A stretch of DNA of 63,806 nucleotides, counting the filler. It is 6 parts of 6 records of this genome, joined end to end, with 100 filler letters (N's around TTAATTAATTAA, not from the genome) between each part and the next. Parts side by side here need not be neighbours in the genome. Positions count along the whole stretch, not along the records: positions 16,679 to 43,082 come from SRR31156797_28384; 5 more parts are not named here. One strand, given 5' to 3'. Positions 1 to 63,806 of this stretch are shown here, in pieces. Positions within the stretch are counted from its first letter, which is position 1. Every line of letters begins with the position of its first letter. Both the position numbers and the translations under genes were made by a program. The notes below the pieces were generated by a model. That model had not been told where the DNA came from, searched no databases, and worked only from the letters and a program-made list of their open reading frames with translations.

Positions 1-1
1 G

Positions 2-73
2 GAGGGAAAGATGACCGAATGGTTGACGCGGGAAATTGCAGATGCCGGTAGGGTGCAGGAGGCTGGGGTATGA
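2..73 (+). CDS. 3' end of an upstream CDS (partial, product unknown)
   Basis: Open frame from the window edge (EGKMTEWLTREIADAGRVQEAGV*). Its TGA overlaps the next ATG (ATGA coupling). Confidence 0.45.
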   Translation, partial: EGKMTEWLTREIADAGRVQEAGV

Positions 74-720
74 AAAAGATTCTTTTTATAAATGGAAGCC
101 CCAGGGGGACAGGAAGTACTTCGAGATTATACGCCGAGTCTATCGCCTCCCGGCTTCCCGAGGGATTTGAATTCGAAGTGATCGATACGGGTCGGGGAAC
201 GGGACCGGCGGTGGACTTTGGAGATTACAGGGCTCTGGTTTTCATATTTCCTCTCTACGTGGATGGTCTTCCCGGGGCTTTAACAGGGTGGATGGAGCGA
301 TGCACTTCGGAGGAGCTTCCAGCGGAAAAACCGCAGGTCTGGGCTCTGGTAAACTCGGGCTTTATTGAAGGCAGGCAGAACAGCCACGCCCTTGAGGTTC
401 TCGGAAATTTCTGCCGCCGGACGGGACTCTGCTGGCGCGGAGGAATCGGTATCGGGGCCGGAGCCATGATCCGTATGGTTCAGCATAATCCATCCCGCAG
501 TGGAATGATGCGGGAGGTTCTGGAGACTCTGGATGAATTTGCTGCAGAGCTCTCAGGATCTCAGGACATGAAATCTCCGGCCGAACCGGTCTATCGCTTT
601 GTCCAGTGCCGTATGCCCTGGTGGATGTACAGGGTGGGCGGTCAGATGGGCTGGCGCCACAGCCTCCGGCAAAACGGACTGAAGTCCCGGGAGATAGGGG
701 CCCGGCCCTATGCGCCCTGA
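70..720 (+). CDS. Flavodoxin-fold NAD(P)H-dependent oxidoreductase
   Basis: N-terminal INGSPR...STS FMN-binding loop, FPLYVDGLP and NSGFIEG motifs. Confidence 0.8.
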   Translation: MKKILFINGSPRGTGSTSRLYAESIASRLPEGFEFEVIDTGRGTGPAVDFGDYRALVFIFPLYVDGLPGALTGWMERCTSEELPAEKPQVWALVNSGFIEGRQNSHALEVLGNFCRRTGLCWRGGIGIGAGAMIRMVQHNPSRSGMMREVLETLDEFAAELSGSQDMKSPAEPVYRFVQCRMPWWMYRVGGQMGWRHSLRQNGLKSREIGARPYAP

Positions 721-749
721 AAAGTTTCGAGCATTTGCCCATTATTTTC

Positions 750-778
750 TTGACATTTTTATTCTTCAGATCTATATT
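750..778 (+). promoter_or_regulatory. Sigma70-type promoter of the DUF134-DUF5320 operon
   Basis: TTGACA (750-755), 17-nt spacer, TATATT (773-778). Confidence 0.75.
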
Positions 779-780
779 AT

Positions 781-800
781 TTATGAGCATATGCCAATAA
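781..800. promoter_or_regulatory. Palindromic operator, probable DUF134 autoregulatory site
   Basis: TTATGAGCAT|ATGCCAATAA, 8 of 10 symmetric pairs match; it overlaps the predicted transcription start. Confidence 0.6.
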
Positions 801-815
801 CATGTGGAGGATTTG

Positions 816-1241
816 ATGCCCCGACCAATTAAGCCAAGATGGATTGACGGGAGACCGGATACGGTATTCTTTGTACCGCACCCCTTTCCGGATCCGAGGG
901 TTGAACATGTGGCCTTGAGTCTTGATGAGCTGGAAGCTCTCAGGCTGGCAGATCATGAGGACATGAGTCAGGAGGAAGCTGCTGCGGAGATGAATGTCTC
1001 CCGGGCCACCTTCGGAAGAATAGTCCGGCTGGCGAGGAAAAAAGTTGCAGAAGCCCTGGTCACAGGGAAGGCGATACTGGTCGAAGGCGGAGAAATCAAA
1101 TTTAAGCCCCCGGACTTCCGTCCGGGCGCGGGTTACGGCCCGGGAGCGGGCAGAGGTCCGGGACACGGACCGCACGGCAGAGGCCGGGGCCATGGCAGGC
1201 ACGGCGGCCGCGGAAGAGGCCCGCATTTTGAAGGAGAATAA
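816..1241 (+). CDS. DUF134 (UPF0251) helix-turn-helix protein with Gly/His/Arg-rich tail
   Basis: MPRP start after GGAGG RBS; LSLDELEALRLAD...QEEAAAEMNVSRATF...ARKKVAEALV signature. Confidence 0.88.
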   Translation: MPRPIKPRWIDGRPDTVFFVPHPFPDPRVEHVALSLDELEALRLADHEDMSQEEAAAEMNVSRATFGRIVRLARKKVAEALVTGKAILVEGGEIKFKPPDFRPGAGYGPGAGRGPGHGPHGRGRGHGRHGGRGRGPHFEGE

Positions 1242-1242
1242 T

Positions 1243-1632
1243 ATGGCTAATTTTGACAGAAGAGGTCCCGAAGGATTGGGACCGATGACAGGACGGGGAA
1301 TGGGATTCTGCACCGGCGCCGCAGGCGGTGCCGGGAGAGGTGCTTACGGCCGGGGCGGTGGTTTCGGCAACGGCAGAGGCGGCCGGTTCGGTTATGGTGC
1401 AGCCGGACGGGGAATGGGCAACCGCTATGGCCGTGGTAACGGCTGGGGCCGCGGTTTCTATCCCACCCCGGTGGATTACTACGTAGCAGAAAGGTATGAA
1501 AACCTCTATCCCCGTGAAAATGAAGTGAAGATGCTTCAGGAAGAGGCTGCCTTTATGGAGTCCCGGATCAATGAAATCAATGCGCGGATCGCCGAGCTTG
1601 ATGCCAAAAAAGAGACAGAAGGTGAAAAGTAG
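1243..1632 (+). CDS. DUF5320 family Gly/Arg-rich protein with C-terminal coiled coil
   Basis: DRRGPEGLGPMTGRGMGFC signature; AAGGAG RBS before ATG 1243 (ORF-track start at 1045 is an over-extension). Confidence 0.88.
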   Translation: MANFDRRGPEGLGPMTGRGMGFCTGAAGGAGRGAYGRGGGFGNGRGGRFGYGAAGRGMGNRYGRGNGWGRGFYPTPVDYYVAERYENLYPRENEVKMLQEEAAFMESRINEINARIAELDAKKETEGEK

Positions 1633-1656
1633 GCGGACGGCCTGTTTTTCTATCAG

Positions 1657-1691
1657 GAGAGTGCGGGGACGGCCCTGCACTCTCTTTTTTT
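1657..1691 (+). terminator. Intrinsic terminator
   Basis: GAGAGTGCGGGG-ACGG-CCCTGCACTCTC hairpin followed by a T-run, between convergent genes. Confidence 0.8.
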
Positions 1692-1706
1692 ATGACCTAA
1701 AGGTTT

Positions 1707-2150
1707 TCAGGCCGCCTCTCCGGCCAGAGATTTAGCCAATGCATTCACCATTGGTATGATGAAGACAAACTTCAGAATCACCGCGTAGACGATGATCAGC
1801 AGGGCCAGGGCCAGCCCTTTGCCCAGGAGCATTGGATCGGACAAGTTGGCAAACATGGCGGTGATTCCGATAAGGAATCCCAGGGCACCGGTGTAGTCGA
1901 GATTCCGGGCCAGAGCTTTCTGAATCACCAGGGCTTTCTTCCTGGCCGGCGGATCCCAGCCTTCGGGTTTAAAGGCTATTTTTATCGACTGCAGCAGTTC
2001 ACCGAACCGGGCACAGGTCAGGGTGGCTGTCAGGGGCAGGAAAATGACCATAATCAGGCTCGGCAGATTGAAAAAGACGGGCCAGCCTGCGGACATGGTT
2101 ATGATCGCGGCGATCAGAATAATCATAATAATCGGATATAGTTTGTTCAT
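1707..2150 (-). CDS. Small 4-TM membrane protein, MotA/TolQ/ExbB-like
   Basis: FFNLPSLIMV...GALGFLIGITAMFANLSDP..LGKGLALALL pattern of short MotA-like proteins. Confidence 0.65.
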   Translation of the reverse strand: MNKLYPIIMIILIAAIITMSAGWPVFFNLPSLIMVIFLPLTATLTCARFGELLQSIKIAFKPEGWDPPARKKALVIQKALARNLDYTGALGFLIGITAMFANLSDPMLLGKGLALALLIIVYAVILKFVFIIPMVNALAKSLAGEAA

Positions 2151-2159
2151 TTCTCTCTC

Positions 2160-2573
2160 CTATTTCGTAAGATTCAGATTCACAGAGCTTCCGACTCTTC
2201 GAAAAAAAAGGCCGGCCGAGTCTTTGAGCTCTCCAATATAGACGTCTCCAATCATTTCGCTGGAGTTGAAATCATTCAGGTCAGGCAGTTCGGGGGTGTC
2301 GATTCCCGCCCAGGCAGTTGTGGTCAGATAGAGCAGGCCGGCGATAAAGGCCGCCGCTGCCGTCAGTCTCAACGGCATGGGAGGGGGAGCCGGATTCCAG
2401 GATTTTCGGCTGTTCCCTTTCCGTGTACCGGTTTCTCCGACTGATTGCTCTGCTCTTCGGAGGACCGCGTCCCATTCTCCATCAGGGATCTCAATGCCCT
2501 CGACTTCCGCCTTCAGCCCTTTTGCGATCAGTCTATCGATTTTCCGATAATCCTCTTTTGAAAGATGCTTCAT
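2160..2573 (-). CDS. Putative anti-sigma factor (single TM)
   Basis: Overlaps the ECF sigma stop (ATGA); cytoplasmic N-terminus followed by one hydrophobic helix. Confidence 0.6.
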   Translation of the reverse strand: MKHLSKEDYRKIDRLIAKGLKAEVEGIEIPDGEWDAVLRRAEQSVGETGTRKGNSRKSWNPAPPPMPLRLTAAAAFIAGLLYLTTTAWAGIDTPELPDLNDFNSSEMIGDVYIGELKDSAGLFFRRVGSSVNLNLTK

Positions 2574-3139
2574 ATGGAGTCCTCCCTCTCTTTCAGACTG
2601 ACAGCCAGTTTTTTACGGATTCTATGAAGCCTGTATTTAACCGTTCCCACAGGGACCTCCAGGATACCGGCTATCTGCCTTACTTTTATCTCCTCGTAAT
2701 AGTAGAGGTGGAGGAGGCTTCTCTCCTCCGGCTTCAGAGCCGAAATCAGGCTGCGGAGCAGGGCTGCCTCCTCCTTCCTTTCCGAAAGGAGCTCCGGTCC
2801 CCGGTACTTATCTGCTTCTATCCCAGTCTCCGGCCACTCCATTTCCATAGCCCGTTCCTTGCGGCTCCGGCTCCGGAAGTAGTCGATAGCGGTATTCCGG
2901 GCGATCCGGTAGATGTATGGTTTTAACGGCTGTTCCGGCTTATAGGAGGAAAGGCCCCGGTAGATGCGGATGAAAGTCTCCTGGATGAGTTCACAACGGA
3001 TCTCTGTGTCTCTGCAGTACCCCTTTAGATAGGAGTCCAGGGGCTGGCGGTACCCTTCGTAGATCCGGCTAAAAAGATCCCGCCGCTTGCTTTCGGATTG
3101 ATTCCTCTGCCTATCTGTCTGCCCCGCCGCCTGTTCCAT
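2570..3139 (-). CDS. ECF RNA polymerase sigma factor
   Basis: Region 2 (ELIQETFIRIY...YIYRIARNTAIDYFR) and region 4 (IAGILEVPVGTVKYRLHR). Confidence 0.92.
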   Translation of the reverse strand: MEQAAGQTDRQRNQSESKRRDLFSRIYEGYRQPLDSYLKGYCRDTEIRCELIQETFIRIYRGLSSYKPEQPLKPYIYRIARNTAIDYFRSRSRKERAMEMEWPETGIEADKYRGPELLSERKEEAALLRSLISALKPEERSLLHLYYYEEIKVRQIAGILEVPVGTVKYRLHRIRKKLAVSLKEREDSI

Positions 3140-3160
3140 AGCACTCCCTTCTATAATACT

Positions 3161-3188
3161 AATACGGGATGGAGGGGCTTTGGTTGGC
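3161..3188 (-). promoter_or_regulatory. ECF (SigW-like) autoregulatory promoter
   Basis: Minus strand reads gccAAC-N16-CGTAtt, just upstream of the sigma gene RBS. Confidence 0.55.
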
Positions 3189-3219
3189 TTTTTACAGATA
3201 TTAATGATATTCTGCGCCC

Positions 3220-4110
3220 ATGAATTACATCGGTGAAATCGCGGCCCTTATTACGGCGGCCTGCTGGGCTGTTGCCTCCATGAGTTTTGAGGCTTCGGCG
3301 AAGAAGATCGGCACCCTCTCTTTGAACCTGATCCGGCTTCTTATGACCTTTATGATGCTCTGCCTCTACTCTCTTATCCGCTACGGCAATCCCTTTCCCG
3401 TGGGTGTTTCACCGGAACAGTGGCTCTGGCTCTCCCTTTCAGGATTTGTCGGTTTCTACCTGGGGGATATAACCCTCTTCAAGGCCTTTACCGAAATCGG
3501 GGCCCGGACCTCTATGGCGATCTATTCGACCGTTCCTGTCTTCGCGGCTATCCTGGGATTTCTCTTTCTCGGTGAGACCATGAGTCTCCTCCATCTGGGA
3601 GGTATGGCGATTGCCATCTTCGGTGTTGTTCTTGTTGTCGTTTCCAAGGCGCCCGAGGAGGGGATGCACCCGTCGAAGCATAAGATCGGGATTCTGATGG
3701 CTTTTCTGGGGACTCTGGGACAGGCGGGGGGACTTGTTCTGGGTAAGAAGGGAATGACTGCGGACCCCTTTGTTTCCACCCAGGTGCGGACCATTTTCGC
3801 AATCTTGTTATTCAGTCTAACCTTTACTATTATCCGGGGCTGGGGCCTGGTCGCATCGGGCCTGAAGGACCGCTACGGTATGAAGTTCGCCGGTCTCGGA
3901 GCCTTCACCGGTCCCTTTCTGGGAGTTTCTCTCGCCCTCCTGGCCGTTCAGTACACTACAACGGGGATTGCTTCGACCCTTATCGGCCTGACGCCCATTA
4001 TCCTGATCCCTTTCAGCGTTCTTGTGAAAAAGGAGAAGGTTCATTTTCGGGAGATCCTGGGGATCGTGATCGCCATCGCAGGCTCGTCTGTTCTTTTTAT
4101 TAAGGGATAG
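3220..4110 (+). CDS. DMT/EamA family transporter
   Basis: About 10 TM helices in two EamA repeats. Confidence 0.9.
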   Translation: MNYIGEIAALITAACWAVASMSFEASAKKIGTLSLNLIRLLMTFMMLCLYSLIRYGNPFPVGVSPEQWLWLSLSGFVGFYLGDITLFKAFTEIGARTSMAIYSTVPVFAAILGFLFLGETMSLLHLGGMAIAIFGVVLVVVSKAPEEGMHPSKHKIGILMAFLGTLGQAGGLVLGKKGMTADPFVSTQVRTIFAILLFSLTFTIIRGWGLVASGLKDRYGMKFAGLGAFTGPFLGVSLALLAVQYTTTGIASTLIGLTPIILIPFSVLVKKEKVHFREILGIVIAIAGSSVLFIKG

Positions 4111-4248
4111 CTTCCGTCTCCGGGTCTGGGCCACGAATCCATATGGGGTCTGCGCAGGGCAGTGAATAAGAAGATGGTTTTTCGTGCTGTACATCCCCCT
4201 CTTCCGTGATACACTTCTTTCATATCTTTAAAAAACAAGGAATGATTC

Positions 4249-5463
4249 ATGAAAGCGCATGGCTACGATTTTCTTATCGCCGGGGCAGGACCCGCAGGGC
4301 TTTCCGCCGCCATAACCGCAGGCCGCCTTGGGGCTAAATGCCTCCTTATTGAGAAGGGGCGGGTGCCCGGTCCGGAACCCAGGGGGGAGTCCATTGCCCC
4401 CTATCCTTTTATGGATGAGCTTTTAGGAACGGGCTGGCTCAAAGAGAACAGTCTGAACGATCCCGCCTACCGGCGTTTTCACAGTCCGGGGGATCGAAAG
4501 AATACACTTATTGACGTCCACAAACCCTACTATTTTTTCCCCTGGCGAACCCTTATCGACCATATGACCGCGTTGGCCATGGAGACCGGAGCCGAGATTC
4601 TTCTGGAATCGGAGGTGCTTGAAGTGATCGAAGAGGATTCCCGCTGCACAGGTCTTCGGTATCGTGGTTCAGACGAGTCTATCCATGAGGTTTTCGGCAC
4701 AACGGTTCTGGGTTGCATGGGCCATGGAGATTCTCTGGGGCAGGCTTTCGGGATCGACCGGGGGGAGATCGATTGTCCAACGATGAAGTTCTACAGCGGG
4801 AAAGCCCCGGCGGTCCGGCTGGCCGATCACCCCTACCTTCAGTTCTACATGATTCAGCGGGGCATGGTTTCCTGTGCGCCGGATCTGCCCCCGGTTGCGG
4901 CCTATGTTTTTCCCCTCCGGGACGGAGAGATGGAAGCCGGTCTTATGCTGCGCCTCGGTGCCTTCAGGGGCCTGAAAGGGGTAACGATTCCTGATGAGCA
5001 GAAAATGAGGGAGGTCTGGAGTGAGCTGACCCAAAGCTATCCCGGTTTTTCATCATTCTTTCGGGGAGCTGAAACGACCTACATCAAACCAACGGTCATC
5101 TCCAACAGAACGCTCTTTGAAGATGTAATTCCCCATCGAAAAGGGGGGCTGATCTTCCTGGGAGACACCATCGGGTTCAGTGAAGCCAATGGTTCTTCCG
5201 GTCTTTACTTCGGGATGGCGCAGGCGGCTTTCTGGGTGACAAGCCTCCTTGAAACAGCGGGGCCCGGGGAGAACCCCTGGGGCCGGGAACCGAAAGAGCG
5301 GCTGCTGTCGGCTTACCGGCAGTGGGATGTTTATAAGTACATCCGGAAATCCTATCGCGATATCGTGCTGGCGGAGAATCTTATGTTTAAAATCCTTGGT
5401 ACGGATAGACGGCTCAACAGATGGTGGAAACCGGCGATGGCTCTGCTGCAGATGACGAGTTGA
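4249..5463 (+). CDS. FAD-dependent oxidoreductase, geranylgeranyl-reductase-like
   Basis: GAGPAG Rossmann motif, LLIEK, and FLGD...NGSSG C-terminal FAD motif. Confidence 0.75.
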   Translation: MKAHGYDFLIAGAGPAGLSAAITAGRLGAKCLLIEKGRVPGPEPRGESIAPYPFMDELLGTGWLKENSLNDPAYRRFHSPGDRKNTLIDVHKPYYFFPWRTLIDHMTALAMETGAEILLESEVLEVIEEDSRCTGLRYRGSDESIHEVFGTTVLGCMGHGDSLGQAFGIDRGEIDCPTMKFYSGKAPAVRLADHPYLQFYMIQRGMVSCAPDLPPVAAYVFPLRDGEMEAGLMLRLGAFRGLKGVTIPDEQKMREVWSELTQSYPGFSSFFRGAETTYIKPTVISNRTLFEDVIPHRKGGLIFLGDTIGFSEANGSSGLYFGMAQAAFWVTSLLETAGPGENPWGREPKERLLSAYRQWDVYKYIRKSYRDIVLAENLMFKILGTDRRLNRWWKPAMALLQMTS

Positions 5464-5544
5464 AGGTTATTGCCGGGAAGATTCATTGTCATTGTACACC
5501 TGCAAATAAGACCTCTGTCTATTCATCTTTCAAATAAATAGATT

Positions 5545-7092
5545 TCAATCGAATGACCTTTTGTAGATTATCAGATTAGTTTCCTCTCCTGACTCCTCCG
5601 GCTCCCAGAGCAGGTAATATTTTCCATCATCTGAGAATGCTCCATTATAAAATCCGGTTCCTCCGGGTATGAAGTCTGTCCGAACCTTTAGCTCAAACTC
5701 AGATTTATCAAAAATGTATCCGTACATCCGGCTTTCCCATACCGAGGAGGCATTATAAAAATAAAAATAAAAATATACATTTTCTCCATCGGGAGGCACA
5801 TGGATGGTCAGCAGCGGCGGATTTGAATTATCGGGTAAAGAAAACTCTGTTGGGTCTATTTCAATTGTTTTGAAATGATCAAGCTCTCCTGTTGCAGCAT
5901 TCCTCTCATACAGATGCAGCAAGTTTGTATCATTATCAAAAGCATATACATACCCGCCTTCAACAAAGTGCAATGAGGAATTCACCAGGAATGAATCTGA
6001 TGATGTCCCCGCAAGGGTAAGATTCCCGGTAGAGTGATTTACGGCGTGCCATTGAATATTGGAGTCTTCATTTTGGCTGTATAAGAAATAACCGTCATTA
6101 CTGAAGTTATATACCGATCTCACTCCTGAAATAGTGAAGCCGGGGGAGCCGGAAAGATCCCCGGTGTTATATATCATTCCCTGTGGGGAACCTGTTTGGA
6201 ATAGATAGACAAAGGATTCGAAGGGGTGACAAATAATTCCTCTTGTCGAATATATTGAAACGACATTCGGATTATCTAATGCCGCCTTCATACCCTGAAT
6301 TGATAGGGCGCCTGAGTTTGTGTTACGTGAGAGTATGTGAAAATTATCTGCGCCCTGCCAGTAGATATATTCCTGATTATTTGAAATATCAAACGGAGAT
6401 GTCAGGATTGTATTAATATCAGGATTTGTGATTGAGTTATTATCCTGTGTTGTCAGTGTACCGGTTGAAGGGTTGAAATCAAACCAGTACCAGGACTGAC
6501 CTGACTGGAAGTAAATATTTTTATTCCCCTGTGGCAGAATCGCTTTTGAAATAAGCGGCGCAAGTCCATTTGAGGAAACCGGTATTTTAACCTGCGATAA
6601 TTGCTCCAGGTGGCCGTCTCCTCTGCATAATCCTGCAACCTTACATGAGAACTCTTGATTGTCATTATACCGGAATGTGAAAGTCGATGAGTGTTCTCCA
6701 ATTGTATCAGGAGTAAAGGTGACATTACATTTTACGAACTCATATTTTTCGATTTGAATTGTATTTTCAGATGTGGATTCTGATACAAATGTATATTCGA
6801 AATTAACGTTATCGGTAGATAGAATTTCCGGATTAAGTAAAAGAACCGAATCTCCCCGGTTTTCAATTTTGATAGAAATGGGAAGGCTCTGAAAACTTTC
6901 AATAGTGTTCCCAAAATCAATGGCTGTGCCTGTGTTCTGTATGGAGTTACCCTGAACTTTTACTAATATCTCCGCTTCACCGGCATTTTGGCTTGCCGGG
7001 TTATTGTTGATCAGATCCGTGATTGCTGAGCAGCCGGAAAAGATATAAATTCCAATCACAAGACCCAGTATCTGATATCTGATTCGGTTCAT
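5545..7092 (-). CDS. Lipoprotein with Ig-like (choice-of-anchor D/ASPM-like) domain and beta-propeller
   Basis: Lipobox FSG-C; IDFGNT...IENRG...VTFTP Ig-like domain; repeated blade motifs NPSTGTLT, RNTNSGALS, NHSTGNLT, RNAATGELD. Confidence 0.65.
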   Translation of the reverse strand: MNRIRYQILGLVIGIYIFSGCSAITDLINNNPASQNAGEAEILVKVQGNSIQNTGTAIDFGNTIESFQSLPISIKIENRGDSVLLLNPEILSTDNVNFEYTFVSESTSENTIQIEKYEFVKCNVTFTPDTIGEHSSTFTFRYNDNQEFSCKVAGLCRGDGHLEQLSQVKIPVSSNGLAPLISKAILPQGNKNIYFQSGQSWYWFDFNPSTGTLTTQDNNSITNPDINTILTSPFDISNNQEYIYWQGADNFHILSRNTNSGALSIQGMKAALDNPNVVSIYSTRGIICHPFESFVYLFQTGSPQGMIYNTGDLSGSPGFTISGVRSVYNFSNDGYFLYSQNEDSNIQWHAVNHSTGNLTLAGTSSDSFLVNSSLHFVEGGYVYAFDNDTNLLHLYERNAATGELDHFKTIEIDPTEFSLPDNSNPPLLTIHVPPDGENVYFYFYFYNASSVWESRMYGYIFDKSEFELKVRTDFIPGGTGFYNGAFSDDGKYYLLWEPEESGEETNLIIYKRSFD

Positions 7093-8542
7093 AGATTTTC
7101 CTCTTCTATAAAAGCTCGAAGATCAGTTTCCAGAGCCATTAACTCAGCCAAATATGGGCCTATGTACTCCACGTATACGCCGATAAAAGACTCTGATAAT
7201 AATCGACTCATCTCATTGTTCCGTTCTTCATCGGATAAGCCGTCAAGTTCTTCAACACTATACCAGACCGAACTTGTTCCTTCCTGTACCTGAACCTGAT
7301 AATTTATTGAGACAACATCTGAGTATAAATCCGAAAAACTGGAATCAATATGTCCTATGTGTTCATTAACCATATCCTCCATTTCCGTAGCTGCTAAAGC
7401 TGCACTGTTTTTAATATTATATTCCGAGCTGGTAATGCTTTCTAAATAAAATCCTGCAGAATTTGAATTCGTGGTCGCCAATTCTTCTCCGAGGTATAAG
7501 GTTTGATTAATAATAAATCTGGTCATAATTATTTTATAGAGGTATTCAAGGTTTCCAAAACTGATGGCTACACTCTTTTTGGGATTTGGCAAATCGAAAT
7601 TGTAGGTTGTTATTACACTGCCGGCTCGTTCAATTTGACATCGATATCGTTTTAGGGTTGTATAACTGTCCTCAAAAAGAGAATCCGTATACTGTTCTTG
7701 TGATATTGCATATTCCTGAATGTTTATCGCTGCATCTATAAATTCTCTGCGGATGAAATCCAAATCTGTTTCAATTGCACTGGCATAATTGTATGCCTGC
7801 TCAAAACTTCCTGCGATGATCGAGAAATCAGTATAAAATGCTTCGAGTCTGTTTTTCGGTTCATTGATTCCTTCATCCAGAAGCATGTTGGTCAGCCAGC
7901 TGACGTTGCCTGAAAGTACATTAACTTCTCCTTGTAGTTCTGAAAGATTCTCTATCACCGTATTGATGCTTTGGTGTACACTGGCGAATCCTTCTCTGAC
8001 TTCTGAACGGAGATCGTTGATATCCATTTGGATTTCTAATTGACCGCCTTTTAGATCCTGGAAAACCTGATTTAATTGTGAGCTGATATTATCTTCTATA
8101 TTTGTTATCATTGATTGAGTTTCTGCTGTGGCAGCCTCTTGTTTTTGGAGCATAATGTTTTGTGATTTCATCATATTTTCAATTTGACGAAGTCTTTCAC
8201 CATTCATTTCTATCAAATTGTTTCGTTTGTGATCCTGGTAGATTCCTACCCCGGTATCTACTGCGGATATAACCAGACCGATAAATCTGCTGTTTGTGGT
8301 TTCTTCATCAGAATTAAAATTTTCGATACTTTTAACGATATTATCATCAGCCCAGTAAATATTCTCCATCCGTTCTGTGAATGTACTCTCTCCTGACCAG
8401 TTATTGGGATGGAGTGCATAATCAGCCAATGAGCCTGTGATTACCTCGACTCCAGTTCCGGCCATGGATGCATAAGAAGAAGAGACATCATCGAATAATG
8501 ATGTTCCCTGTTCAATAAGAATGTTAGTGTGGTCTGTATTGA
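7089..8542 (-). CDS. Long coiled-coil helical protein, 5'-truncated
   Basis: Frame stays open from ATG 8465 to the contig edge; long heptad region; stop overlaps the lipoprotein start. Confidence 0.7.
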
Positions 8543-8642
8543 NNNNNNNNNNNNNNNNNNNNNNNNNNNNNNNNNNNNNNNNNNNNTTAATTAATTAANN
8601 NNNNNNNNNNNNNNNNNNNNNNNNNNNNNNNNNNNNNNNNNN
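8543..8642. other. Artificial contig spacer
   Basis: N-run with central TTAATTAATTAA (stops in all six frames). Confidence 0.99.
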
Positions 8643-8709
8643 CCCGATTCAGGTAAGCAGAAGGACGGTCTTGCACACTTTAAAAAAATTCTGAACGCGA
8701 CAATAGTTA

Positions 8710-9981
8710 TCAGGTCGGCAGATCGGCCTTGGTGACGACAGTAATGCCCCTGGGAGTCACTTTGAATCTTTTTCGGTCTTTTTTCGGATTGAATCCGATT
8801 TCCATTTTCGGCGGGATTATTACCCCTTCCGTGACAATGGCCTTCTTTATCCTGGCGTGACGCCCAATCACCACGTTTTCCATGACGACTGATTCCTCTA
8901 CCGTGGCCCAGCTATGAACGAATACGTTATATGATAGAACGCTGTTCATCACCTTGGCTCCGCTGATTATCGACCCGTGGGCAACAAGCGAGTCCAGGGC
9001 CCGGCCGGATCTTTTGCCGTTGGCTTCCTGGGAGAAGACTGATTTTACAGGCGGATACTGTCTCTGAAAAGTCCTGATCGGCCACTTTACTCCGTACATG
9101 TTAAAGTAAGGATCAACGCCGGTCAGATCCATGTTGGCATTCCAATACGCGTCCAGAGTCCCGACGTCCCTCCAATACCCCGAGTCTCTGATGGAGTCTT
9201 CCTTCTTTTCCCTTCGCATGCCTTCTTCGTCGGTGTAAAAAAGAATGTCGCTAATATGGTTTTCCCGACGGTACGGGTAGGCCATGACCTTGTGAGTATC
9301 CAAAATCACCGGGAGAATGTCCTTCCCGAAATCCGGGCTCTCATCTCGGGCCAGCAGCTCCATCAAAACGTCTGTTTTAAATATATAAATTCCCATGGAT
9401 GCCAGCACGTGACCGGGATCCCCGGGAATAGTCTTTGGAACTTTGGGCTTCTCCTGGAAGCCCTTGACCACGAAATCCTTATTTACTTCCAGAATGCCGT
9501 ATTGGTCCGCCATTTCCCTGTCTGTTTCAATAACGGAAATAGTAACATCGGCGTCATTGGCGACATGGTATTCCTTGAATTTTGAATAATCCATTTTATA
9601 GACGTGATCGCCGGAAAGCACGAGTAGATGATTCGGGGATTCCTGCTCGATCAGGTATGAATTCTGCCGGATGCAGTCGGCGGTTCCCTGGTACCATTTT
9701 TCTCCGGCCATCATTTGCGGCGGCACAATCTTGAGGTAATGCCTCAGGTCGGGGCTGAAAATGTTCCAACCGCTTTCAAGATGCTGAATAAGGGTCTGCG
9801 CCTTGTATTGGGGCATAACCAGGATTTTATAAACTTCGGAATTTATACAGTTTGATAACGTCAAATCAATAAGAAGGTATATGCCGCCGAAAGGAATGGC
9901 CGGCTTGCTCCGATGAGCGGTTAAAGGCATAAGCCGCTCGCCCTTGCCGCCGGCCATTATGATTGCCAGGACGTTTTTCAT
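8710..9981 (-). CDS. glgC: Glucose-1-phosphate adenylyltransferase
   Basis: MAGGKGERL.PLT..RSKPAIPFGG, WYQGTAD, LSGDHVYKMDY, ASMGIY, YWRDVGT motifs. Confidence 0.95.
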   Translation of the reverse strand: MKNVLAIIMAGGKGERLMPLTAHRSKPAIPFGGIYLLIDLTLSNCINSEVYKILVMPQYKAQTLIQHLESGWNIFSPDLRHYLKIVPPQMMAGEKWYQGTADCIRQNSYLIEQESPNHLLVLSGDHVYKMDYSKFKEYHVANDADVTISVIETDREMADQYGILEVNKDFVVKGFQEKPKVPKTIPGDPGHVLASMGIYIFKTDVLMELLARDESPDFGKDILPVILDTHKVMAYPYRRENHISDILFYTDEEGMRREKKEDSIRDSGYWRDVGTLDAYWNANMDLTGVDPYFNMYGVKWPIRTFQRQYPPVKSVFSQEANGKRSGRALDSLVAHGSIISGAKVMNSVLSYNVFVHSWATVEESVVMENVVIGRHARIKKAIVTEGVIIPPKMEIGFNPKKDRKRFKVTPRGITVVTKADLPT

Positions 9982-10018
9982 GATTTACTCCGATTCCCGG
10001 ATCGAAGAAATATGTTTT

Positions 10019-10056
10019 AAAAAAAGGACGGCGTCGGCATACCGGGACGCCGCCCC
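10019..10056 (-). terminator. Intrinsic terminator downstream of the YccA gene
   Basis: Minus strand GGGGCGGCGTCCCGG-TATG-CCGACGCCGTCC-T7. Confidence 0.6.
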
Positions 10057-10104
10057 ATTCAATCTCCAGCAGAAGAATTATTCCCCCGTGGTTTGTTTAC
10101 AAAA

Positions 10105-10803
10105 CTAGTCTCGCCCGCCGCCGAAAATGCGAAGTATCATCAGGAAAAGGTTAATAAAGTCCAGGTAAAGCGCCAAGGCGCCCATAACCGCGGCCTTGGT
10201 TTCAGAGTCGCCGTCGGCAAAGCCTTCGGCAGCTATAACCCGAAGTCTTTGTGTGTCGTAAGCGGTAAGTCCGACAAAAATTAAAACTCCGGCATAGGTC
10301 ACAATCCAGTGTATCATCTCGCTGTGAAGGAACAAATTGACAACGGAGGCGATTATTATTCCGATAAGGCCCATGAACAGGAAGCTGCCCCATGAAGCCA
10401 GGGATTTTTTGGTCGTGTATCCGTAAACGCTCATGGCGGCGAATGTGCCCGCGGTGACGAAAAAGGCCGAAGCCAGTGATGCTCCGGAATAAGCTTTGAA
10501 TATAATGGCAAGAGTCAGGCCGTTAAGCACGGAATAAACAATAAACATGGTTGTAGCGGTTGAAGCGGCCAAGCGGTTGATTCTGCCGGCCAAAACGAAA
10601 ACCATGACCAGTTCGCCGCCGATAAGCAGGTACAACAACGGCGTACCGAAAATCATGTTGAAAAGAGTTTCGCTCTGGGATACAAGATAAGCAGCCCCGC
10701 CGGTCAGGGCCAATCCCGCGATCATCCAATTATAGACCTGGCGGAAAAAGACGCCTTCCCTGGCCAGCGCTGCATCGCTGCTGTATGAATACGATCGTTC
10801 CAT
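10105..10803 (-). CDS. Bax inhibitor-1/YccA family membrane protein
   Basis: 7 TM helices; LTAYDTQRL and ALALYLDFINLFL motifs. Confidence 0.95.
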   Translation of the reverse strand: MERSYSYSSDAALAREGVFFRQVYNWMIAGLALTGGAAYLVSQSETLFNMIFGTPLLYLLIGGELVMVFVLAGRINRLAASTATTMFIVYSVLNGLTLAIIFKAYSGASLASAFFVTAGTFAAMSVYGYTTKKSLASWGSFLFMGLIGIIIASVVNLFLHSEMIHWIVTYAGVLIFVGLTAYDTQRLRVIAAEGFADGDSETKAAVMGALALYLDFINLFLMILRIFGGGRD

Positions 10804-10890
10804 CTGATATTCTCCTTTATGCCTTAATTTTAATAGTACAATAAGATTTTTGCGACGGCAACCCGGGCGTATGTGAAATTCCGACTGGAT

Positions 10891-11169
10891 TTATTTTTCG
10901 GATTTGCCGCGTCGCATGGATTTTAATTCGGACCAACGGTTTAAAAAACCTAGCAAACCGGAACCGGTTCGATCCATGGCTTCCATTCTTTCGGCCCTCA
11001 TTTCCAATCCGGCCGAACTGTTCGCCCCCTCCTTGAGGCAGGAATGTACAAATTCGCATTCGTCGCAATCAGGGTTAACAGATCTAAGCCCGTCTTTCCC
11101 CATGGGAAATACCTTGTCAAATGTTCCGAAACACCCGGGCTTATCTGAACTTGTCAAAACCGAACCCAC
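10891..11169 (-). CDS. Small Cys-rich hypothetical protein
   Basis: PGCFG..D.VFPMG.DGLR...C..C....C pattern; start codon uncertain. Confidence 0.65.
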   Translation of the reverse strand: MGSVLTSSDKPGCFGTFDKVFPMGKDGLRSVNPDCDECEFVHSCLKEGANSSAGLEMRAERMEAMDRTGSGLLGFLNRWSELKSMRRGKSEK

Positions 11170-11445
11170 CTCTGTGAAACTAAATCATACTATAAGGAAA
11201 TTTTTCCAAAAATCAACCATTGAACGCCGTTATTAGGGGATATCGAGGCAAAACGGAGTATTACCCTTTAAAGTTTAGAGTTTACAAAGTTTACAACCGT
11301 ATGATGCCGGCGGGCGGTAGTGAAATAAATCACAAGCAGAGGGAGAGGACCATTCAACCCAAGAACTATTTAATTTTATTTGACTCTGCACACACGCCGT
11401 GATAGCTTGTGCCTTTAAATAGTTTATTGATGGAGGAAACGAATT

Positions 11446-11667
11446 ATGATCGGCGGTCTTGGTATTTGGGAGCTACTGATCATTTTATTCATAGTTCTTA
11501 TAATTTTCGGCGCGGGCAAACTGCCGGAAATCGGCGCCGGATTGGGCAAGGGCATAGGCAATTTCCGTAAAGCCACCCAGGAATCCAAAGAGATTGACGT
11601 CACCCCCGATAATGCTCAGGAAAATGCGAAAAAGGACGAAGGCGACAAAGAAGAGACGTCAGCCTGA
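11446..11667 (+). CDS. tatA: Twin-arginine translocase subunit TatA/E
   Basis: [10 protein letters not shown]...[30 protein letters not shown]. Confidence 0.95.
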
Positions 11668-11705
11668 AGCCGTTAATCTGGAATGACATTCATATCATTA
11701 TTTCT

Positions 11706-11733
11706 AAGCCCCGGCGTCACCGGGGTCTTTTTT
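11706..11733 (+). terminator. Intrinsic terminator after tatA
   Basis: CCCCGG-CGTCA-CCGGGG hairpin followed by a T-run. Confidence 0.7.
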
Positions 11734-11892
11734 GGCATCCGGCGGTCAAAAGCACGCCTGTTATATGTCCGTAGTTTTGTGTAACTAGTTTTTTTCTTGA
11801 CAAATGACGGCGCCGGCGGTAGATAATCGACCGATAGAGAATTTCGTCACAAACGATTTTGAACAACAATCTAACCACTCAGGGGCTGAGTT

Positions 11893-12546
11893 ATGAGCGA
11901 TCACGACGAGGCGCAGGTAACCGATCACCAAGCCGAACAGGGCGGCGATTCAAAAGCCGGGAACAATGGAGCCAAGAGCCGCGTATGGCTTTTTTTCATC
12001 ATAGGCCTTGCTGCTTCCATGATTGTTGGATGGGCTGTCTGGCCCACGCTTCTGTATTCCAAGAAGACCCAACCTTTTAATTTCAACCATGTAGCCCACA
12101 CCGAGGGCGCGGGCATGGACTGCGACGAATGTCACAGTTACGGCGAAGACGGACGTTTTTCAGGCGTTCCGACTTTCGAGTTATGCCTGGATTGCCACAC
12201 TTGGTCCGGCCGCCAGAATGAAGAAAGCGCCGCGGAGACAGAGTTCCTCAAAAAATTTGTCAACGAGGATGATGAGCTTATCGGCGACCCGAAGTGGTAT
12301 GTCTATTCCGCCCAGCCGGACTGCGTGTATTTTTCTCATATAGCGCATACGGAAATGGGTGAATTTACTTGTGAACAGTGTCACGGCAATCACGGGCAAA
12401 CCACGGAGCTGCGTCCTATCTACATCAACCGCGTGACCGGTTACAGCCGGGATGTTTGGGAAAATATGAAGATGACGGACTGCGGAGATTGCCACGACGA
12501 ACATGGAAAACCTGAGAATAACGCCTGCTTTGTTTGCCACAAGTAG
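11893..12546 (+). CDS. qrcA: Qrc complex membrane-anchored pentaheme cytochrome c
   Basis: One TM helix; five CxxCH motifs (CDECH, CLDCH, CEQCH, CGDCH, CFVCH); first gene of an A-B-C-D cluster. Confidence 0.9.
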   Translation: MSDHDEAQVTDHQAEQGGDSKAGNNGAKSRVWLFFIIGLAASMIVGWAVWPTLLYSKKTQPFNFNHVAHTEGAGMDCDECHSYGEDGRFSGVPTFELCLDCHTWSGRQNEESAAETEFLKKFVNEDDELIGDPKWYVYSAQPDCVYFSHIAHTEMGEFTCEQCHGNHGQTTELRPIYINRVTGYSRDVWENMKMTDCGDCHDEHGKPENNACFVCHK

Positions 12547-12569
12547 TCGGGGCCGGGAGAGGTAAAGCG

Positions 12570-14993
12570 ATGAAGATGAATCGGAGAGGGTTTATCGGTT
12601 TGGTTGTGGGCGCCGCGGCGGGCGTCGGCCTTACCCCATTGCCTTGGAAGCTGATAGATGACAGCGCCATCTGGACGCAAAACTGGCCGTGGGTGCCGAG
12701 GGTCACACGATACCCTGAATTGGATTATGCCGATACGGTCTGTACATTATGTGAAGGCGGCTGCGGGATTAAAGTCCGGCGCGTGAACGAAAAGCAGACG
12801 GTCAAGGTTGAAGGCGCTGTTTCAGCCCCGATCAACCAGGGCGGCGTTTGCCCCGTCGGCGCGGCCGGCCCGCAGTATCAATATTCGCTGTCGCGCTTCC
12901 AAAGTCCGCTTAAGCGCATTGGCGGCAGAGGGTCGGGCTCATGGGCCAAGATGACCTGGGCTGAAGCTTTAAAGGAAGTCGGCGCCAAGCTGGCTGAATT
13001 GAAAAAGCAGGGCAGGGCCCACGAAGTTGTCATGATAAGCGGCCGGAATAATTCCCAGGTTAAGGAATTAACATCCAAATTCATGACAGCCTACGGATCG
13101 CCGAATTTCATTGAAATGCCGGGTTTGAACCAGTCGCAATCATTGGCCGAGCGGGCTCAGTTCGGTTGGGAAAGCGGCGTCGGGTACGACCTTGAAAACA
13201 GCAAATTCGTGTTAAGTTTCGGGAGCGGCCTGATCGAGGGCTGGGGATCGCCGGTAAGATCCATCAAGGCTTTTTCCGATTGGCGCGGCAATGGAAAAAC
13301 CAAATTTGTACAGATTGATTCTCGCGCTTCCCTGACTGCATCCAAGGCGGATAACTGGATCGCGGTCGCTCCGGGCACGGAAGGGGCCCTAGCCCTGGGG
13401 CTTGCCCATGTGATCGTAAAGGAAGGCCTTTACAACAAGGATTTTATAAAAAACAGCGCCTTTGGATTCGAAGAATTTCAGGTCATGGTTCTCAAGGATT
13501 ATACTCCGAAAAAGGTTGCGGCTATTACAGGCGCGCCTGAAGAAAGTATAATCGGACTGGCCAGGGAATTCGCCAAGGCCGGACAGGCGGTCGCCATAGG
13601 CGGTAAAGGCCGCGGCGCAATGCCTACTCCGGTATATGAACTCATGGCCGTAATGAGTCTGAACGCCCTGGTAGGAAATATCAATCAAAAGGGCGGGGTC
13701 ATCATCCGCAAGGATGCGCCTTTGACGGCCTGGCCGGAAATAACCCCGGACGAGACGGCCCAAAAGAGCCTTGCCCATCCCAGGCTCGACCTGGCCGGGA
13801 CTCCCCAATATCCCATGTCGGGAAGCCTGCTTAACAATCTTGTTGAGTCAATTAATGAAAACAGGATGTATCCGGTCAGCGTCCTGATTCTGGATCAGGC
13901 GGATCCGGCTTTCTTCGGCGCCGATCCCGGCTCCTTTTCCGCGGCCTTGACCAAGATACCGCTGGTGGTTACTTTATCTTCCTTTGCCAACGACAGCAGC
14001 ATCCAGGCGGATATCGTGCTGCCGGAAACCGGCAACTTCGAAGGGGCGGTCGATGTAATCAATCCGCCGACCATTCCTTATCCGCTCGTCGGCATGGCCG
14101 ATCCTGTTATTGACAGCTATTTTGACGCCCGCCCGGCCGGCGATATCATCATCGGCCTGGCTAAAAGCGTGGGCGGTTCGGTCAAGGATTCAATTCCTTA
14201 CAAGAGCTACCAGGACATGCTGAAGCAGCGCGCCGCAGGCCTTTTGACGGCGGGACGCGGCAAGGTAGCTGAAGCCGGCGGAGAAGCCCCGGGCGCCGAG
14301 TTTGGTTTAAAATCGAAAGCCGGAGCTTTCAAAAATGAAAAAGAATTTTTGAAAGCCCTGACCGCAGGCAATTTCTGGTACGATCCGCAATTCACTTACG
14401 GCGATCTGACCGAAGCATTCAAAACTCCGTCCGGCAAGTTTGAATTCGTAAGCCAGACCCTCCAGTCCGCTCTTTTCGATTTTGTGGCCGAAAAGGGCGA
14501 GGCCGCGGCTTTGGCCGCCCTGGGGGTTACCGCGGGCGGGGATCAATTATTCCTGCCGCATTACGAACCGTATACTCCAACCGACCTTAACTCGCAATTC
14601 CCGCTTGTAATGGCGCCGGTGGAGCAGTTCAAACTAGTCGCCAATTCATTCGGAAGCGCACCTTATCTCACCAAGGTCCTTGAAGATATAACTCTGAAGG
14701 AAAACGACCTGGTGGTGGAGATAAATCCGCATACCGCCCATGATCTGCACCTCAAGGAGGGCGACAGGGCGACGTTGAAAACAGGCAGAGGCAAGCTGAC
14801 CGTTCGGGTTCACCTTTTTGAAGGGGCCAGGCCGGGCGTGGTGTATGCTCCCATAGGGCTCGGCCACAACGGTTTCGATCTCTACCTGAGGGGAAAAGGC
14901 GCCAATCCAATGGAAATCGTCGAACCGGTAATTGACCCGCTTTCAGGGCAGGCTGTATGGTGGGGCACAAAAGCCAATTTGATTAAGGTGTGA
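12570..14993 (+). CDS. qrcB: Qrc complex molybdopterin-oxidoreductase-like subunit
   Basis: Tat signal NRRGFIG, TPLPWKLIDDSAIWTQNW signature, DMSO-reductase fold motifs; GAGG RBS before ATG 12570. Confidence 0.9.
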   Translation: MKMNRRGFIGLVVGAAAGVGLTPLPWKLIDDSAIWTQNWPWVPRVTRYPELDYADTVCTLCEGGCGIKVRRVNEKQTVKVEGAVSAPINQGGVCPVGAAGPQYQYSLSRFQSPLKRIGGRGSGSWAKMTWAEALKEVGAKLAELKKQGRAHEVVMISGRNNSQVKELTSKFMTAYGSPNFIEMPGLNQSQSLAERAQFGWESGVGYDLENSKFVLSFGSGLIEGWGSPVRSIKAFSDWRGNGKTKFVQIDSRASLTASKADNWIAVAPGTEGALALGLAHVIVKEGLYNKDFIKNSAFGFEEFQVMVLKDYTPKKVAAITGAPEESIIGLAREFAKAGQAVAIGGKGRGAMPTPVYELMAVMSLNALVGNINQKGGVIIRKDAPLTAWPEITPDETAQKSLAHPRLDLAGTPQYPMSGSLLNNLVESINENRMYPVSVLILDQADPAFFGADPGSFSAALTKIPLVVTLSSFANDSSIQADIVLPETGNFEGAVDVINPPTIPYPLVGMADPVIDSYFDARPAGDIIIGLAKSVGGSVKDSIPYKSYQDMLKQRAAGLLTAGRGKVAEAGGEAPGAEFGLKSKAGAFKNEKEFLKALTAGNFWYDPQFTYGDLTEAFKTPSGKFEFVSQTLQSALFDFVAEKGEAAALAALGVTAGGDQLFLPHYEPYTPTDLNSQFPLVMAPVEQFKLVANSFGSAPYLTKVLEDITLKENDLVVEINPHTAHDLHLKEGDRATLKTGRGKLTVRVHLFEGARPGVVYAPIGLGHNGFDLYLRGKGANPMEIVEPVIDPLSGQAVWWGTKANLIKV

Positions 14994-15001
14994 GGAATAC
15001 G

Positions 15002-15793
15002 ATGAGTGGAAATGGGCCGACAGAAGGTATTAAATACGGCATGGTCATTGACCTGGACAAGTGCACCGGTTGCGGCACTTGTGCAGTTGCGTGCATGACG
15101 GAAAACAATGTCTATGTTCTGGAGGACGAAACCGACAAGATTCGCTCTATTACTTGGCTGAGGGTGTATCGCCTTGAAAACGGCGAACCTTTTCCCAATA
15201 CAAAAGTGGCTTACATGCCGCGGCCTTGTATGCATTGCGATTATCACACGCCATGTGTTTCGGTTTGCCCGCCTACGGCTACGACCAAGGATGAGATAGG
15301 CGGAATCGTCAGCCAGATTACTACAAGATGCATCGGCTGCCGATACTGCGTGGCCGCGTGTCCTTATCACGCCAGGTATTTCAACTGGTTCGATCCGTGG
15401 CCGCTGTACAAGACGCATGTCAAGCAGATGACCAACAGTCTGAATCCCGAAGTGGCGCCGCGCATGCGCGGCGTGGTGGAAAAATGCACATTTTGCCACC
15501 ACCGGATGATGGCGGCCAAGGAAAAAGCCTATGCCGAAGGGCAAAGGGAAATACCGGAAGCATACTACCAGACGGCTTGCACCCAGGCGTGCCCGTCCGG
15601 GGCCATCACTTTCGGCGACCTGAATAATAAGGAACATGCGGTTTACCAAATTCTCCATGATAGAAAGAAAGATGCTTTCCGACTGCTGGAGAAATTAGGG
15701 ACAGAACCCAAGGTATATTATCTTTCGACCCAGAAATGGGTCCGCGAGAAAGCGGATAACTATCTGGACGTGCCCAAGGGCAACGGATATTAG
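15002..15793 (+). CDS. qrcC: Qrc complex Fe-S subunit (NrfC/PsrB-like)
   Basis: YGMVIDLDKCTGCGTC; four ferredoxin-type Cys groups; RLLEKLGTEPKVYY. Confidence 0.92.
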   Translation: MSGNGPTEGIKYGMVIDLDKCTGCGTCAVACMTENNVYVLEDETDKIRSITWLRVYRLENGEPFPNTKVAYMPRPCMHCDYHTPCVSVCPPTATTKDEIGGIVSQITTRCIGCRYCVAACPYHARYFNWFDPWPLYKTHVKQMTNSLNPEVAPRMRGVVEKCTFCHHRMMAAKEKAYAEGQREIPEAYYQTACTQACPSGAITFGDLNNKEHAVYQILHDRKKDAFRLLEKLGTEPKVYYLSTQKWVREKADNYLDVPKGNGY

Positions 15794-15805
15794 TGAGGTA
15801 AGGCT

Positions 15806-16578
15806 ATGGATTCGGAACTGATTCCGGAAGGTTTGCAAAGGACGTCAACGGCAAACTTTTACCTGTGGCTGCTGCCCTGGTTGGCTTTGCTGGGCCTCGG
15901 CGGGTTAGGCGCCGCATATTGTCTCTATTTCGGCCTAAACCAGACGGCCATGAACGACTACTTTGCCTTTGGAGTTTGGATTGTATTCGATCTTTCCGTT
16001 ATCGCCCTGGGCGCGGGAGCATTTTTCACCGGCTTCCTGACTTATATCGTGGGTAGGAAAGAACTGAAATCCATTATCAACCTCGCGGTTATAATAGGTT
16101 TCATCTGCTACTCCGGCGCCGTGGCCATGCTGGGCATCGATATCGGACAACCGCTCAGAGGCTGGTACATCTTCTGGCACGCCAATGTCCATTCCATGCT
16201 CACCGAGGTGTCTTTCTGCATCACCTGCTACCTGATGGTGCTGTGCATTGAATTTTTGCCCAATATCCTGGAAAACCGCCAGTTGAACAAAGTTCCCGAG
16301 TTTCACTTCTTCGCCCACAACCTGCATGAAATCATGTTCGTGTTCGCGGCCACGGGAACCTTTCTTTCTTTCTTCCATCAGGGCTCCCTGGGCGGCATGT
16401 ACGGCGTTATGTATGCACGTCCCTACGCAGCCAGGGCCATGTTCTCGATCTGGCCGACAACCTTTTTCCTGTTCATTCTGTCAGCCATGGCTTCAGGCCC
16501 GTCCTTCACCCTGATAATAACCACCCTGCTCGAAAAAATCGGACGCAAAAGGCTGGTTAAGGATGAAGCCAAACAGTT
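15806..16578 (+). CDS. qrcD: Qrc complex NrfD/PsrC-family membrane subunit, 3'-truncated
   Basis: WIVFDLSVIALGAGAF, DIGQPLR, HQGSLGG motifs; runs into the spacer. Confidence 0.92.
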
Positions 16579-16678
16579 NNNNNNNNNNNNNNNNNNNNNN
16601 NNNNNNNNNNNNNNNNNNNNNNTTAATTAATTAANNNNNNNNNNNNNNNNNNNNNNNNNNNNNNNNNNNNNNNNNNNN
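16579..16678. other. Artificial contig spacer
   Basis: N-run with TTAATTAATTAA. Confidence 0.99.
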
Positions 16679-17387
16679 GGGCCCCATGTGTTTTGATTAT
16701 GGATTTGGCCCGTTCCGTTGGGTGTGTACTTCCGGCAAACCCGAAGACCTCGACCTGACCGACCAGATTGCCATGGAGGTGCTGGAAGAAATTGCAGCTA
16801 CCGCCCCGGATGAGATCACCCAGCAAATGAAAGACAATATCCGCTGGATTCGTGAAGCCAAAGTGAACAAGCTGGTTGTGGGTTCGCAGGCGCGCATCCT
16901 ATACGCCGATGCTGAGGGGCGCATTAAAATTGCAGCGGCTTTCAACAAAGCCATTGCTGATGGAAAGATTTCTGCTCCGGTAGTGCTGGGCCGTGATCAC
17001 CACGATGTTTCCGGTACGGATTCGCCATTTCGTGAAACTTCCAACATTTATGATGGATCACAGTTTACCGCTGACATGGCCATCCAGAATGTGATTGGCG
17101 ACAGCTTCCGCGGTGCCACATGGGTTTCCATACACAACGGTGGTGGAGTAGGCTGGGGCGAAGTGATCAACGGTGGTTTCGGGATGGTGCTGGATGGTTC
17201 TGATGATGCCGACAGGAGGCTAAGAAATATGTTGCACTGGGATGTGAACAACGGCATCTCACGCCGCAACTGGGCCCGGAATGAGGGTGCTGTCTTCGCC
17301 ATCAAAAGGGCTATGGAACAAAATCCCAACCTGAAAGTAACACTTCCCGAATTTACAGATGATAATTTGATTGAGGGATTGTTCTAA
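16679..17387 (+). CDS. hutU: Urocanate hydratase, 5'-truncated
   Basis: GFGPFRWVC, GSQARI, GRDHHDVSGTDSPFRETS, SIHNGGGVGWG motifs. Confidence 0.95.
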
Positions 17388-17402
17388 GAAAAATAGGGGT
17401 TT

Positions 17403-17436
17403 AAAACCTGTCAGGTTTCCAAAATCTGACAGGTTT
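17403..17436. repeat. Palindromic REP-like element
   Basis: AAACCTGTCAGGTTT-CCA-AAATCTGACAGGTTT near-perfect inverted repeat between convergent genes. Confidence 0.7.
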
Positions 17437-17499
17437 ATAAAAAGCAGTTTACAAATATTAGATCTACATTTTCACCAATTTTGTTGATGATATCTGTTT

Positions 17500-17590
17500 T
17501 TCTTTGTGAACATTTGGTGCCTTCGAGCCTTCGTGGCAAAAAAAAACAACAGGCCACAAAAACACAAAGTCACTAAGTTCGCACAAAAAG
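17500..17590. repeat. Imperfect inverted repeat built of ~8-nt units (REPIN-like)
   Basis: CTTTGTGAACATTTGGTGCCTTCGAGCCTTCGTGGC faces GCCACAAAAACACAAAGTCACTAAGTTCGCACAAAAAG. Confidence 0.5.
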
Positions 17591-17682
17591 TCTGTAGCAT
17601 TGCTATAAATCCTAGTGATTTTAAAGTACGAAATTTTTAAAGGTGCAGCCCCAAAAGGGTCAGGCGCAACGCAATATTTGGT

Positions 17683-20600
17683 TTATATTTTGATCAGTTT
17701 AGTAGCAGTGGTATAACTTGCAGATTTAAGCTGTAAAAAATAAATACCACTTTTCAGGTTTGCAGTATTGAAGGAAAAAGCCCTTTCACTAAAACCCATG
17801 GGCCCTTCAAATATCTTTTTGATCAACTGTCCGTGCATATCCAAAATCCGGATGTCAATTTTTATTGGCTCACCGGAGTGGATGGTAATCTCAACCTGGT
17901 CATCAAATGGATTCGGGGAAATCTCAAATGAGAAATCCTGTTCTCCCATCTCCTCAATCGAAACATCATCGCACTCAAACCATGCCTCACCAGGTGATCC
18001 CAGGCTACAGCCCAGTTTCCAGTTTTCGGGGTTATTTAAATCACCGGTATAATTTAGCAACTCAATGCTTCTTCCCGGGGCATAAGGATTTTCGGGCCAT
18101 GGTTCCTCAGTTTCAAAAACAATATGAGCAACTTCCTGGCGATAACCATCAAAAAGATTGATTTCATCACCATCAGCCGAAAGGCCAAATCCAAATTCCC
18201 CGACAAAGTTTGGAATGGTATCATGAACAGCGAGAAAATCAGTGCTGTCCTGAACAACCACCAAATAATTATCCGGGAATATTTCCATATGCTCCGGAAA
18301 CTGGTATTTATGCTCTGGCTCCGAATCGCTGAAAGTCCAGCCATACAAGGAAACAGTTTCATTGCCTGAATTGAAAATCTCGAACCAGTCTCCACTATCG
18401 GCATTTTCATCAGCATCAAACTTGATTTCAGTTACGATTACTGCATCAGATGTTGAACAAGGTGAATTAGCTTTTCCGGGTGAACCATTAAAGCAACCCA
18501 AAAACCAGTTTTCCGGATTGTTATGATCAGCATTGTAATCCAGGATTTCGAGTGTGCGCCCGGGGGCAAATTCATTTTCAGGCCACGGGGGTGACGACTG
18601 GTAAGCAATCTGCACAATCGTTTGCCCGAACTGATCCACAAGGATTATTTCATCGGTATCACCGGAAAGTCCAAAATCAAATTCGCCAATAAAGTTGGGG
18701 ATGGTATCGTGGATTTCAGCAAAAGCCATGCTATCTTCAACCACCACCAGGTATTCCCCGGCCTGGATTATCAGGCTGTCGGGGAAAAGGTAGATATGGC
18801 TGGTGTCCGCATCCCGAAAGGACCAGCCTTCCAGTGAAACCGCAATGGTGTCGTTATTGAAAATCTCGAACCAGTCTTCGGTATCAAAAACACCATGAGG
18901 GCGATGATTGATTTCAGATACCAAAATCAATGCTGTATCATGGCATGGATCGGGAAATTTTCCGGGTGAGCCGCCCAGACATCCGTCACGCCAGTTTTCG
19001 GCCATGTTTGTGTTTTCATCAATGTTGTTAATCTCTGCCGTTCTTCCCGTGCCTGAAATATTTTGTGGCCAGGGCGCATCGGTGAGGTAATCCACTTCTG
19101 AAACCAGGTTATCCCAGGGATCGTATAACCGAAGATGGTCTCCGGAGGAGGATAATCCAAAATCAAAGTTTCCGATAGCCCGGATCAATCCGTCATAATA
19201 TTTCCGAAAAGCGGCAGTATCGCTGCACAAAACGAGGAATTCTCCCGGACTGAGCATTGTTCCACACGGTAGTGAAAAAATGTGGTTTCCGTGGTCATCT
19301 TTGAATTTCCAAAAACTCAAATCAACCTCAAGGGTATCGTGATTGAAGATTTCAACCCAGTCTTTGGTATCGAAATGATCTGAAGCATTGTAATTGAATT
19401 CCGTAAAAATGATATTGGGGTTTTCATGGCATTCCACAGGTCTCTGGCCGGGAGAACCACCAAGGCAGCCAGCCTGCCAGTTATCAGGATTGTGCATTTC
19501 CAGGTCCGGATCGGCCAATTCAATTGTTCTGCCGCTATAGGCAATGTCTTCAGGCCATGGTGATTTGGCGTTGTAGGTCAGGTTGATGATCAGGTTTTCA
19601 TTTTTATCAAACAGCCGTATTTCCGATGATGAGGACCTGAATCCGAAATCACAACCTCCGGTTACTCCGGCCAGCTCCGGATAAATCAAATTAAATTTGG
19701 TTATGTCCTGTACAACCAACAAAAAGCTTTCAGGCTGAATAATGGTTCCCGTATCAAAAACAAACCAACTGAAATTCAATTCATTTTTGAGTTGCCAACC
19801 TGACAAATCCATGCTTTCCTGGGTGGGATTGTACAACTCTATCCAATCGCCGGCATCCATATCATTGTGTGAGGCATAATTGATTTCTGTAACGGTTGGC
19901 TTCAGGGTATCCGGTGTTCCGGTAAAAAACGCCGTCAGCGTATCATGTTCTTCGAGGTGCCACCAAATCACCTGTTCTGTTGCAATAGTTTCTCCGTTTT
20001 CTTCCCAGTGCGAAAATGCCATTCCGGGCGCGGGTAAAGCTTTCAACCTCACCGGCACACTATCAAAATAGTAGCCATGCCAGGGATACGTTTCAGGAAT
20101 GACGCTGTTTATGCGAATTCTGGAGCCCTGTGCATTTTCTGTATGGAGATACAATCGGTAGGTTTCTGAGAGATCAAACAATTCAATAGTATGGTCCCGA
20201 ACATAATTGGAGCGGAATGTAAAAAAATTTTTCAGCTTGTTATCGATGTGATAGGTTTCCCAGGTACTTACAGATCCGCCCCATTTTGCTTTGTGGAAAG
20301 CCATCTCATCAATCAGGCTATCCTTAAAAGTATCGATGAATGCAAGTGATTGGATTGGGTTAAAAATGGTATTCATTAAATCAGCATAGCGATTGATAAA
20401 CCTGTGTTTAAAATCCTCATTTTCGAGCAGGCTAAAAAATAACCTTGAGTGGGGTATCCACTGGTTGTTTATTATCCGCTCATAGGCATTGATGGTGTAG
20501 TTTTGCATTCCATAATTGAACGACATGGAGTTGTCGGCATCCATAAAGATATACTGCCACTTTCCATCACCTTGTTTCCAGTATTTTACATTGTTTTGTG

Positions 20601-22710
20601 GCCAGTCTGTATTGACAATAAAAAGCTGGATCGCAAAATAGTCCATCAGATTCAGCAGGTCAATTTGCGATGCGACGATATCGAAATTTTCAGGATCAGA
20701 CAGGTCGTGATTGAGGACAAAACTGATGATATCGATAAATTCCTGGTTATCACCCTCAACAACCTGATAAACATTTTCAAGCAGGTCGATTTCATCTTCA
20801 TCGTCGATGGCAAAATTTTCAATCAGGTAATCCTTGTCGATTTTTTCACGGATGTTGTGTATGCCCCAATATTCCCCGTTTATATACACGGCTGCCGGCT
20901 GGTAGTCCTGCACCGGGACAAAAGCTACCGGTTGAATCATTTTATTGATCAGGGCGTCTCGCATGTGGGCTCCCTGGAAATCGTTACCGCCGTTACGCAG
21001 GATCAGTTTTTTATAGCTTTGGATGTTTTTGTCCGGAAATACCGGATATTCAAAACTTGATGCTCCAAAATCACTGCGGGCAGTGAGGCGCAAACTTCGT
21101 TGGGCAAATGCCCGGCTCCAGTTTCCATGAATTTTCATTCCTGCATCCTGACAAAAATGCCGTTGTTGGTCAGACCCAAAAAACTCCCAGTATGCCCGGA
21201 TCTCCTTGTCATCCCAAAAATTGGCCCCATAATAAGGGAATATATCATCAGCTTCGGGCCCCATTTCATAAATACCCTCTTCATAATCCCACAGTTCATG
21301 AGGGCTTGAACTTACCGAAACCACAGGCAAGTTGGTCGATTTATTAATTATGTATGTATTCGTAGCGATCTTACCCGGAAGCATTCCCGGGCTGAATAAC
21401 CTGGCTTTAATAACCGTAGTTTCGGTAATGCTAATGCTGTCCTGGAAAATGAATGATGTGTCAGATGGTAAATTGCCATCTGTTGTGTATCTGATTACAA
21501 AACCTGTATCGGGGGCATTTAAATTCAAATAGAGTATGTTAGCGGAATCGAGCATATAAAATCCTGCGGGCAAGGAAAATTGAGGTATTTTGGTAATCAT
21601 TCCTGCGAATTTTTCCTGTTGATTGTTGGATGATCCCGGGGTAGGCTTCGAAAAATATACCGTAGAATCGTCGCCGTCAAGTACACATCCAAAGCTGTGA
21701 TTGGCTGGAACCTCAGGAAAATCCATGCTGCTGATTAAATTTTCATCGGGATCGAAAAGTAAAACCGATTCTCCATAGCTATCCAGTTTAAACCCGGTGT
21801 GTAGCAGCAATGTGTCGTTGAAGAACCATTCGGGTGTTTCCGAAAATTGTGAAGAATCTTTATTGAGCCCAAATGACAACCAGCTGTTGATACTCATTTC
21901 GGCATCAAGCCAGTTATTGTGAAGTTGCAGTGCCAACACATTATTTCCTTCCGTCAAACTGTGCATAAGTTCTTCATAATTGATGGTATATAGGTCGGGT
22001 AGTCCACCGTTTAACATCTGGGAGGCATGCTGGCGCCATGCCGCCTGATTATAAAGCGGCACGGTTCCGTCAGGCCGAATATTTGACCGGGCAATTTCAG
22101 TTCCGTTCAGGAAAGCCACAAAACTATCGTCATAATCCACATGTAATTGGGCATTTATTATGGAGGAAAGATCCCGGATATCGAATATTTTTCGAATAAA
22201 AACCGACATGAGGGTGTCGGAAACCGTTGTGTTATATATGCCCTCTCCATGTCCGAAACCACCCTTACCTTTTAGCCAGGCGGTGTCCTGAAAGCTTGCC
22301 AGACGCCAGGCATCCTCAGGTTCGCTCGTTGGGTTTATATAATTGAATGTATCCGAAGCAACAATGGCAGTTTCGTGTTTTTTGATCACATGGCTACGAT
22401 TCTTATCCGAGGCAAAAAATACCAGGAACTCTTGCGGTGCCATGTTAACCTCCGGGAAAACCCACTTATCAGGAAGGTCAGGATTATCGGTGATTGAATA
22501 GCCTTTGAGGTTTATGGTGTCTGCACTACCATTGTAAAGTTCAAACCAGTCTTCAAAATCCCCATCCTCATCGGCCATGCCCGAAAAATTGGCCGGGCAA
22601 ACCTCATTAATTACCAGTTGGCTAAATGCCTGTTTTTGGCCCAGGACAATTAATCCAAGCACCATCAAAATAGCAGGCCACAGGATTGTGTTTTGGACAA
22701 TCGATTTCAT
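17683..22710 (-). CDS. T9SS-secreted CotH-kinase protein with five lamin-tail domains
   Basis: Signal peptide; LTD (VINEV...DWFELYN); CotH motifs KIHGNWSR, NTDWPQNN, FMDAD; four tandem LTDs each ending C.xGSPG; C-terminal ISPNPF...GIYFL sorting domain. Confidence 0.88.
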   Translation of the reverse strand: MKSIVQNTILWPAILMVLGLIVLGQKQAFSQLVINEVCPANFSGMADEDGDFEDWFELYNGSADTINLKGYSITDNPDLPDKWVFPEVNMAPQEFLVFFASDKNRSHVIKKHETAIVASDTFNYINPTSEPEDAWRLASFQDTAWLKGKGGFGHGEGIYNTTVSDTLMSVFIRKIFDIRDLSSIINAQLHVDYDDSFVAFLNGTEIARSNIRPDGTVPLYNQAAWRQHASQMLNGGLPDLYTINYEELMHSLTEGNNVLALQLHNNWLDAEMSINSWLSFGLNKDSSQFSETPEWFFNDTLLLHTGFKLDSYGESVLLFDPDENLISSMDFPEVPANHSFGCVLDGDDSTVYFSKPTPGSSNNQQEKFAGMITKIPQFSLPAGFYMLDSANILYLNLNAPDTGFVIRYTTDGNLPSDTSFIFQDSISITETTVIKARLFSPGMLPGKIATNTYIINKSTNLPVVSVSSSPHELWDYEEGIYEMGPEADDIFPYYGANFWDDKEIRAYWEFFGSDQQRHFCQDAGMKIHGNWSRAFAQRSLRLTARSDFGASSFEYPVFPDKNIQSYKKLILRNGGNDFQGAHMRDALINKMIQPVAFVPVQDYQPAAVYINGEYWGIHNIREKIDKDYLIENFAIDDEDEIDLLENVYQVVEGDNQEFIDIISFVLNHDLSDPENFDIVASQIDLLNLMDYFAIQLFIVNTDWPQNNVKYWKQGDGKWQYIFMDADNSMSFNYGMQNYTINAYERIINNQWIPHSRLFFSLLENEDFKHRFINRYADLMNTIFNPIQSLAFIDTFKDSLIDEMAFHKAKWGGSVSTWETYHIDNKLKNFFTFRSNYVRDHTIELFDLSETYRLYLHTENAQGSRIRINSVIPETYPWHGYYFDSVPVRLKALPAPGMAFSHWEENGETIATEQVIWWHLEEHDTLTAFFTGTPDTLKPTVTEINYASHNDMDAGDWIELYNPTQESMDLSGWQLKNELNFSWFVFDTGTIIQPESFLLVVQDITKFNLIYPELAGVTGGCDFGFRSSSSEIRLFDKNENLIINLTYNAKSPWPEDIAYSGRTIELADPDLEMHNPDNWQAGCLGGSPGQRPVECHENPNIIFTEFNYNASDHFDTKDWVEIFNHDTLEVDLSFWKFKDDHGNHIFSLPCGTMLSPGEFLVLCSDTAAFRKYYDGLIRAIGNFDFGLSSSGDHLRLYDPWDNLVSEVDYLTDAPWPQNISGTGRTAEINNIDENTNMAENWRDGCLGGSPGKFPDPCHDTALILVSEINHRPHGVFDTEDWFEIFNNDTIAVSLEGWSFRDADTSHIYLFPDSLIIQAGEYLVVVEDSMAFAEIHDTIPNFIGEFDFGLSGDTDEIILVDQFGQTIVQIAYQSSPPWPENEFAPGRTLEILDYNADHNNPENWFLGCFNGSPGKANSPCSTSDAVIVTEIKFDADENADSGDWFEIFNSGNETVSLYGWTFSDSEPEHKYQFPEHMEIFPDNYLVVVQDSTDFLAVHDTIPNFVGEFGFGLSADGDEINLFDGYRQEVAHIVFETEEPWPENPYAPGRSIELLNYTGDLNNPENWKLGCSLGSPGEAWFECDDVSIEEMGEQDFSFEISPNPFDDQVEITIHSGEPIKIDIRILDMHGQLIKKIFEGPMGFSERAFSFNTANLKSGIYFLQLKSASYTTATKLIKI

Positions 22711-22751
22711 TTTTATTTCAGGACTTTCGTTGAATTAACTCAATGTTTTTT

Positions 22752-23879
22752 TTATCGTTTTTCGGAATACTGAACCTCCAAATAATTCAGGAATTTGTGG
22801 AACAATTCCGTATTTTCATAAACGCCGGTAAACTGATCGGCGCCGGGGCCATAGGCAAAAACGGGAATCATAACGGCAGTGTGGTTGCTGGTAATAAACC
22901 TGCCGGTTACCTCACCTGAGGCTTCGTCACCATCGGTAATGGCGTATCCGCCGGTCTCGTGGTCGCCAAGGATCACAACAAGTGTATTGCCGTCATCTTC
23001 GGCGTAATCAAGTACTGCCCCAACAGCTTTGTCAAAATCAAGCATTTCTTCCAGCATATAGCCGGTATCATACTCGTGGCAGGCCCAGTCGATTTGTGCC
23101 CCCTCAATCATCAGGAAAAAGCCGTTTTCGTTTTTTTCCAACAGTCTTACGGCCAGCATGGCTGATTGGCTCAACATGTCGCCGCGGCCTTCAGCAATTT
23201 TCAATGGTTTGTATTCCTGGGTAAAACATGCAAGTTTTCCTTCATCGGTTTGCTGTGCATCTGCAAGGTTGTCGAAAACCTGGAAGCCATAAGCGGATAA
23301 AGAATCCAATAGGTTCACGCTGTCCTCACGGGCATTGAAATGCCTGCGGCCACCACCGATAACCACATCAAGGCTGGATTTGTGTAATTCCATGGCCATC
23401 TCTTCCTGGGCGTATCGGTCAGGATTATGAGCAAAAAAGCAGGCTGTGGAAGCATCCGTGATAAAAGATGTGGAAACGATCCCATTGGCAAATCCTTCCG
23501 GTTTAATAATCTCGGGGATGTTGGCAACGGAATTTTCGTTGTGATCAACACCAATATGTTTGTATTTGGTTTTAACACCGCATACCATGGCCGTTGTTGA
23601 GGATCCCGAGGAGGGAATAAGCTGATCAGAGGCATAAACTTTTTGCATGCCGATATGCTTACAGCGTGAAATATTCAGATTTCCGCCGCTGGCAATGGAT
23701 GCTGCCGTGATCTGGCTCAAACCCATCCCATCCCCAATCATCAGGATGAGTTGTTTTTTTGAGGTGTTATCGGGCGGATTCTGGTCATTGGGATCACTGT
23801 TGTTTTTTCCGCACCCGGTGACCAGCACAAAAAATGCTACAACATAGATGATGATTATATGAGCGGAGTAGTTATTCAT
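22752..23879 (-). CDS. Alkaline phosphatase (PhoA family) lipoprotein
   Basis: Lipobox VTG-C; metal-ligand motifs IGDGMG, IEGAQIDWACH, GDHETGG, NHT. Confidence 0.9.
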   Translation of the reverse strand: MNNYSAHIIIIYVVAFFVLVTGCGKNNSDPNDQNPPDNTSKKQLILMIGDGMGLSQITAASIASGGNLNISRCKHIGMQKVYASDQLIPSSGSSTTAMVCGVKTKYKHIGVDHNENSVANIPEIIKPEGFANGIVSTSFITDASTACFFAHNPDRYAQEEMAMELHKSSLDVVIGGGRRHFNAREDSVNLLDSLSAYGFQVFDNLADAQQTDEGKLACFTQEYKPLKIAEGRGDMLSQSAMLAVRLLEKNENGFFLMIEGAQIDWACHEYDTGYMLEEMLDFDKAVGAVLDYAEDDGNTLVVILGDHETGGYAITDGDEASGEVTGRFITSNHTAVMIPVFAYGPGADQFTGVYENTELFHKFLNYLEVQYSEKR

Positions 23880-23940
23880 GATATAGTGAGTTGAATTAAA
23901 AGCATGATTGTTCCCGGTTTAGGAGCTTATTGCCAACATA

Positions 23941-24009
23941 CAAAGGTAATGATTTTGCGTGTTAACTTAATGTTAAGCCTGATTGTCAGGATGAAAATGC
24001 AGTTGTTAA
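23941..24009 (-). promoter_or_regulatory. Bacteroidota -7 promoter element with Pho-box-like direct repeats
   Basis: Minus-strand TACCTTTG (23941-23948); TTAACA hexamers at 23960, 23971 and 24004, all in 11-bp phase. Confidence 0.55.
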
Positions 24010-24152
24010 ATAATGTAAGAATCGGAGTTATCTACACAAATTGTTGAAAACAAATATCTAAATTAAGAATTATTTAAATAATTATACTTGACAACCGCCC
24101 TGCTAAAACCCTACTTTCGCCACTTGATTTTCACTAACCTATTATAATTAAT

Positions 24153-26327
24153 ATGCTAAGATTTACAGCACTGGATTTGGCAACTTCAAGGAAGCCGGTC
24201 AAATCGGAAATCCCACACGGGAAGATTTCAGATTATTTTGGAGAACTGACGTTTAACGACACCGCTCAGCGCGAATACCTGACCAGTGAAGCATATCAAC
24301 AGGTGGTTGGTGCAATTGAAAAAGGCACCCAAATCAGCCGTGTTGTAGCCGACCAGATTGCTGTTTCTATGAAAGCCTGGGCCATTACCAAGGGCGCAAC
24401 GCACTATACGCACTGGTTTCACCCCTTAACCGGAGCTACAGCTGAAAAACACGATGCTTTTATCAATCCGATTCCCGGAGGCCGGGCTATTGAAAACTTT
24501 CGCGGAAATGAACTGATGCAACAGGAACCTGATGCTTCAAGTTTCCCCAGTGGTGGAATTCGCAATACATTTGAAGCCCGCGGTTACACAGCCTGGGACC
24601 CGACATCACCTGCGTTTATCCTGGATAAAACATTGTGCATCCCTACCGTTTTTGTTTCCTATACAGGGGAAGCTCTCGACTTTAAAACCCCTTTATTAAA
24701 GGCATTAAGCACAGTTGACAAAGCCGCTGTGGATGTATGCCGTTATTTTGATGAAAATGTGCAGAAAGTAAGTGCCACCCTGGGTTGGGAGCAGGAGTAT
24801 TTCCTGTTGGATAAAGCGTTGTACAGCGCACGCCCTGACCTGATGTTGACCCGCCGGACTGTATTTGGCCATGCATCTGCAAAGGATCAGCAGCTCAGCG
24901 ATCACTACTTCGGAACCATTCCTCACAGGGTGATGGAGTTCATGAAAGAATTCGAATACGAATGTCACAGGTTGGGTATTCCGATCAAGACCCGTCATAA
25001 CGAGGTTGCACCAAGCCAGTTCGAATGTGCTCCGGTTTTTGAAGAGGCCAATCTTGCCACCGACCACAACCAGCTTTTGATGCACCTGATCAAACGCATT
25101 GCCGGAAAACACAACTTTTATGCTTTGTTGCATGAAAAGCCTTATGCCGGCGTAAATGGATCAGGTAAACACAACAACTGGTCGCTTTCAACCGATACCG
25201 GAGTTAACCTGTTATCTCCCGGAAAGGACAGTAAATCAAACCTGCAGTTTTTAACTTTTCTTGTAAATACACTGAAGGCTGTTCATGATTATGCTGATCT
25301 GATCCGTGCTTCTATTGCCACGCCAGGAAACGATCACAGGCTGGGAGCAAATGAGGCACCACCGGCTATTATTTCCGTGTTTATTGGAACAGAGCTTTCA
25401 CGTGCCTTGAAAGAACTCGAAGAACAAACCCCAAATAAAATTGAAGATGAGCGTGGATTGAATCTGAATATTCCCAAGATTCCGGAAATCCTGCTCGATA
25501 ACACCGATCGTAACCGTACTTCGCCATTCGCCTTTACAGGGAATAAATTTGAGTTCAGGGCTGTTGGATCAGCATCAACCTGCTCTAAACCAATGACACC
25601 GCTTAATCTGGTGGTTGGAAACCAGTTGAAGATTTTTAAGAGCGATGTAGATTCACTGATATCCAAAGGTGTTACGAAAGAAGATGCCATTCTGCAAACG
25701 CTACGCGGTTATGTAAAAGAAACCAAAAAGATATTATTTGAAGGCAACTCATACAGCGACGAATGGGTGAAGGAAGCCGAAGGCAGAGGTTTGTCAAACA
25801 TTAAATCAACTCCGCAGGCACTTGTTAAAGCCATGAATGATGATGTGATTGCATTGTATGAAAAAGAAGGAATACTCACGCGCAGGGAGTTGGAGGCGCG
25901 TCAAGGTATTAAAATGGAAAAATATACCATGCAGATTCAAATCGAATCACGCATGATTGGCGACCTGGCAACAAACCATATCATACCGGTAGCCATCAAA
26001 TACCAAAATACCCTCATTGAGAACGTGAAAGGTTTGCAGGATGTGCTGGATAACAAGACTTTTGTGAAGTTATCAAAGAACCAACTTCAGTCCATTAAGG
26101 ACATTTCGGAGCATATCAGCGAAATCCGTGAGTCGGTTATCAAAATGATCGAAGAGCGGAAAATTGCCAATAAAATTGAAGACGTAAGCGAAAAGGCCAT
26201 TTATTATAATGAAAAGGTACTACCTTACTTTGAGCCAATTCGTTACCATGTGGATAAACTCGAATTGATGGTTGACGACAGCATTTGGCCATTGCCAAAA
26301 TATCGCGAAATGTTGTTTATAAGATAA
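24153..26327 (+). CDS. glnA: Glutamine synthetase type III
   Basis: 724 aa; EPDASSFPSGGIRNTFEARGY, HNEVAP, HEKP..GVNGSGKHNNWS, DRNRTSPFAFTGNKFEFR. Confidence 0.95.
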   Translation: MLRFTALDLATSRKPVKSEIPHGKISDYFGELTFNDTAQREYLTSEAYQQVVGAIEKGTQISRVVADQIAVSMKAWAITKGATHYTHWFHPLTGATAEKHDAFINPIPGGRAIENFRGNELMQQEPDASSFPSGGIRNTFEARGYTAWDPTSPAFILDKTLCIPTVFVSYTGEALDFKTPLLKALSTVDKAAVDVCRYFDENVQKVSATLGWEQEYFLLDKALYSARPDLMLTRRTVFGHASAKDQQLSDHYFGTIPHRVMEFMKEFEYECHRLGIPIKTRHNEVAPSQFECAPVFEEANLATDHNQLLMHLIKRIAGKHNFYALLHEKPYAGVNGSGKHNNWSLSTDTGVNLLSPGKDSKSNLQFLTFLVNTLKAVHDYADLIRASIATPGNDHRLGANEAPPAIISVFIGTELSRALKELEEQTPNKIEDERGLNLNIPKIPEILLDNTDRNRTSPFAFTGNKFEFRAVGSASTCSKPMTPLNLVVGNQLKIFKSDVDSLISKGVTKEDAILQTLRGYVKETKKILFEGNSYSDEWVKEAEGRGLSNIKSTPQALVKAMNDDVIALYEKEGILTRRELEARQGIKMEKYTMQIQIESRMIGDLATNHIIPVAIKYQNTLIENVKGLQDVLDNKTFVKLSKNQLQSIKDISEHISEIRESVIKMIEERKIANKIEDVSEKAIYYNEKVLPYFEPIRYHVDKLELMVDDSIWPLPKYREMLFIR

Positions 26328-26347
26328 ATTGTGTATTAAATGTGTTT

Positions 26348-26390
26348 GAGGCTGAATGTTGTTGCAGATGTAACAGGTTCAGCCTCTTTT
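26348..26390 (+). terminator. Intrinsic terminator after glnA
   Basis: GAGGCTGAA...TTCAGCCTC stem followed by T residues. Confidence 0.7.
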
Positions 26391-26442
26391 CGTTTATGGA
26401 TCAATAATATTTACTTTTGCCGGACAATTTAAATCTCAAATT

Positions 26443-27600
26443 ATGCGTAAAGCAACTTTTATTTTAACTATCCTATTTTCCAGCATTTCCATCGGGGTTT
26501 TCGCCCAGTTGAAAACAATCCATGTAAATGAGTATTCAGGCCAGCCTGTGGGAAATGGTTACTACTACGTTTTGCCACGAACGGTTTTAAAAGTTGATGT
26601 TGTGGTAAAATCCACGGAGAGCCTCAAAGGGCCTTACGCCGATTATGCTGAAAAAATGCTTGCGCTTGAGGAGGTAAATAATTTTGATTACACCACCTAT
26701 GCGATTCAGCAGGTTGAGATCAGCAGTGTAACCGAGCCTGATCCGGACCAGGTTTATTTTGTGGGCTTTGGCGAACGGGATTCAAAAGACCTGAAAAACC
26801 TGATCATAAAAACCAACACAAAAGGTTACCTGGTTGCGGTTAATAACCTCGACAGGGAGGAAAGTGCTGATGTTGAAGAAAATGATGAAATCGTGCTTTA
26901 TGATCTTGATGGCATGAGCTCACCTGGAGAGAATTTCCGGGTAGAGCAACAACTGGAAACAAAAATCGACACCATCATTCGCAGGGTTGCTGTGGATACT
27001 ATTATAACCGAGCAGTTTTATTATCGCCCTCGTTTTGAGGAGCGATCAACCGAAGAACTGGCCATGGATGCCATGCGTCAGATCCAGGATTTAAGGGAAG
27101 CGAAATTCAAATTGCTCACCGGTTTCCAGGAAACAGCCTATGAGGCCGGTTCGATAAAATATATGTTTGAACAGCTCGACAGGCAGGAAAATGAATTGCT
27201 CGATTTGTTTCGCGGCAAAAATTTTACGGCCTATGAACATCACTCCTTTTATTATACACCATCATCAAAAGGCAAAACCACCGGGATACCTTTGTTCAGG
27301 TTTTCAGCGGGCTCAGGGCTAAGTGCAGCAAATTCAGGTTCCGGCGAAAATGTGGTGCTGGATCTGGAGAAAAATACGTTTGCGCTTACTACAGGAGATG
27401 TTGAAGAACCATTAAATAATGGTGTAGCATACCGCATTCCGGGATTTGCGGTTGCCAGAATCAATTTTGAAGGGGAAACACTTACCGAACAGCGGTTTCA
27501 GGTGAACCAGTTTGGCAGTATCCGCAGGTTACCAGCCAAAAAATTCAAGGCAACTTTCCATCCTGAAACCGGTGGGTTAAAGACCATCCTTCAGGAATAA
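26443..27600 (+). CDS. DUF4831-like exported protein
   Basis: Signal peptide; YVLPRTVL...GPYADYAEKML, LFRFS...G, YRIPG, QFG motifs. Confidence 0.75.
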   Translation: MRKATFILTILFSSISIGVFAQLKTIHVNEYSGQPVGNGYYYVLPRTVLKVDVVVKSTESLKGPYADYAEKMLALEEVNNFDYTTYAIQQVEISSVTEPDPDQVYFVGFGERDSKDLKNLIIKTNTKGYLVAVNNLDREESADVEENDEIVLYDLDGMSSPGENFRVEQQLETKIDTIIRRVAVDTIITEQFYYRPRFEERSTEELAMDAMRQIQDLREAKFKLLTGFQETAYEAGSIKYMFEQLDRQENELLDLFRGKNFTAYEHHSFYYTPSSKGKTTGIPLFRFSAGSGLSAANSGSGENVVLDLEKNTFALTTGDVEEPLNNGVAYRIPGFAVARINFEGETLTEQRFQVNQFGSIRRLPAKKFKATFHPETGGLKTILQE

Positions 27601-27604
27601 GTCC

Positions 27605-29791
27605 TTATTCAACAATAATTTTTCTGGAAATGGTTGAACCCTCAATTTGAATTTTGAGGATATAAATGCCTTTGGGAAAATCAGAAACATCAACAAAAAT
27701 TTGCTGATCGCTTCCTTCGATGGGGTAGGTTAACATGGCCTGTCCGGTTAGGTTGAAGATCGAAACATTTTCTACCCTGTATTCCGGGTTTTTAGATTTA
27801 ATGGTTAAGAATTGATTTACCGGATTTGGATAGACTTTAACTAAATCAATGATTTTCGCCTTCTCACCAATGCTCAACGAAGGCGGATCCCCTTTTTTCA
27901 AAAGGCCGATTCCCCCGGGAAATTCTCCGGTAACAAATTCCAGATTACCATCATCATTGATGTCAGCCCCGTGAATGCTCAGGTTGATGGCGAACATATA
28001 GATCGAATCAACAGCAGTGAATTCCCCATTCAGGTTTCCGTCAATATCATTAAACAGATAGAGTTTGCCCTGCTCCGAACCCACATACAAAATGCCCTTG
28101 CCCAGGCTGTCAGAGGTTAAAAAAGGTGCGCTGTAACCTGTGCAACATTCGGGCATCACATCCACACCACCAAATTCCTCAACCCTAGGATTCTCTGAAA
28201 AAGTTGCTTGTTCGGATGTGCCGGAATTTTTAAAATAGTTTACCGTACCGCTTCGTTCGCCCACCAAAAGGTCCAGGAGGCCGTCACGGTTCACGTCAAC
28301 GATTTGCGGTTTGGCTGATTGCCCTACATCGATGTCGAAATAAAAAGCTTCCGCCAGGGTGAAATCTGCCGGGCTTCCGGCGCCGCCATCGTTCCTGAAA
28401 TAGTGTAGGCTGCCGTCTTCATCCCCGGTGATCATGTCTTCGTCCCCGTCACCATCCAAATCCCCAAAGGTCGGATAAATGCCGTTGAATCCAAGCTGCC
28501 CCAGGTCAGCATAATCATCAGTAATAACTTCAAACTCCGGGTCAGAGGCTGAACCAATATTCCGGATCAGCATCAGCCGGCTGTTGTAGTTTCCAACACT
28601 TTCAAAATATCCAAAATTGCCCACGATAATATCCTGAAGGCCGTCGCTGTTTTCATCAAAAAATGCCGGGTAGGATCGTTCACCAACATCAATCATCTGA
28701 TCGTATAAAAAGTTGTTTTTCACGAAATCGAATTCGGGAAGGGCTTCCGTTCCTTGGTTTTTATAAAACCAGGTGTTATCGTAATTTTCAGAAGTATTGG
28801 GGTTGTTGGGTGCAATGATGAGGTCTTTCAATCCGTCATTATCAACATCAATGAAAAATGGTGCCGGAAACATGGTGAGGTCAACAGGTTCAGAATTGCC
28901 CGGGAAATCATTTTCAAGGCTGATCATGCCGGCGGAGGTGGTTGTCCCACCATTGTTCAGTTTAATGAGATTAGGGAAATTGATATCGCCGATCAGCAAA
29001 TCTTTAACACCATTACCGGAAAGATCAATGGCCAAAAGGGTTGAACCCGGATGCCGTTCATCTTTTTCAGGGTCGGGAACGTTGATGTCGCAGGTATCAA
29101 AAAGGGATACTTCATTGGTGTTGGCATCCTCAATAAAATATCCCCAGCAGGTGTTTTTCAATTCAAATTCAAGTTCATCACAATTGCCATACAGTTCCAT
29201 CGACAGGTTTTTGTGGTACTCAACAGTGCTGCCCACAACGTTAAATGATAATATATCCAGGTCACCGTCTCCATCCACATCTTCGATTGATGGGATATCC
29301 GGCGGACTCACATAAACCGGTGCCGGCCCGTTAAGGCCTTCGCCCAACAGGAGTGAGGTCACTTTTGTGAATTTCAGTCCCGAGGCATTAGTATCGTTTC
29401 TGTAAACTGCAATCCCGGCCGGGACGGCAGTGAAAATGTCCTGTCGGCCATCACAGTTGTAGTCCCGCATTAGCATCCAGTTGCGCATTTCCGGGAAATA
29501 CAGGCGATAAGATGGGGCATATTTGTAAATTGTTTCATCCACTCCACCTTGATTTATAAAAGTTTTGACCGCGCCATAAAAATTTCGCTCAAAAGTTACC
29601 AGGTCAGGTTTGTCGTCATTGTTTAAATCCACTTGCGAAAATTGGGGGCAGTTGAATCCGCCAGACCAGGCATTGTTAAGTTCCTGGTTTTCCGATTTTA
29701 CCGAAACTGAATCGTAAGGAACGAGTTTTATTTGAGCATGTAAACTCAGAAAAAGAACGGTGGAAAGCAGGAAGGTGATAAAAAATTTCAT
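27605..29791 (-). CDS. T9SS-secreted FG-GAP/VCBS-repeat beta-propeller protein
   Basis: Many DxNxDGxxD calcium-binding repeats; C-terminal VYPNPV...GIYIL sorting domain. Confidence 0.88.
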   Translation of the reverse strand: MKFFITFLLSTVLFLSLHAQIKLVPYDSVSVKSENQELNNAWSGGFNCPQFSQVDLNNDDKPDLVTFERNFYGAVKTFINQGGVDETIYKYAPSYRLYFPEMRNWMLMRDYNCDGRQDIFTAVPAGIAVYRNDTNASGLKFTKVTSLLLGEGLNGPAPVYVSPPDIPSIEDVDGDGDLDILSFNVVGSTVEYHKNLSMELYGNCDELEFELKNTCWGYFIEDANTNEVSLFDTCDINVPDPEKDERHPGSTLLAIDLSGNGVKDLLIGDINFPNLIKLNNGGTTTSAGMISLENDFPGNSEPVDLTMFPAPFFIDVDNDGLKDLIIAPNNPNTSENYDNTWFYKNQGTEALPEFDFVKNNFLYDQMIDVGERSYPAFFDENSDGLQDIIVGNFGYFESVGNYNSRLMLIRNIGSASDPEFEVITDDYADLGQLGFNGIYPTFGDLDGDGDEDMITGDEDGSLHYFRNDGGAGSPADFTLAEAFYFDIDVGQSAKPQIVDVNRDGLLDLLVGERSGTVNYFKNSGTSEQATFSENPRVEEFGGVDVMPECCTGYSAPFLTSDSLGKGILYVGSEQGKLYLFNDIDGNLNGEFTAVDSIYMFAINLSIHGADINDDGNLEFVTGEFPGGIGLLKKGDPPSLSIGEKAKIIDLVKVYPNPVNQFLTIKSKNPEYRVENVSIFNLTGQAMLTYPIEGSDQQIFVDVSDFPKGIYILKIQIEGSTISRKIIVE

Positions 29792-30871
29792 CTAAAATGG
29801 GTTTGAATATTCCGGATTATTTATGAAGGTAGTATCAGTTAGTGTTTTGATGAACGCAATCAGGCTTTGTTTTTCATCATCGGTGAGTTGGATGCCTCCC
29901 TGATTTACGTTTTTCATCAACGGGTCGATGGTGGGCGAAAACTGTAGGCCCTCACTGTAAAAGTCGATCACTTCTTCGAGGGTTTCAAACCGGCCATCGT
30001 GCATGTAGGGTGCCGTAAATTCAACGTTGCGGAGTGTGGGTGTTTTAAATTTTCCGATATCATTTTCATCTCCGGTTACTTCAAAAAGGCCTTTATCCGT
30101 AAATGCTGCATCCAGGCCGTTGTTGTGAAACAAATTATCGGTGTAAAGAATGGTGGAGTGACAGTGAAAGCAATCTCCTTGTTCTGTGAAAAAAATTTCA
30201 AAGCCTTTGGTTTCTGCCTGTGTTAACTCATACTCGCCACGCAGGTATCTGTCCCATTTCGTGTCTGATGAAATCAATGTACGCTCGAACTGGGCAATGG
30301 CTTTGGCCACATACATCGAATCAATTTCACGTGTTCCAAATGCATCAAAAAACAGGTCGGGATAAGCCGGATGGTTTTTGAGCTTATCAACTGCATCGGG
30401 CCAGCTTTGGTGCATTTCGATGGGGTTAGGAACCGGCTCGAATGCCTGCTCCTCCAGGGAGCCATCACGGCCATCCCAGAAAAAGTTGTTCATCCATCCG
30501 GCATTGATGATGGCCATTGCATTTCTGGTACCCTCAATACCATCAATCCCTTCACTGAATTTACGGCCGTTGTCGGTAAACGAAAAAGCCTGATCGTGGC
30601 AACTGGCGCAGGATTGAGTGTTGTCGGCAGAAAGAACAGGGTCATAAAAAAGCATTTTACCAAGATGTACACCTTCCTCGGTCATCGGGTTGTCTTCAGG
30701 GATAATCATATCGGGAAAGCCGTTGGGAATTACAAGGTCGTAGGGTGTTGGATCCCAGGTTTCGTCTGGTTCTGGGTTTTCCCCATCATCAGTATCGCAG
30801 GAGCTGATAACAGCTGAAGTAAATATCAGCAAAACCAGGACAGAAAAAATATGTTTATAACGGATTTTCAA
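29792..30871 (-). CDS. Di-heme cytochrome c peroxidase family lipoprotein (MbnH/MauG-like)
   Basis: CASCH and CFHCH hemes; FFWDGR, FKTPTLRN, TAPYMHDG; lipobox ISS-C; start probably TTG. Confidence 0.9.
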   Translation of the reverse strand: MKIRYKHIFSVLVLLIFTSAVISSCDTDDGENPEPDETWDPTPYDLVIPNGFPDMIIPEDNPMTEEGVHLGKMLFYDPVLSADNTQSCASCHDQAFSFTDNGRKFSEGIDGIEGTRNAMAIINAGWMNNFFWDGRDGSLEEQAFEPVPNPIEMHQSWPDAVDKLKNHPAYPDLFFDAFGTREIDSMYVAKAIAQFERTLISSDTKWDRYLRGEYELTQAETKGFEIFFTEQGDCFHCHSTILYTDNLFHNNGLDAAFTDKGLFEVTGDENDIGKFKTPTLRNVEFTAPYMHDGRFETLEEVIDFYSEGLQFSPTIDPLMKNVNQGGIQLTDDEKQSLIAFIKTLTDTTFINNPEYSNPF

Positions 30872-30884
30872 GGCTGATCAAAAA

Positions 30885-31655
30885 TTACTGAATGTAAAGC
30901 GGAAATTCAACACCTCCAAATGAGAAAACGTCTTCGCCGTTGGCTTTGAGTTTGAGTTGCATCTCCTGGTTTCCCATGATACCGGTAACCGTATTCAGGT
31001 CGAGGGTATTCGGGTTTTTCCACCATTTTTCGATGTTCATCCGGATATTGACCGTCATGGAAGTTCCGGACAAAGTAAATGCTGAATTGGAGAGGATTAC
31101 CTCAAAATAATTTTGGTCGCCCATGGTTGGGCCGGTGTGCGCCTGGAAATTGTTAATGGTGCCGTTATTATCCACCTTACCCTCGAGTTTCATGTAGTGA
31201 TAACCTGTTCCCATCGCAGGAGGCCATTCCATATTGCTTTCCGGGGCGTTCGGGAAAGCGCCGGGCACATTCATTTCTTCGTCCAGGCCATAAATCATCG
31301 AAACAGATGCATATTCCCCTGATGGTAAAGTTGCAAATCCCGTTGTAGTTGTTGTTTCATCAAAGGCATCAATATAAAAAGCCTGATCGATTGTAAATCC
31401 TGAACCATCGGCCATGGTAAACTTGATCTTCGATAGGAAATATTTTAGTGTTTCAACACTGTACTCATTTCCAAAAGCGCTGGTATACATGATTTCATTA
31501 AAGGTTGCAGGGTTGCCGTCAACATAGTGTTCGAATTTAAAATTCACCATGGTTTCGGCCGGTTGCGGGTTGTCATCGTCTTTGCAGGATGAGAACGCCA
31601 GGAATATTATCGCGAGTAGTGAGAGTGTAATGAGTTTGTTTTTGAGTGAATACAT
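30885..31655 (-). CDS. MbnP-family lipoprotein (variant motif)
   Basis: Lipobox FSS-C; LKYFLS, MEW...GYHYMKLEG, HTG motifs; directly upstream of the peroxidase. Confidence 0.75.
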   Translation of the reverse strand: MYSLKNKLITLSLLAIIFLAFSSCKDDDNPQPAETMVNFKFEHYVDGNPATFNEIMYTSAFGNEYSVETLKYFLSKIKFTMADGSGFTIDQAFYIDAFDETTTTTGFATLPSGEYASVSMIYGLDEEMNVPGAFPNAPESNMEWPPAMGTGYHYMKLEGKVDNNGTINNFQAHTGPTMGDQNYFEVILSNSAFTLSGTSMTVNIRMNIEKWWKNPNTLDLNTVTGIMGNQEMQLKLKANGEDVFSFGGVEFPLYIQ

Positions 31656-31731
31656 AGGTTGTTGATTTAAAGTTATTGAATATTCAACCAGAAAAGAATA
31701 ATTCTGATTTTTAGGATCGATAATGCAAAAA

Positions 31732-32064
31732 CTATTCCCGGATAGCCTTTCTTTGAAATAAACTACCGATTCTACCGAAGAACTTTTTTTCGAAGTTCCA
31801 GAAAAACCTGAATTGCCCGAAAATAAATCCGTAAATAAGCAACAGGATATTGTAAAGCGGCAATGTGATGATGATGAAGAGCAGGGCTGAATAGTACCAG
31901 TCCAGATCAGGTGGAATATTTAACAGGTCATGTACCAGTTTTTCGGCATAAAGCACTGAAGTTCCGGTAAGTGCAAAAACAATTAAAATGATGATAACCT
32001 GCCAGGTAGATTTGATTTCCCAGCGTTGTTTGAGTTTATCAATGAATGATTTTTTATCTGACAT
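31732..32064 (-). CDS. DUF6787-like small membrane protein
   Basis: LKQRWEIKSTWQ...VFALTG...FGQFRFFWNFEKK. Confidence 0.75.
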   Translation of the reverse strand: MSDKKSFIDKLKQRWEIKSTWQVIIILIVFALTGTSVLYAEKLVHDLLNIPPDLDWYYSALLFIIITLPLYNILLLIYGFIFGQFRFFWNFEKKFFGRIGSLFQRKAIRE

Positions 32065-32215
32065 CTTTAATTTTTTCCAATGAATAACTTTGATAGTTTC
32101 TCAAACAGGAAAACTGGCGGGTTGTTTAAAACTATGTTGTTTCGGAATTTTTTTTTGGCAGTGTACTTTCAGGCTTCGGAATCCTGACAGTTCATATTTT
32201 GATTTGATTACTTTG

Positions 32216-33904
32216 CTATTTGCGGATTACCTTCTCGCTGTAAATGGTATTGCCGGCTGCACTGGTAATGTTAAAAATGTAAATGCCTGACTTAAAACCG
32301 GAAATATCCAGGTAGTTGGAAGTATTTTTCAAGGCCATGCTTGCTAAATTTTTTCCTGAAATATCTTTTACATCGAGCAGGTATCCTGACAGATCTCTTG
32401 AAGTTTCAATAAAAACCTGATTGGATGCCGGGTTCGGGTAAATGGAAATGCATTCAGAAACAGCATTTTCGATGGGATTGATTCCGGTGATTACTTCATT
32501 CATCCGGGCAATAATAATATCAATGCCCCCATATCCCGGCACCAGGGTATCGCCGAATATGGCATTTCCTGAATAATAACTGGCTGCAGTTACATGATGT
32601 TCCTGATCAACAACGAGAGGAATATCAGCGATTCCACCCAAAACATTACCGAAAATCCCGTTTGCCCATGCATATGTGTTGGTGGTAATGTTCAGCTTGG
32701 CAATGAAGGCATCAGAACGCTCGTAATTCGGGCAAACCTTTTCAAGTAGGTAATCGTCGAAATATGTTTTAGTTTTATATGAACCGGAAACAAAAAGGTC
32801 ATCACCAACAGCAGTTATCCTGTCGGGATATATAGGCGAAACCCCAATTGCAAAACTATGTGTCTGGTTACACCATTTGAATTCCCCTGCCTCATCCAAC
32901 GATAAAACATACATTTGATTTGCGCTGTTTCCCACCTGGGTAAACGTCTGATCATGATAATGAATGGTGCCGGTGAAGGATGACAATAAATAGATGTTGT
33001 TTTCCTGGTCCACACATACATCGTATGAAGAACTACTTTCTCCGTTAACGAAATTTATCCACGACACTTCCCCGTTAGGGGTCATTTTTACCAATGCCTT
33101 GTGGCCACTGCCATTGAGGTTGATGACCTGATCATCGTAATAAAAATTGCTGCCTCCAAAACCTGCAGCTACAATAATATTCATTTCCTGATCAAAGGTT
33201 ATTTTGCGACCGAAAAGGATATCCCCATCAGCATAAAATATCTTAAGCCATTGCAACTCAAAGTTTGAATCATATTTCCAGACCGGCATTTTAAAATCAT
33301 TAGATGAAATGATCAGTGTGTCCTGATTTTGATCGAAAAACATAGTATCCAGGCTTAATCCGGTAAAATATAAATTGTTTTGTTCGTCGGCTATAATATC
33401 ACCAGATCTAGATCTGTGCTGGCTAATATCAATACACTGAATAGCTTCAGGTGTGCCATCCGGGTAAAACCGGCAAATAAATCCGGTTGACTCATCACGT
33501 ATTATTGTTGTGTCTCCAAATATTAAATCACCAAAAAAGTCTCCCGTACAGACTATGTGATTGTTATTTAATACCATGAGATTGTCTGGGAAAACAATCG
33601 AATATTTTCCTTCCGTAAAAAACTCATAAGAGAATTCCAGTTCCCCGCTGTTGTTGTATTTCAGCAAGTAGGTTTGAGATTGTGTTCCGATGATACTGTC
33701 GTTCGATAACAACTCATCGGATTCAGTAAAGAGGTACATCCAAATATTACCTGCATCATCAGCATGAAAATCCCGAATTACCTGATCCTGTTGACCGCCT
33801 ATAGTCATCAACTGATCAAATTCGAGCGGGGATTGTGCAAAATTGGTTTTCGTAACTGTGGTTGCAAATAAAAGTGCTGAAAGGAGAAAGTAAATTTTTT
33901 TCAT
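32216..33904 (-). CDS. T9SS-secreted beta-propeller (SBBP-like repeat) protein
   Basis: Signal peptide; repeated D.xxNNIY.xG blades; C-terminal IYPNPA...GIYI. Confidence 0.8.
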   Translation of the reverse strand: MKKIYFLLSALLFATTVTKTNFAQSPLEFDQLMTIGGQQDQVIRDFHADDAGNIWMYLFTESDELLSNDSIIGTQSQTYLLKYNNSGELEFSYEFFTEGKYSIVFPDNLMVLNNNHIVCTGDFFGDLIFGDTTIIRDESTGFICRFYPDGTPEAIQCIDISQHRSRSGDIIADEQNNLYFTGLSLDTMFFDQNQDTLIISSNDFKMPVWKYDSNFELQWLKIFYADGDILFGRKITFDQEMNIIVAAGFGGSNFYYDDQVINLNGSGHKALVKMTPNGEVSWINFVNGESSSSYDVCVDQENNIYLLSSFTGTIHYHDQTFTQVGNSANQMYVLSLDEAGEFKWCNQTHSFAIGVSPIYPDRITAVGDDLFVSGSYKTKTYFDDYLLEKVCPNYERSDAFIAKLNITTNTYAWANGIFGNVLGGIADIPLVVDQEHHVTAASYYSGNAIFGDTLVPGYGGIDIIIARMNEVITGINPIENAVSECISIYPNPASNQVFIETSRDLSGYLLDVKDISGKNLASMALKNTSNYLDISGFKSGIYIFNITSAAGNTIYSEKVIRK

Positions 33905-34265
33905 GGTAATTAATTTTTATTAGGGAATGCAGTAATTTTTTAAAATCAGATCAATTACCTAATACAGGTATTTGATTTTTTGATGCATAAAAATACAACA
34001 GGATTGAGTTAATCTCAAAGTTTTTGTGACTAAATTTTTAGGGTAAATTTTATATCATGCTAAAAATGAAGCGCATGAAGTTTATATTTAAAGTAATTTT
34101 AAAATGGTGTTATTTGTTGGTCAGCATATGTTCCAGAGCTATTTTGACAAAATATTAAACAGAATGTACCTTACGTTTTTCATGGATTTGTAAACGCTGA
34201 CAATCTGTAATATTTAGCATGGAATGCAACAATCATCCAAACGAATCTTAAAAATTCCCGCCGGA

Positions 34266-34293
34266 TGCAACCAATTGATTTTCTTTGCATCTT
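34266..34293 (+). promoter_or_regulatory. Putative ECF-sigma autoregulatory promoter
   Basis: TGCAACC-N14-GCATCTT, ending 14 nt before the sigma ATG; the motif recurs at 39911. Confidence 0.6.
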
Positions 34294-34307
34294 CTAACTG
34301 AAAAATA

Positions 34308-34889
34308 ATGAGCGACAAAGGTTTAGCAGACAGATGCAAAGCCGGTGAAAGAGCAGCAATGCAGGAACTGTATGAGCGGTTCTACTCGCCAATGCTTGGG
34401 GTTTGTTTGCGCTACGCCGCTAATTATGCCGATGCTGAGGATTTTGTGCAGGATGGATTCATCAAGGTTTTTAACGACATACATTCTTTTAAGGGAACAG
34501 GAAGTTTAGAAGGCTGGATTCGCAGGGTGATCATCAACTCGGTGTTGATGAAACTCAGGAAAACGAAAAAAGAATTTGCCCATGATAACATGGAAACTGC
34601 GATGGATGAGGCAGTTGAGGAGCCGATGAGTGAAGATGAAAAAGAAGTTCAGAAAATAGATGTACTGGATTTCACGCAGGTTGAAGCCGTGAAAATTATC
34701 CAAACGTTACCCGAAGGTTTTCGAAAAGTATTAAACCTTTATGTGATAGATGGGTACAAGCATCGCGAAATTGCAAGGATGCTGGATATCAGTGTTGGGA
34801 CTTCAAAATCTCAACTCAACAGGGCCAGGAAACTCATGAAACAAAAACTTATTGAATACTCAAAAACTAAAACAAACGAAATTAACTAA
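34308..34889 (+). CDS. ECF RNA polymerase sigma factor
   Basis: AEDFVQDGFIKVF, GSLEGWIRR, HREIARMLDISVGTSKSQLNRAR. Confidence 0.95.
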   Translation: MSDKGLADRCKAGERAAMQELYERFYSPMLGVCLRYAANYADAEDFVQDGFIKVFNDIHSFKGTGSLEGWIRRVIINSVLMKLRKTKKEFAHDNMETAMDEAVEEPMSEDEKEVQKIDVLDFTQVEAVKIIQTLPEGFRKVLNLYVIDGYKHREIARMLDISVGTSKSQLNRARKLMKQKLIEYSKTKTNEIN

Positions 34890-34933
34890 AAATTTGCCCC
34901 GAAAGGCTTTATTAAAAGGAGACGCTGGAGAAA

Positions 34934-35524
34934 ATGAAAAATAAGGATCTGGATAAAATATTAAATCAACTGGGGGATTTCGATCCGCAGGCCAAACCCA
35001 ACTGGGAGGCTTTTATTGCGGAAAACGAAACCCACATTAACCCAGCCGGAAAAACCCCTGGGATGGATGCCGGTAAAAAAGCCTTCATAAACAGTAGTTT
35101 GCGGTATGCAGGAATTGTAGCTGTTGTCGCAATAGGATTAGTTTTAGGATGGTATTTTGCCGGAAACCCAACCGAAACGGCTCAACCCGTTGATGAGCAG
35201 TTAGCGCCACAAACCGAAATGGTAAATGAACAGTCTGCTGAGCCGGAAACAGATGTAGATGAAAGCAAAGAGCTTGCAAAGCCAGTGAAGGTTCAGGATA
35301 AAAGTGATCAAATCATTATTTCAGATCAACCTGAAATAACTGAACCGCTGCAAAATGATGTTCAGGAAACAGAAATGTTTTTTGATCCTGTGGTTCCGGC
35401 TGCTAAAGATAAAGAGTTACTTCCCGAAACGGAGCAACCCGAACAGAAAAACACCATTTTAATTAAGGATACTGTTTTTCTGAAGAAAACAATTTACGTT
35501 ACCGATACGGTAAATCGAAAATGA
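34934..35524 (+). CDS. Putative anti-sigma factor (single TM, acidic periplasmic linker)
   Basis: Follows the sigma gene; N-terminal P..NWEAF, one TM helix, low-complexity linker, C-terminal DTV repeats. Confidence 0.65.
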   Translation: MKNKDLDKILNQLGDFDPQAKPNWEAFIAENETHINPAGKTPGMDAGKKAFINSSLRYAGIVAVVAIGLVLGWYFAGNPTETAQPVDEQLAPQTEMVNEQSAEPETDVDESKELAKPVKVQDKSDQIIISDQPEITEPLQNDVQETEMFFDPVVPAAKDKELLPETEQPEQKNTILIKDTVFLKKTIYVTDTVNRK

Positions 35525-35549
35525 TTTAATTAAAGAATAATTGACAGTT

Positions 35550-35582
35550 GAGGCCGGAAATGGAAACATTTCCGGCCTTTTT
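35550..35582 (+). terminator. Intrinsic terminator
   Basis: AGGCCGGAAATG-GAAA-CATTTCCGGCCT hairpin followed by a T-run. Confidence 0.85.
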
Positions 35583-35701
35583 GTTTTTCATGATAAGGGT
35601 GTATTATTGTGACTCCTTGTTTAGGGTTTTGTGAACTTTTCTGAAAAAAAATTGATGTACATTTGTATTTGTAATGGATATCTGGAATTAGAACCTCTGC
35701 A

Positions 35702-37339
35702 ATGTGTAACAAATTCTCGGGGAAGATTTGGCTTGGTTTGGCCGGTGTAATGATTATTATGCTTTGGCCAAATGATGATATTGTCGGGAAAAACAAAGCA
35801 GGAATTGACTTTTATCGACCAAACCCCGACACAATTTATCAGATTGATACCGTGTATCAATACGAGTATGTTTACGACACCATCTACTATTACGACACAC
35901 TTCCTGAATCAGATACAACTTTTACTCTTAACGAAAGTTTTGAGGATAATGACACGGCAACCATAGTTAAAAGAACACTTGATGTGGTTATTACCGAAAA
36001 CCGAACGATCTATCTGGATAAAAATAATATTCCACAGTTTGAAGGCAGGGAATTCCGGGAAGTGGGCAATGGCAAAATTGAAGATGTGGACTTTAAGCCT
36101 CCCAACATAAAAACATCCACACCAAAAATCAAAACCAATAGTAAGATCGAACCTGATATCAGGCCACCTGATGTTGATCCGCTTTTTGTGCCCATTGAGC
36201 GAAGAAGACGTGATACACTTTACAGGTTTGATACAGTTGTTAACTATAAGTACCGGAATGATACGGTGTATTTCGAGAAAAAGGCCCGGTCGGATACCGT
36301 GATAACCAGCCGTACAACCTACGAGGACTTTGGCAGATCTGTACTGGTTAAGAAAACGGTGGATATGAAAATTACCGAACATAAAAACGTGTTTAAAGGT
36401 AAAGGTGGGCGAAAATCCGGCCCACGAAAAACTTTTGGGTCAAACAGGTCGAAACGATCTACAACGATTGTACCCTCAAAATACAGGGGGTCTTTTGATC
36501 GTACACCAAGGGTAGGGAAAGAGCACACCTACAGCGGAAATCTTAAGTTTGGTGTGGCATGGTTTCAACCCGATATTAAGTATGAGGCCAGATCTAAGGA
36601 ATATTCCGATCAAGTAGAAATAATGAATCAAAATCACCGGGGTGAAAATTCCATGGGCATGTCGTTTACTTACCAGTATTATAAAGATATTACCGGCTTT
36701 GAATCGGGATTGGCATTTTCGCAGCATAACTTTTCATGCGACCATTATTTTCAAAAGGTCGTAACTGATACATCCTATTACTGGGATTATTTTGAAAGAG
36801 AAGATTTTGTTTACGATACAACCTGGTACATCGACCTGGATCATCTGCTGCAAACCGGAGATACATTGTTGATCCCAAACATCGACAGCACTGAAATTCT
36901 GGTTCCTGACTCAACGCAAAAAATAGATGTGGATACATCGATGGTGAATATGAAAGAGAAGTTTAACTATTCATTCTCTTTTCTGGAAATTCCGTTAATC
37001 GCTCATTACAGGCTCCTGGATAAAAACTTTTACGTAGATCTGAGTGCTGGTTTCATCCCCATGTTTATGATATCCAAAACCGGGGAGTTTTCTTATCCGG
37101 ATTCTGATTTAACAGTTAATGCCGGAGATATCGAGTTTGATTATGGTTTCATGCTTTCATTTTATGGTTCCGCAGTTTTTGGCTACAAATTTGATAAACG
37201 CTGGTCGGTTTTTGTCGAACCACATATCCGCAGGAATCTTTTTTCCGTTATTCAAAATAATGATATTCAGGTTAAGATCAATTCCTGGGGAATCAAAGCA
37301 GGGATCGCATACCGGTTATTTAAAATTCAATCGAAGTGA
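35702..37339 (+). CDS. Outer-membrane beta-barrel protein with duplicated DT-rich N-terminal domain
   Basis: N-terminal hydrophobic segment; C-terminal barrel strands (FLEIPLIAHY, WSVFVEP, WGIKAGIAYRL). Confidence 0.7.
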   Translation: MCNKFSGKIWLGLAGVMIIMLWPNDDIVGKNKAGIDFYRPNPDTIYQIDTVYQYEYVYDTIYYYDTLPESDTTFTLNESFEDNDTATIVKRTLDVVITENRTIYLDKNNIPQFEGREFREVGNGKIEDVDFKPPNIKTSTPKIKTNSKIEPDIRPPDVDPLFVPIERRRRDTLYRFDTVVNYKYRNDTVYFEKKARSDTVITSRTTYEDFGRSVLVKKTVDMKITEHKNVFKGKGGRKSGPRKTFGSNRSKRSTTIVPSKYRGSFDRTPRVGKEHTYSGNLKFGVAWFQPDIKYEARSKEYSDQVEIMNQNHRGENSMGMSFTYQYYKDITGFESGLAFSQHNFSCDHYFQKVVTDTSYYWDYFEREDFVYDTTWYIDLDHLLQTGDTLLIPNIDSTEILVPDSTQKIDVDTSMVNMKEKFNYSFSFLEIPLIAHYRLLDKNFYVDLSAGFIPMFMISKTGEFSYPDSDLTVNAGDIEFDYGFMLSFYGSAVFGYKFDKRWSVFVEPHIRRNLFSVIQNNDIQVKINSWGIKAGIAYRLFKIQSK

Positions 37340-39777
37340 TTAAACAATTAAAATATCAGTTCCTGTTAGCAATCTTCGTCTTTTTGGGAATGACTACCCG
37401 TGGCCAGAGTTATGTTGTTGATGGTTATGTGATTGAAGAGAGTTTGTTTCTTCCGGTGGAGGCTCAGATCGTGAAAATTAAAAATGAAAATGGCGCACAG
37501 ATTGCCTCAGTGTTAACCAATGAGTCAGGATATTTCGAACAGGAAATTACATTACCTGAAGGAGACCAGTACATATCACTGAGTCTTGACCGTAATTGTA
37601 GTGGGATAATTAACACCTACAACGTGGACCTTGACCTTGATGGCCCGCATCTTTGTTACATTTTTGAAGTTTGTGAAGATATTCCATGCGTAGCCAGGTT
37701 TAACTATGAGCAGCAATCTCCCAATAATTTATTTTATCACTTTACGGACATGTCATTGGTAAATGCATACGAATGGTTTTGGGATTTTGATGACGGGTAT
37801 ACATCTGCACAACAAAATCCGCAGCATTTATTTGAAGCTCCCGGAGAATACAACGTTTCGCTTACAATTACCGGGGAAAATTGCACAACCCAGGCGCAGC
37901 GCACCATATATGCCGATTATCAGAATTGTACTGCCAAATTTTCGTTCGAGCAGGTAAACCAGGGCGAACAACTCGTGGTGAACTTTACCAACAACTCATT
38001 GGGATTTTATACTGCCAGAATCTGGGAATTTGATGACGGCGTTACCTCTACACAACAAAATCCAAAGCACGCTTACCTCCAACCCGGCACCTTTGATGTT
38101 GAACTCACCATTTTTTCGAAATCCTGCTTTAGCAGTCTTCGTAAGGTTGTTCACGTTTTACCACGGCCTGAATGTTATGCCCTGTTTAATCACGAACAGG
38201 TGCTTTCATCGGACCTTCTTGTTCAGTTTGAAGATAAATCAGCCGGAAAATCATTGCTTTTTTGGTATTGGGAATTCGGCGATGGTTATAGTGCTGAAGG
38301 TCAAAATCCGGCCCATATTTATCAGGATACTGGAACTTATGAGGTATCACTTCGTGTTATCAGTACCACAGGACAAAGCTTTTATACACGCACCATTCAT
38401 GTTTCTGAGAGTAATGGCTGTATTGCCGATTTTACCTGGCTTCAGCCTGATCCGGATAATCCCCAGGTTGTTTTCAATAGCCTGACGCCAAATGGTGAAC
38501 TGATTTTTAACTGGGATTTTGGTGATGGTGAGACTTCAACTCTCAAATCCCCGGCACATCAGTATGATGTGTTCGGTACATATGAAGTTTCGCTTGAAAT
38601 TCTGGGGTATGGTTGTAGTGATAATTTTTCTCAAACCATTACACTTGACGAACCTGAATATTGCGACGCCAAATTTACCTGGGAACAGGATTTCCCGCAG
38701 AGCCGTTCCATTCATTTCATTAACCAGTCGTTCGGAAATGAAGTTTCATACCTGTGGGATTTTGGTGACGGGCAAACCTCAGATGCAAATAACCCGATTC
38801 ATACCTACCCATCATCCGGTTCATACGATGTTGAACTCATTGTAAATACAACCGAAGGGTGTTCGGATTCTACTGGTGCCACAATAGAAATCCTGCCTCC
38901 TTTGAATTTATCTGGTGCTGTATATGCCGGTGATAATGCCATCAGCATGGGAAGTATTTTTCTTTACCGGGTTGAAGAGGATGATCAGATTCAATTTCTC
39001 GGAGAGGCTGTCCTGGAGGATGGTTTTTACAAGTTCAATGAATTGACTCCCGGAGACTATTTTTTGCAGGCCATTCCGGTTTATAATTTCCCATTTCCCG
39101 TTATTCCGTTCTATAGCCCGGTTTATTCCGGCGGAGATGTAAAATGGCACAATGCGACAATAATAAATACAGCATCTCTTCCTGATGATGTTAATTTAAA
39201 CCTGATTGCCTATAATGATTTCTTCACCGGAAAGGGTTCTGTAGCGGGGGTAGTTTTACAATCAGGTGAGCCGGACGACCTGCCTTTGATCTTTTATCTG
39301 ACTGATGGTGATGATGACATTTTTCGATTTGTTTTGGCCGAACCTGATGTACAGTTTTCGTTTGATGAAATACCCCTTGGTGTGTATTCGCTAATCCCCG
39401 AAAAAGCCGGAAAAGTAGGCGAGCCGTTTGATTTGCTTTTGGATGAGGGGTTGCCTGATATGCGTGATATCGTTTTCCTGGAAACTGACGTAACAATTAA
39501 ACCGGATTTAAGCAATATCAGTGCGGTATCAAATGCGGGTGAATTGGTAATATTTCCAAATCCCGCAAATCACTTTTTTACCATTGGCCTGCCCGGTACT
39601 GATGGTCTATCTATAGAACTGGAGATGTTTGACGCTACCACCATGCAATTGGTCAACAAAAAGGTTGTAAAGACAGGCATCCCGATTTCAATCCGAAATT
39701 TCAATCCGGGCATTTATGTTGTTGCAGCTACCATTGAAAACCATACCACCTATCAAAAATTGATAGTCAAACAATAG
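37336..39777 (+). CDS. T9SS-secreted protein with five PKD domains
   Basis: Five W(D/E)F(G/D)DG...NP.H repeats; C-terminal IFPNPA...GIY; start overlaps the upstream stop. Confidence 0.9.
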   Translation: MIKQLKYQFLLAIFVFLGMTTRGQSYVVDGYVIEESLFLPVEAQIVKIKNENGAQIASVLTNESGYFEQEITLPEGDQYISLSLDRNCSGIINTYNVDLDLDGPHLCYIFEVCEDIPCVARFNYEQQSPNNLFYHFTDMSLVNAYEWFWDFDDGYTSAQQNPQHLFEAPGEYNVSLTITGENCTTQAQRTIYADYQNCTAKFSFEQVNQGEQLVVNFTNNSLGFYTARIWEFDDGVTSTQQNPKHAYLQPGTFDVELTIFSKSCFSSLRKVVHVLPRPECYALFNHEQVLSSDLLVQFEDKSAGKSLLFWYWEFGDGYSAEGQNPAHIYQDTGTYEVSLRVISTTGQSFYTRTIHVSESNGCIADFTWLQPDPDNPQVVFNSLTPNGELIFNWDFGDGETSTLKSPAHQYDVFGTYEVSLEILGYGCSDNFSQTITLDEPEYCDAKFTWEQDFPQSRSIHFINQSFGNEVSYLWDFGDGQTSDANNPIHTYPSSGSYDVELIVNTTEGCSDSTGATIEILPPLNLSGAVYAGDNAISMGSIFLYRVEEDDQIQFLGEAVLEDGFYKFNELTPGDYFLQAIPVYNFPFPVIPFYSPVYSGGDVKWHNATIINTASLPDDVNLNLIAYNDFFTGKGSVAGVVLQSGEPDDLPLIFYLTDGDDDIFRFVLAEPDVQFSFDEIPLGVYSLIPEKAGKVGEPFDLLLDEGLPDMRDIVFLETDVTIKPDLSNISAVSNAGELVIFPNPANHFFTIGLPGTDGLSIELEMFDATTMQLVNKKVVKTGIPISIRNFNPGIYVVAATIENHTTYQKLIVKQ

Positions 39778-39910
39778 CTCTCCCATCAATTCTGCATGCT
39801 GCATTTTAAATACATCATTTTATTGTGCTTTGTTAGCTGCTGAATAACATTACTTTGGCAGATTAAAAATGGAAAAAGTGTAAATAATCTCAGATTTTTC
39901 AAAGAAATTA

Positions 39911-39937
39911 TGCAACCATTTTTCTATAAAGCATCTT
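39911..39937 (+). promoter_or_regulatory. Second copy of the putative ECF promoter
   Basis: TGCAACC-N13-GCATCTT, followed by about 320 nt with no plus-strand gene. Confidence 0.55.
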
Positions 39938-39944
39938 TAAGTCG

Positions 39945-40220
39945 TAATAAGAAATTCGTTCTTTCATACATTTATTAGGATGATCTCAAACTATTTCGAC
40001 TTTAACTTCTCTCATACACTTGCACAAATTTTACTTTTTGAGATTATTTAATGAATAATTACTATTAAAGGGTGTGTAAAAAATACTGACTGCCTCTGCT
40101 CTGCTTGCTTAACTTGTGAACTGCACTTATCATTACACACCCTTTATTTTTTTCCCCCTTACAGGTTCCTAACCTGTTTTGATACAGTTAATAAAGCATC
40201 TCCCCCAGGATGCTTTTTTT
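39945..40220 (+). ncRNA. Candidate structured small RNA
   Basis: Two long stems enclosing ~50-nt loops, then two terminator-like hairpins; promoter-like motif upstream. Confidence 0.5.
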
Positions 40221-40263
40221 ATTTTTACCCGGGTATTATTCACGAATAACCTAAGATTGAACC

Positions 40264-40815
40264 ATGGAAACCTATATTGCAGTGCTACGCGGAATTAATG
40301 TGAGCGGTAAAAACAAGCTTAAAATGAAAGATCTTGTTGCAGCCCTCCATCAAATTGGTCTCGAGGAAGTTGAAACCTATATTCAGAGTGGGAACTTAAT
40401 TTTTAAACACCAAAATAAATCGACTTCCTTTTTCGAAGGGCTGATCCATACAAGTATTCTCGAGCATTTTGGTTATGATGTTCCGGTGATTGTATTTACC
40501 CGGGCCTACCTGGAAGACATTATAACTTTCAACCCGTTCTTCAAAACTCCTGAAACTGATATCACCAAATTACATGTTACTTTTTTTGCAAAAGAGCCTG
40601 ATGCTGAGGCACATGAATTGATGCAGGCAGCAGATTTTTCTCCGGATAAAATTTTAAAAGGCAAACAGGCTTATTATGGCTATTGCCCGAATGGTTATGG
40701 TAAAACAAAATTCAACAACGATTTTTTTGAGCGTAGATCGAAGGTGAGGGCAACAACCCGAAACTGGAAGACCTGCAATACGCTGCTCGAAATGGCACGT
40801 GATTCAGGATCTTAA
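40264..40815 (+). CDS. DUF1697 family protein
   Basis: YIAVLRGINVSG, TYIQSGN, TTRNWKT. Confidence 0.9.
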   Translation: METYIAVLRGINVSGKNKLKMKDLVAALHQIGLEEVETYIQSGNLIFKHQNKSTSFFEGLIHTSILEHFGYDVPVIVFTRAYLEDIITFNPFFKTPETDITKLHVTFFAKEPDAEAHELMQAADFSPDKILKGKQAYYGYCPNGYGKTKFNNDFFERRSKVRATTRNWKTCNTLLEMARDSGS

Positions 40816-40830
40816 TTTTTGGTATTGAAA

Positions 40831-41196
40831 TCAAATCAAGTCTTTCTCTCTATAAATTTTCACGCCATTTCCTATCATTTCCCGGATTTCTGCAATGAGC
40901 ACATCATCCAGCTTTTTGATGTGAAAACAGCTTTTGCCTTTCAGCATTTTTTGCAGGTCGGGTGAAAGTTTGAAAGCCTCAACATCGGTGTAAACCGGAA
41001 AAAAATACAAGCGGACATCTTTTGGTTTTGGTACTATACTGGCAAAATAGAACCCATCAACTTTTTGTTTGCCCTGCATGGCTTCTTTGGTGCCTGCTAC
41101 TTCCATCCCTTCTTCATTATCAGCCCTAATCTGTAATGGTGGAATATGTTCCAGCAAGAGCTGCTTTAAAGTTTGATGAATTTCCCGAATTTCCAT
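40831..41196 (-). CDS. DUF1801-like protein
   Basis: YFASI...VRLYFFPVY, KMLKGKSCFHIK. Confidence 0.65.
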   Translation of the reverse strand: MEIREIHQTLKQLLLEHIPPLQIRADNEEGMEVAGTKEAMQGKQKVDGFYFASIVPKPKDVRLYFFPVYTDVEAFKLSPDLQKMLKGKSCFHIKKLDDVLIAEIREMIGNGVKIYREKDLI

Positions 41197-41341
41197 ATTG
41201 TTAATGTTTTTGGTTTGCCTGTACCTGATTATTGTTAAACTTAAATTAATTTCCCGATTCTTTGTTCATCAATGATTGGCACATTTTCATTTTTATTATC
41301 TTGCATGCTCATTTTTTTGCAAACCAAAATTTATAATCAAA

Positions 41342-42991
41342 ATGTCAGCAGAAGTGGGTTTTACCTTTTGGGATTATGTGGTATTCATAGCATATGCCAT
41401 CATTATTTTAAGTATTGGATTAATTGTATCTCGCAAAAAGAAAGGTGTTGAACGCAATGCCGAGGATTATTTTCTTGCCGGAAAATCCCTGCCATGGTGG
41501 GCGATTGGCGCTTCACTCATTGCGGCAAATATTTCAGCCGAGCAAATGATTGGAATGTCAGGATCCGGAATGGCACTGGGCCTTGCCATTGCTTCGTATG
41601 AATGGATGGCCGCACTTACACTGATCATTGTCGGAAAATATTTCCTTCCCATTTTCATCGAAAAGGGGTTATACACCATCCCTGAATTTATTGAAAAACG
41701 GTACAGTAAAAACCTGAAAACCATCCTTGCCGTTTTTTGGATTGCACTATTTATATTCGTAAACCTCACTTCTGTTTTATTTCTTGGGGGTAAAGCCCTC
41801 GATACAATCCTGGGAGATGGTGACGGTTCAATGATATTTCCTGCCATCATTGCGCTGGCATGTTTTGCTGCCGCATATTCCATTTATGGAGGCCTGGCGG
41901 CAGTAGCATGGACCGATGTTGTTCAGGTTACGCTATTGATTTTGGGTGGATTTATTACCACACTCATAGCTTTGGATCACGTTACTCCGGATGGTGGTGT
42001 AATTGCCGGTTTCTCGCATGTTTATGAAACTGCCGGTGATAAGTTCCACATGATCCTGAAACCTGAAAATGAATATTTCAAAGACCTGCCGGGAATTGCT
42101 GTTCTTGTTGGCGGGTTGTGGGTCGCTAACCTGTATTACTGGGGCTTCAACCAGTACATTATACAGCGTACACTGGCCGCCAAAAGCCTGCGCGAGTCAC
42201 AGCGAGGAATTGTGTTTGCAGCTTCCCTTAAGCTGATCGTTCCGCTTTTTGTTGTAATTCCGGGCATTGCAGCTTGGATTCTTTTTTCTCAGCCCGAAGG
42301 TACAGCCATTATTGACGGAGTACAGGATGCTTTCACCAAAGCTGATGGAACTACCAATTGGGACAAAGCCTATCCATGGTTGATCAGTTCTTTTATTCCG
42401 GTTGGATTGAAAGGCCTTGTGGTGGCGGCACTGGCTGCGGCCATTGTTTCATCGCTTGCTTCAATGGTAAATTCTACGGCAACGATTTTCACCATGGACA
42501 TTTACAAACCGTATCTCGAAAACAAAACAGCTAAAAATAAAGATGTGGCTGTGGGTCGTATCACTGGTGGTGTTGCCTTGCTGATTGGTGTAGTTGTAGC
42601 ACCCATGCTCGGGAATATCGATCAGGCATTTCAGTACATCCAGGAATACACTGGCCTCGTAAGTCCCGGAATTCTTGCTGTGTTTATGCTTGGATTATTC
42701 TACAAAAAAGCCACCAACAATGGTGCTATTACCGGAATCCTGGCTTCCATTCCGATTGCATTACTGCTAAAAATCCCGGCGTTGGGTTTACCCTGGATGG
42801 ATCAGATGTTCTATACCTTCCTTATCACAATGGCTGTGATTGTTATGGTAAGCCTCTCTACTAACAAGCTTGATGATGATCCAAAGGCGATTATACTGAC
42901 CAACAAAATTTTCATAACAGGCAAAAAGTTTAACATTTCGGCCTATGCCATCATGATTGTGCTGGTTGTGCTTTACACCATCTTCTGGTAA
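41342..42991 (+). CDS. Sodium:solute symporter (SGLT-like sugar transporter)
   Basis: DYFLAGKSLPWWAIGASLIAANISAEQ, YWGFNQYIIQR; likely start MSAEV at 41342. Confidence 0.93.
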   Translation: MSAEVGFTFWDYVVFIAYAIIILSIGLIVSRKKKGVERNAEDYFLAGKSLPWWAIGASLIAANISAEQMIGMSGSGMALGLAIASYEWMAALTLIIVGKYFLPIFIEKGLYTIPEFIEKRYSKNLKTILAVFWIALFIFVNLTSVLFLGGKALDTILGDGDGSMIFPAIIALACFAAAYSIYGGLAAVAWTDVVQVTLLILGGFITTLIALDHVTPDGGVIAGFSHVYETAGDKFHMILKPENEYFKDLPGIAVLVGGLWVANLYYWGFNQYIIQRTLAAKSLRESQRGIVFAASLKLIVPLFVVIPGIAAWILFSQPEGTAIIDGVQDAFTKADGTTNWDKAYPWLISSFIPVGLKGLVVAALAAAIVSSLASMVNSTATIFTMDIYKPYLENKTAKNKDVAVGRITGGVALLIGVVVAPMLGNIDQAFQYIQEYTGLVSPGILAVFMLGLFYKKATNNGAITGILASIPIALLLKIPALGLPWMDQMFYTFLITMAVIVMVSLSTNKLDDDPKAIILTNKIFITGKKFNISAYAIMIVLVVLYTIFW

Positions 42992-43082
42992 CCGAGCGAC
43001 AAAAAAAGTTATTGGGTTATTGCGTTATTAAGTTATTTGGGTCAATTTAACTTAACTCATCTTCCTAAAAAAGGCTATGTAG

Positions 43083-43182
43083 NNNNNNNNNNNNNNNNNN
43101 NNNNNNNNNNNNNNNNNNNNNNNNNNTTAATTAATTAANNNNNNNNNNNNNNNNNNNNNNNNNNNNNNNNNNNNNNNNNNNN
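43083..43182. other. Artificial contig spacer
   Basis: N-run with TTAATTAATTAA. Confidence 0.99.
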
Positions 43183-44157
43183 ATCTTTTTTCTAGTTTCC
43201 AATGATCGAATATATAGCGTTTCTGCCTCTGAGTACTTTCCTTGATCATGATAGAGTCCGGCTAAATTATTAAGCCTTGTAGCCACATCGGGATGTTCTG
43301 ACCCGAATACTCTCTCTGTAATTTCTAATGACTGAATAAACAGGGGTTCCGCCTTAGAGTATTCTCCTTGATTATAGTAAAGACTAGCTAAATTATTGAA
43401 GCTCATAGCTATATCTGGATGCTCTAATCCCAATACATTTTCTCTGATTTCCAATGACTGAATCAACAGAGGTTCTGCTTCAGAGTACCTCCCTTGATCT
43501 TGATAGAGTCCAGCTAAATTATTAAAACCAGTAGCTACTGCTGGATGTTCTGGACCCAATACATTTTCATCAATCTCCAATGACTTGATGTATAGAGATT
43601 CTGCTTCTGGGTATCTCCCCTGATCTTGATAGAGATTAGCTAAATTATTAAGGCTTGCAGCTACACCTGGATGTTTTGCATCTAATATCTTATCTCTAAT
43701 TTCCAATGATTTGACATAAAGAGGTTCTGCTTCTGAGTACCTCCCTTGATCTTGATAGAGACTAGCTAAATTATTAAGGCTTTCAGCAACATCTGGATGT
43801 TCTGACCCCAATATTTTTTCACGCATTTCCAATGATTTGACATGAAGAGGTTCTGCTTCAGAGTATTTTCCTTGATCTTGATAGAGAATAGCTAAATTGT
43901 TGAGACTTTCAGCAACATCTGGATGCTCTGAAGCCAATATCTTTTCTCGAATGTTCAATGATTGGACAAATAGCGGTTCCGCTTTAGAGTATTTTCCTTG
44001 AGCTAGATAGAGATTAGCTAAATTATTAAGACTTTCAGCAACATCTGGATGTTTTGTATCCAACACTTTCTGCCTTATCTCTAATGAACGAGTTAAGGCA
44101 GATTCACATTCTGCAAATCGTCCACGATCATTCAGATATTCCCCTATTGAATTTAAT
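43183..44157 (-). repeat. Tandem 126-bp (42-aa) TPR repeats
   Basis: LNNLA.LY.DQG.YSEAEPL...SLEI.E..LG.EHPDVA.S; 7 complete units and 1 partial. Confidence 0.92.
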
Positions 44158-45980
44158 AGTGCGGCAGATTCTTCTAATTCCAGAGATAACATATAAATAA
44201 GGTTTGAGCAAGCTAGCGCATGAGAGAGTAAACGATCACATAAATCCCAATTTTCAAATTCCACTTCTGGGAAGATTAAATTTATTGCCTTCACTACACG
44301 CTCTGCCCACAAATGCTGAACACTTTCATCTACCCCTTCTTTAATTACAGTTTGAACAAGGCGATGAATGTCATACGTACGATTGTTCCAATTTATGCTT
44401 ATTAACGAAAATTGAGCAAGTGGTTCAATTATTTCATGAAATACAAGAGGGTCTTCTTGTGCTTCCTGAAGTGTCGAAGCAATGTTATCCCCCAACATTT
44501 CATGTCCTTTTATGAAAATATCAAAAGGAATCTTATCACAATGGAGAAAAGCACTCGCAAAAAGTAAATCCACTGAAACCGAAGAAGTATCTTTGATTTC
44601 TTCGAAATTCAACAACCATGTAGTTGCTACAGATTCTGGATACTTATCGGTTGAAATTCTTGATTGTTCAAGTAGCCTCAAACCACGTATTTTATAACTT
44701 GCAAGATACTCATTAAAACTGCACTGCATTTTATGGATATAAGCCCCAGCTTGTTCAATTGCAAGTGGCAGGCAATCGAGTTCTTGTATTATTTTTTTAA
44801 GCGAGTCAACTTCCTTATCATCGAGATCTTTTCTACCTGTGCGTCTTAGGAAAAAATCAAAAGCTTCCTCAGGAAGCATTTTGTTTATTCTAATTGGATT
44901 GGTGATTCCAAGAGTGTCAAAGATTTGTGCTCGCGAAGTTAGCAAAACATGTCCATGTAAGTTACGTGATAAAAATGGTTTAATGATGTCTGGGTTATCC
45001 GCATTATCAAAAACTAAAAGCCAATTGTCATTGGTATTTAGCCAATTCAAAACTACAGATGCTATTAAATTTTGATCTGCATCTTCTTTTACTGGTAGAT
45101 TTAATAGCTTTGCAATAGCTGTGTAATCTGAAACAATTGAATCTTCGAAATCTGCTTTTACCCAGAAAACAAATTCATACTCTTTAAAAAAACGATGAGA
45201 ATACTCGATTGCAGTTTGTGTTTTTCCAATACCACCAAGCCCATAAACTGCTACTGGTTGGGATAAAGCTACTGTTTTTTGCGTTAGAAGAAGTTTGCGT
45301 ATTTCTTCTAATTCTTCATCACGGCCTGTGAAATAAGGATTTGGTGAGTAGGGAATATTTGACTTTGTAGGCGATACCTGTACCTGATGTAGTTCTCCTA
45401 GTACTGGTTTTTTCTTCGATTCTGAAGATTTACCACTTAATGATTTTTCAACTGGCTTGCAGACTTTGCTTTCTTTTTTGATTTGTCTTAAGTCACCCAA
45501 CTCTGGTTTTGAAACTACTTCTTGCGAAGTTAGACGAGCATACAATGTATCGTACTCACCTTCATTGTCTAACAAATAACGAGTGGCACTTTTTAAATAA
45601 ACAGGAATAAACGGAGAATCGTTTGGAGATAAAATCACAGGAATGAATTTTGAATTCTTGCTTGCAGCATCATAAAGTTCCTGTGTTAGGATTGCTCCTT
45701 CCCAAGTAACACCTAATCCTTTTTTAGGTTCTTCCTTGCCCAGAAAGCGCCTTTCATAAATCTCAGTACAAACCACCAGAACGAAATCAGATTTTTCTAT
45801 TTCATTCTGCATCCACCGTGGCCATCCTTCATCTGGTGAATCAATATATTGATCAATGTTGCAATCGACTCCTTCGCTGCGTAATCGATTTGAAAGATTC
45901 AATACGCACTCCTTGTGTTCAGGAGAGTCATGACTATAACTTATGAAAACTCTCGAACTTTCTGGCTCAGAAGTGGTTAT
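43183..45980 (-). CDS. SEFIR - NB-ARC (STAND) - TPR protein, 3'-truncated
   Basis: RVFISYSHDS...IDQY...GWPRWM...GVTWEG SEFIR domain; Walker A GLGGIGKT, Walker B WLLVFDNAD, LPLAIEQA; at least 8 TPRs. Start placed at an ATA codon by inference. Confidence 0.85.
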
Positions 45981-46169
45981 ATTTTTCCCCCCGAAGAAAT
46001 GTTTTAGGTTTAAAAGACTGGATTACTTTCGTAATTAGTAAACTAGTTATATTTGTATAGTTGAATCATGACTATAAATATTTCCATATCAATTTAATCA
46101 GTTTTAATTTTCTGCCGCCATCTCCCACCAACAATGATTATAAATATAATGATTACAAAAATAACCATT

Positions 46170-47552
46170 ATGGAATTCTACAACCGGGAAAAAGAACTCT
46201 CCCTAATGTCCCTCCTTGACAAAAGCAAACCATCCTTTCTGGTAATAACCGGCAAAAGAAGGGTCGGGAAGACCGAGCTTATCAAGCAGTTCAGCAGGGA
46301 CAGACAGGCGCTCTACTTCTTCGTGGACAGCAACAAGAGCATTGACATACTCATGGACGAGTTTGACAGGATGCTCAGGGAGGAAATGGAGCTGCCGGAC
46401 TACATCAATGTAAAGGAACCTGAGAATTTCCTCAAGTTCATCACATCCTATGACAGGGATGTGGTGATAGCCATCGATGAATTCCAGAGATTCCTTAAGA
46501 TATATCCTTCTTTCATCACCCAGCTTCAGCGATACTGGGACATGAAAGCGGACAATTGCAGGGTCTTTCTTATCGTATCCGGTTCTTCCATCGGTATGAT
46601 AAGAAAGATATTCATCGAGGCGAAAGCTCCGCTCTTCAAGCGGGCTGACAACATACTGACCCTGCGGCCTTTCACGGTCCGCGAGACCTTTGCCATGCTT
46701 GATGATATGGGCATCACGGACCTGCAGGAAAAGCTGAACCTGTATTTCCTCTTTGGGGGAACGGTCTACTATTACCGCCTCTTCGAGAAATACCAGTGTA
46801 CAGGCTTCCGGGATGCACTTGAGAAGCTCGTCTTCAGTGAGTTTGCACCACTGAAAGATGAGGTGCGGGATATCCTCATCGAGGAATTCGGCAAGGAACA
46901 CTCAACCTACTATGAGATAATATCCGCCATTTCACAGGGCAAATGTTCCAAAAGTGAGATATCGGAGATGACACACGTATCTTCAAGTTCCCTGTCTCCT
47001 TATTTCTACGACCTTTCAGACCTGCTCGGGATAACAGAGTATAGGATACCCACAACTAACAGTCCTAAAAAGAGTAAGAAAGGGCGATATTTCCTCAAGG
47101 ACAACTTCTTCAGGTTCTATGGACGTTTCATCTATCCTGCTTTGAGTCAGTACATGGCAGGTAGTTATGACCTGATAATGGAAAAAGTACTGCAGGAATG
47201 GCAGAGCTACACCGGGAAAATATTCGAGGACATGACCAGGGAGTTGCTGACGGAAGAATTAATTGACGAATATCCTGAGATTGGAAGCTGGTGGAACCGG
47301 AAGGGTGACGAGGTAGATGTCCTGGCCGTAAATCGTGAGGAAAAAAAGGTGCTTGCCGTTGAGATAAAGAATAGAGAACTCAACAGAAAGGATGCCAGAG
47401 CTATTCTCAACTCTACTCAGGAGAAGACCACACTGATCAACGAGCTTTCCGGCATGGAGTTCAGGATAGGGATTGTTGCAAGGAAAATAGAAGGTCGGGA
47501 ATTACTTGAGAGCGAAGGCTTTCTGGTATGGGAACTGGAAGATTTCTTGTAG
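46170..47552 (+). CDS. Archaeal ATPase with C-terminal DUF234 (PD-(D/E)XK-like) domain
   Basis: FYNREKEL, GKRRVGKT, IDEFQ, SGSS, DNFFRFY, WW....EVDVLA...EIK; likely start MEFYN at 46170. Confidence 0.9.
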   Translation: MEFYNREKELSLMSLLDKSKPSFLVITGKRRVGKTELIKQFSRDRQALYFFVDSNKSIDILMDEFDRMLREEMELPDYINVKEPENFLKFITSYDRDVVIAIDEFQRFLKIYPSFITQLQRYWDMKADNCRVFLIVSGSSIGMIRKIFIEAKAPLFKRADNILTLRPFTVRETFAMLDDMGITDLQEKLNLYFLFGGTVYYYRLFEKYQCTGFRDALEKLVFSEFAPLKDEVRDILIEEFGKEHSTYYEIISAISQGKCSKSEISEMTHVSSSSLSPYFYDLSDLLGITEYRIPTTNSPKKSKKGRYFLKDNFFRFYGRFIYPALSQYMAGSYDLIMEKVLQEWQSYTGKIFEDMTRELLTEELIDEYPEIGSWWNRKGDEVDVLAVNREEKKVLAVEIKNRELNRKDARAILNSTQEKTTLINELSGMEFRIGIVARKIEGRELLESEGFLVWELEDFL

Positions 47553-47679
47553 ACAATTTTTCATTTCAGGATTAAAAACCATTAAATATCGTGTATGTAA
47601 AAATCGTGCAAATTCCACTTTTGAACTCAGCAATTCTAATTAACTAATTATTTAAGTAGCTTCAAAATTGTATTAAAGA

Positions 47680-47890
47680 AACGTGCCGCATGCGGCGGAA
47701 GGTAGCATTGTTCTTTGTTTGTCAGTGATTTTTGTAAAATTATCAGAATCACAAGGACGCAGTGAACAATAAGTTTGACTAATCAGAAGTAGTGAATTAC
47801 TTTAACCATCGCAGAGGGTCACAGCAAAGCCGGCACGACCTGAAAAGATAAGCAAAACAAACTATTGCCTTCACCTCTTTTTCTGCATGC
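47680..47890 (+). ncRNA. Candidate structured non-coding RNA or repeat element
   Basis: TATA-like TTTAAGTA at 47651; long-range 5'/3' pairing, internal hairpins, 3' T-run. Confidence 0.5.
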
Positions 47891-48181
47891 CTTTAACTTA
47901 AAAATTGCGTTGTTTACCACTAAATTCATGGTCGGTAATCATAACAGGTAGTCAGTATCGCATTAATCATTCAAAAAAGTATTTCCACAGAGCCAAATAT
48001 ATAAAATTTATATACTAGTTGTTTAATAAGATTAAAGACAGTTGGGTAAAATAACATTTGATTACAGATATAAAAATTCTAATTAACTTAGTGGAACTTT
48101 TGTAAGTAGGACGATTGAACAAATGTTTATTGAGGGATAAATTAAAAGCCATCCACCTTCCAACCGCAGGAAGACGAGTAC

Positions 48182-51100
48182 ATGGAAGAAAGAGAAAGCC
48201 GGGAGAATACAGGTATCAATGATTTTTCTGTGTCAACAGGAGAACATGATGAACTATTCTCATACTGTCGGGCGAACACTGAAGCATACAAAAAATTGTT
48301 CAGTGACGAAATAACTATTGTGTTGCTGATAAATCCTAAAAATAACGAAATAATAGATGCTAACAACACTGCCTGTGAATATTACGGATGGAAAAAAGGA
48401 AATGTAAAAGGCAAAAATTTCAATGATATAACCGTTTTTTCTGATGAAAAGTCTAATTTGCCTGATTTTATGAAACCAGATTGCCAGAATAATTTCTTAT
48501 ATGCTGAACAACTCACTGCAAATGGAAAAATTCGTGATGTTAAAGTCTATACAAGTCCTTTGATAGAAGACGAAGAATTAAAATTCTACGTTGTTCAGGA
48601 TATTACTGAAGAAAAAAGAACAGAAGAACAAATACAACTTACAAATTTTTCCCTTTATAATTTCAGTGATCCTGTTTTCTGGACAGACTCAGATGGACAT
48701 TTCTTTTACGTCAACAAAGCTGCATGCGATCACCTGGGTTATTCTGAAGAAGAACTTCTGACCATGTGTGTCATGGAAATAGATCCTGATTTTACCGCTG
48801 ATATCTGGAAAGAACACTGGGAAGAGATTAAAGAGAAAAAAGCATTTACTTTTGAATCCAGACACCGCGTTAAAAGTGGAAAGATCATTCCTGTGGAAAT
48901 AACAGCAAACCACATGGTCTATAATGAGAAAGAATACAACTGTGCATTTGTTAAAGACATAAGTGAGCGCAAAAAAGCAGAAAAGAGATTGCAACTTTCA
49001 TGTTTTTCACTTGAAAATTTTGTTGACCCTGTTGCCTGGATAAATAACAAAGCTGAATTCATTTATGTCAATCAGGCTGCATGTGATCTTCTTGGATATA
49101 CTAAAAAAGAATTGCTGTCATTCACAGTATTTGATATATCATTTTATACACCTGACATCTGGGAAGGCAGATGGAATGAAATAAAAACCAACAAGAAAAG
49201 TCGAACTGAAACTTATTTTAAGAAAAAGGCAGGTGAAAGCATACCTGTCAGTATATCTTCAACCTACATGAATTATGAAGGAAAGGAATATATCTGTGTT
49301 TTTGCCATGGATATAACTGAAAGAAAAAAAGCTGAAAAAGACCTGCATCTGTCATTTTTCTCACTGGAGAACTGCTATGATCCGGTTTACTGGATAAAAT
49401 CCAACGGGCAGATATTTTATGTCAATAAAACCGGCTGTGATCTTCTGGGTTACTCCGAAAAAGAATTACTATCAATGTCAGTATCGGATGTAAATCCCAA
49501 TTTCAGTCCCGAGATCTGGAAAGAACACTGGAAAGATATTAAATCGGAAAAGATATTTTTCAGTGAATCAACCCTTCGTACCAGGTCAGGTGAGATACTG
49601 CCTGTTGAAATAACAGCCAGCTATCTGAACTATGAAGGAGAGGAATATCACTGCGCTTTTATAAGAGACATAAGTGAACGTAAAAAACATGAAAAAGCAC
49701 TTGCAGAAGAAGTTAACTGGCGTCGCAGCCTTATGAATGGATCAAGAGATGGTATAGTAGTTCTTGATATGGGAGGTAAGGTCTTTGATTCAAACCCTGC
49801 TTACGCGCAAATGCTTGGATATACGCAAAAGGAAGTTCATGATCTGTATATATGGGATTGGGACAGGACTCACTCAAAAGAAGAGCTCCTTGCTTTCCTT
49901 AATACCAATGCATTTAAAGGAGGGCTCTTTGAAGTAGAACAATGTCGTAAAGATGGGACTACGATCAATGTTGAGATAAATTCTAGTCGCATTGAGTTTG
50001 CCGGCAAGGAATTATCACTATGCATATGCAGGGACATAACCGGAAGAAAAAAAGCGGAAGAAGAATTCAAAATGGCAAGCTTCTCACTGGAGAACTTCAG
50101 TGATGCAGTGCTCTGGACAAAAGAAAATGGGGAGATATTTGGTGCAAATAAAGCTGCATGCAATCTTTATTGTTATTCCATGGAAGAATTATTATTAAAG
50201 ACAGTACCTGACATAAATCCTCAATTCACCATTGATACCTGGAAAGAAGTGAAGGATAAAAAGAAACTTCGTTTTGAAGCTCTTAACTATACAAAATTCG
50301 GAACCACTTTCCCTGTAGAGATCACAGTTAACTATCTGAATTATGAGGGGAAGGAATATAATTGTGCCATTATAAAGGACATAACTGAACAAAAAAGATC
50401 CGAAAAGGCTCTGAGGGAAAGTGAAAAAAAACTCAGTTCAATGGTAACTAACATTGCTGATGTAATTGCTATTGTTGATAAAGACGGAGTGAACAGATAC
50501 AAAAGCCCAAATGTAGAGAAATGGTTCGGATGGAAGCCTGAGGAACTTGTTGGGAACTCTGCATTGGACCTGATGCATCCTGATGACATTACAAAAACAA
50601 AGGAAGCACTCTATGATATATCCAGTGAACCAAAAGCTAGCATAAACATAGAAGCTAGATACCGTTGTAAAGGTGGGGAACATAAATGGACGCAATTTAC
50701 GGCTATAAATCTTTTTGATGAGCCAGCAATAAATGGATTTCTTGTGAATTACCATGATATTTCGGCACGTAAGGCCTCAGAAAAAGCTCTGCTTGAAAGT
50801 AAAGCACAATTAAGGTCACTGGTTGATACAGCACCGGACCTTGTCTGGCTTAAAGATACAAATGGAGTGTTCCTTGCATGTAACACCAGATTTGAGAGTC
50901 TCTATGGTGCAAAGGAAGCAAAAATTGCTGGAAACACTGACTATGATTTTGTTGATAAAGAAACTGCAGATCTTTTCATAGGGACGGATAAAAAGGCAAT
51001 TGAATCCGGTGGCTCAATCATATTTGAAGAACAGGTCATCTATGCTGACGGACATAAGGAATATCTGGAAACTATCAAAAGCCCAGTGCATGATGCAAAT

Positions 51101-52630
51101 GGACAGCTTATAGGTGTACTGGGCGTTGCCAGGGATATAACCCAGAGAAAAAAGTCCGAAGAAGAACTAAAAAGAGCAAGTTTCTCACTGGAAAATTCCA
51201 GTGATCCAATATTCTGGAAGGAAAAGGATGGTAAAATATGTTATGTTAACAAGGCTGCATGTGACCTTCTTGACTATTCTAAAGAAGAGCTTCTCTTAAT
51301 GTCTATTTTTGAAATATGTCCCGAAGCTACAAAGGCGATCTGGGACCAATACTGGAATGTAATTAAACGTGACAAAATAGCCCGAGGTGAAACCGAGCTG
51401 CGTACAAGAACTGGTAAAAAGTTTCCCGTGGAAGTGGTTTCCAACTATATGAATTATGAAGGAAAGGAATATGAGTGCTCTTTTATGCGTGATCTCACTG
51501 AGCGCCGCACATATGAAAAAGCGTTGGAAGTTGAAATTAAAGAGCGCCATAATCTTATGGAACAATCAAGGGATGGAATTGTCATTCTTGATACAGATGG
51601 AAATGTTTTTGAGACTAACCCGGCGTATGCCAGCATGCTTGGATATTCAATGAAAGAAATGCAGTCACTTCATGTATGGGACTGGGATTTCGACTACACA
51701 AAAGAACAACTTCAAGGTATGTGCAGAAGTATTGATGAAAAGGGAATTTATTTAGAAACGTGTCAACGTCGCAAGAATGGAGAAATCATTAATGTTGAAA
51801 TCAACTCCAATTCCGTAGAACTTGGAGACAAAAAGCTGATATTATGTGTATGCAGAGACATGACACAGAGGAAAAAAGAAGAAAATGAACTTATAGAAGC
51901 AAAACTGACTGCTGAAGCCGCAAGCAGAGTTAAGGATGAGTTCCTCGCAACAATGAGTCATGAATTAAGAACACCTCTGAATTCCATACTTGGTTTCTCA
52001 GATATATTGCAAAGTGAATCTTTTGGTGAGATTAATGAGATGCAGGCTGAATATCTCTCTTATGTTTCAAAAAGCGGAAAACATCTTCTTGAAATAATCA
52101 ACAAAATTCTCAATCTTGCAAAAGCTGAATCAAGGGAAGCAAAATTGGATTATGAGATCTTCTATATGGCTGAAGTATTAGATGAGATCCAAATGATGCT
52201 GGAACCAATTGCATTAAAAAAGAATATTGATATTGATTTTGTGTCGGAACCTCCTATAGAAATGATAGAAGCGGACAAAACAAAATTTAAGGAAATTTTC
52301 TTCAATCTAATAAGTAATGCAATAAAGTTCACTCCGGAAAAAGGCAATGTTGAAATAGATTTCAAGAAACTTGACGCTTCACTCTATATAAGTGTGAAAG
52401 ATACAGGGATTGGAATCGCAAAAGAAGATATGGACAAATTATTCCATCCATTCACACAGTTAAACCCGTACCTTAAGCATGAGTATGAAGGTACCGGACT
52501 GGGACTTGCAATTACCAAAAAATTTATTGAAATGCACGGAGGAACAATTGCAGTTAAAAGTGATCTGAATAAAGGCAGTACTTTTATTTTCTCAATTCCT
52601 CTTAAAGCAAAATGTAATGATATGAATTAA
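48182..52630 (+). CDS. Cytoplasmic histidine kinase with ten PAS domains
   Basis: Ten PAS/PAC units ending DI(T/S)E-like motifs; H-box ATMSHELRTPLN; N, G1 and G2 boxes; no TM helix. Confidence 0.93.
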   Translation: MEERESRENTGINDFSVSTGEHDELFSYCRANTEAYKKLFSDEITIVLLINPKNNEIIDANNTACEYYGWKKGNVKGKNFNDITVFSDEKSNLPDFMKPDCQNNFLYAEQLTANGKIRDVKVYTSPLIEDEELKFYVVQDITEEKRTEEQIQLTNFSLYNFSDPVFWTDSDGHFFYVNKAACDHLGYSEEELLTMCVMEIDPDFTADIWKEHWEEIKEKKAFTFESRHRVKSGKIIPVEITANHMVYNEKEYNCAFVKDISERKKAEKRLQLSCFSLENFVDPVAWINNKAEFIYVNQAACDLLGYTKKELLSFTVFDISFYTPDIWEGRWNEIKTNKKSRTETYFKKKAGESIPVSISSTYMNYEGKEYICVFAMDITERKKAEKDLHLSFFSLENCYDPVYWIKSNGQIFYVNKTGCDLLGYSEKELLSMSVSDVNPNFSPEIWKEHWKDIKSEKIFFSESTLRTRSGEILPVEITASYLNYEGEEYHCAFIRDISERKKHEKALAEEVNWRRSLMNGSRDGIVVLDMGGKVFDSNPAYAQMLGYTQKEVHDLYIWDWDRTHSKEELLAFLNTNAFKGGLFEVEQCRKDGTTINVEINSSRIEFAGKELSLCICRDITGRKKAEEEFKMASFSLENFSDAVLWTKENGEIFGANKAACNLYCYSMEELLLKTVPDINPQFTIDTWKEVKDKKKLRFEALNYTKFGTTFPVEITVNYLNYEGKEYNCAIIKDITEQKRSEKALRESEKKLSSMVTNIADVIAIVDKDGVNRYKSPNVEKWFGWKPEELVGNSALDLMHPDDITKTKEALYDISSEPKASINIEARYRCKGGEHKWTQFTAINLFDEPAINGFLVNYHDISARKASEKALLESKAQLRSLVDTAPDLVWLKDTNGVFLACNTRFESLYGAKEAKIAGNTDYDFVDKETADLFIGTDKKAIESGGSIIFEEQVIYADGHKEYLETIKSPVHDANGQLIGVLGVARDITQRKKSEEELKRASFSLENSSDPIFWKEKDGKICYVNKAACDLLDYSKEELLLMSIFEICPEATKAIWDQYWNVIKRDKIARGETELRTRTGKKFPVEVVSNYMNYEGKEYECSFMRDLTERRTYEKALEVEIKERHNLMEQSRDGIVILDTDGNVFETNPAYASMLGYSMKEMQSLHVWDWDFDYTKEQLQGMCRSIDEKGIYLETCQRRKNGEIINVEINSNSVELGDKKLILCVCRDMTQRKKEENELIEAKLTAEAASRVKDEFLATMSHELRTPLNSILGFSDILQSESFGEINEMQAEYLSYVSKSGKHLLEIINKILNLAKAESREAKLDYEIFYMAEVLDEIQMMLEPIALKKNIDIDFVSEPPIEMIEADKTKFKEIFFNLISNAIKFTPEKGNVEIDFKKLDASLYISVKDTGIGIAKEDMDKLFHPFTQLNPYLKHEYEGTGLGLAITKKFIEMHGGTIAVKSDLNKGSTFIFSIPLKAKCNDMN

Positions 52631-52685
52631 TTATTGTTAAAAGCAAACTCTAAAAAATAAAAAAGGAGAATGTCCTGCATCTATT

Positions 52686-53016
52686 TCATTTAACAGGCAT
52701 GCAAATATCAAGGATATGATGCTTCTGAGGATGTTCCTCAGGATTGTTCAGATATATCTCATAACTTGCCCTTGACATATCGATCTCAAGTTTGTTTTGC
52801 ATCAGCCATTCAACAACCTTTTCCCATGCAGGGCCATATTCCTCCGGTCCCATCAGTTCTGCACGCATCACCACATATTTTCCACCAGGGAGCTTCTTCT
52901 TTTTAATCTCCTCCTCAACTTCAACGTCATCTACAATTGTCATGCATGCATCCAGCTTGAGTTCTTCCGGTGGCGTAATGCCGGGGTCATCATAATAGGC
53001 AGACATAAAAAGAGTA
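52686..53016 (-). CDS. GyrI-like small-molecule-binding protein, 5'-truncated
   Basis: YYDDP..TP...L..DAC, LPGGKY, YEIYLNNP, DICMPV. Confidence 0.85.
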
Positions 53017-53116
53017 NNNNNNNNNNNNNNNNNNNNNNNNNNNNNNNNNNNNNNNNNNNNTTAATTAATTAANNNNNNNNNNNNNNNNNNNNNNNNNNNN
53101 NNNNNNNNNNNNNNNN
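53017..53116. other. Artificial contig spacer
   Basis: N-run with TTAATTAATTAA. Confidence 0.99.
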
Positions 53117-56100
53117 GGTAGACTGGTTTTGCATTTCTGCTGTTGTTTTACCTATACCCCCACCACTTGTTGTTACTCCACTTGTTTCTATGTCCCAATA
53201 ACATGAATTAAATGTAGAATTGACTGAAGAGCTCGCGAATCCTCCAATCCCAGATCCTGAAGAGGGAATTATTGTCGTTGTAGAGTATGAGTTTGTAAAA
53301 TTAGAGTCATATTCTAATCCTACAAAGCCACCAATATAAGAAGTACCATAGATAGTTCCAGAAGCATAGCAGTTTGAATTTGTACCAGAAAAATAACCAG
53401 CATGCCCACCAATAACTTGGTTACCATATATTGTTACATTTGAACCACAATTACTAGAGCTTGTAGACAAATCTGCACCACCAAAAATACCACCACAATA
53501 GCTATTGCCTACAATAGTACCGGAAGCATATACGTTCTCAAGATTACCAGCATGAGACACCCCAACAACCATTCCTACATTATTATGTCCTATCACAGAT
53601 GCATTCAAAATTTTAATATTTTTTATTGTACCAGGTCCAAAACAGCCAATGAGTCCATTTGAAAAGGCAGACGAATTATTTATAAAGATATTATTTATTG
53701 AATAATACCTCCCATCTAAAGTACCAGCAAACCGAGTATCTAGATCTGGGCCTATTGAGATAAAACCTCCTCCATTGTTCCAACTACTTGTCGTACTGGC
53801 ATCAATATCATTCATAAGAGTATAGTGTCCGGATAAGTCATTTTTCATTGCTTGCAAATCGTATATGTCATAAATTTGATAGGGATCCAGTTCTGTTCCA
53901 CTGCCATTTGCAGGAGGAGCAGTAATAAATTCGTTCACTGAAATTGTAACTACTACTGAATCATTGCTTCCATATCCATCGTCGACTGTAAACAAAATGT
54001 TATGAGTTCCTGTATCACCTATAGTCGTTGTCCATGAACCCACACCACTAGATGCGTCAAGATTGGTAAACAAATTCGTCTTATTGCATGAGAATATTGC
54101 TATATCTCCATCCATATCCGTGTAATTGGCATCAATATAAACAGTATCACCTTCAGTAATAAACACATCAAATAAACCGGTGATTGTTATTGGATTGTTA
54201 TCTAACTGAACGCTTGATGATAATGGATTGGAAAGTATGCTAGATGTATCATTATACCCATAGACCTTTATTGAAGAATTTCCATGAGGTAATAACGAAG
54301 TATCGTTAATATATGTGTTTGAAGTTCCGTTGTACCAAGCATTGTTTAAACTGATATTAAATGAATCTGTATCATTGCCAGGCATCCATTCCCAATTAAC
54401 AAAGAAGTTGCCCTGATTATAATTCAAATTTGTTGGCGTAACTGAAGTATCAAGGACATTGGCATCAATATTGAATGTAATTGTTTCTGAAGCAGTGTTT
54501 CCATATAAGTCCGTAGCATAAACAGTGAACGTGTTCTGACCTTCTACGAAATACTGTTCTATCTGTGAACGATCAGTTTCGTTGTGACCATTCAAGGAAT
54601 AAATCAAGGATGCTTCTTCACTTAAACTAACATCTATTTGCGGCAAATAAGTATAATATACTCCATCTTCAGGGAAATTGATTGTAATCTCTGGAGGATA
54701 ATTGTCAACTATCTCAAAGTTTTCAAATACAGTGGCTATATTACCCACACAGTCTTCAACATGAACCTTAACGGTATACGAACCAACATCCAGATCCCTA
54801 AACTTAAATGATTCGTCAAAGGATTTTGAATTCCTGATGAACCACTTACTTCCATCCACATACCCTGTATCACTGATAGTACATTCCATCATTGAAAGTT
54901 TGTTTATATCAATTGCAGAAATGGATATTTTAACATTTTGATTATATGGAAGTACTGTCACATTCACATCAGGAATTGTATTATCAATATTGAAACTAAC
55001 TGATTTACTGGTTGAAGCAGAATCGGTAGCTTCAACTTCAACTACATAGTCGCCATCTTCAAGATCGAGTGTCTGATTGAAAGTATATATGGAACCATCC
55101 TGAACATATGACAGATAATTGGAATTCCCATTAACACTGTATGCTAATGAATTAAGGTTGTCATCTGCAACAGTCCCTGAAAGAGTAAATGATCGGGATA
55201 CACTGGCAGGCCGGTCTATACTGATAGCAGGGTGAAGATCCAGATCATCACCATAGACTGCGTAAATCTCCATATCATGCAATCCGGCACTGATATTCTG
55301 TCCTGAATAAATTTCTGATGTACCATCAAATATCCTGATATTCACCCCTGGTACAGAACTCGAGTCCCATGTCAATGCAGTAGTTTGACCAGATGGTACT
55401 CTTACTTTAAAATCCCAACTTGCACCGTTATCACTTTGCTTAATGTTCTTTGAGAAATAACCATCTATCAGCAAGAATACTTTATCCATTGGATACGGAG
55501 GCAGACTCCATGAATCTGCCACGTCTAATGACTCTGTAGTGGCCGGGTCCACTCCAATTGTTACATCCTGTATTGAATTCGGTGCTGAAATACTAATACT
55601 CCAGGAATCCGGAGCTGAGATAGGAGGAATCAGGTTTACTTCCTGAGCACTTTCCGATATCTGGAAGACCCCTTCAATAAAGGCGGCATTTGACTCCGTG
55701 CCACGGAAAATCTCATCTATGTGAATTAAAATGACAGGAAAATCAGTTATACTGCTTCCATCACAACTGATAGTTGATCTATAGGTATAGATTTCACCTG
55801 CTTCTAAAATATCGGAATCCAACTCCACCCCATTTTTGTTCAAAGTAACCAAAAGTTTTTCATTATTTGTATCAACTTCTACAAAATTAAACTCATAACC
55901 TTCATCGAGTATTACTGATGAACCCGTAAACACCGCTGTTTTTTTATCAAAGTCCCCTATCAAAATAGGAGCAGTCCAATTACGAGATACCAAGCTGTCT
56001 CCGCTATTTATGTCAGTTAATGGTATATTCTTGTACCCAACAAAAGAGACGTATGTTTCATTATCGTGTGTTTCAGAAATTCCTGCATACTCTCCGAAAT

Positions 56101-56710
56101 CCGAATATTCATAGGGTATAGAAGTTGGAGTGTACTGACCATCAAAAACACATTTTTTGACAGGTCTGGTAAATAGTCCGTCAGCTATCAGGACAATATC
56201 TTCAGATTCAAAACGATAAGGATAAGAACCAGTCATTTCAACATACTTCATTACAAAAATTGGTTGTTCCCAATCAGAAGGATACTTGATAAAATCTCCT
56301 TCATCAAGGTCTTCATAGGTTTCCGAGCCATAATCACCGTTCACGTCCACATTTACTTCAAAGTTAGTTTCGTCGAAGCTAATTTCATAAGTAACTCCGT
56401 AACTATCGTCCTTGAATGACTTCTCTTCACCTGCAAGGACATATACACTATCGGATTCCTTGACAATTTCCAATAGTGCAGAAGGAACAGCACCGTCCAA
56501 TGATATATAATCTGTGCCATCGACTTTTGTCTCATAATAGTGGGAACCGTCACCGTAATAATAAGCCAGTGTTTCATATTCTGACGAAAGTACTGGATCT
56601 GGAACCAGTTCATCTCCAATGTAATATCCTATAGAACCTATTGAGATATTGGCCATCAATACTATGAATAAAACAGCGAGTGATCTGCTGTACATACCCT
56701 TAAGTTTCAT
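53117..56710 (-). CDS. Large surface protein: Methanosarcinales S-layer domain + Ig-like domains + GLUG region, 3'-truncated
   Basis: Signal peptide; FPVILIHIDEIFRGTESNAAFIEGVFQISE S-layer motif; DNTIP/DNYPP Ig repeats; GSGTELDPYQI and VGM/IGG GLUG repeats. Confidence 0.8.
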
Positions 56711-58704
56711 AAGATCACCTCTAACATATCCACAAAGAAAACAAAGATCGAATCCCCTGGATTCACATTTTCATCCGGACCCACAAGTACATAGTCATCA
56801 GTTTCCGGATAATATTTATAAACAAGAGTTCTCTCAGCATAGCTATCAAGGCCAAGGAAGTCAAACAGTTTCATTGTTGATGGAGGAGCCCCTACAAAAC
56901 CATAATTATCATAGTATCTCTTTATACTGAAATCTGTGAACTGCGTATGAATGTCAATGGAACAATCCGTTGGAGAATTGATCATATAGGATTTTCCTTT
57001 TTCAACATTTCCAGAGGAACTTATTGCTGATAAAGTCAAAGTGTAATCATCAAGTAGGAATATTTCAGCATTAGAAGGAGATATGATCTCTGAAGCTGTT
57101 ACATCAAATGGTAAAGAGATGACCTGCGTTCCACTATTAAGATCTAATGAATATGATTCAAAGTAAGAATAGTATTCCTGAGCTTCACCTGCTGTGACAT
57201 TACAATCTAAACGTGCAGGACTAATATCATCATCTAATGGTTTTACAGTAATCTGGTTCTCCCCTGCATATGCAAATATTTCAGCAACCCCATTATTGAT
57301 TACTCCATCAGGATGACCAAATTCACCTTTGCTATTTACATAAACTTGTGCTCCTTCCTTGTCAGAGTAAACAGTGATTTTAGGTTTTGTTGTGATAATC
57401 AGGGAAAAATTCTGGGGACCTTCAATAAAAGTACCATCAACTTTGATCGAATACTCCCCAGAAATCGGGTCTTCTATTTGAACTTGCTCAAGAGGATTTG
57501 AATGATCTTCAGCTTTTGTTGCAGGGTTTTCCACGTAAGCAGGATCTGAATTAAGGATCCAGGGATAATAATATGTTGATACATCATCGCTTTTGTAAAC
57601 TACAAGATTGATATCATTAATCAAATCTTTCTGATTCGGATACTTGGAACCTTCAACATCACTCCATGCAAGTGTAACCTTAAGTTCACCTGTATTTGCT
57701 GGGACATCAAATTTATAAATTGTCTGATTAGTATCATATCGACTTGTAAACGTAGTGTCATCCTGAATGATAGTTTTATCTTTTTCAGTATCCAGTTCTA
57801 CCAGATCAAGAGCTTCTTTTGTGTCAAGCATCCCATATCCATATCTGTATGTGGGTCCATTGCCATCGTTGTTTGCGGTGTGCACAAGGAGTGCTTTCAT
57901 GGTTGATGGCAACATGTCCTCATTGGGATGAGTATTCTTCCAGTGCTCAAGGATCAGGGAGCTGGAGCCAGAAACTACCGGTGTTGCATAAGAAGTTCCT
58001 TTTTGAGGCCTAACAGCATCAGTGCCATCATAAGTATCAGTTTCATCTATTTGCATACCAGCACCAGTTGCAACAATTTCTGGTTTTAGTCTTCCATCTT
58101 TACATGGACCAAAACTACTAAAACTTGCAACCTCGGAAAAAGTAGATTCGTCAACTGCACCAACTGTTATGATATTTTTTGCCGTTCCGGGTGAAGTAAT
58201 AGTAAAATAGTTGTTAGCGTTCTTATTTTTGTTTCCTGCAGATTTAAAAGCAATTATGCCTTCAGCACGAATTGCAGCATCGAATTGATCTGAAGACCAA
58301 TCATCACCTGAAGTATACTCGCCTAAAGATTGATTTTCTCCAAAAGAATTTGTTGAGATATCAACGTTTGAAGCTAACAGTTCATTATATAAGTCAGAAA
58401 TATCATAAGAATCAATTTCTATATCAGTGGCCATTCCATCATACTGCTCATTGTTACTATTTGAAGCAAGTATCAAAGCAACATTTGTTGCATGATCTGA
58501 GATATTCACATGATCATCCAACACAGTTACCCTGCCGGATAATTCATTTCTACTACTGTTTATTTCAGAACTAAATGAGGGGGTTTTAGTTGCTGTTTCC
58601 CAAACACCAATATTAATACCATTTCCTGTCAGTCCCTGATCGTTCGCACAGTCTGTAAATACATATTCTCTGATATCATCAAGGGTAGATGATCCATAAG
58701 CAAC
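56707..58704 (-). CDS. S8 subtilisin-like peptidase, 5'-truncated
   Basis: DHATNVA, SAGN, AKNIITVGA, GRLKPEIVA, GTSYATP; frame open to the contig edge. Confidence 0.9.
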   Translation of the reverse strand, partial: VAYGSSTLDDIREYVFTDCANDQGLTGNGINIGVWETATKTPSFSSEINSSRNELSGRVTVLDDHVNISDHATNVALILASNSNNEQYDGMATDIEIDSYDISDLYNELLASNVDISTNSFGENQSLGEYTSGDDWSSDQFDAAIRAEGIIAFKSAGNKNKNANNYFTITSPGTAKNIITVGAVDESTFSEVASFSSFGPCKDGRLKPEIVATGAGMQIDETDTYDGTDAVRPQKGTSYATPVVSGSSSLILEHWKNTHPNEDMLPSTMKALLVHTANNDGNGPTYRYGYGMLDTKEALDLVELDTEKDKTIIQDDTTFTSRYDTNQTIYKFDVPANTGELKVTLAWSDVEGSKYPNQKDLINDINLVVYKSDDVSTYYYPWILNSDPAYVENPATKAEDHSNPLEQVQIEDPISGEYSIKVDGTFIEGPQNFSLIITTKPKITVYSDKEGAQVYVNSKGEFGHPDGVINNGVAEIFAYAGENQITVKPLDDDISPARLDCNVTAGEAQEYYSYFESYSLDLNSGTQVISLPFDVTASEIISPSNAEIFLLDDYTLTLSAISSSGNVEKGKSYMINSPTDCSIDIHTQFTDFSIKRYYDNYGFVGAPPSTMKLFDFLGLDSYAERTLVYKYYPETDDYVLVGPDENVNPGDSIFVFFVDMLEVIL

Positions 58705-58804
58705 NNNNNNNNNNNNNNNNNNNNNNNNNNNNNNNNNNNNNNNNNNNNTTAATTAATTAANNNNNNNNNNNNNNNNNNNNNNNNNNNNNNNNNNNNNNNN
58801 NNNN
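58705..58804. other. Artificial contig spacer
   Basis: N-run with TTAATTAATTAA. Confidence 0.99.
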
Positions 58805-58987
58805 GGAACGGGCTGTACCCTCTCCTCCGCCCTGGCGGCCTGCCTCGCGGCCGGCCTCCCCCTGTCCGAAGCGGTCAGGAGGGCGAAGGACTATCTGAAC
58901 AGCGCCATAGAAGCGGGCAGCGCCTACTCCATCGGCAGGGGACACGGACCGGTGCACCATTTCCACGCCCTCTGGAGAGAGCGTTGA
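58805..58987 (+). CDS. thiD: Hydroxymethylpyrimidine/phosphomethylpyrimidine kinase, C-terminal fragment (absent from ORF track)
   Basis: Translates as GTGCTLSSALAA.LA.G..L.EAV..AK.Y...AI......IGRGHGPVHHF. Confidence 0.92.
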   Translation, partial: GTGCTLSSALAACLAAGLPLSEAVRRAKDYLNSAIEAGSAYSIGRGHGPVHHFHALWRER

Positions 58988-59634
58988 TCCCTCCGGCAGG
59001 CCCCTTCACCGGGAGGCTCTGGAAGGAGTGCCGGGATACGGTGGAAAGGATAGCCGACGCCCCCTTCTACAGAGCCATGGCGGAGGGCGGCCTCTCGCGC
59101 GACAGCTTCCGGAGCTATCTGGAACAGGACGCCCTCTACCTGGCGGAGGACAGCCGGGCCCTGAAGATGACCGCCGAAGCCTGCGTCATCCCCGCGGAGA
59201 AGGCCTTCTTTGAAAAACTGGCGACCCAGGGGATGGATCTGGAAAGGGATCTTCACCGGAGGCTCGGGGAAGAGTTTTCACTGGAAGTGAAGCCCGCGGA
59301 GATGTCACCGGCCTGCCGCTGTTACAGCGCCCACCTGCTGGAAGCGGCGGAACGCGGCAGCTGCCGTGAGTCGGCGACCGCGCTGCTGCCCTGCTACTGG
59401 GTCTATCAGAACGCCGGGCTCAAAGTAAGGGAACGGTCGACAGGGGCGAATCCCTACGGGGAGTGGCTGGAGACCTACGGGGGCGAGGAGTTCGCCTCGT
59501 ATACACGTGAGTTCATCGCCCTTATCGAATCCATGTCCGCGAAGGCTGGCGAAGCGGAGAGAGAGAGGATGGCCGGGCTGTTCGCAAAGAGCGCGGATCT
59601 GGAGCTTGCGTTTATAAGCAGCTTCCCCGCTTAA
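58984..59634 (+). CDS. tenA: TenA family (thiaminase II) protein
   Basis: YLEQDALYL, LLPCYWVY with catalytic Cys, NPYGEWLETY; coupled to thiD. Confidence 0.88.
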   Translation: MIPPAGPFTGRLWKECRDTVERIADAPFYRAMAEGGLSRDSFRSYLEQDALYLAEDSRALKMTAEACVIPAEKAFFEKLATQGMDLERDLHRRLGEEFSLEVKPAEMSPACRCYSAHLLEAAERGSCRESATALLPCYWVYQNAGLKVRERSTGANPYGEWLETYGGEEFASYTREFIALIESMSAKAGEAERERMAGLFAKSADLELAFISSFPA

Positions 59635-61046
59635 AGCCCCTTTGGGACGACGCAGTTTCGTCCCCGGTCCTTGGCCTCGTAGAGGGCTTCGTCCGCCCGG
59701 TCGAAGGCCTTTGAGAAATCCAGGGGACTCTCCAGAGAGCTGATCCCTACGGAGATGGTCACATCCGTCTCCTTCTGTACGCTTTCCCTGATGCGGTCGG
59801 CAATGCCGACGGCCCCTTTTCCATCGGAATAGAGGAGGATGACGAACTCGTCGCCTCCCCAGCGGATCAGGACATCGGGAGTGCGGAGCTGACGGCGGAC
59901 CAGAGAGGAGACCTTCTTCAGAATACGGTCCCCCGCCTTATGCCCCCTCCTGTCATTCACCTCCTTGAAGAAGTCTATATCGAAGATGATCAGGACCGGC
60001 GAGTATGTGCCCTCTGCCGGGGCGTGGGAGCGGGACAGATGCCTCTCCAGGTATTCGCGGTTGTAGCATCCCGTGAGGGCATCCTGATAGGCTTTGACCG
60101 AAAGGCGTCGGCTTGAGACCGAACTGACCAAAATGGAAGCGCCTACGACAATGAGAGAAAAACACAAGATGGCCAGGACCGAGAACAGGCTCTGTCTGCG
60201 GAATTCCTTCAGCACGTCCGTAACGTCCAGTTCGAGAAAAAGGCAACGCTGAATCTCCGGAAGAAAACGGATAAGCAGCAGATAGTCCCCGCCGTTCTCG
60301 CGATTGCGAGCCCATACGGTAATATCCTCTCCCCCGGTGAGCTCCTTATTGTCCCTATAATCAAGGCCATACAACTCCTCCAGACTCTGGCTGCGTCTGT
60401 CGAGGGGAAGGCGAAACCGTCCGAGGCTGTCCAGAAAAGAAACCTGTATGCCCTCATGAACTTCCCTTACCCTGTCGTAGAACTTCTCATAGGAAAGCCC
60501 CAGTCCGGCAGTCCCGACGACCTGTCCCTCCAGATTCCTTATCTTGAAATCATGGAAGAAGGAGTACAGGGGGGCATAGTCGCTATCCGGATCGTAAAGG
60601 CTGTAACGGTAATCGCTTTGCGTCTCCAGGAATTCGGGGACCCAGGCATCCCGAAGCGAACTGTAGTCAAGCTCAAGGTTTTGCTCGAGATCATAGTAGC
60701 GCTTCGACGCCAGGGAAACGATTCCGATGTTCTTCACATCCAGGATCCGGCTCCAGCTCCGCAGATACTCCTGGATGCGCTCGCCGTCTTCCTCCTCCTC
60801 GAAAAACCTTCTGTCGAAAGAGGCGGCGAACAGACGGGAGACAAGGGCGTAGTTGCTGTTGATGTCTTCCATGGACGAGGCGATGGCATCTGCGATCACC
60901 GGCATGGTGGTGTCCGAGAGACCTCTGCGGAAAACGGTTTCGTTGGATCTGTAATAGAAGAAATTAATCACCAGAACACCCGGGATCAGCAGCAGCGCGG
61001 AGAGAATGGCAATCCGGTTCAGTCGGAGTATCGAGTCCTTTATCAT
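59631..61046 (-). CDS. Membrane sensor diguanylate cyclase
   Basis: Two TM helices flanking a Cache-like domain; DALTG, DIDFFK, RxxD I-site (RTPD), RWGGDEF. Confidence 0.92.
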   Translation of the reverse strand: MIKDSILRLNRIAILSALLLIPGVLVINFFYYRSNETVFRRGLSDTTMPVIADAIASSMEDINSNYALVSRLFAASFDRRFFEEEEDGERIQEYLRSWSRILDVKNIGIVSLASKRYYDLEQNLELDYSSLRDAWVPEFLETQSDYRYSLYDPDSDYAPLYSFFHDFKIRNLEGQVVGTAGLGLSYEKFYDRVREVHEGIQVSFLDSLGRFRLPLDRRSQSLEELYGLDYRDNKELTGGEDITVWARNRENGGDYLLLIRFLPEIQRCLFLELDVTDVLKEFRRQSLFSVLAILCFSLIVVGASILVSSVSSRRLSVKAYQDALTGCYNREYLERHLSRSHAPAEGTYSPVLIIFDIDFFKEVNDRRGHKAGDRILKKVSSLVRRQLRTPDVLIRWGGDEFVILLYSDGKGAVGIADRIRESVQKETDVTISVGISSLESPLDFSKAFDRADEALYEAKDRGRNCVVPKGL

Positions 61047-61239
61047 ATATCAGTCAAACAGCTTTATCATGGCAAGGTAACGGTATTCTGTATCTGTCTT
61101 CTACAGGATGTCAACGAAAATATTGAATAATACTCTGAGTGAAATCCTTACAAAATAATATACAATCGCCTGATTTGCGGATATATTGATTTCGGTTAAG
61201 AAATAGAGAGAGGGGGGCAATCCCCTTCGGAGGTTCGAA

Positions 61240-63453
61240 ATGAAGCTCATTTACAAATTGATATTCATCAATCTGCTGATCCCCATGATTATGATCACCC
61301 TGATCATCGCCGTCCTTCAGACAAGAAGCCGGCAATCCGCAGAGGCGGAGGTCAAAAAAGCCCTGGAGCTCCAGCTGGGCTATGCCGTTTCCGAGATAGA
61401 AACCCTTATCGCTCTGAAGAAACAGTATCTCATGGACCAGGCGGGACTCTCCACCACCGTCTTGCTCTATGACGATGCGAAGGATACCAACGATCCCAGT
61501 TACTGGGAGTCCCTGGAGGAATACAAGAGATGGAGCCTTGATTTCGCCTCCACCGAAAAGCTGCAGAAAGACGTCGACAACACCTACGTCGGCTACAAGG
61601 GGATCGCTCCTACCATCGAGCCCCAATGGGAGGCCATGCCCGATGATTACGACACCAATGTCCGCCCCTGGTACACCATGGCCGTAGAGAAAAACGGTTT
61701 TGTCATCACCCCTCCCTACCGCTATCAGAACCTGAACAACACGAACATAGGCCTCTCCATGGGCTACCCCATCTACAGAAAAGGGGTAAACGCCGGAACC
61801 GGTTCAGCCAGGGACATCATAGGCGTAGCCGGCATAGACGTCTCTCTGACCCAGATTAAAATGACCTGCCGCAGGCTGGAGAACGATCTGAGCGTCGTGA
61901 TCGGCATCTACGACAGAGACGGCGCCATACTCTACGACGGCGACTATCAGGCCATGGTCAGCGCGGGGGAGCTGGAACCGCCTGAGAGGGAGGTCATGCA
62001 TTTTGCAGACTTCCTTACGGCGGTGGAAGGGGAATCAAGCCGGGAGGCGAACAGGGAGCTTTTCGATACACTGAAAGGCCCCCCCGGCAGCTTCATGCTC
62101 GACTTCGCCGGAGAGCCGGTTGTCCTCGCCCACACCACCATGCTGGACGAACGCTGGATAGTAAGCATCTCCCAGCCCTTCGCCGTACAGGGAGGTCCCG
62201 TTCTCCGGGACGAGCTATGGGGAAACCTCTCCATAGGAATCATCCTGTTCATCATCCTTGCGATCTCCACAGCCCTCATCCGGCTGATCCTGATAAAGAA
62301 CATTGTCCGCTCGGGAGAGGCTCTCAGCGGTATAGCCGAAGGGGACGCCGACCTGACGGTGAGAATGGAATCCAGGAGCAAAGACGAGATCGGCCGGATG
62401 GCGGAGAGCTTCAACGCCTTCGTGGGCAAGATGAGGAACTGGGTCAACCAGATCACGGGGGTCATATCCGAAACCGATGAGGTGGGAGCCCAGCTCTCCT
62501 CTTCCACCGAAGAGACGACCGCCTCACTGGAAGAGGCCTCGGCCATCTTCCGGTCCATAGAAGAGGAGGGCCGGACCCTGGGAAGAAGCATCGCCGAAAC
62601 CGTGAGCGCCATAGAGCAGATCAACGGCAATATCGGCTCCATAGACAGCCAGATCGAGGACCAGGCCTCCATGGTTGAGGAGTCCACCGCCGCCATCACC
62701 CAGATGATAGCGTCCCTCGGCAACGTGGACGGCATAACGAAGAACAAAAAAGAGGCCACCAGGGCCCTTTCGAAGATCAGCGACGAGGGCAAGAAGCAGA
62801 TAGACGAGACCTCGGAGCGCTTCTCCGAACTGGTCAAGTCTGTCAACTCCATCCAGGAGATGGCCGATGTCATAGACGGCATCGCCTCCCAGACCAACCT
62901 CCTCTCCATGAACGCCGCCATAGAGGCCGCCCACGCGGGGGATGCGGGAAAGGGATTCGCCGTAGTGGCCGAGGAGATCCGTAAGCTGGCCGAAACCTCA
63001 TCCGAGAGTTCCCGGAATATCACCGCTCTGATCCAGAAGGTGACGGAGATGGTAGCCGGCAGCGATGAGAGCGTCAGACACACAAGCCGGATCTTCGACG
63101 AGATAGCCTCGGAGGTGGGCGACACGGTCGACGCCTTCAGCGAGATCGAGCACTCCATCTCCGAGCTGAATGCGGGCAGCCGCCAGGTCCTGAAGGCCTC
63201 GGAGGAGATCAACGAGCTGACCGTTCAGATCAGAAGCGGATCGGGAGAGATCAACAACGGCACCGCCTCCATCCTGGAGGCCAGCACGCAGGTCCGGGAG
63301 ATCTCGGAGAGGATGCTGGAAGGGATGGGCGAGGTGTCCATCGGCAACAGCGAGATCCTTAAGGCCATGCAGCTGATGGTCGGCCAGACGGAGCGGCTGG
63401 ATAAGATCGTAGGCAGACTGAAGGAGCAGTTCGGAGGATTCAAAACCGAATGA
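61240..63453 (+). CDS. Methyl-accepting chemotaxis protein (dCache-HAMP-MA)
   Basis: RPWY Cache motif; DLTVR...[43 protein letters not shown]. Confidence 0.95.
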
Positions 63454-63519
63454 TCCCCCGAAATTCCCAGGAAAGACCGGGGCTGTTCAATACGGAGGCA
63501 GCGCTTGTATAATGTTTCT

Positions 63520-63806
63520 ATGAACAGCATCGTCCTCATTTTCCTCAGTTCCTTTGCCATAGGCTTTTCGGGAGCCCTGATGCCGGGTCCCCTTCTCAGC
63601 GTCACTATAAGCGAGAGCGGACGCCGGGGATGGACCGTGGGGCCCCGCTTTATCCTGGGCCATGCCCTGCTGGAGCTTCTCCTTCTGGCCGGGCTCTTCC
63701 TGGGCCTGGCCCCTCTGCTGGCCAGCACGGCCGCCTTTATCCTGATCGCCTTCGCCGGCGGATCGGTCATGGTCTGGATGGCCTGGGGGATGTTCCGCTC
63801 CCTCCC
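63520..63806 (+). CDS. LysE family translocator, 3'-truncated (absent from ORF track)
   Basis: Translates as MNSIVLIFLSSFAIGFSGALMPGPLLSVTISES.RRG...GP...LGHALLE. Confidence 0.9.
   Translation, partial: MNSIVLIFLSSFAIGFSGALMPGPLLSVTISESGRRGWTVGPRFILGHALLELLLLAGLFLGLAPLLASTAAFILIAFAGGSVMVWMAWGMFRSL

What the first reader, a model, noticed from the sequence alone, without database searches (positions are those of the whole stretch)
39911..40220. Candidate ECF-sigma-driven small RNA with repeated anti-start-codon seeds (Bacteroidota)
Seen: the motif in front of the ECF sigma gene (TGCAACC-N14-GCATCTT, 34266) recurs at 39911 (N13), followed by no gene. The downstream sequence folds into stem 1 (39970-39990 with 40037-40056, about 20 bp with GU pairs and one bulge, 46-nt loop) and stem 2 (TAAAGGGTGTGTAA 40066-40079 with TTACACACCCTTTA 40133-40146, 14 perfect bp, 53-nt loop). 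Two terminator-like hairpins follow (40161-40180, 40193-40220). The 12-mer TTCTYTCATACA occurs twice in largely unpaired positions (39959, 40007); its complement TGT-ATG-ARA-GAA looks like a translation start (Met-Lys/Arg-Glu). Established: enterobacterial sigmaE drives sRNAs (MicA, RybB) that repress outer-membrane protein mRNAs. Inference: this is a non-coding arm of the neighbouring ECF system that blocks start codons of envelope-protein mRNAs. I do not recognise it as a known family.
Basis: partly seen in the sequence, partly recalled or inferred. Interest (0 to 1): 0.75.

Follow-up and report, generated by a model that had tools for sequence, protein, structure and literature searches.

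The report
Conserved small RNA behind ECF-type promoter
A roughly 280-base stretch between two genes is a strongly conserved non-coding RNA gene that carries the same promoter-like motif as the neighbouring stress sigma factor gene, so it is probably a regulatory RNA of that system, although its targets remain unknown.

Summary
The motif TGCAACC-N13/14-GCATCTT occurs only at 34266 and 39911 (2 found, 0.06 expected). The stems and the final terminator are real, and the + strand folds better than shuffles (z -4.46).

One relative was found, a Lentimicrobiaceae MAG (L001). It has the same gene order and the same element.
- From the -35 box to the terminator, 265 of 313 columns are identical (85%). 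Four-fold degenerate sites of the three flanking genes are 42-47% identical.
- Both promoter boxes are identical (14 of 14 positions), while the spacer has 8 of 13 identical. Sequence upstream and downstream is not conserved.
- No ORF is conserved.
- The two large unpaired loops hold identical runs of 53 and 36 nt.

It has no Rfam match and is single-copy in all DNA I could search.

Not supported:
- The first "anti-start-codon" copy reads CAA, not CAT, in L001.
- No target stands out among 42 gene starts.
- Covariation between two sequences is not above chance (P=0.31).

Verdict: a real, new non-coding RNA, probably ECF-driven. Trans-acting repression is inferred, not shown.

The parts
34266..34293 (+). 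ECF-type promoter-like motif TGCAACC-N14-GCATCTT in front of the ECF sigma gene (presumed autoregulated promoter)
   Evidence: One of only 2 matches in the window. It ends 15 nt before the ATG at 34308.
34308..34889 (+). ECF sigma factor gene (193 aa)
   Evidence: Sigma70_r2, Sigma70_r4_2, Sigma70_ECF. TIGR02937 sigma70-ECF scores 94.9 bits against a cut-off of 42.9. No equivalog model reaches its cut-off.
34934..35524 (+). 196-aa protein with one hydrophobic segment near residues 58-76. Putative anti-sigma factor, judged by position and topology only.
   Evidence: no family. (translation). The anti-sigma role is inference.
35702..37339 (+). 545-aa protein with a weak outer-membrane beta-barrel match
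   Evidence: OMP_b-brl_2, 23.1 bits, below the cut-off of 27. 78% aa identical ortholog in L001.
37336..39777 (+). 813-aa PKD-repeat protein with a type IX secretion C-terminal sorting domain. Last gene of the ECF operon.
   Evidence: 71% aa identical ortholog in L001.
39911..39937 (+). ECF-type promoter-like motif TGCAACC-N13-GCATCTT of the RNA gene
   Evidence: In L001 both boxes are identical (14 of 14) and the spacer has 8 of 13 identical. Sequence upstream of the -35 box is 46% identical.
39942..40225 (+). Predicted non-coding RNA of about 280 nt. The 5' end is inferred from the -10 box and the 3' end from the terminator.
   Evidence: 85% identical to L001. No conserved ORF. Same fold in both sequences.
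39959..39970 (+). First copy of TTCTYTCATACA
   Evidence: D2. CAT becomes CAA in L001. Predicted unpaired probability 0.58.
39970..40056 (+). Stem 1 (39970-39990 with 40037-40056) enclosing loop 1 (39991-40036), which holds the second 12-mer at 40007-40018
   Evidence: Identity to L001: 3' arm 20 of 20, loop 43 of 47, 5' arm 16 of 21. Loop unpaired probability 0.94. Identical run 40005-40057.
40066..40146 (+). Stem 2 (14 bp, 40066-40079 with 40133-40146) enclosing C/U-rich loop 2 (40080-40132), followed by a T/C run
   Evidence: I2. Identical run 40089-40124. Loop unpaired probability 0.67-0.73.
40161..40177 (+). Hairpin 3 (7 bp)
   Evidence: The closing pair is A-U in the window and G-C in L001. 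The tail is not U-rich in L001.
40193..40225 (+). Intrinsic terminator (9-bp stem, C-rich loop, T tail)
   Evidence: for the window and for L001. 24 of 24 stem-loop positions are identical.
40264..40815 (+). DUF1697 gene, downstream neighbour. Probably not part of the RNA gene.
   Evidence: In L001 it is separated from the terminator by about 265 unrelated bases.

Best explanation
The interval 39911-40225 is the gene of a non-coding RNA of about 280 nt on the + strand. It sits at the 3' end of an ECF sigma operon: sigma, a single-pass membrane protein, an outer-membrane-barrel-like protein, and a PKD protein secreted by the type IX system.

Shown:
- It is under strong purifying selection as a non-coding sequence.
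- It starts at a conserved bipartite motif identical to the one before the sigma gene.
- It ends at a conserved intrinsic terminator.
- It folds into two long stems that display two large, almost invariant, C/U-rich unpaired loops, followed by a short hairpin.

Inferred:
- The neighbouring ECF sigma transcribes it. Operon read-through probably also reaches it, since no terminator lies between the PKD gene and the element. RNA levels would then rise when the ECF system is switched on.
- The RNA acts in trans. It would use the invariant loops (40005-40036 and 40089-40124) to base-pair with mRNAs and lower their translation or stability. This would be the non-coding arm of the ECF response, as in sigmaE systems.

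Which mRNAs it targets is unknown. The 'anti-start-codon' reading of the 12-mer is not supported.
For: Conservation:
- 265 of 313 columns are identical from the -35 box to the T tail. Four-fold sites of the three flanking genes give 55/116, 73/175 and 19/40 identical (47%, 42%, 48%). The 65 alignment columns before the -35 box (52 window bases) are 46% identical, and sequence after the terminator is essentially unalignable.
- Differences are clustered. Identical runs are 53, 36 and 27 nt. A run of at least 53 arises in 0.3% of 20000 permutations, and runs of 53 plus 36 in 0.01%.

Promoter:
- The motif occurs twice in 63.8 kb, once before the sigma gene and once here.
- Both boxes are identical in L001 while 5 of 13 spacer positions differ.
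- ECFs usually autoregulate (PMC7826278, introduction passage).

Non-coding:
- None of the 6 window ORFs of 8 aa or more in the element (both strands) has a counterpart with the same start and stop in L001. Two 1-nt indels lie in loop 2.

Structure:
- Both sequences give the same architecture (z -4.46 and -3.43).
- All 4 one-sided changes in the consensus helices give G-U pairs on the + strand.
- The - strand folds less well.
- Terminators are + strand specific.

Other:
- The loops are predicted unpaired (0.94-0.96 and 0.67-0.73).
- Synteny with the ECF operon is kept in L001.
- Precedent: sigmaE-dependent sRNAs in Proteobacteria and FoxI in Fusobacterium, which lacks Hfq (PMC9546586, abstract and passages).
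Against: - There are no transcript data of any kind.
- Only two sequences exist, so covariation is not demonstrable. I found 3 compensatory pairs in helices of 5 bp or more, against a mean of 1.9 in 2000 random-substitution simulations (P=0.31).
- Two pairs of stem 1 are broken in L001.
- The sigma gene's upstream region could not be compared in the relative because the contig ends. The motif's link to this sigma therefore rests on one genome.
- The -10 box reads GCATC rather than the CGT-type box reported for a flavobacterial ECF motif (PMC9723704, passage).
- No convincing target was found. The duplex scan of 42 start regions gave a best empirical p of 0.001 across 168 tests, and no operon gene was among the top hits.
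- The element is followed by DUF1697 on the same strand in 2 of 2 genomes, so a cis role is not excluded.
Confidence: 0.5

Rival explanations
1. The element is a cis-acting leader or attenuator of the DUF1697 gene. The ECF-type promoter serves DUF1697, and the terminator at 40193-40225 is a conditional stop, like a riboswitch or a protein-controlled attenuator.
For: It is on the same strand and lies directly upstream of DUF1697 in 2 of 2 genomes. In the window only 38 nt separate the T tail from the ATG, and I saw no exact TAnnTTTG box there (by eye).
Against: L001 has about 265 unrelated bases between the terminator and DUF1697. This stretch has its own inverted repeats and a TAAATTTG box 39 nt before the ATG. 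The other 8 DUF1697 loci that align over 178-180 of its 183 residues (38-51% aa identity) lack the element; a ninth locus, L010, matches only residues 147-172. There is no Rfam cis-regulatory match above noise (best Phe_leader 25.4 bits against a gathering score of 55). No alternative antiterminator pairing is conserved. The terminator is invariant and strong.
Confidence: 0.17
2. The element is the structured 3' untranslated region of the ECF operon mRNA, with no promoter of its own. It would stabilise or terminate the operon transcript, or be cut off it as a 3'-derived sRNA. The motif at 39911 would then be a coincidence or a binding site for something else.
For: No terminator-like site lies between the PKD stop (39777) and 40193, so operon transcripts should run into the element. 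It follows the PKD gene at a similar distance in both genomes, 134 and 140 nt.
Against: Conservation starts sharply at the -35 box, not at the stop codon. The 65 alignment columns before the -35 box (52 window bases) are 46% identical. Both boxes are invariant while the spacer drifts, which is the pattern of a promoter. The motif is identical to the one before the sigma gene.
Confidence: 0.13
3. The RNA acts by binding a protein, as a sponge or scaffold, rather than by pairing with mRNAs. The invariant loops would be protein-binding platforms.
For: The loops are conserved over 32-36 nt, longer than a typical seed. Loop 2 holds four CUGC repeats (by eye). Two C-rich boxes are kept, after stem 2 and in the terminator loop. 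In Bacteroides, the RNA-binding protein RbpB binds single-stranded parts of sRNAs (PMC11697453, passage).
Against: No candidate RNA-binding protein gene lies next to it. There is no resemblance to known sponge RNAs in Rfam. This rival is untested either way.
Confidence: 0.12
4. The element is not a functional RNA. It would be a mobile-element remnant (MITE), a small-protein gene, or DNA-level regulatory sequence.
For: It has a 14-bp perfect inverted repeat. Short ORFs exist on both strands.
Against: It is single-copy in the window. It is found only at the orthologous place in L001 among the 10 loci. It is absent from the plasmid and phage collections. The inverted repeat is internal, not terminal. 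No ORF is conserved. 85% identity against 42-47% at neutral sites argues for function.
Confidence: 0.05

Closest known systems
SigmaE-dependent sRNAs of Enterobacteria and Vibrio (MicA, RybB, MicL; VrrA, MicV)
   Same: An ECF sigma promoter drives a terminator-ended non-coding RNA as the repressing arm of an envelope response. This is named in PMC9546586 (passages). MicL, as I recall, has its own sigmaE promoter and shares the terminator of the upstream gene, much like the position of this element after the PKD gene.
   Different: There is no sequence or structure match (Rfam). This RNA is about 280 nt, against roughly 70-140 nt as I recall. Its candidate seeds sit in large hairpin loops rather than at a free 5' end. 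The host phylum is not known to have Hfq (recalled). The sigma here is one of many accessory ECFs, not a known global sigmaE. Targets are unknown.
FoxI / FoxJ, sigmaE-dependent sRNAs of Fusobacterium nucleatum
   Same: They show that the non-coding arm principle exists outside Proteobacteria and without Hfq. FoxI represses several envelope-protein mRNAs (PMC9546586, abstract and passages; PMC11005410, title and start of abstract only).
   Different: FoxI is 87 nt and experimentally validated. There is no homology. The phylum is different.
Bacteroides sRNAs GibS and the FopS family
   Same: They come from the same phylum. They are trans-acting, with single-stranded seed regions and Rho-independent terminators, and they are bound by RbpB (PMC11697453, passages; PMC7366714).
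   Different: FopS is described as a single-stranded 5' stretch plus a terminator and as deposited in Rfam. Nothing in Rfam 15 matches here. No ECF-type promoter is reported for them in the passages I read.
dCas12f-sigmaE RNA-guided transcription systems of Bacteroidetes
   Same: They also link a Bacteroidetes ECF sigma with a non-coding RNA (PMC13472631, abstract and section 5).
   Different: Those systems need a dCas12f gene next to rpoE, a sigma with a C-terminal extension, and no anti-sigma. Here the sigma is 193 aa and is followed by a membrane protein. None of the 42 ORFs scanned has a Cas12f/TnpB-type domain.

Membership tests
ECF/sigmaE-dependent trans-acting sRNA (functional class) | Promoter recognised by the ECF sigma | tested here: inconclusive
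   The same bipartite motif lies before the sigma gene and before the RNA, and both boxes are conserved in L001. There is no expression or binding test, and the sigma promoter is not available in the relative.
ECF/sigmaE-dependent trans-acting sRNA (functional class) | Discrete non-coding transcript ending at an intrinsic terminator | tested here: met
   This is met in silico only. There is a conserved terminator, no conserved ORF, and conservation bounded by the promoter and the terminator. The transcript itself was not observed.
ECF/sigmaE-dependent trans-acting sRNA (functional class) | Seed pairing with mRNAs, typically of envelope proteins | tested here: inconclusive
   Only 42 start regions were available. 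Nothing is above what 168 tests give by chance. The anti-seed pattern is not enriched. The genome is not available.
MicA / RybB / MicL / other Rfam sRNA families, including Bacteroidota families | Match to the family covariance model at gathering score | tested here: not met
   There are 0 matches in the whole window at gathering thresholds. In 39700-40350 at E up to 10 there are 5 weak matches, all far below gathering scores.
Cis-regulatory leader / riboswitch of DUF1697 | Fixed linkage to the regulated gene, with an expression platform next to its start | tested here: inconclusive
   The element is upstream of DUF1697 in 2 of 2 genomes, but with 38 nt against about 265 nt of unrelated spacer. 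It is absent from the other 8 DUF1697 loci that align over nearly the full protein.
MITE / mobile repeat | Multiple copies, with terminal inverted repeats | tested here: not met
   It is single-copy in the window. It is found only at the orthologous site among the 10 loci. It is absent from plasmids and phages. The inverted repeat is internal. The whole genome was not available.
dCas12f-sigmaE guide RNA | dCas12f gene adjacent to the sigma gene | tested here: not met
   The genes after sigma are a 196-aa membrane protein, a barrel-like protein and a PKD protein. No Cas12f/TnpB-type domain is present in the 42 ORFs.

The most novel reading that the evidence does not exclude
An accessory ECF sigma system of a Bacteroidota lineage carries its own dedicated regulatory RNA at the 3' end of its operon. 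The RNA is fired from a second copy of the autoregulated promoter. It presents two long invariant loops on rigid stems as a double pairing platform. It works without Hfq or ProQ to shut down a set of mRNAs when the system is on. This would be the first non-coding arm of an ECF response in Bacteroidota. It would belong to a local, operon-specific ECF rather than to a global sigmaE.
Probability: 0.35. Interest if true: 0.6.

Novelty: new member of a known kind. Interest (0 to 1): 0.45.

Why it matters
Bacteroidota carry about 22 ECF sigma factors per genome on average (PMC7826278, passage read). Almost nothing is known about post-transcriptional arms of these systems. My three literature searches turned up no ECF-dependent sRNA in this phylum. 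The nearest cases are proteobacterial sigmaE sRNAs and Fusobacterium FoxI.

A conserved RNA gene that shares the promoter of an operon-specific ECF would be a concrete, testable example. It would suggest that even accessory ECF modules can carry their own repressor RNA.

The evidence is computational and rests on two genomes from uncultured organisms. For now this is a good candidate rather than a discovery.

Tried and rejected
- Rfam. The whole window at gathering scores gave 0 matches. The region at E up to 10 gave 5 noise-level matches.
- Multicopy or mobile element. There is no second copy in the window, in the 10 loci, in plasmids or in phages.
- Small protein. No conserved ORF on either strand.
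- dCas12f-sigmaE guide RNA. No dCas12f gene is present (paper read).
- Anti-start-codon seeds. The complement is not enriched. Only 1 of 42 starts fits ATG-RRR-GRR. Copy 1 is not conserved.
- Target scan. I used RNA duplex energies for four unpaired regions against 42 start regions, with 1500 random windows as background. The best hit was loop 1 against the start of 14990-15793 (p 0.001). This is not significant over 168 tests, and the duplex is full of interior loops. I did not pursue it.
- Covariation. A search for compensatory pairs, including a possible long-range helix between 40059-40068 and 40182-40194, is not above random expectation.
- A weak nhmmer hit in L002 (E 0.05) lies inside a 651-aa ORF and was rejected.
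- The 11-nt repeat ATAAAGCATCT (39926 and 40191, D3) shrinks to 6 nt in L001, so I treat it as coincidence.
- No covariance model was built. At 289 columns it would exceed the tool's time forecast, and two near-identical sequences would add little over nhmmer.
Further homologues, genome-wide copy number and the regulon remain unchecked.

Full report
**1. The observation**

- TGCAACC-N14-GCATCTT lies at 34266-34293, ending 15 nt before the ATG of a gene that Pfam and NCBIfam identify as an ECF-type sigma factor.
- TGCAACC-N13-GCATCTT lies at 39911-39937, in the 486-nt gap between a PKD/type IX secretion gene (stop at 39777) and a DUF1697 gene (start at 40264).
- The two sites share ATGCAACCA and GCATCTT.

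How the motif compares with chance:
- A scan for TGCAACC-N11-16-GCATC finds exactly these two sites on both strands of the 63.8-kb window. The mean in shuffles is 0.06, and 0 of 100 shuffles reach 2.
- A looser pattern, GCAAC-N13-17-CATCT, gives the same two sites. It has 0.64 expected, and 12 of 100 shuffles reach 2.
- TGCAACC alone is at chance level.
- The pattern was read off the two sites, so these numbers flatter it.

Structure:
- The predicted stems are real. The + strand of 39945-40225 folds into stem 1, stem 2 (14 perfect bp), a 7-bp hairpin and a terminator, with z -4.46. The - strand gives z -2.16.
- The only terminator-like site in 39600-40400 is 40193-40216 plus its T tail.
- The 12-mer repeat is present.

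**2. Surroundings**

The upstream genes, all on the + strand, are:
- the ECF sigma (193 aa);
- a 196-aa protein with one hydrophobic segment and no family match, which may be the anti-sigma factor (inference);
- a 545-aa protein with a sub-threshold outer-membrane beta-barrel match;
- an 813-aa PKD-repeat protein with a type IX secretion sorting domain.

No terminator separates this operon from the element. None of the 42 candidate ORFs of the window has a Cas12f/TnpB-type domain. A second, unrelated ECF sigma at 2570-3139 has a different upstream sequence.

**3. Related sequence**

It gave 10 loci. The source genome itself is not in the collection.
- Nine loci are distant (38-51% aa identity). 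nhmmer and blastn do not find the element in any of them. The one weak hit there lies inside a 651-aa ORF.
- The tenth, L001, is from a MAG titled uncultured Lentimicrobiaceae. It is syntenic: the end of the 196-aa gene, the 545-aa gene (78% aa), the PKD gene (71%), the element, DUF1697 (71%) and the sodium:solute symporter (93%).
- The L001 contig ends before the sigma gene. The sigma's own promoter therefore could not be compared.

**4. Conservation**

From the -35 box to the T tail, 265 of 313 alignment columns are identical (85%). For comparison:
- four-fold degenerate sites of the three flanking genes are 47%, 42% and 48% identical;
- the 65 alignment columns before the -35 box (52 window bases) are 46% identical;
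- sequence beyond the terminator is essentially unalignable.

The element is thus better conserved than the coding genes around it (72-78% nt). Its conserved block begins at the promoter motif and ends at the terminator.

Within the motif, both boxes are identical (14 of 14) while the 13-nt spacer has 5 differences. That is the pattern expected of a promoter.

Differences are clustered. Identical runs cover 40005-40057 (53 nt), 40089-40124 (36 nt) and 40193-40219 (27 nt). A run of 53 or more arises in 0.3% of permutations, and runs of 53 plus 36 in 0.01%. The first two runs cover most of the two large loops, which are predicted to be unpaired (probability 0.94-0.96 and 0.67-0.73).

**5. Coding or not**

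No ORF of 8 aa or more on either strand keeps both its start and stop between the two sequences. Two single-base indels lie in loop 2. The element is non-coding.

**6. Structure conservation**

L001 folds into the same four elements, with z -3.43.
- In the consensus fold, 4 pairs change on one side. All 4 become G-U pairs on the + strand, which would be mismatches on the - strand.
- Hairpin 3 changes its closing A-U pair to G-C.
- Two pairs in the middle of stem 1 and the outermost pair of stem 2 are lost in L001.

With two sequences, covariation cannot be shown. I counted 3 compensatory pairs within helices of 5 bp or more kept in both sequences. Random placement of the same substitutions gives 1.9 on average and 3 or more in 31% of 2000 trials. 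The case for function therefore rests on conservation, not on covariation.

**7. The 'anti-start-codon seeds'**

- Copy 1 (39959-39970) reads CAA instead of CAT in L001.
- Copy 2 is invariant, but only as part of the 53-nt run.
- The complement TGTATGARAGAA is not enriched in the window (16 matches at up to 2 mismatches, 13.6 expected).
- Only 1 of 42 candidate starts fits the wobble-tolerant complement.
- A duplex-energy scan of four unpaired regions against 42 start regions gave nothing beyond what 168 tests yield by chance. No operon gene stood out.

Without the genome, a real target search is impossible.

**8. Leader of DUF1697?**

The element precedes DUF1697 in both genomes. In L001, however, about 265 unrelated bases lie between the terminator and the gene. 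This stretch carries two inverted repeats and a TAAATTTG box 39 nt before the ATG. TAnnTTTG is the Bacteroidetes primary-sigma -7 consensus (PMC7366714, passage), but matches to it are at chance frequency in L001. The invariant, strong terminator and the variable spacing argue for a separate RNA gene. Conditional read-through is not excluded.

**9. Known systems**

- Rfam 15 has no match.
- SigmaE-dependent sRNAs are established in Proteobacteria. FoxI extends the principle to Fusobacterium, which lacks Hfq (PMC9546586, abstract and passages).
- My searches found no ECF-dependent sRNA described in Bacteroidota and nothing on Lentimicrobium sRNAs. Supplements were closed and subscription journals are not covered, so this is not proof of absence.
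- The recently described dCas12f-sigmaE RNA-guided transcription systems (PMC13472631, abstract and section 5) need a dCas12f gene beside rpoE, which is absent here.
- A flavobacterial ECF-type motif has a CGT box at -10 (PMC9723704, passage). The GCATC box here differs from that.

**10. Verdict**

- It most likely belongs to that ECF regulon (confidence about 0.6).
- It plausibly acts in trans through its two invariant loops (about 0.45).

It is a new member of a known kind, sigma-factor-dependent regulatory RNAs, in a phylum where none has been described to my knowledge.

Noticed in passing
L001 4877-5141: About 265 bases are present in the relative but absent from the window, between the RNA terminator and DUF1697. 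They carry a 19-nt, 95% complementary inverted repeat (4986-5004 / 5040-5058) and a 12-nt one (4877-4888 / 4925-4936). This could be a small inserted element or a structured leader.
   Followed up: partly
window 39881-39892 and 40039-40050: A 12-nt perfect complement links a segment upstream of the promoter to the 3' arm of stem 1 (I4). In transcripts reading through from the PKD gene it could compete with stem 1. The L001 counterpart has two mismatches.
   Followed up: partly
window 34225-34249: A near-copy of the motif (TGCAACA, then GAATCTT) lies about 40 nt upstream of the sigma promoter motif. Its spacer is only 11 nt, so it is probably not functional.
   Followed up: no
window 43131-45902 (-): A 923-aa protein combines TIR, NB-ARC and many TPR repeats. 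This is the domain make-up of STAND-type anti-phage defence proteins. It is followed by a DUF234/ATPase_2 gene at 46134-47552.
   Followed up: no
window 16686-17387 (+): This 233-aa ORF matches only the C-terminal domain of urocanase (E 2.5e-90). It lies directly after a molybdopterin oxidoreductase / 4Fe-4S / NrfD operon (11893-16630). It may be a truncated or split urocanase gene.
   Followed up: no
window 2570-3139 (-), 2160-2573 (-), 1707-2150 (-): A second ECF sigma gene is followed by two small ORFs with no family match. Its upstream region lacks the TGCAACC/GCATC motif.
   Followed up: partly
window 41276-42991 (+) and L001 5839-7539: The sodium:solute symporter is 93% aa identical between the two genomes, while its neighbours are 71-78% identical. 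The 121-aa ORF at 40831-41196 (-) has no counterpart in L001.
   Followed up: no
window 17683-22710 (-): A 1675-aa protein combines CotH kinase, five lamin-tail domains and a type IX secretion sorting domain. Four further type IX secretion cargo proteins are in the window: 27605-29791, 32216-33904, 37336-39777 and this one.
   Followed up: no
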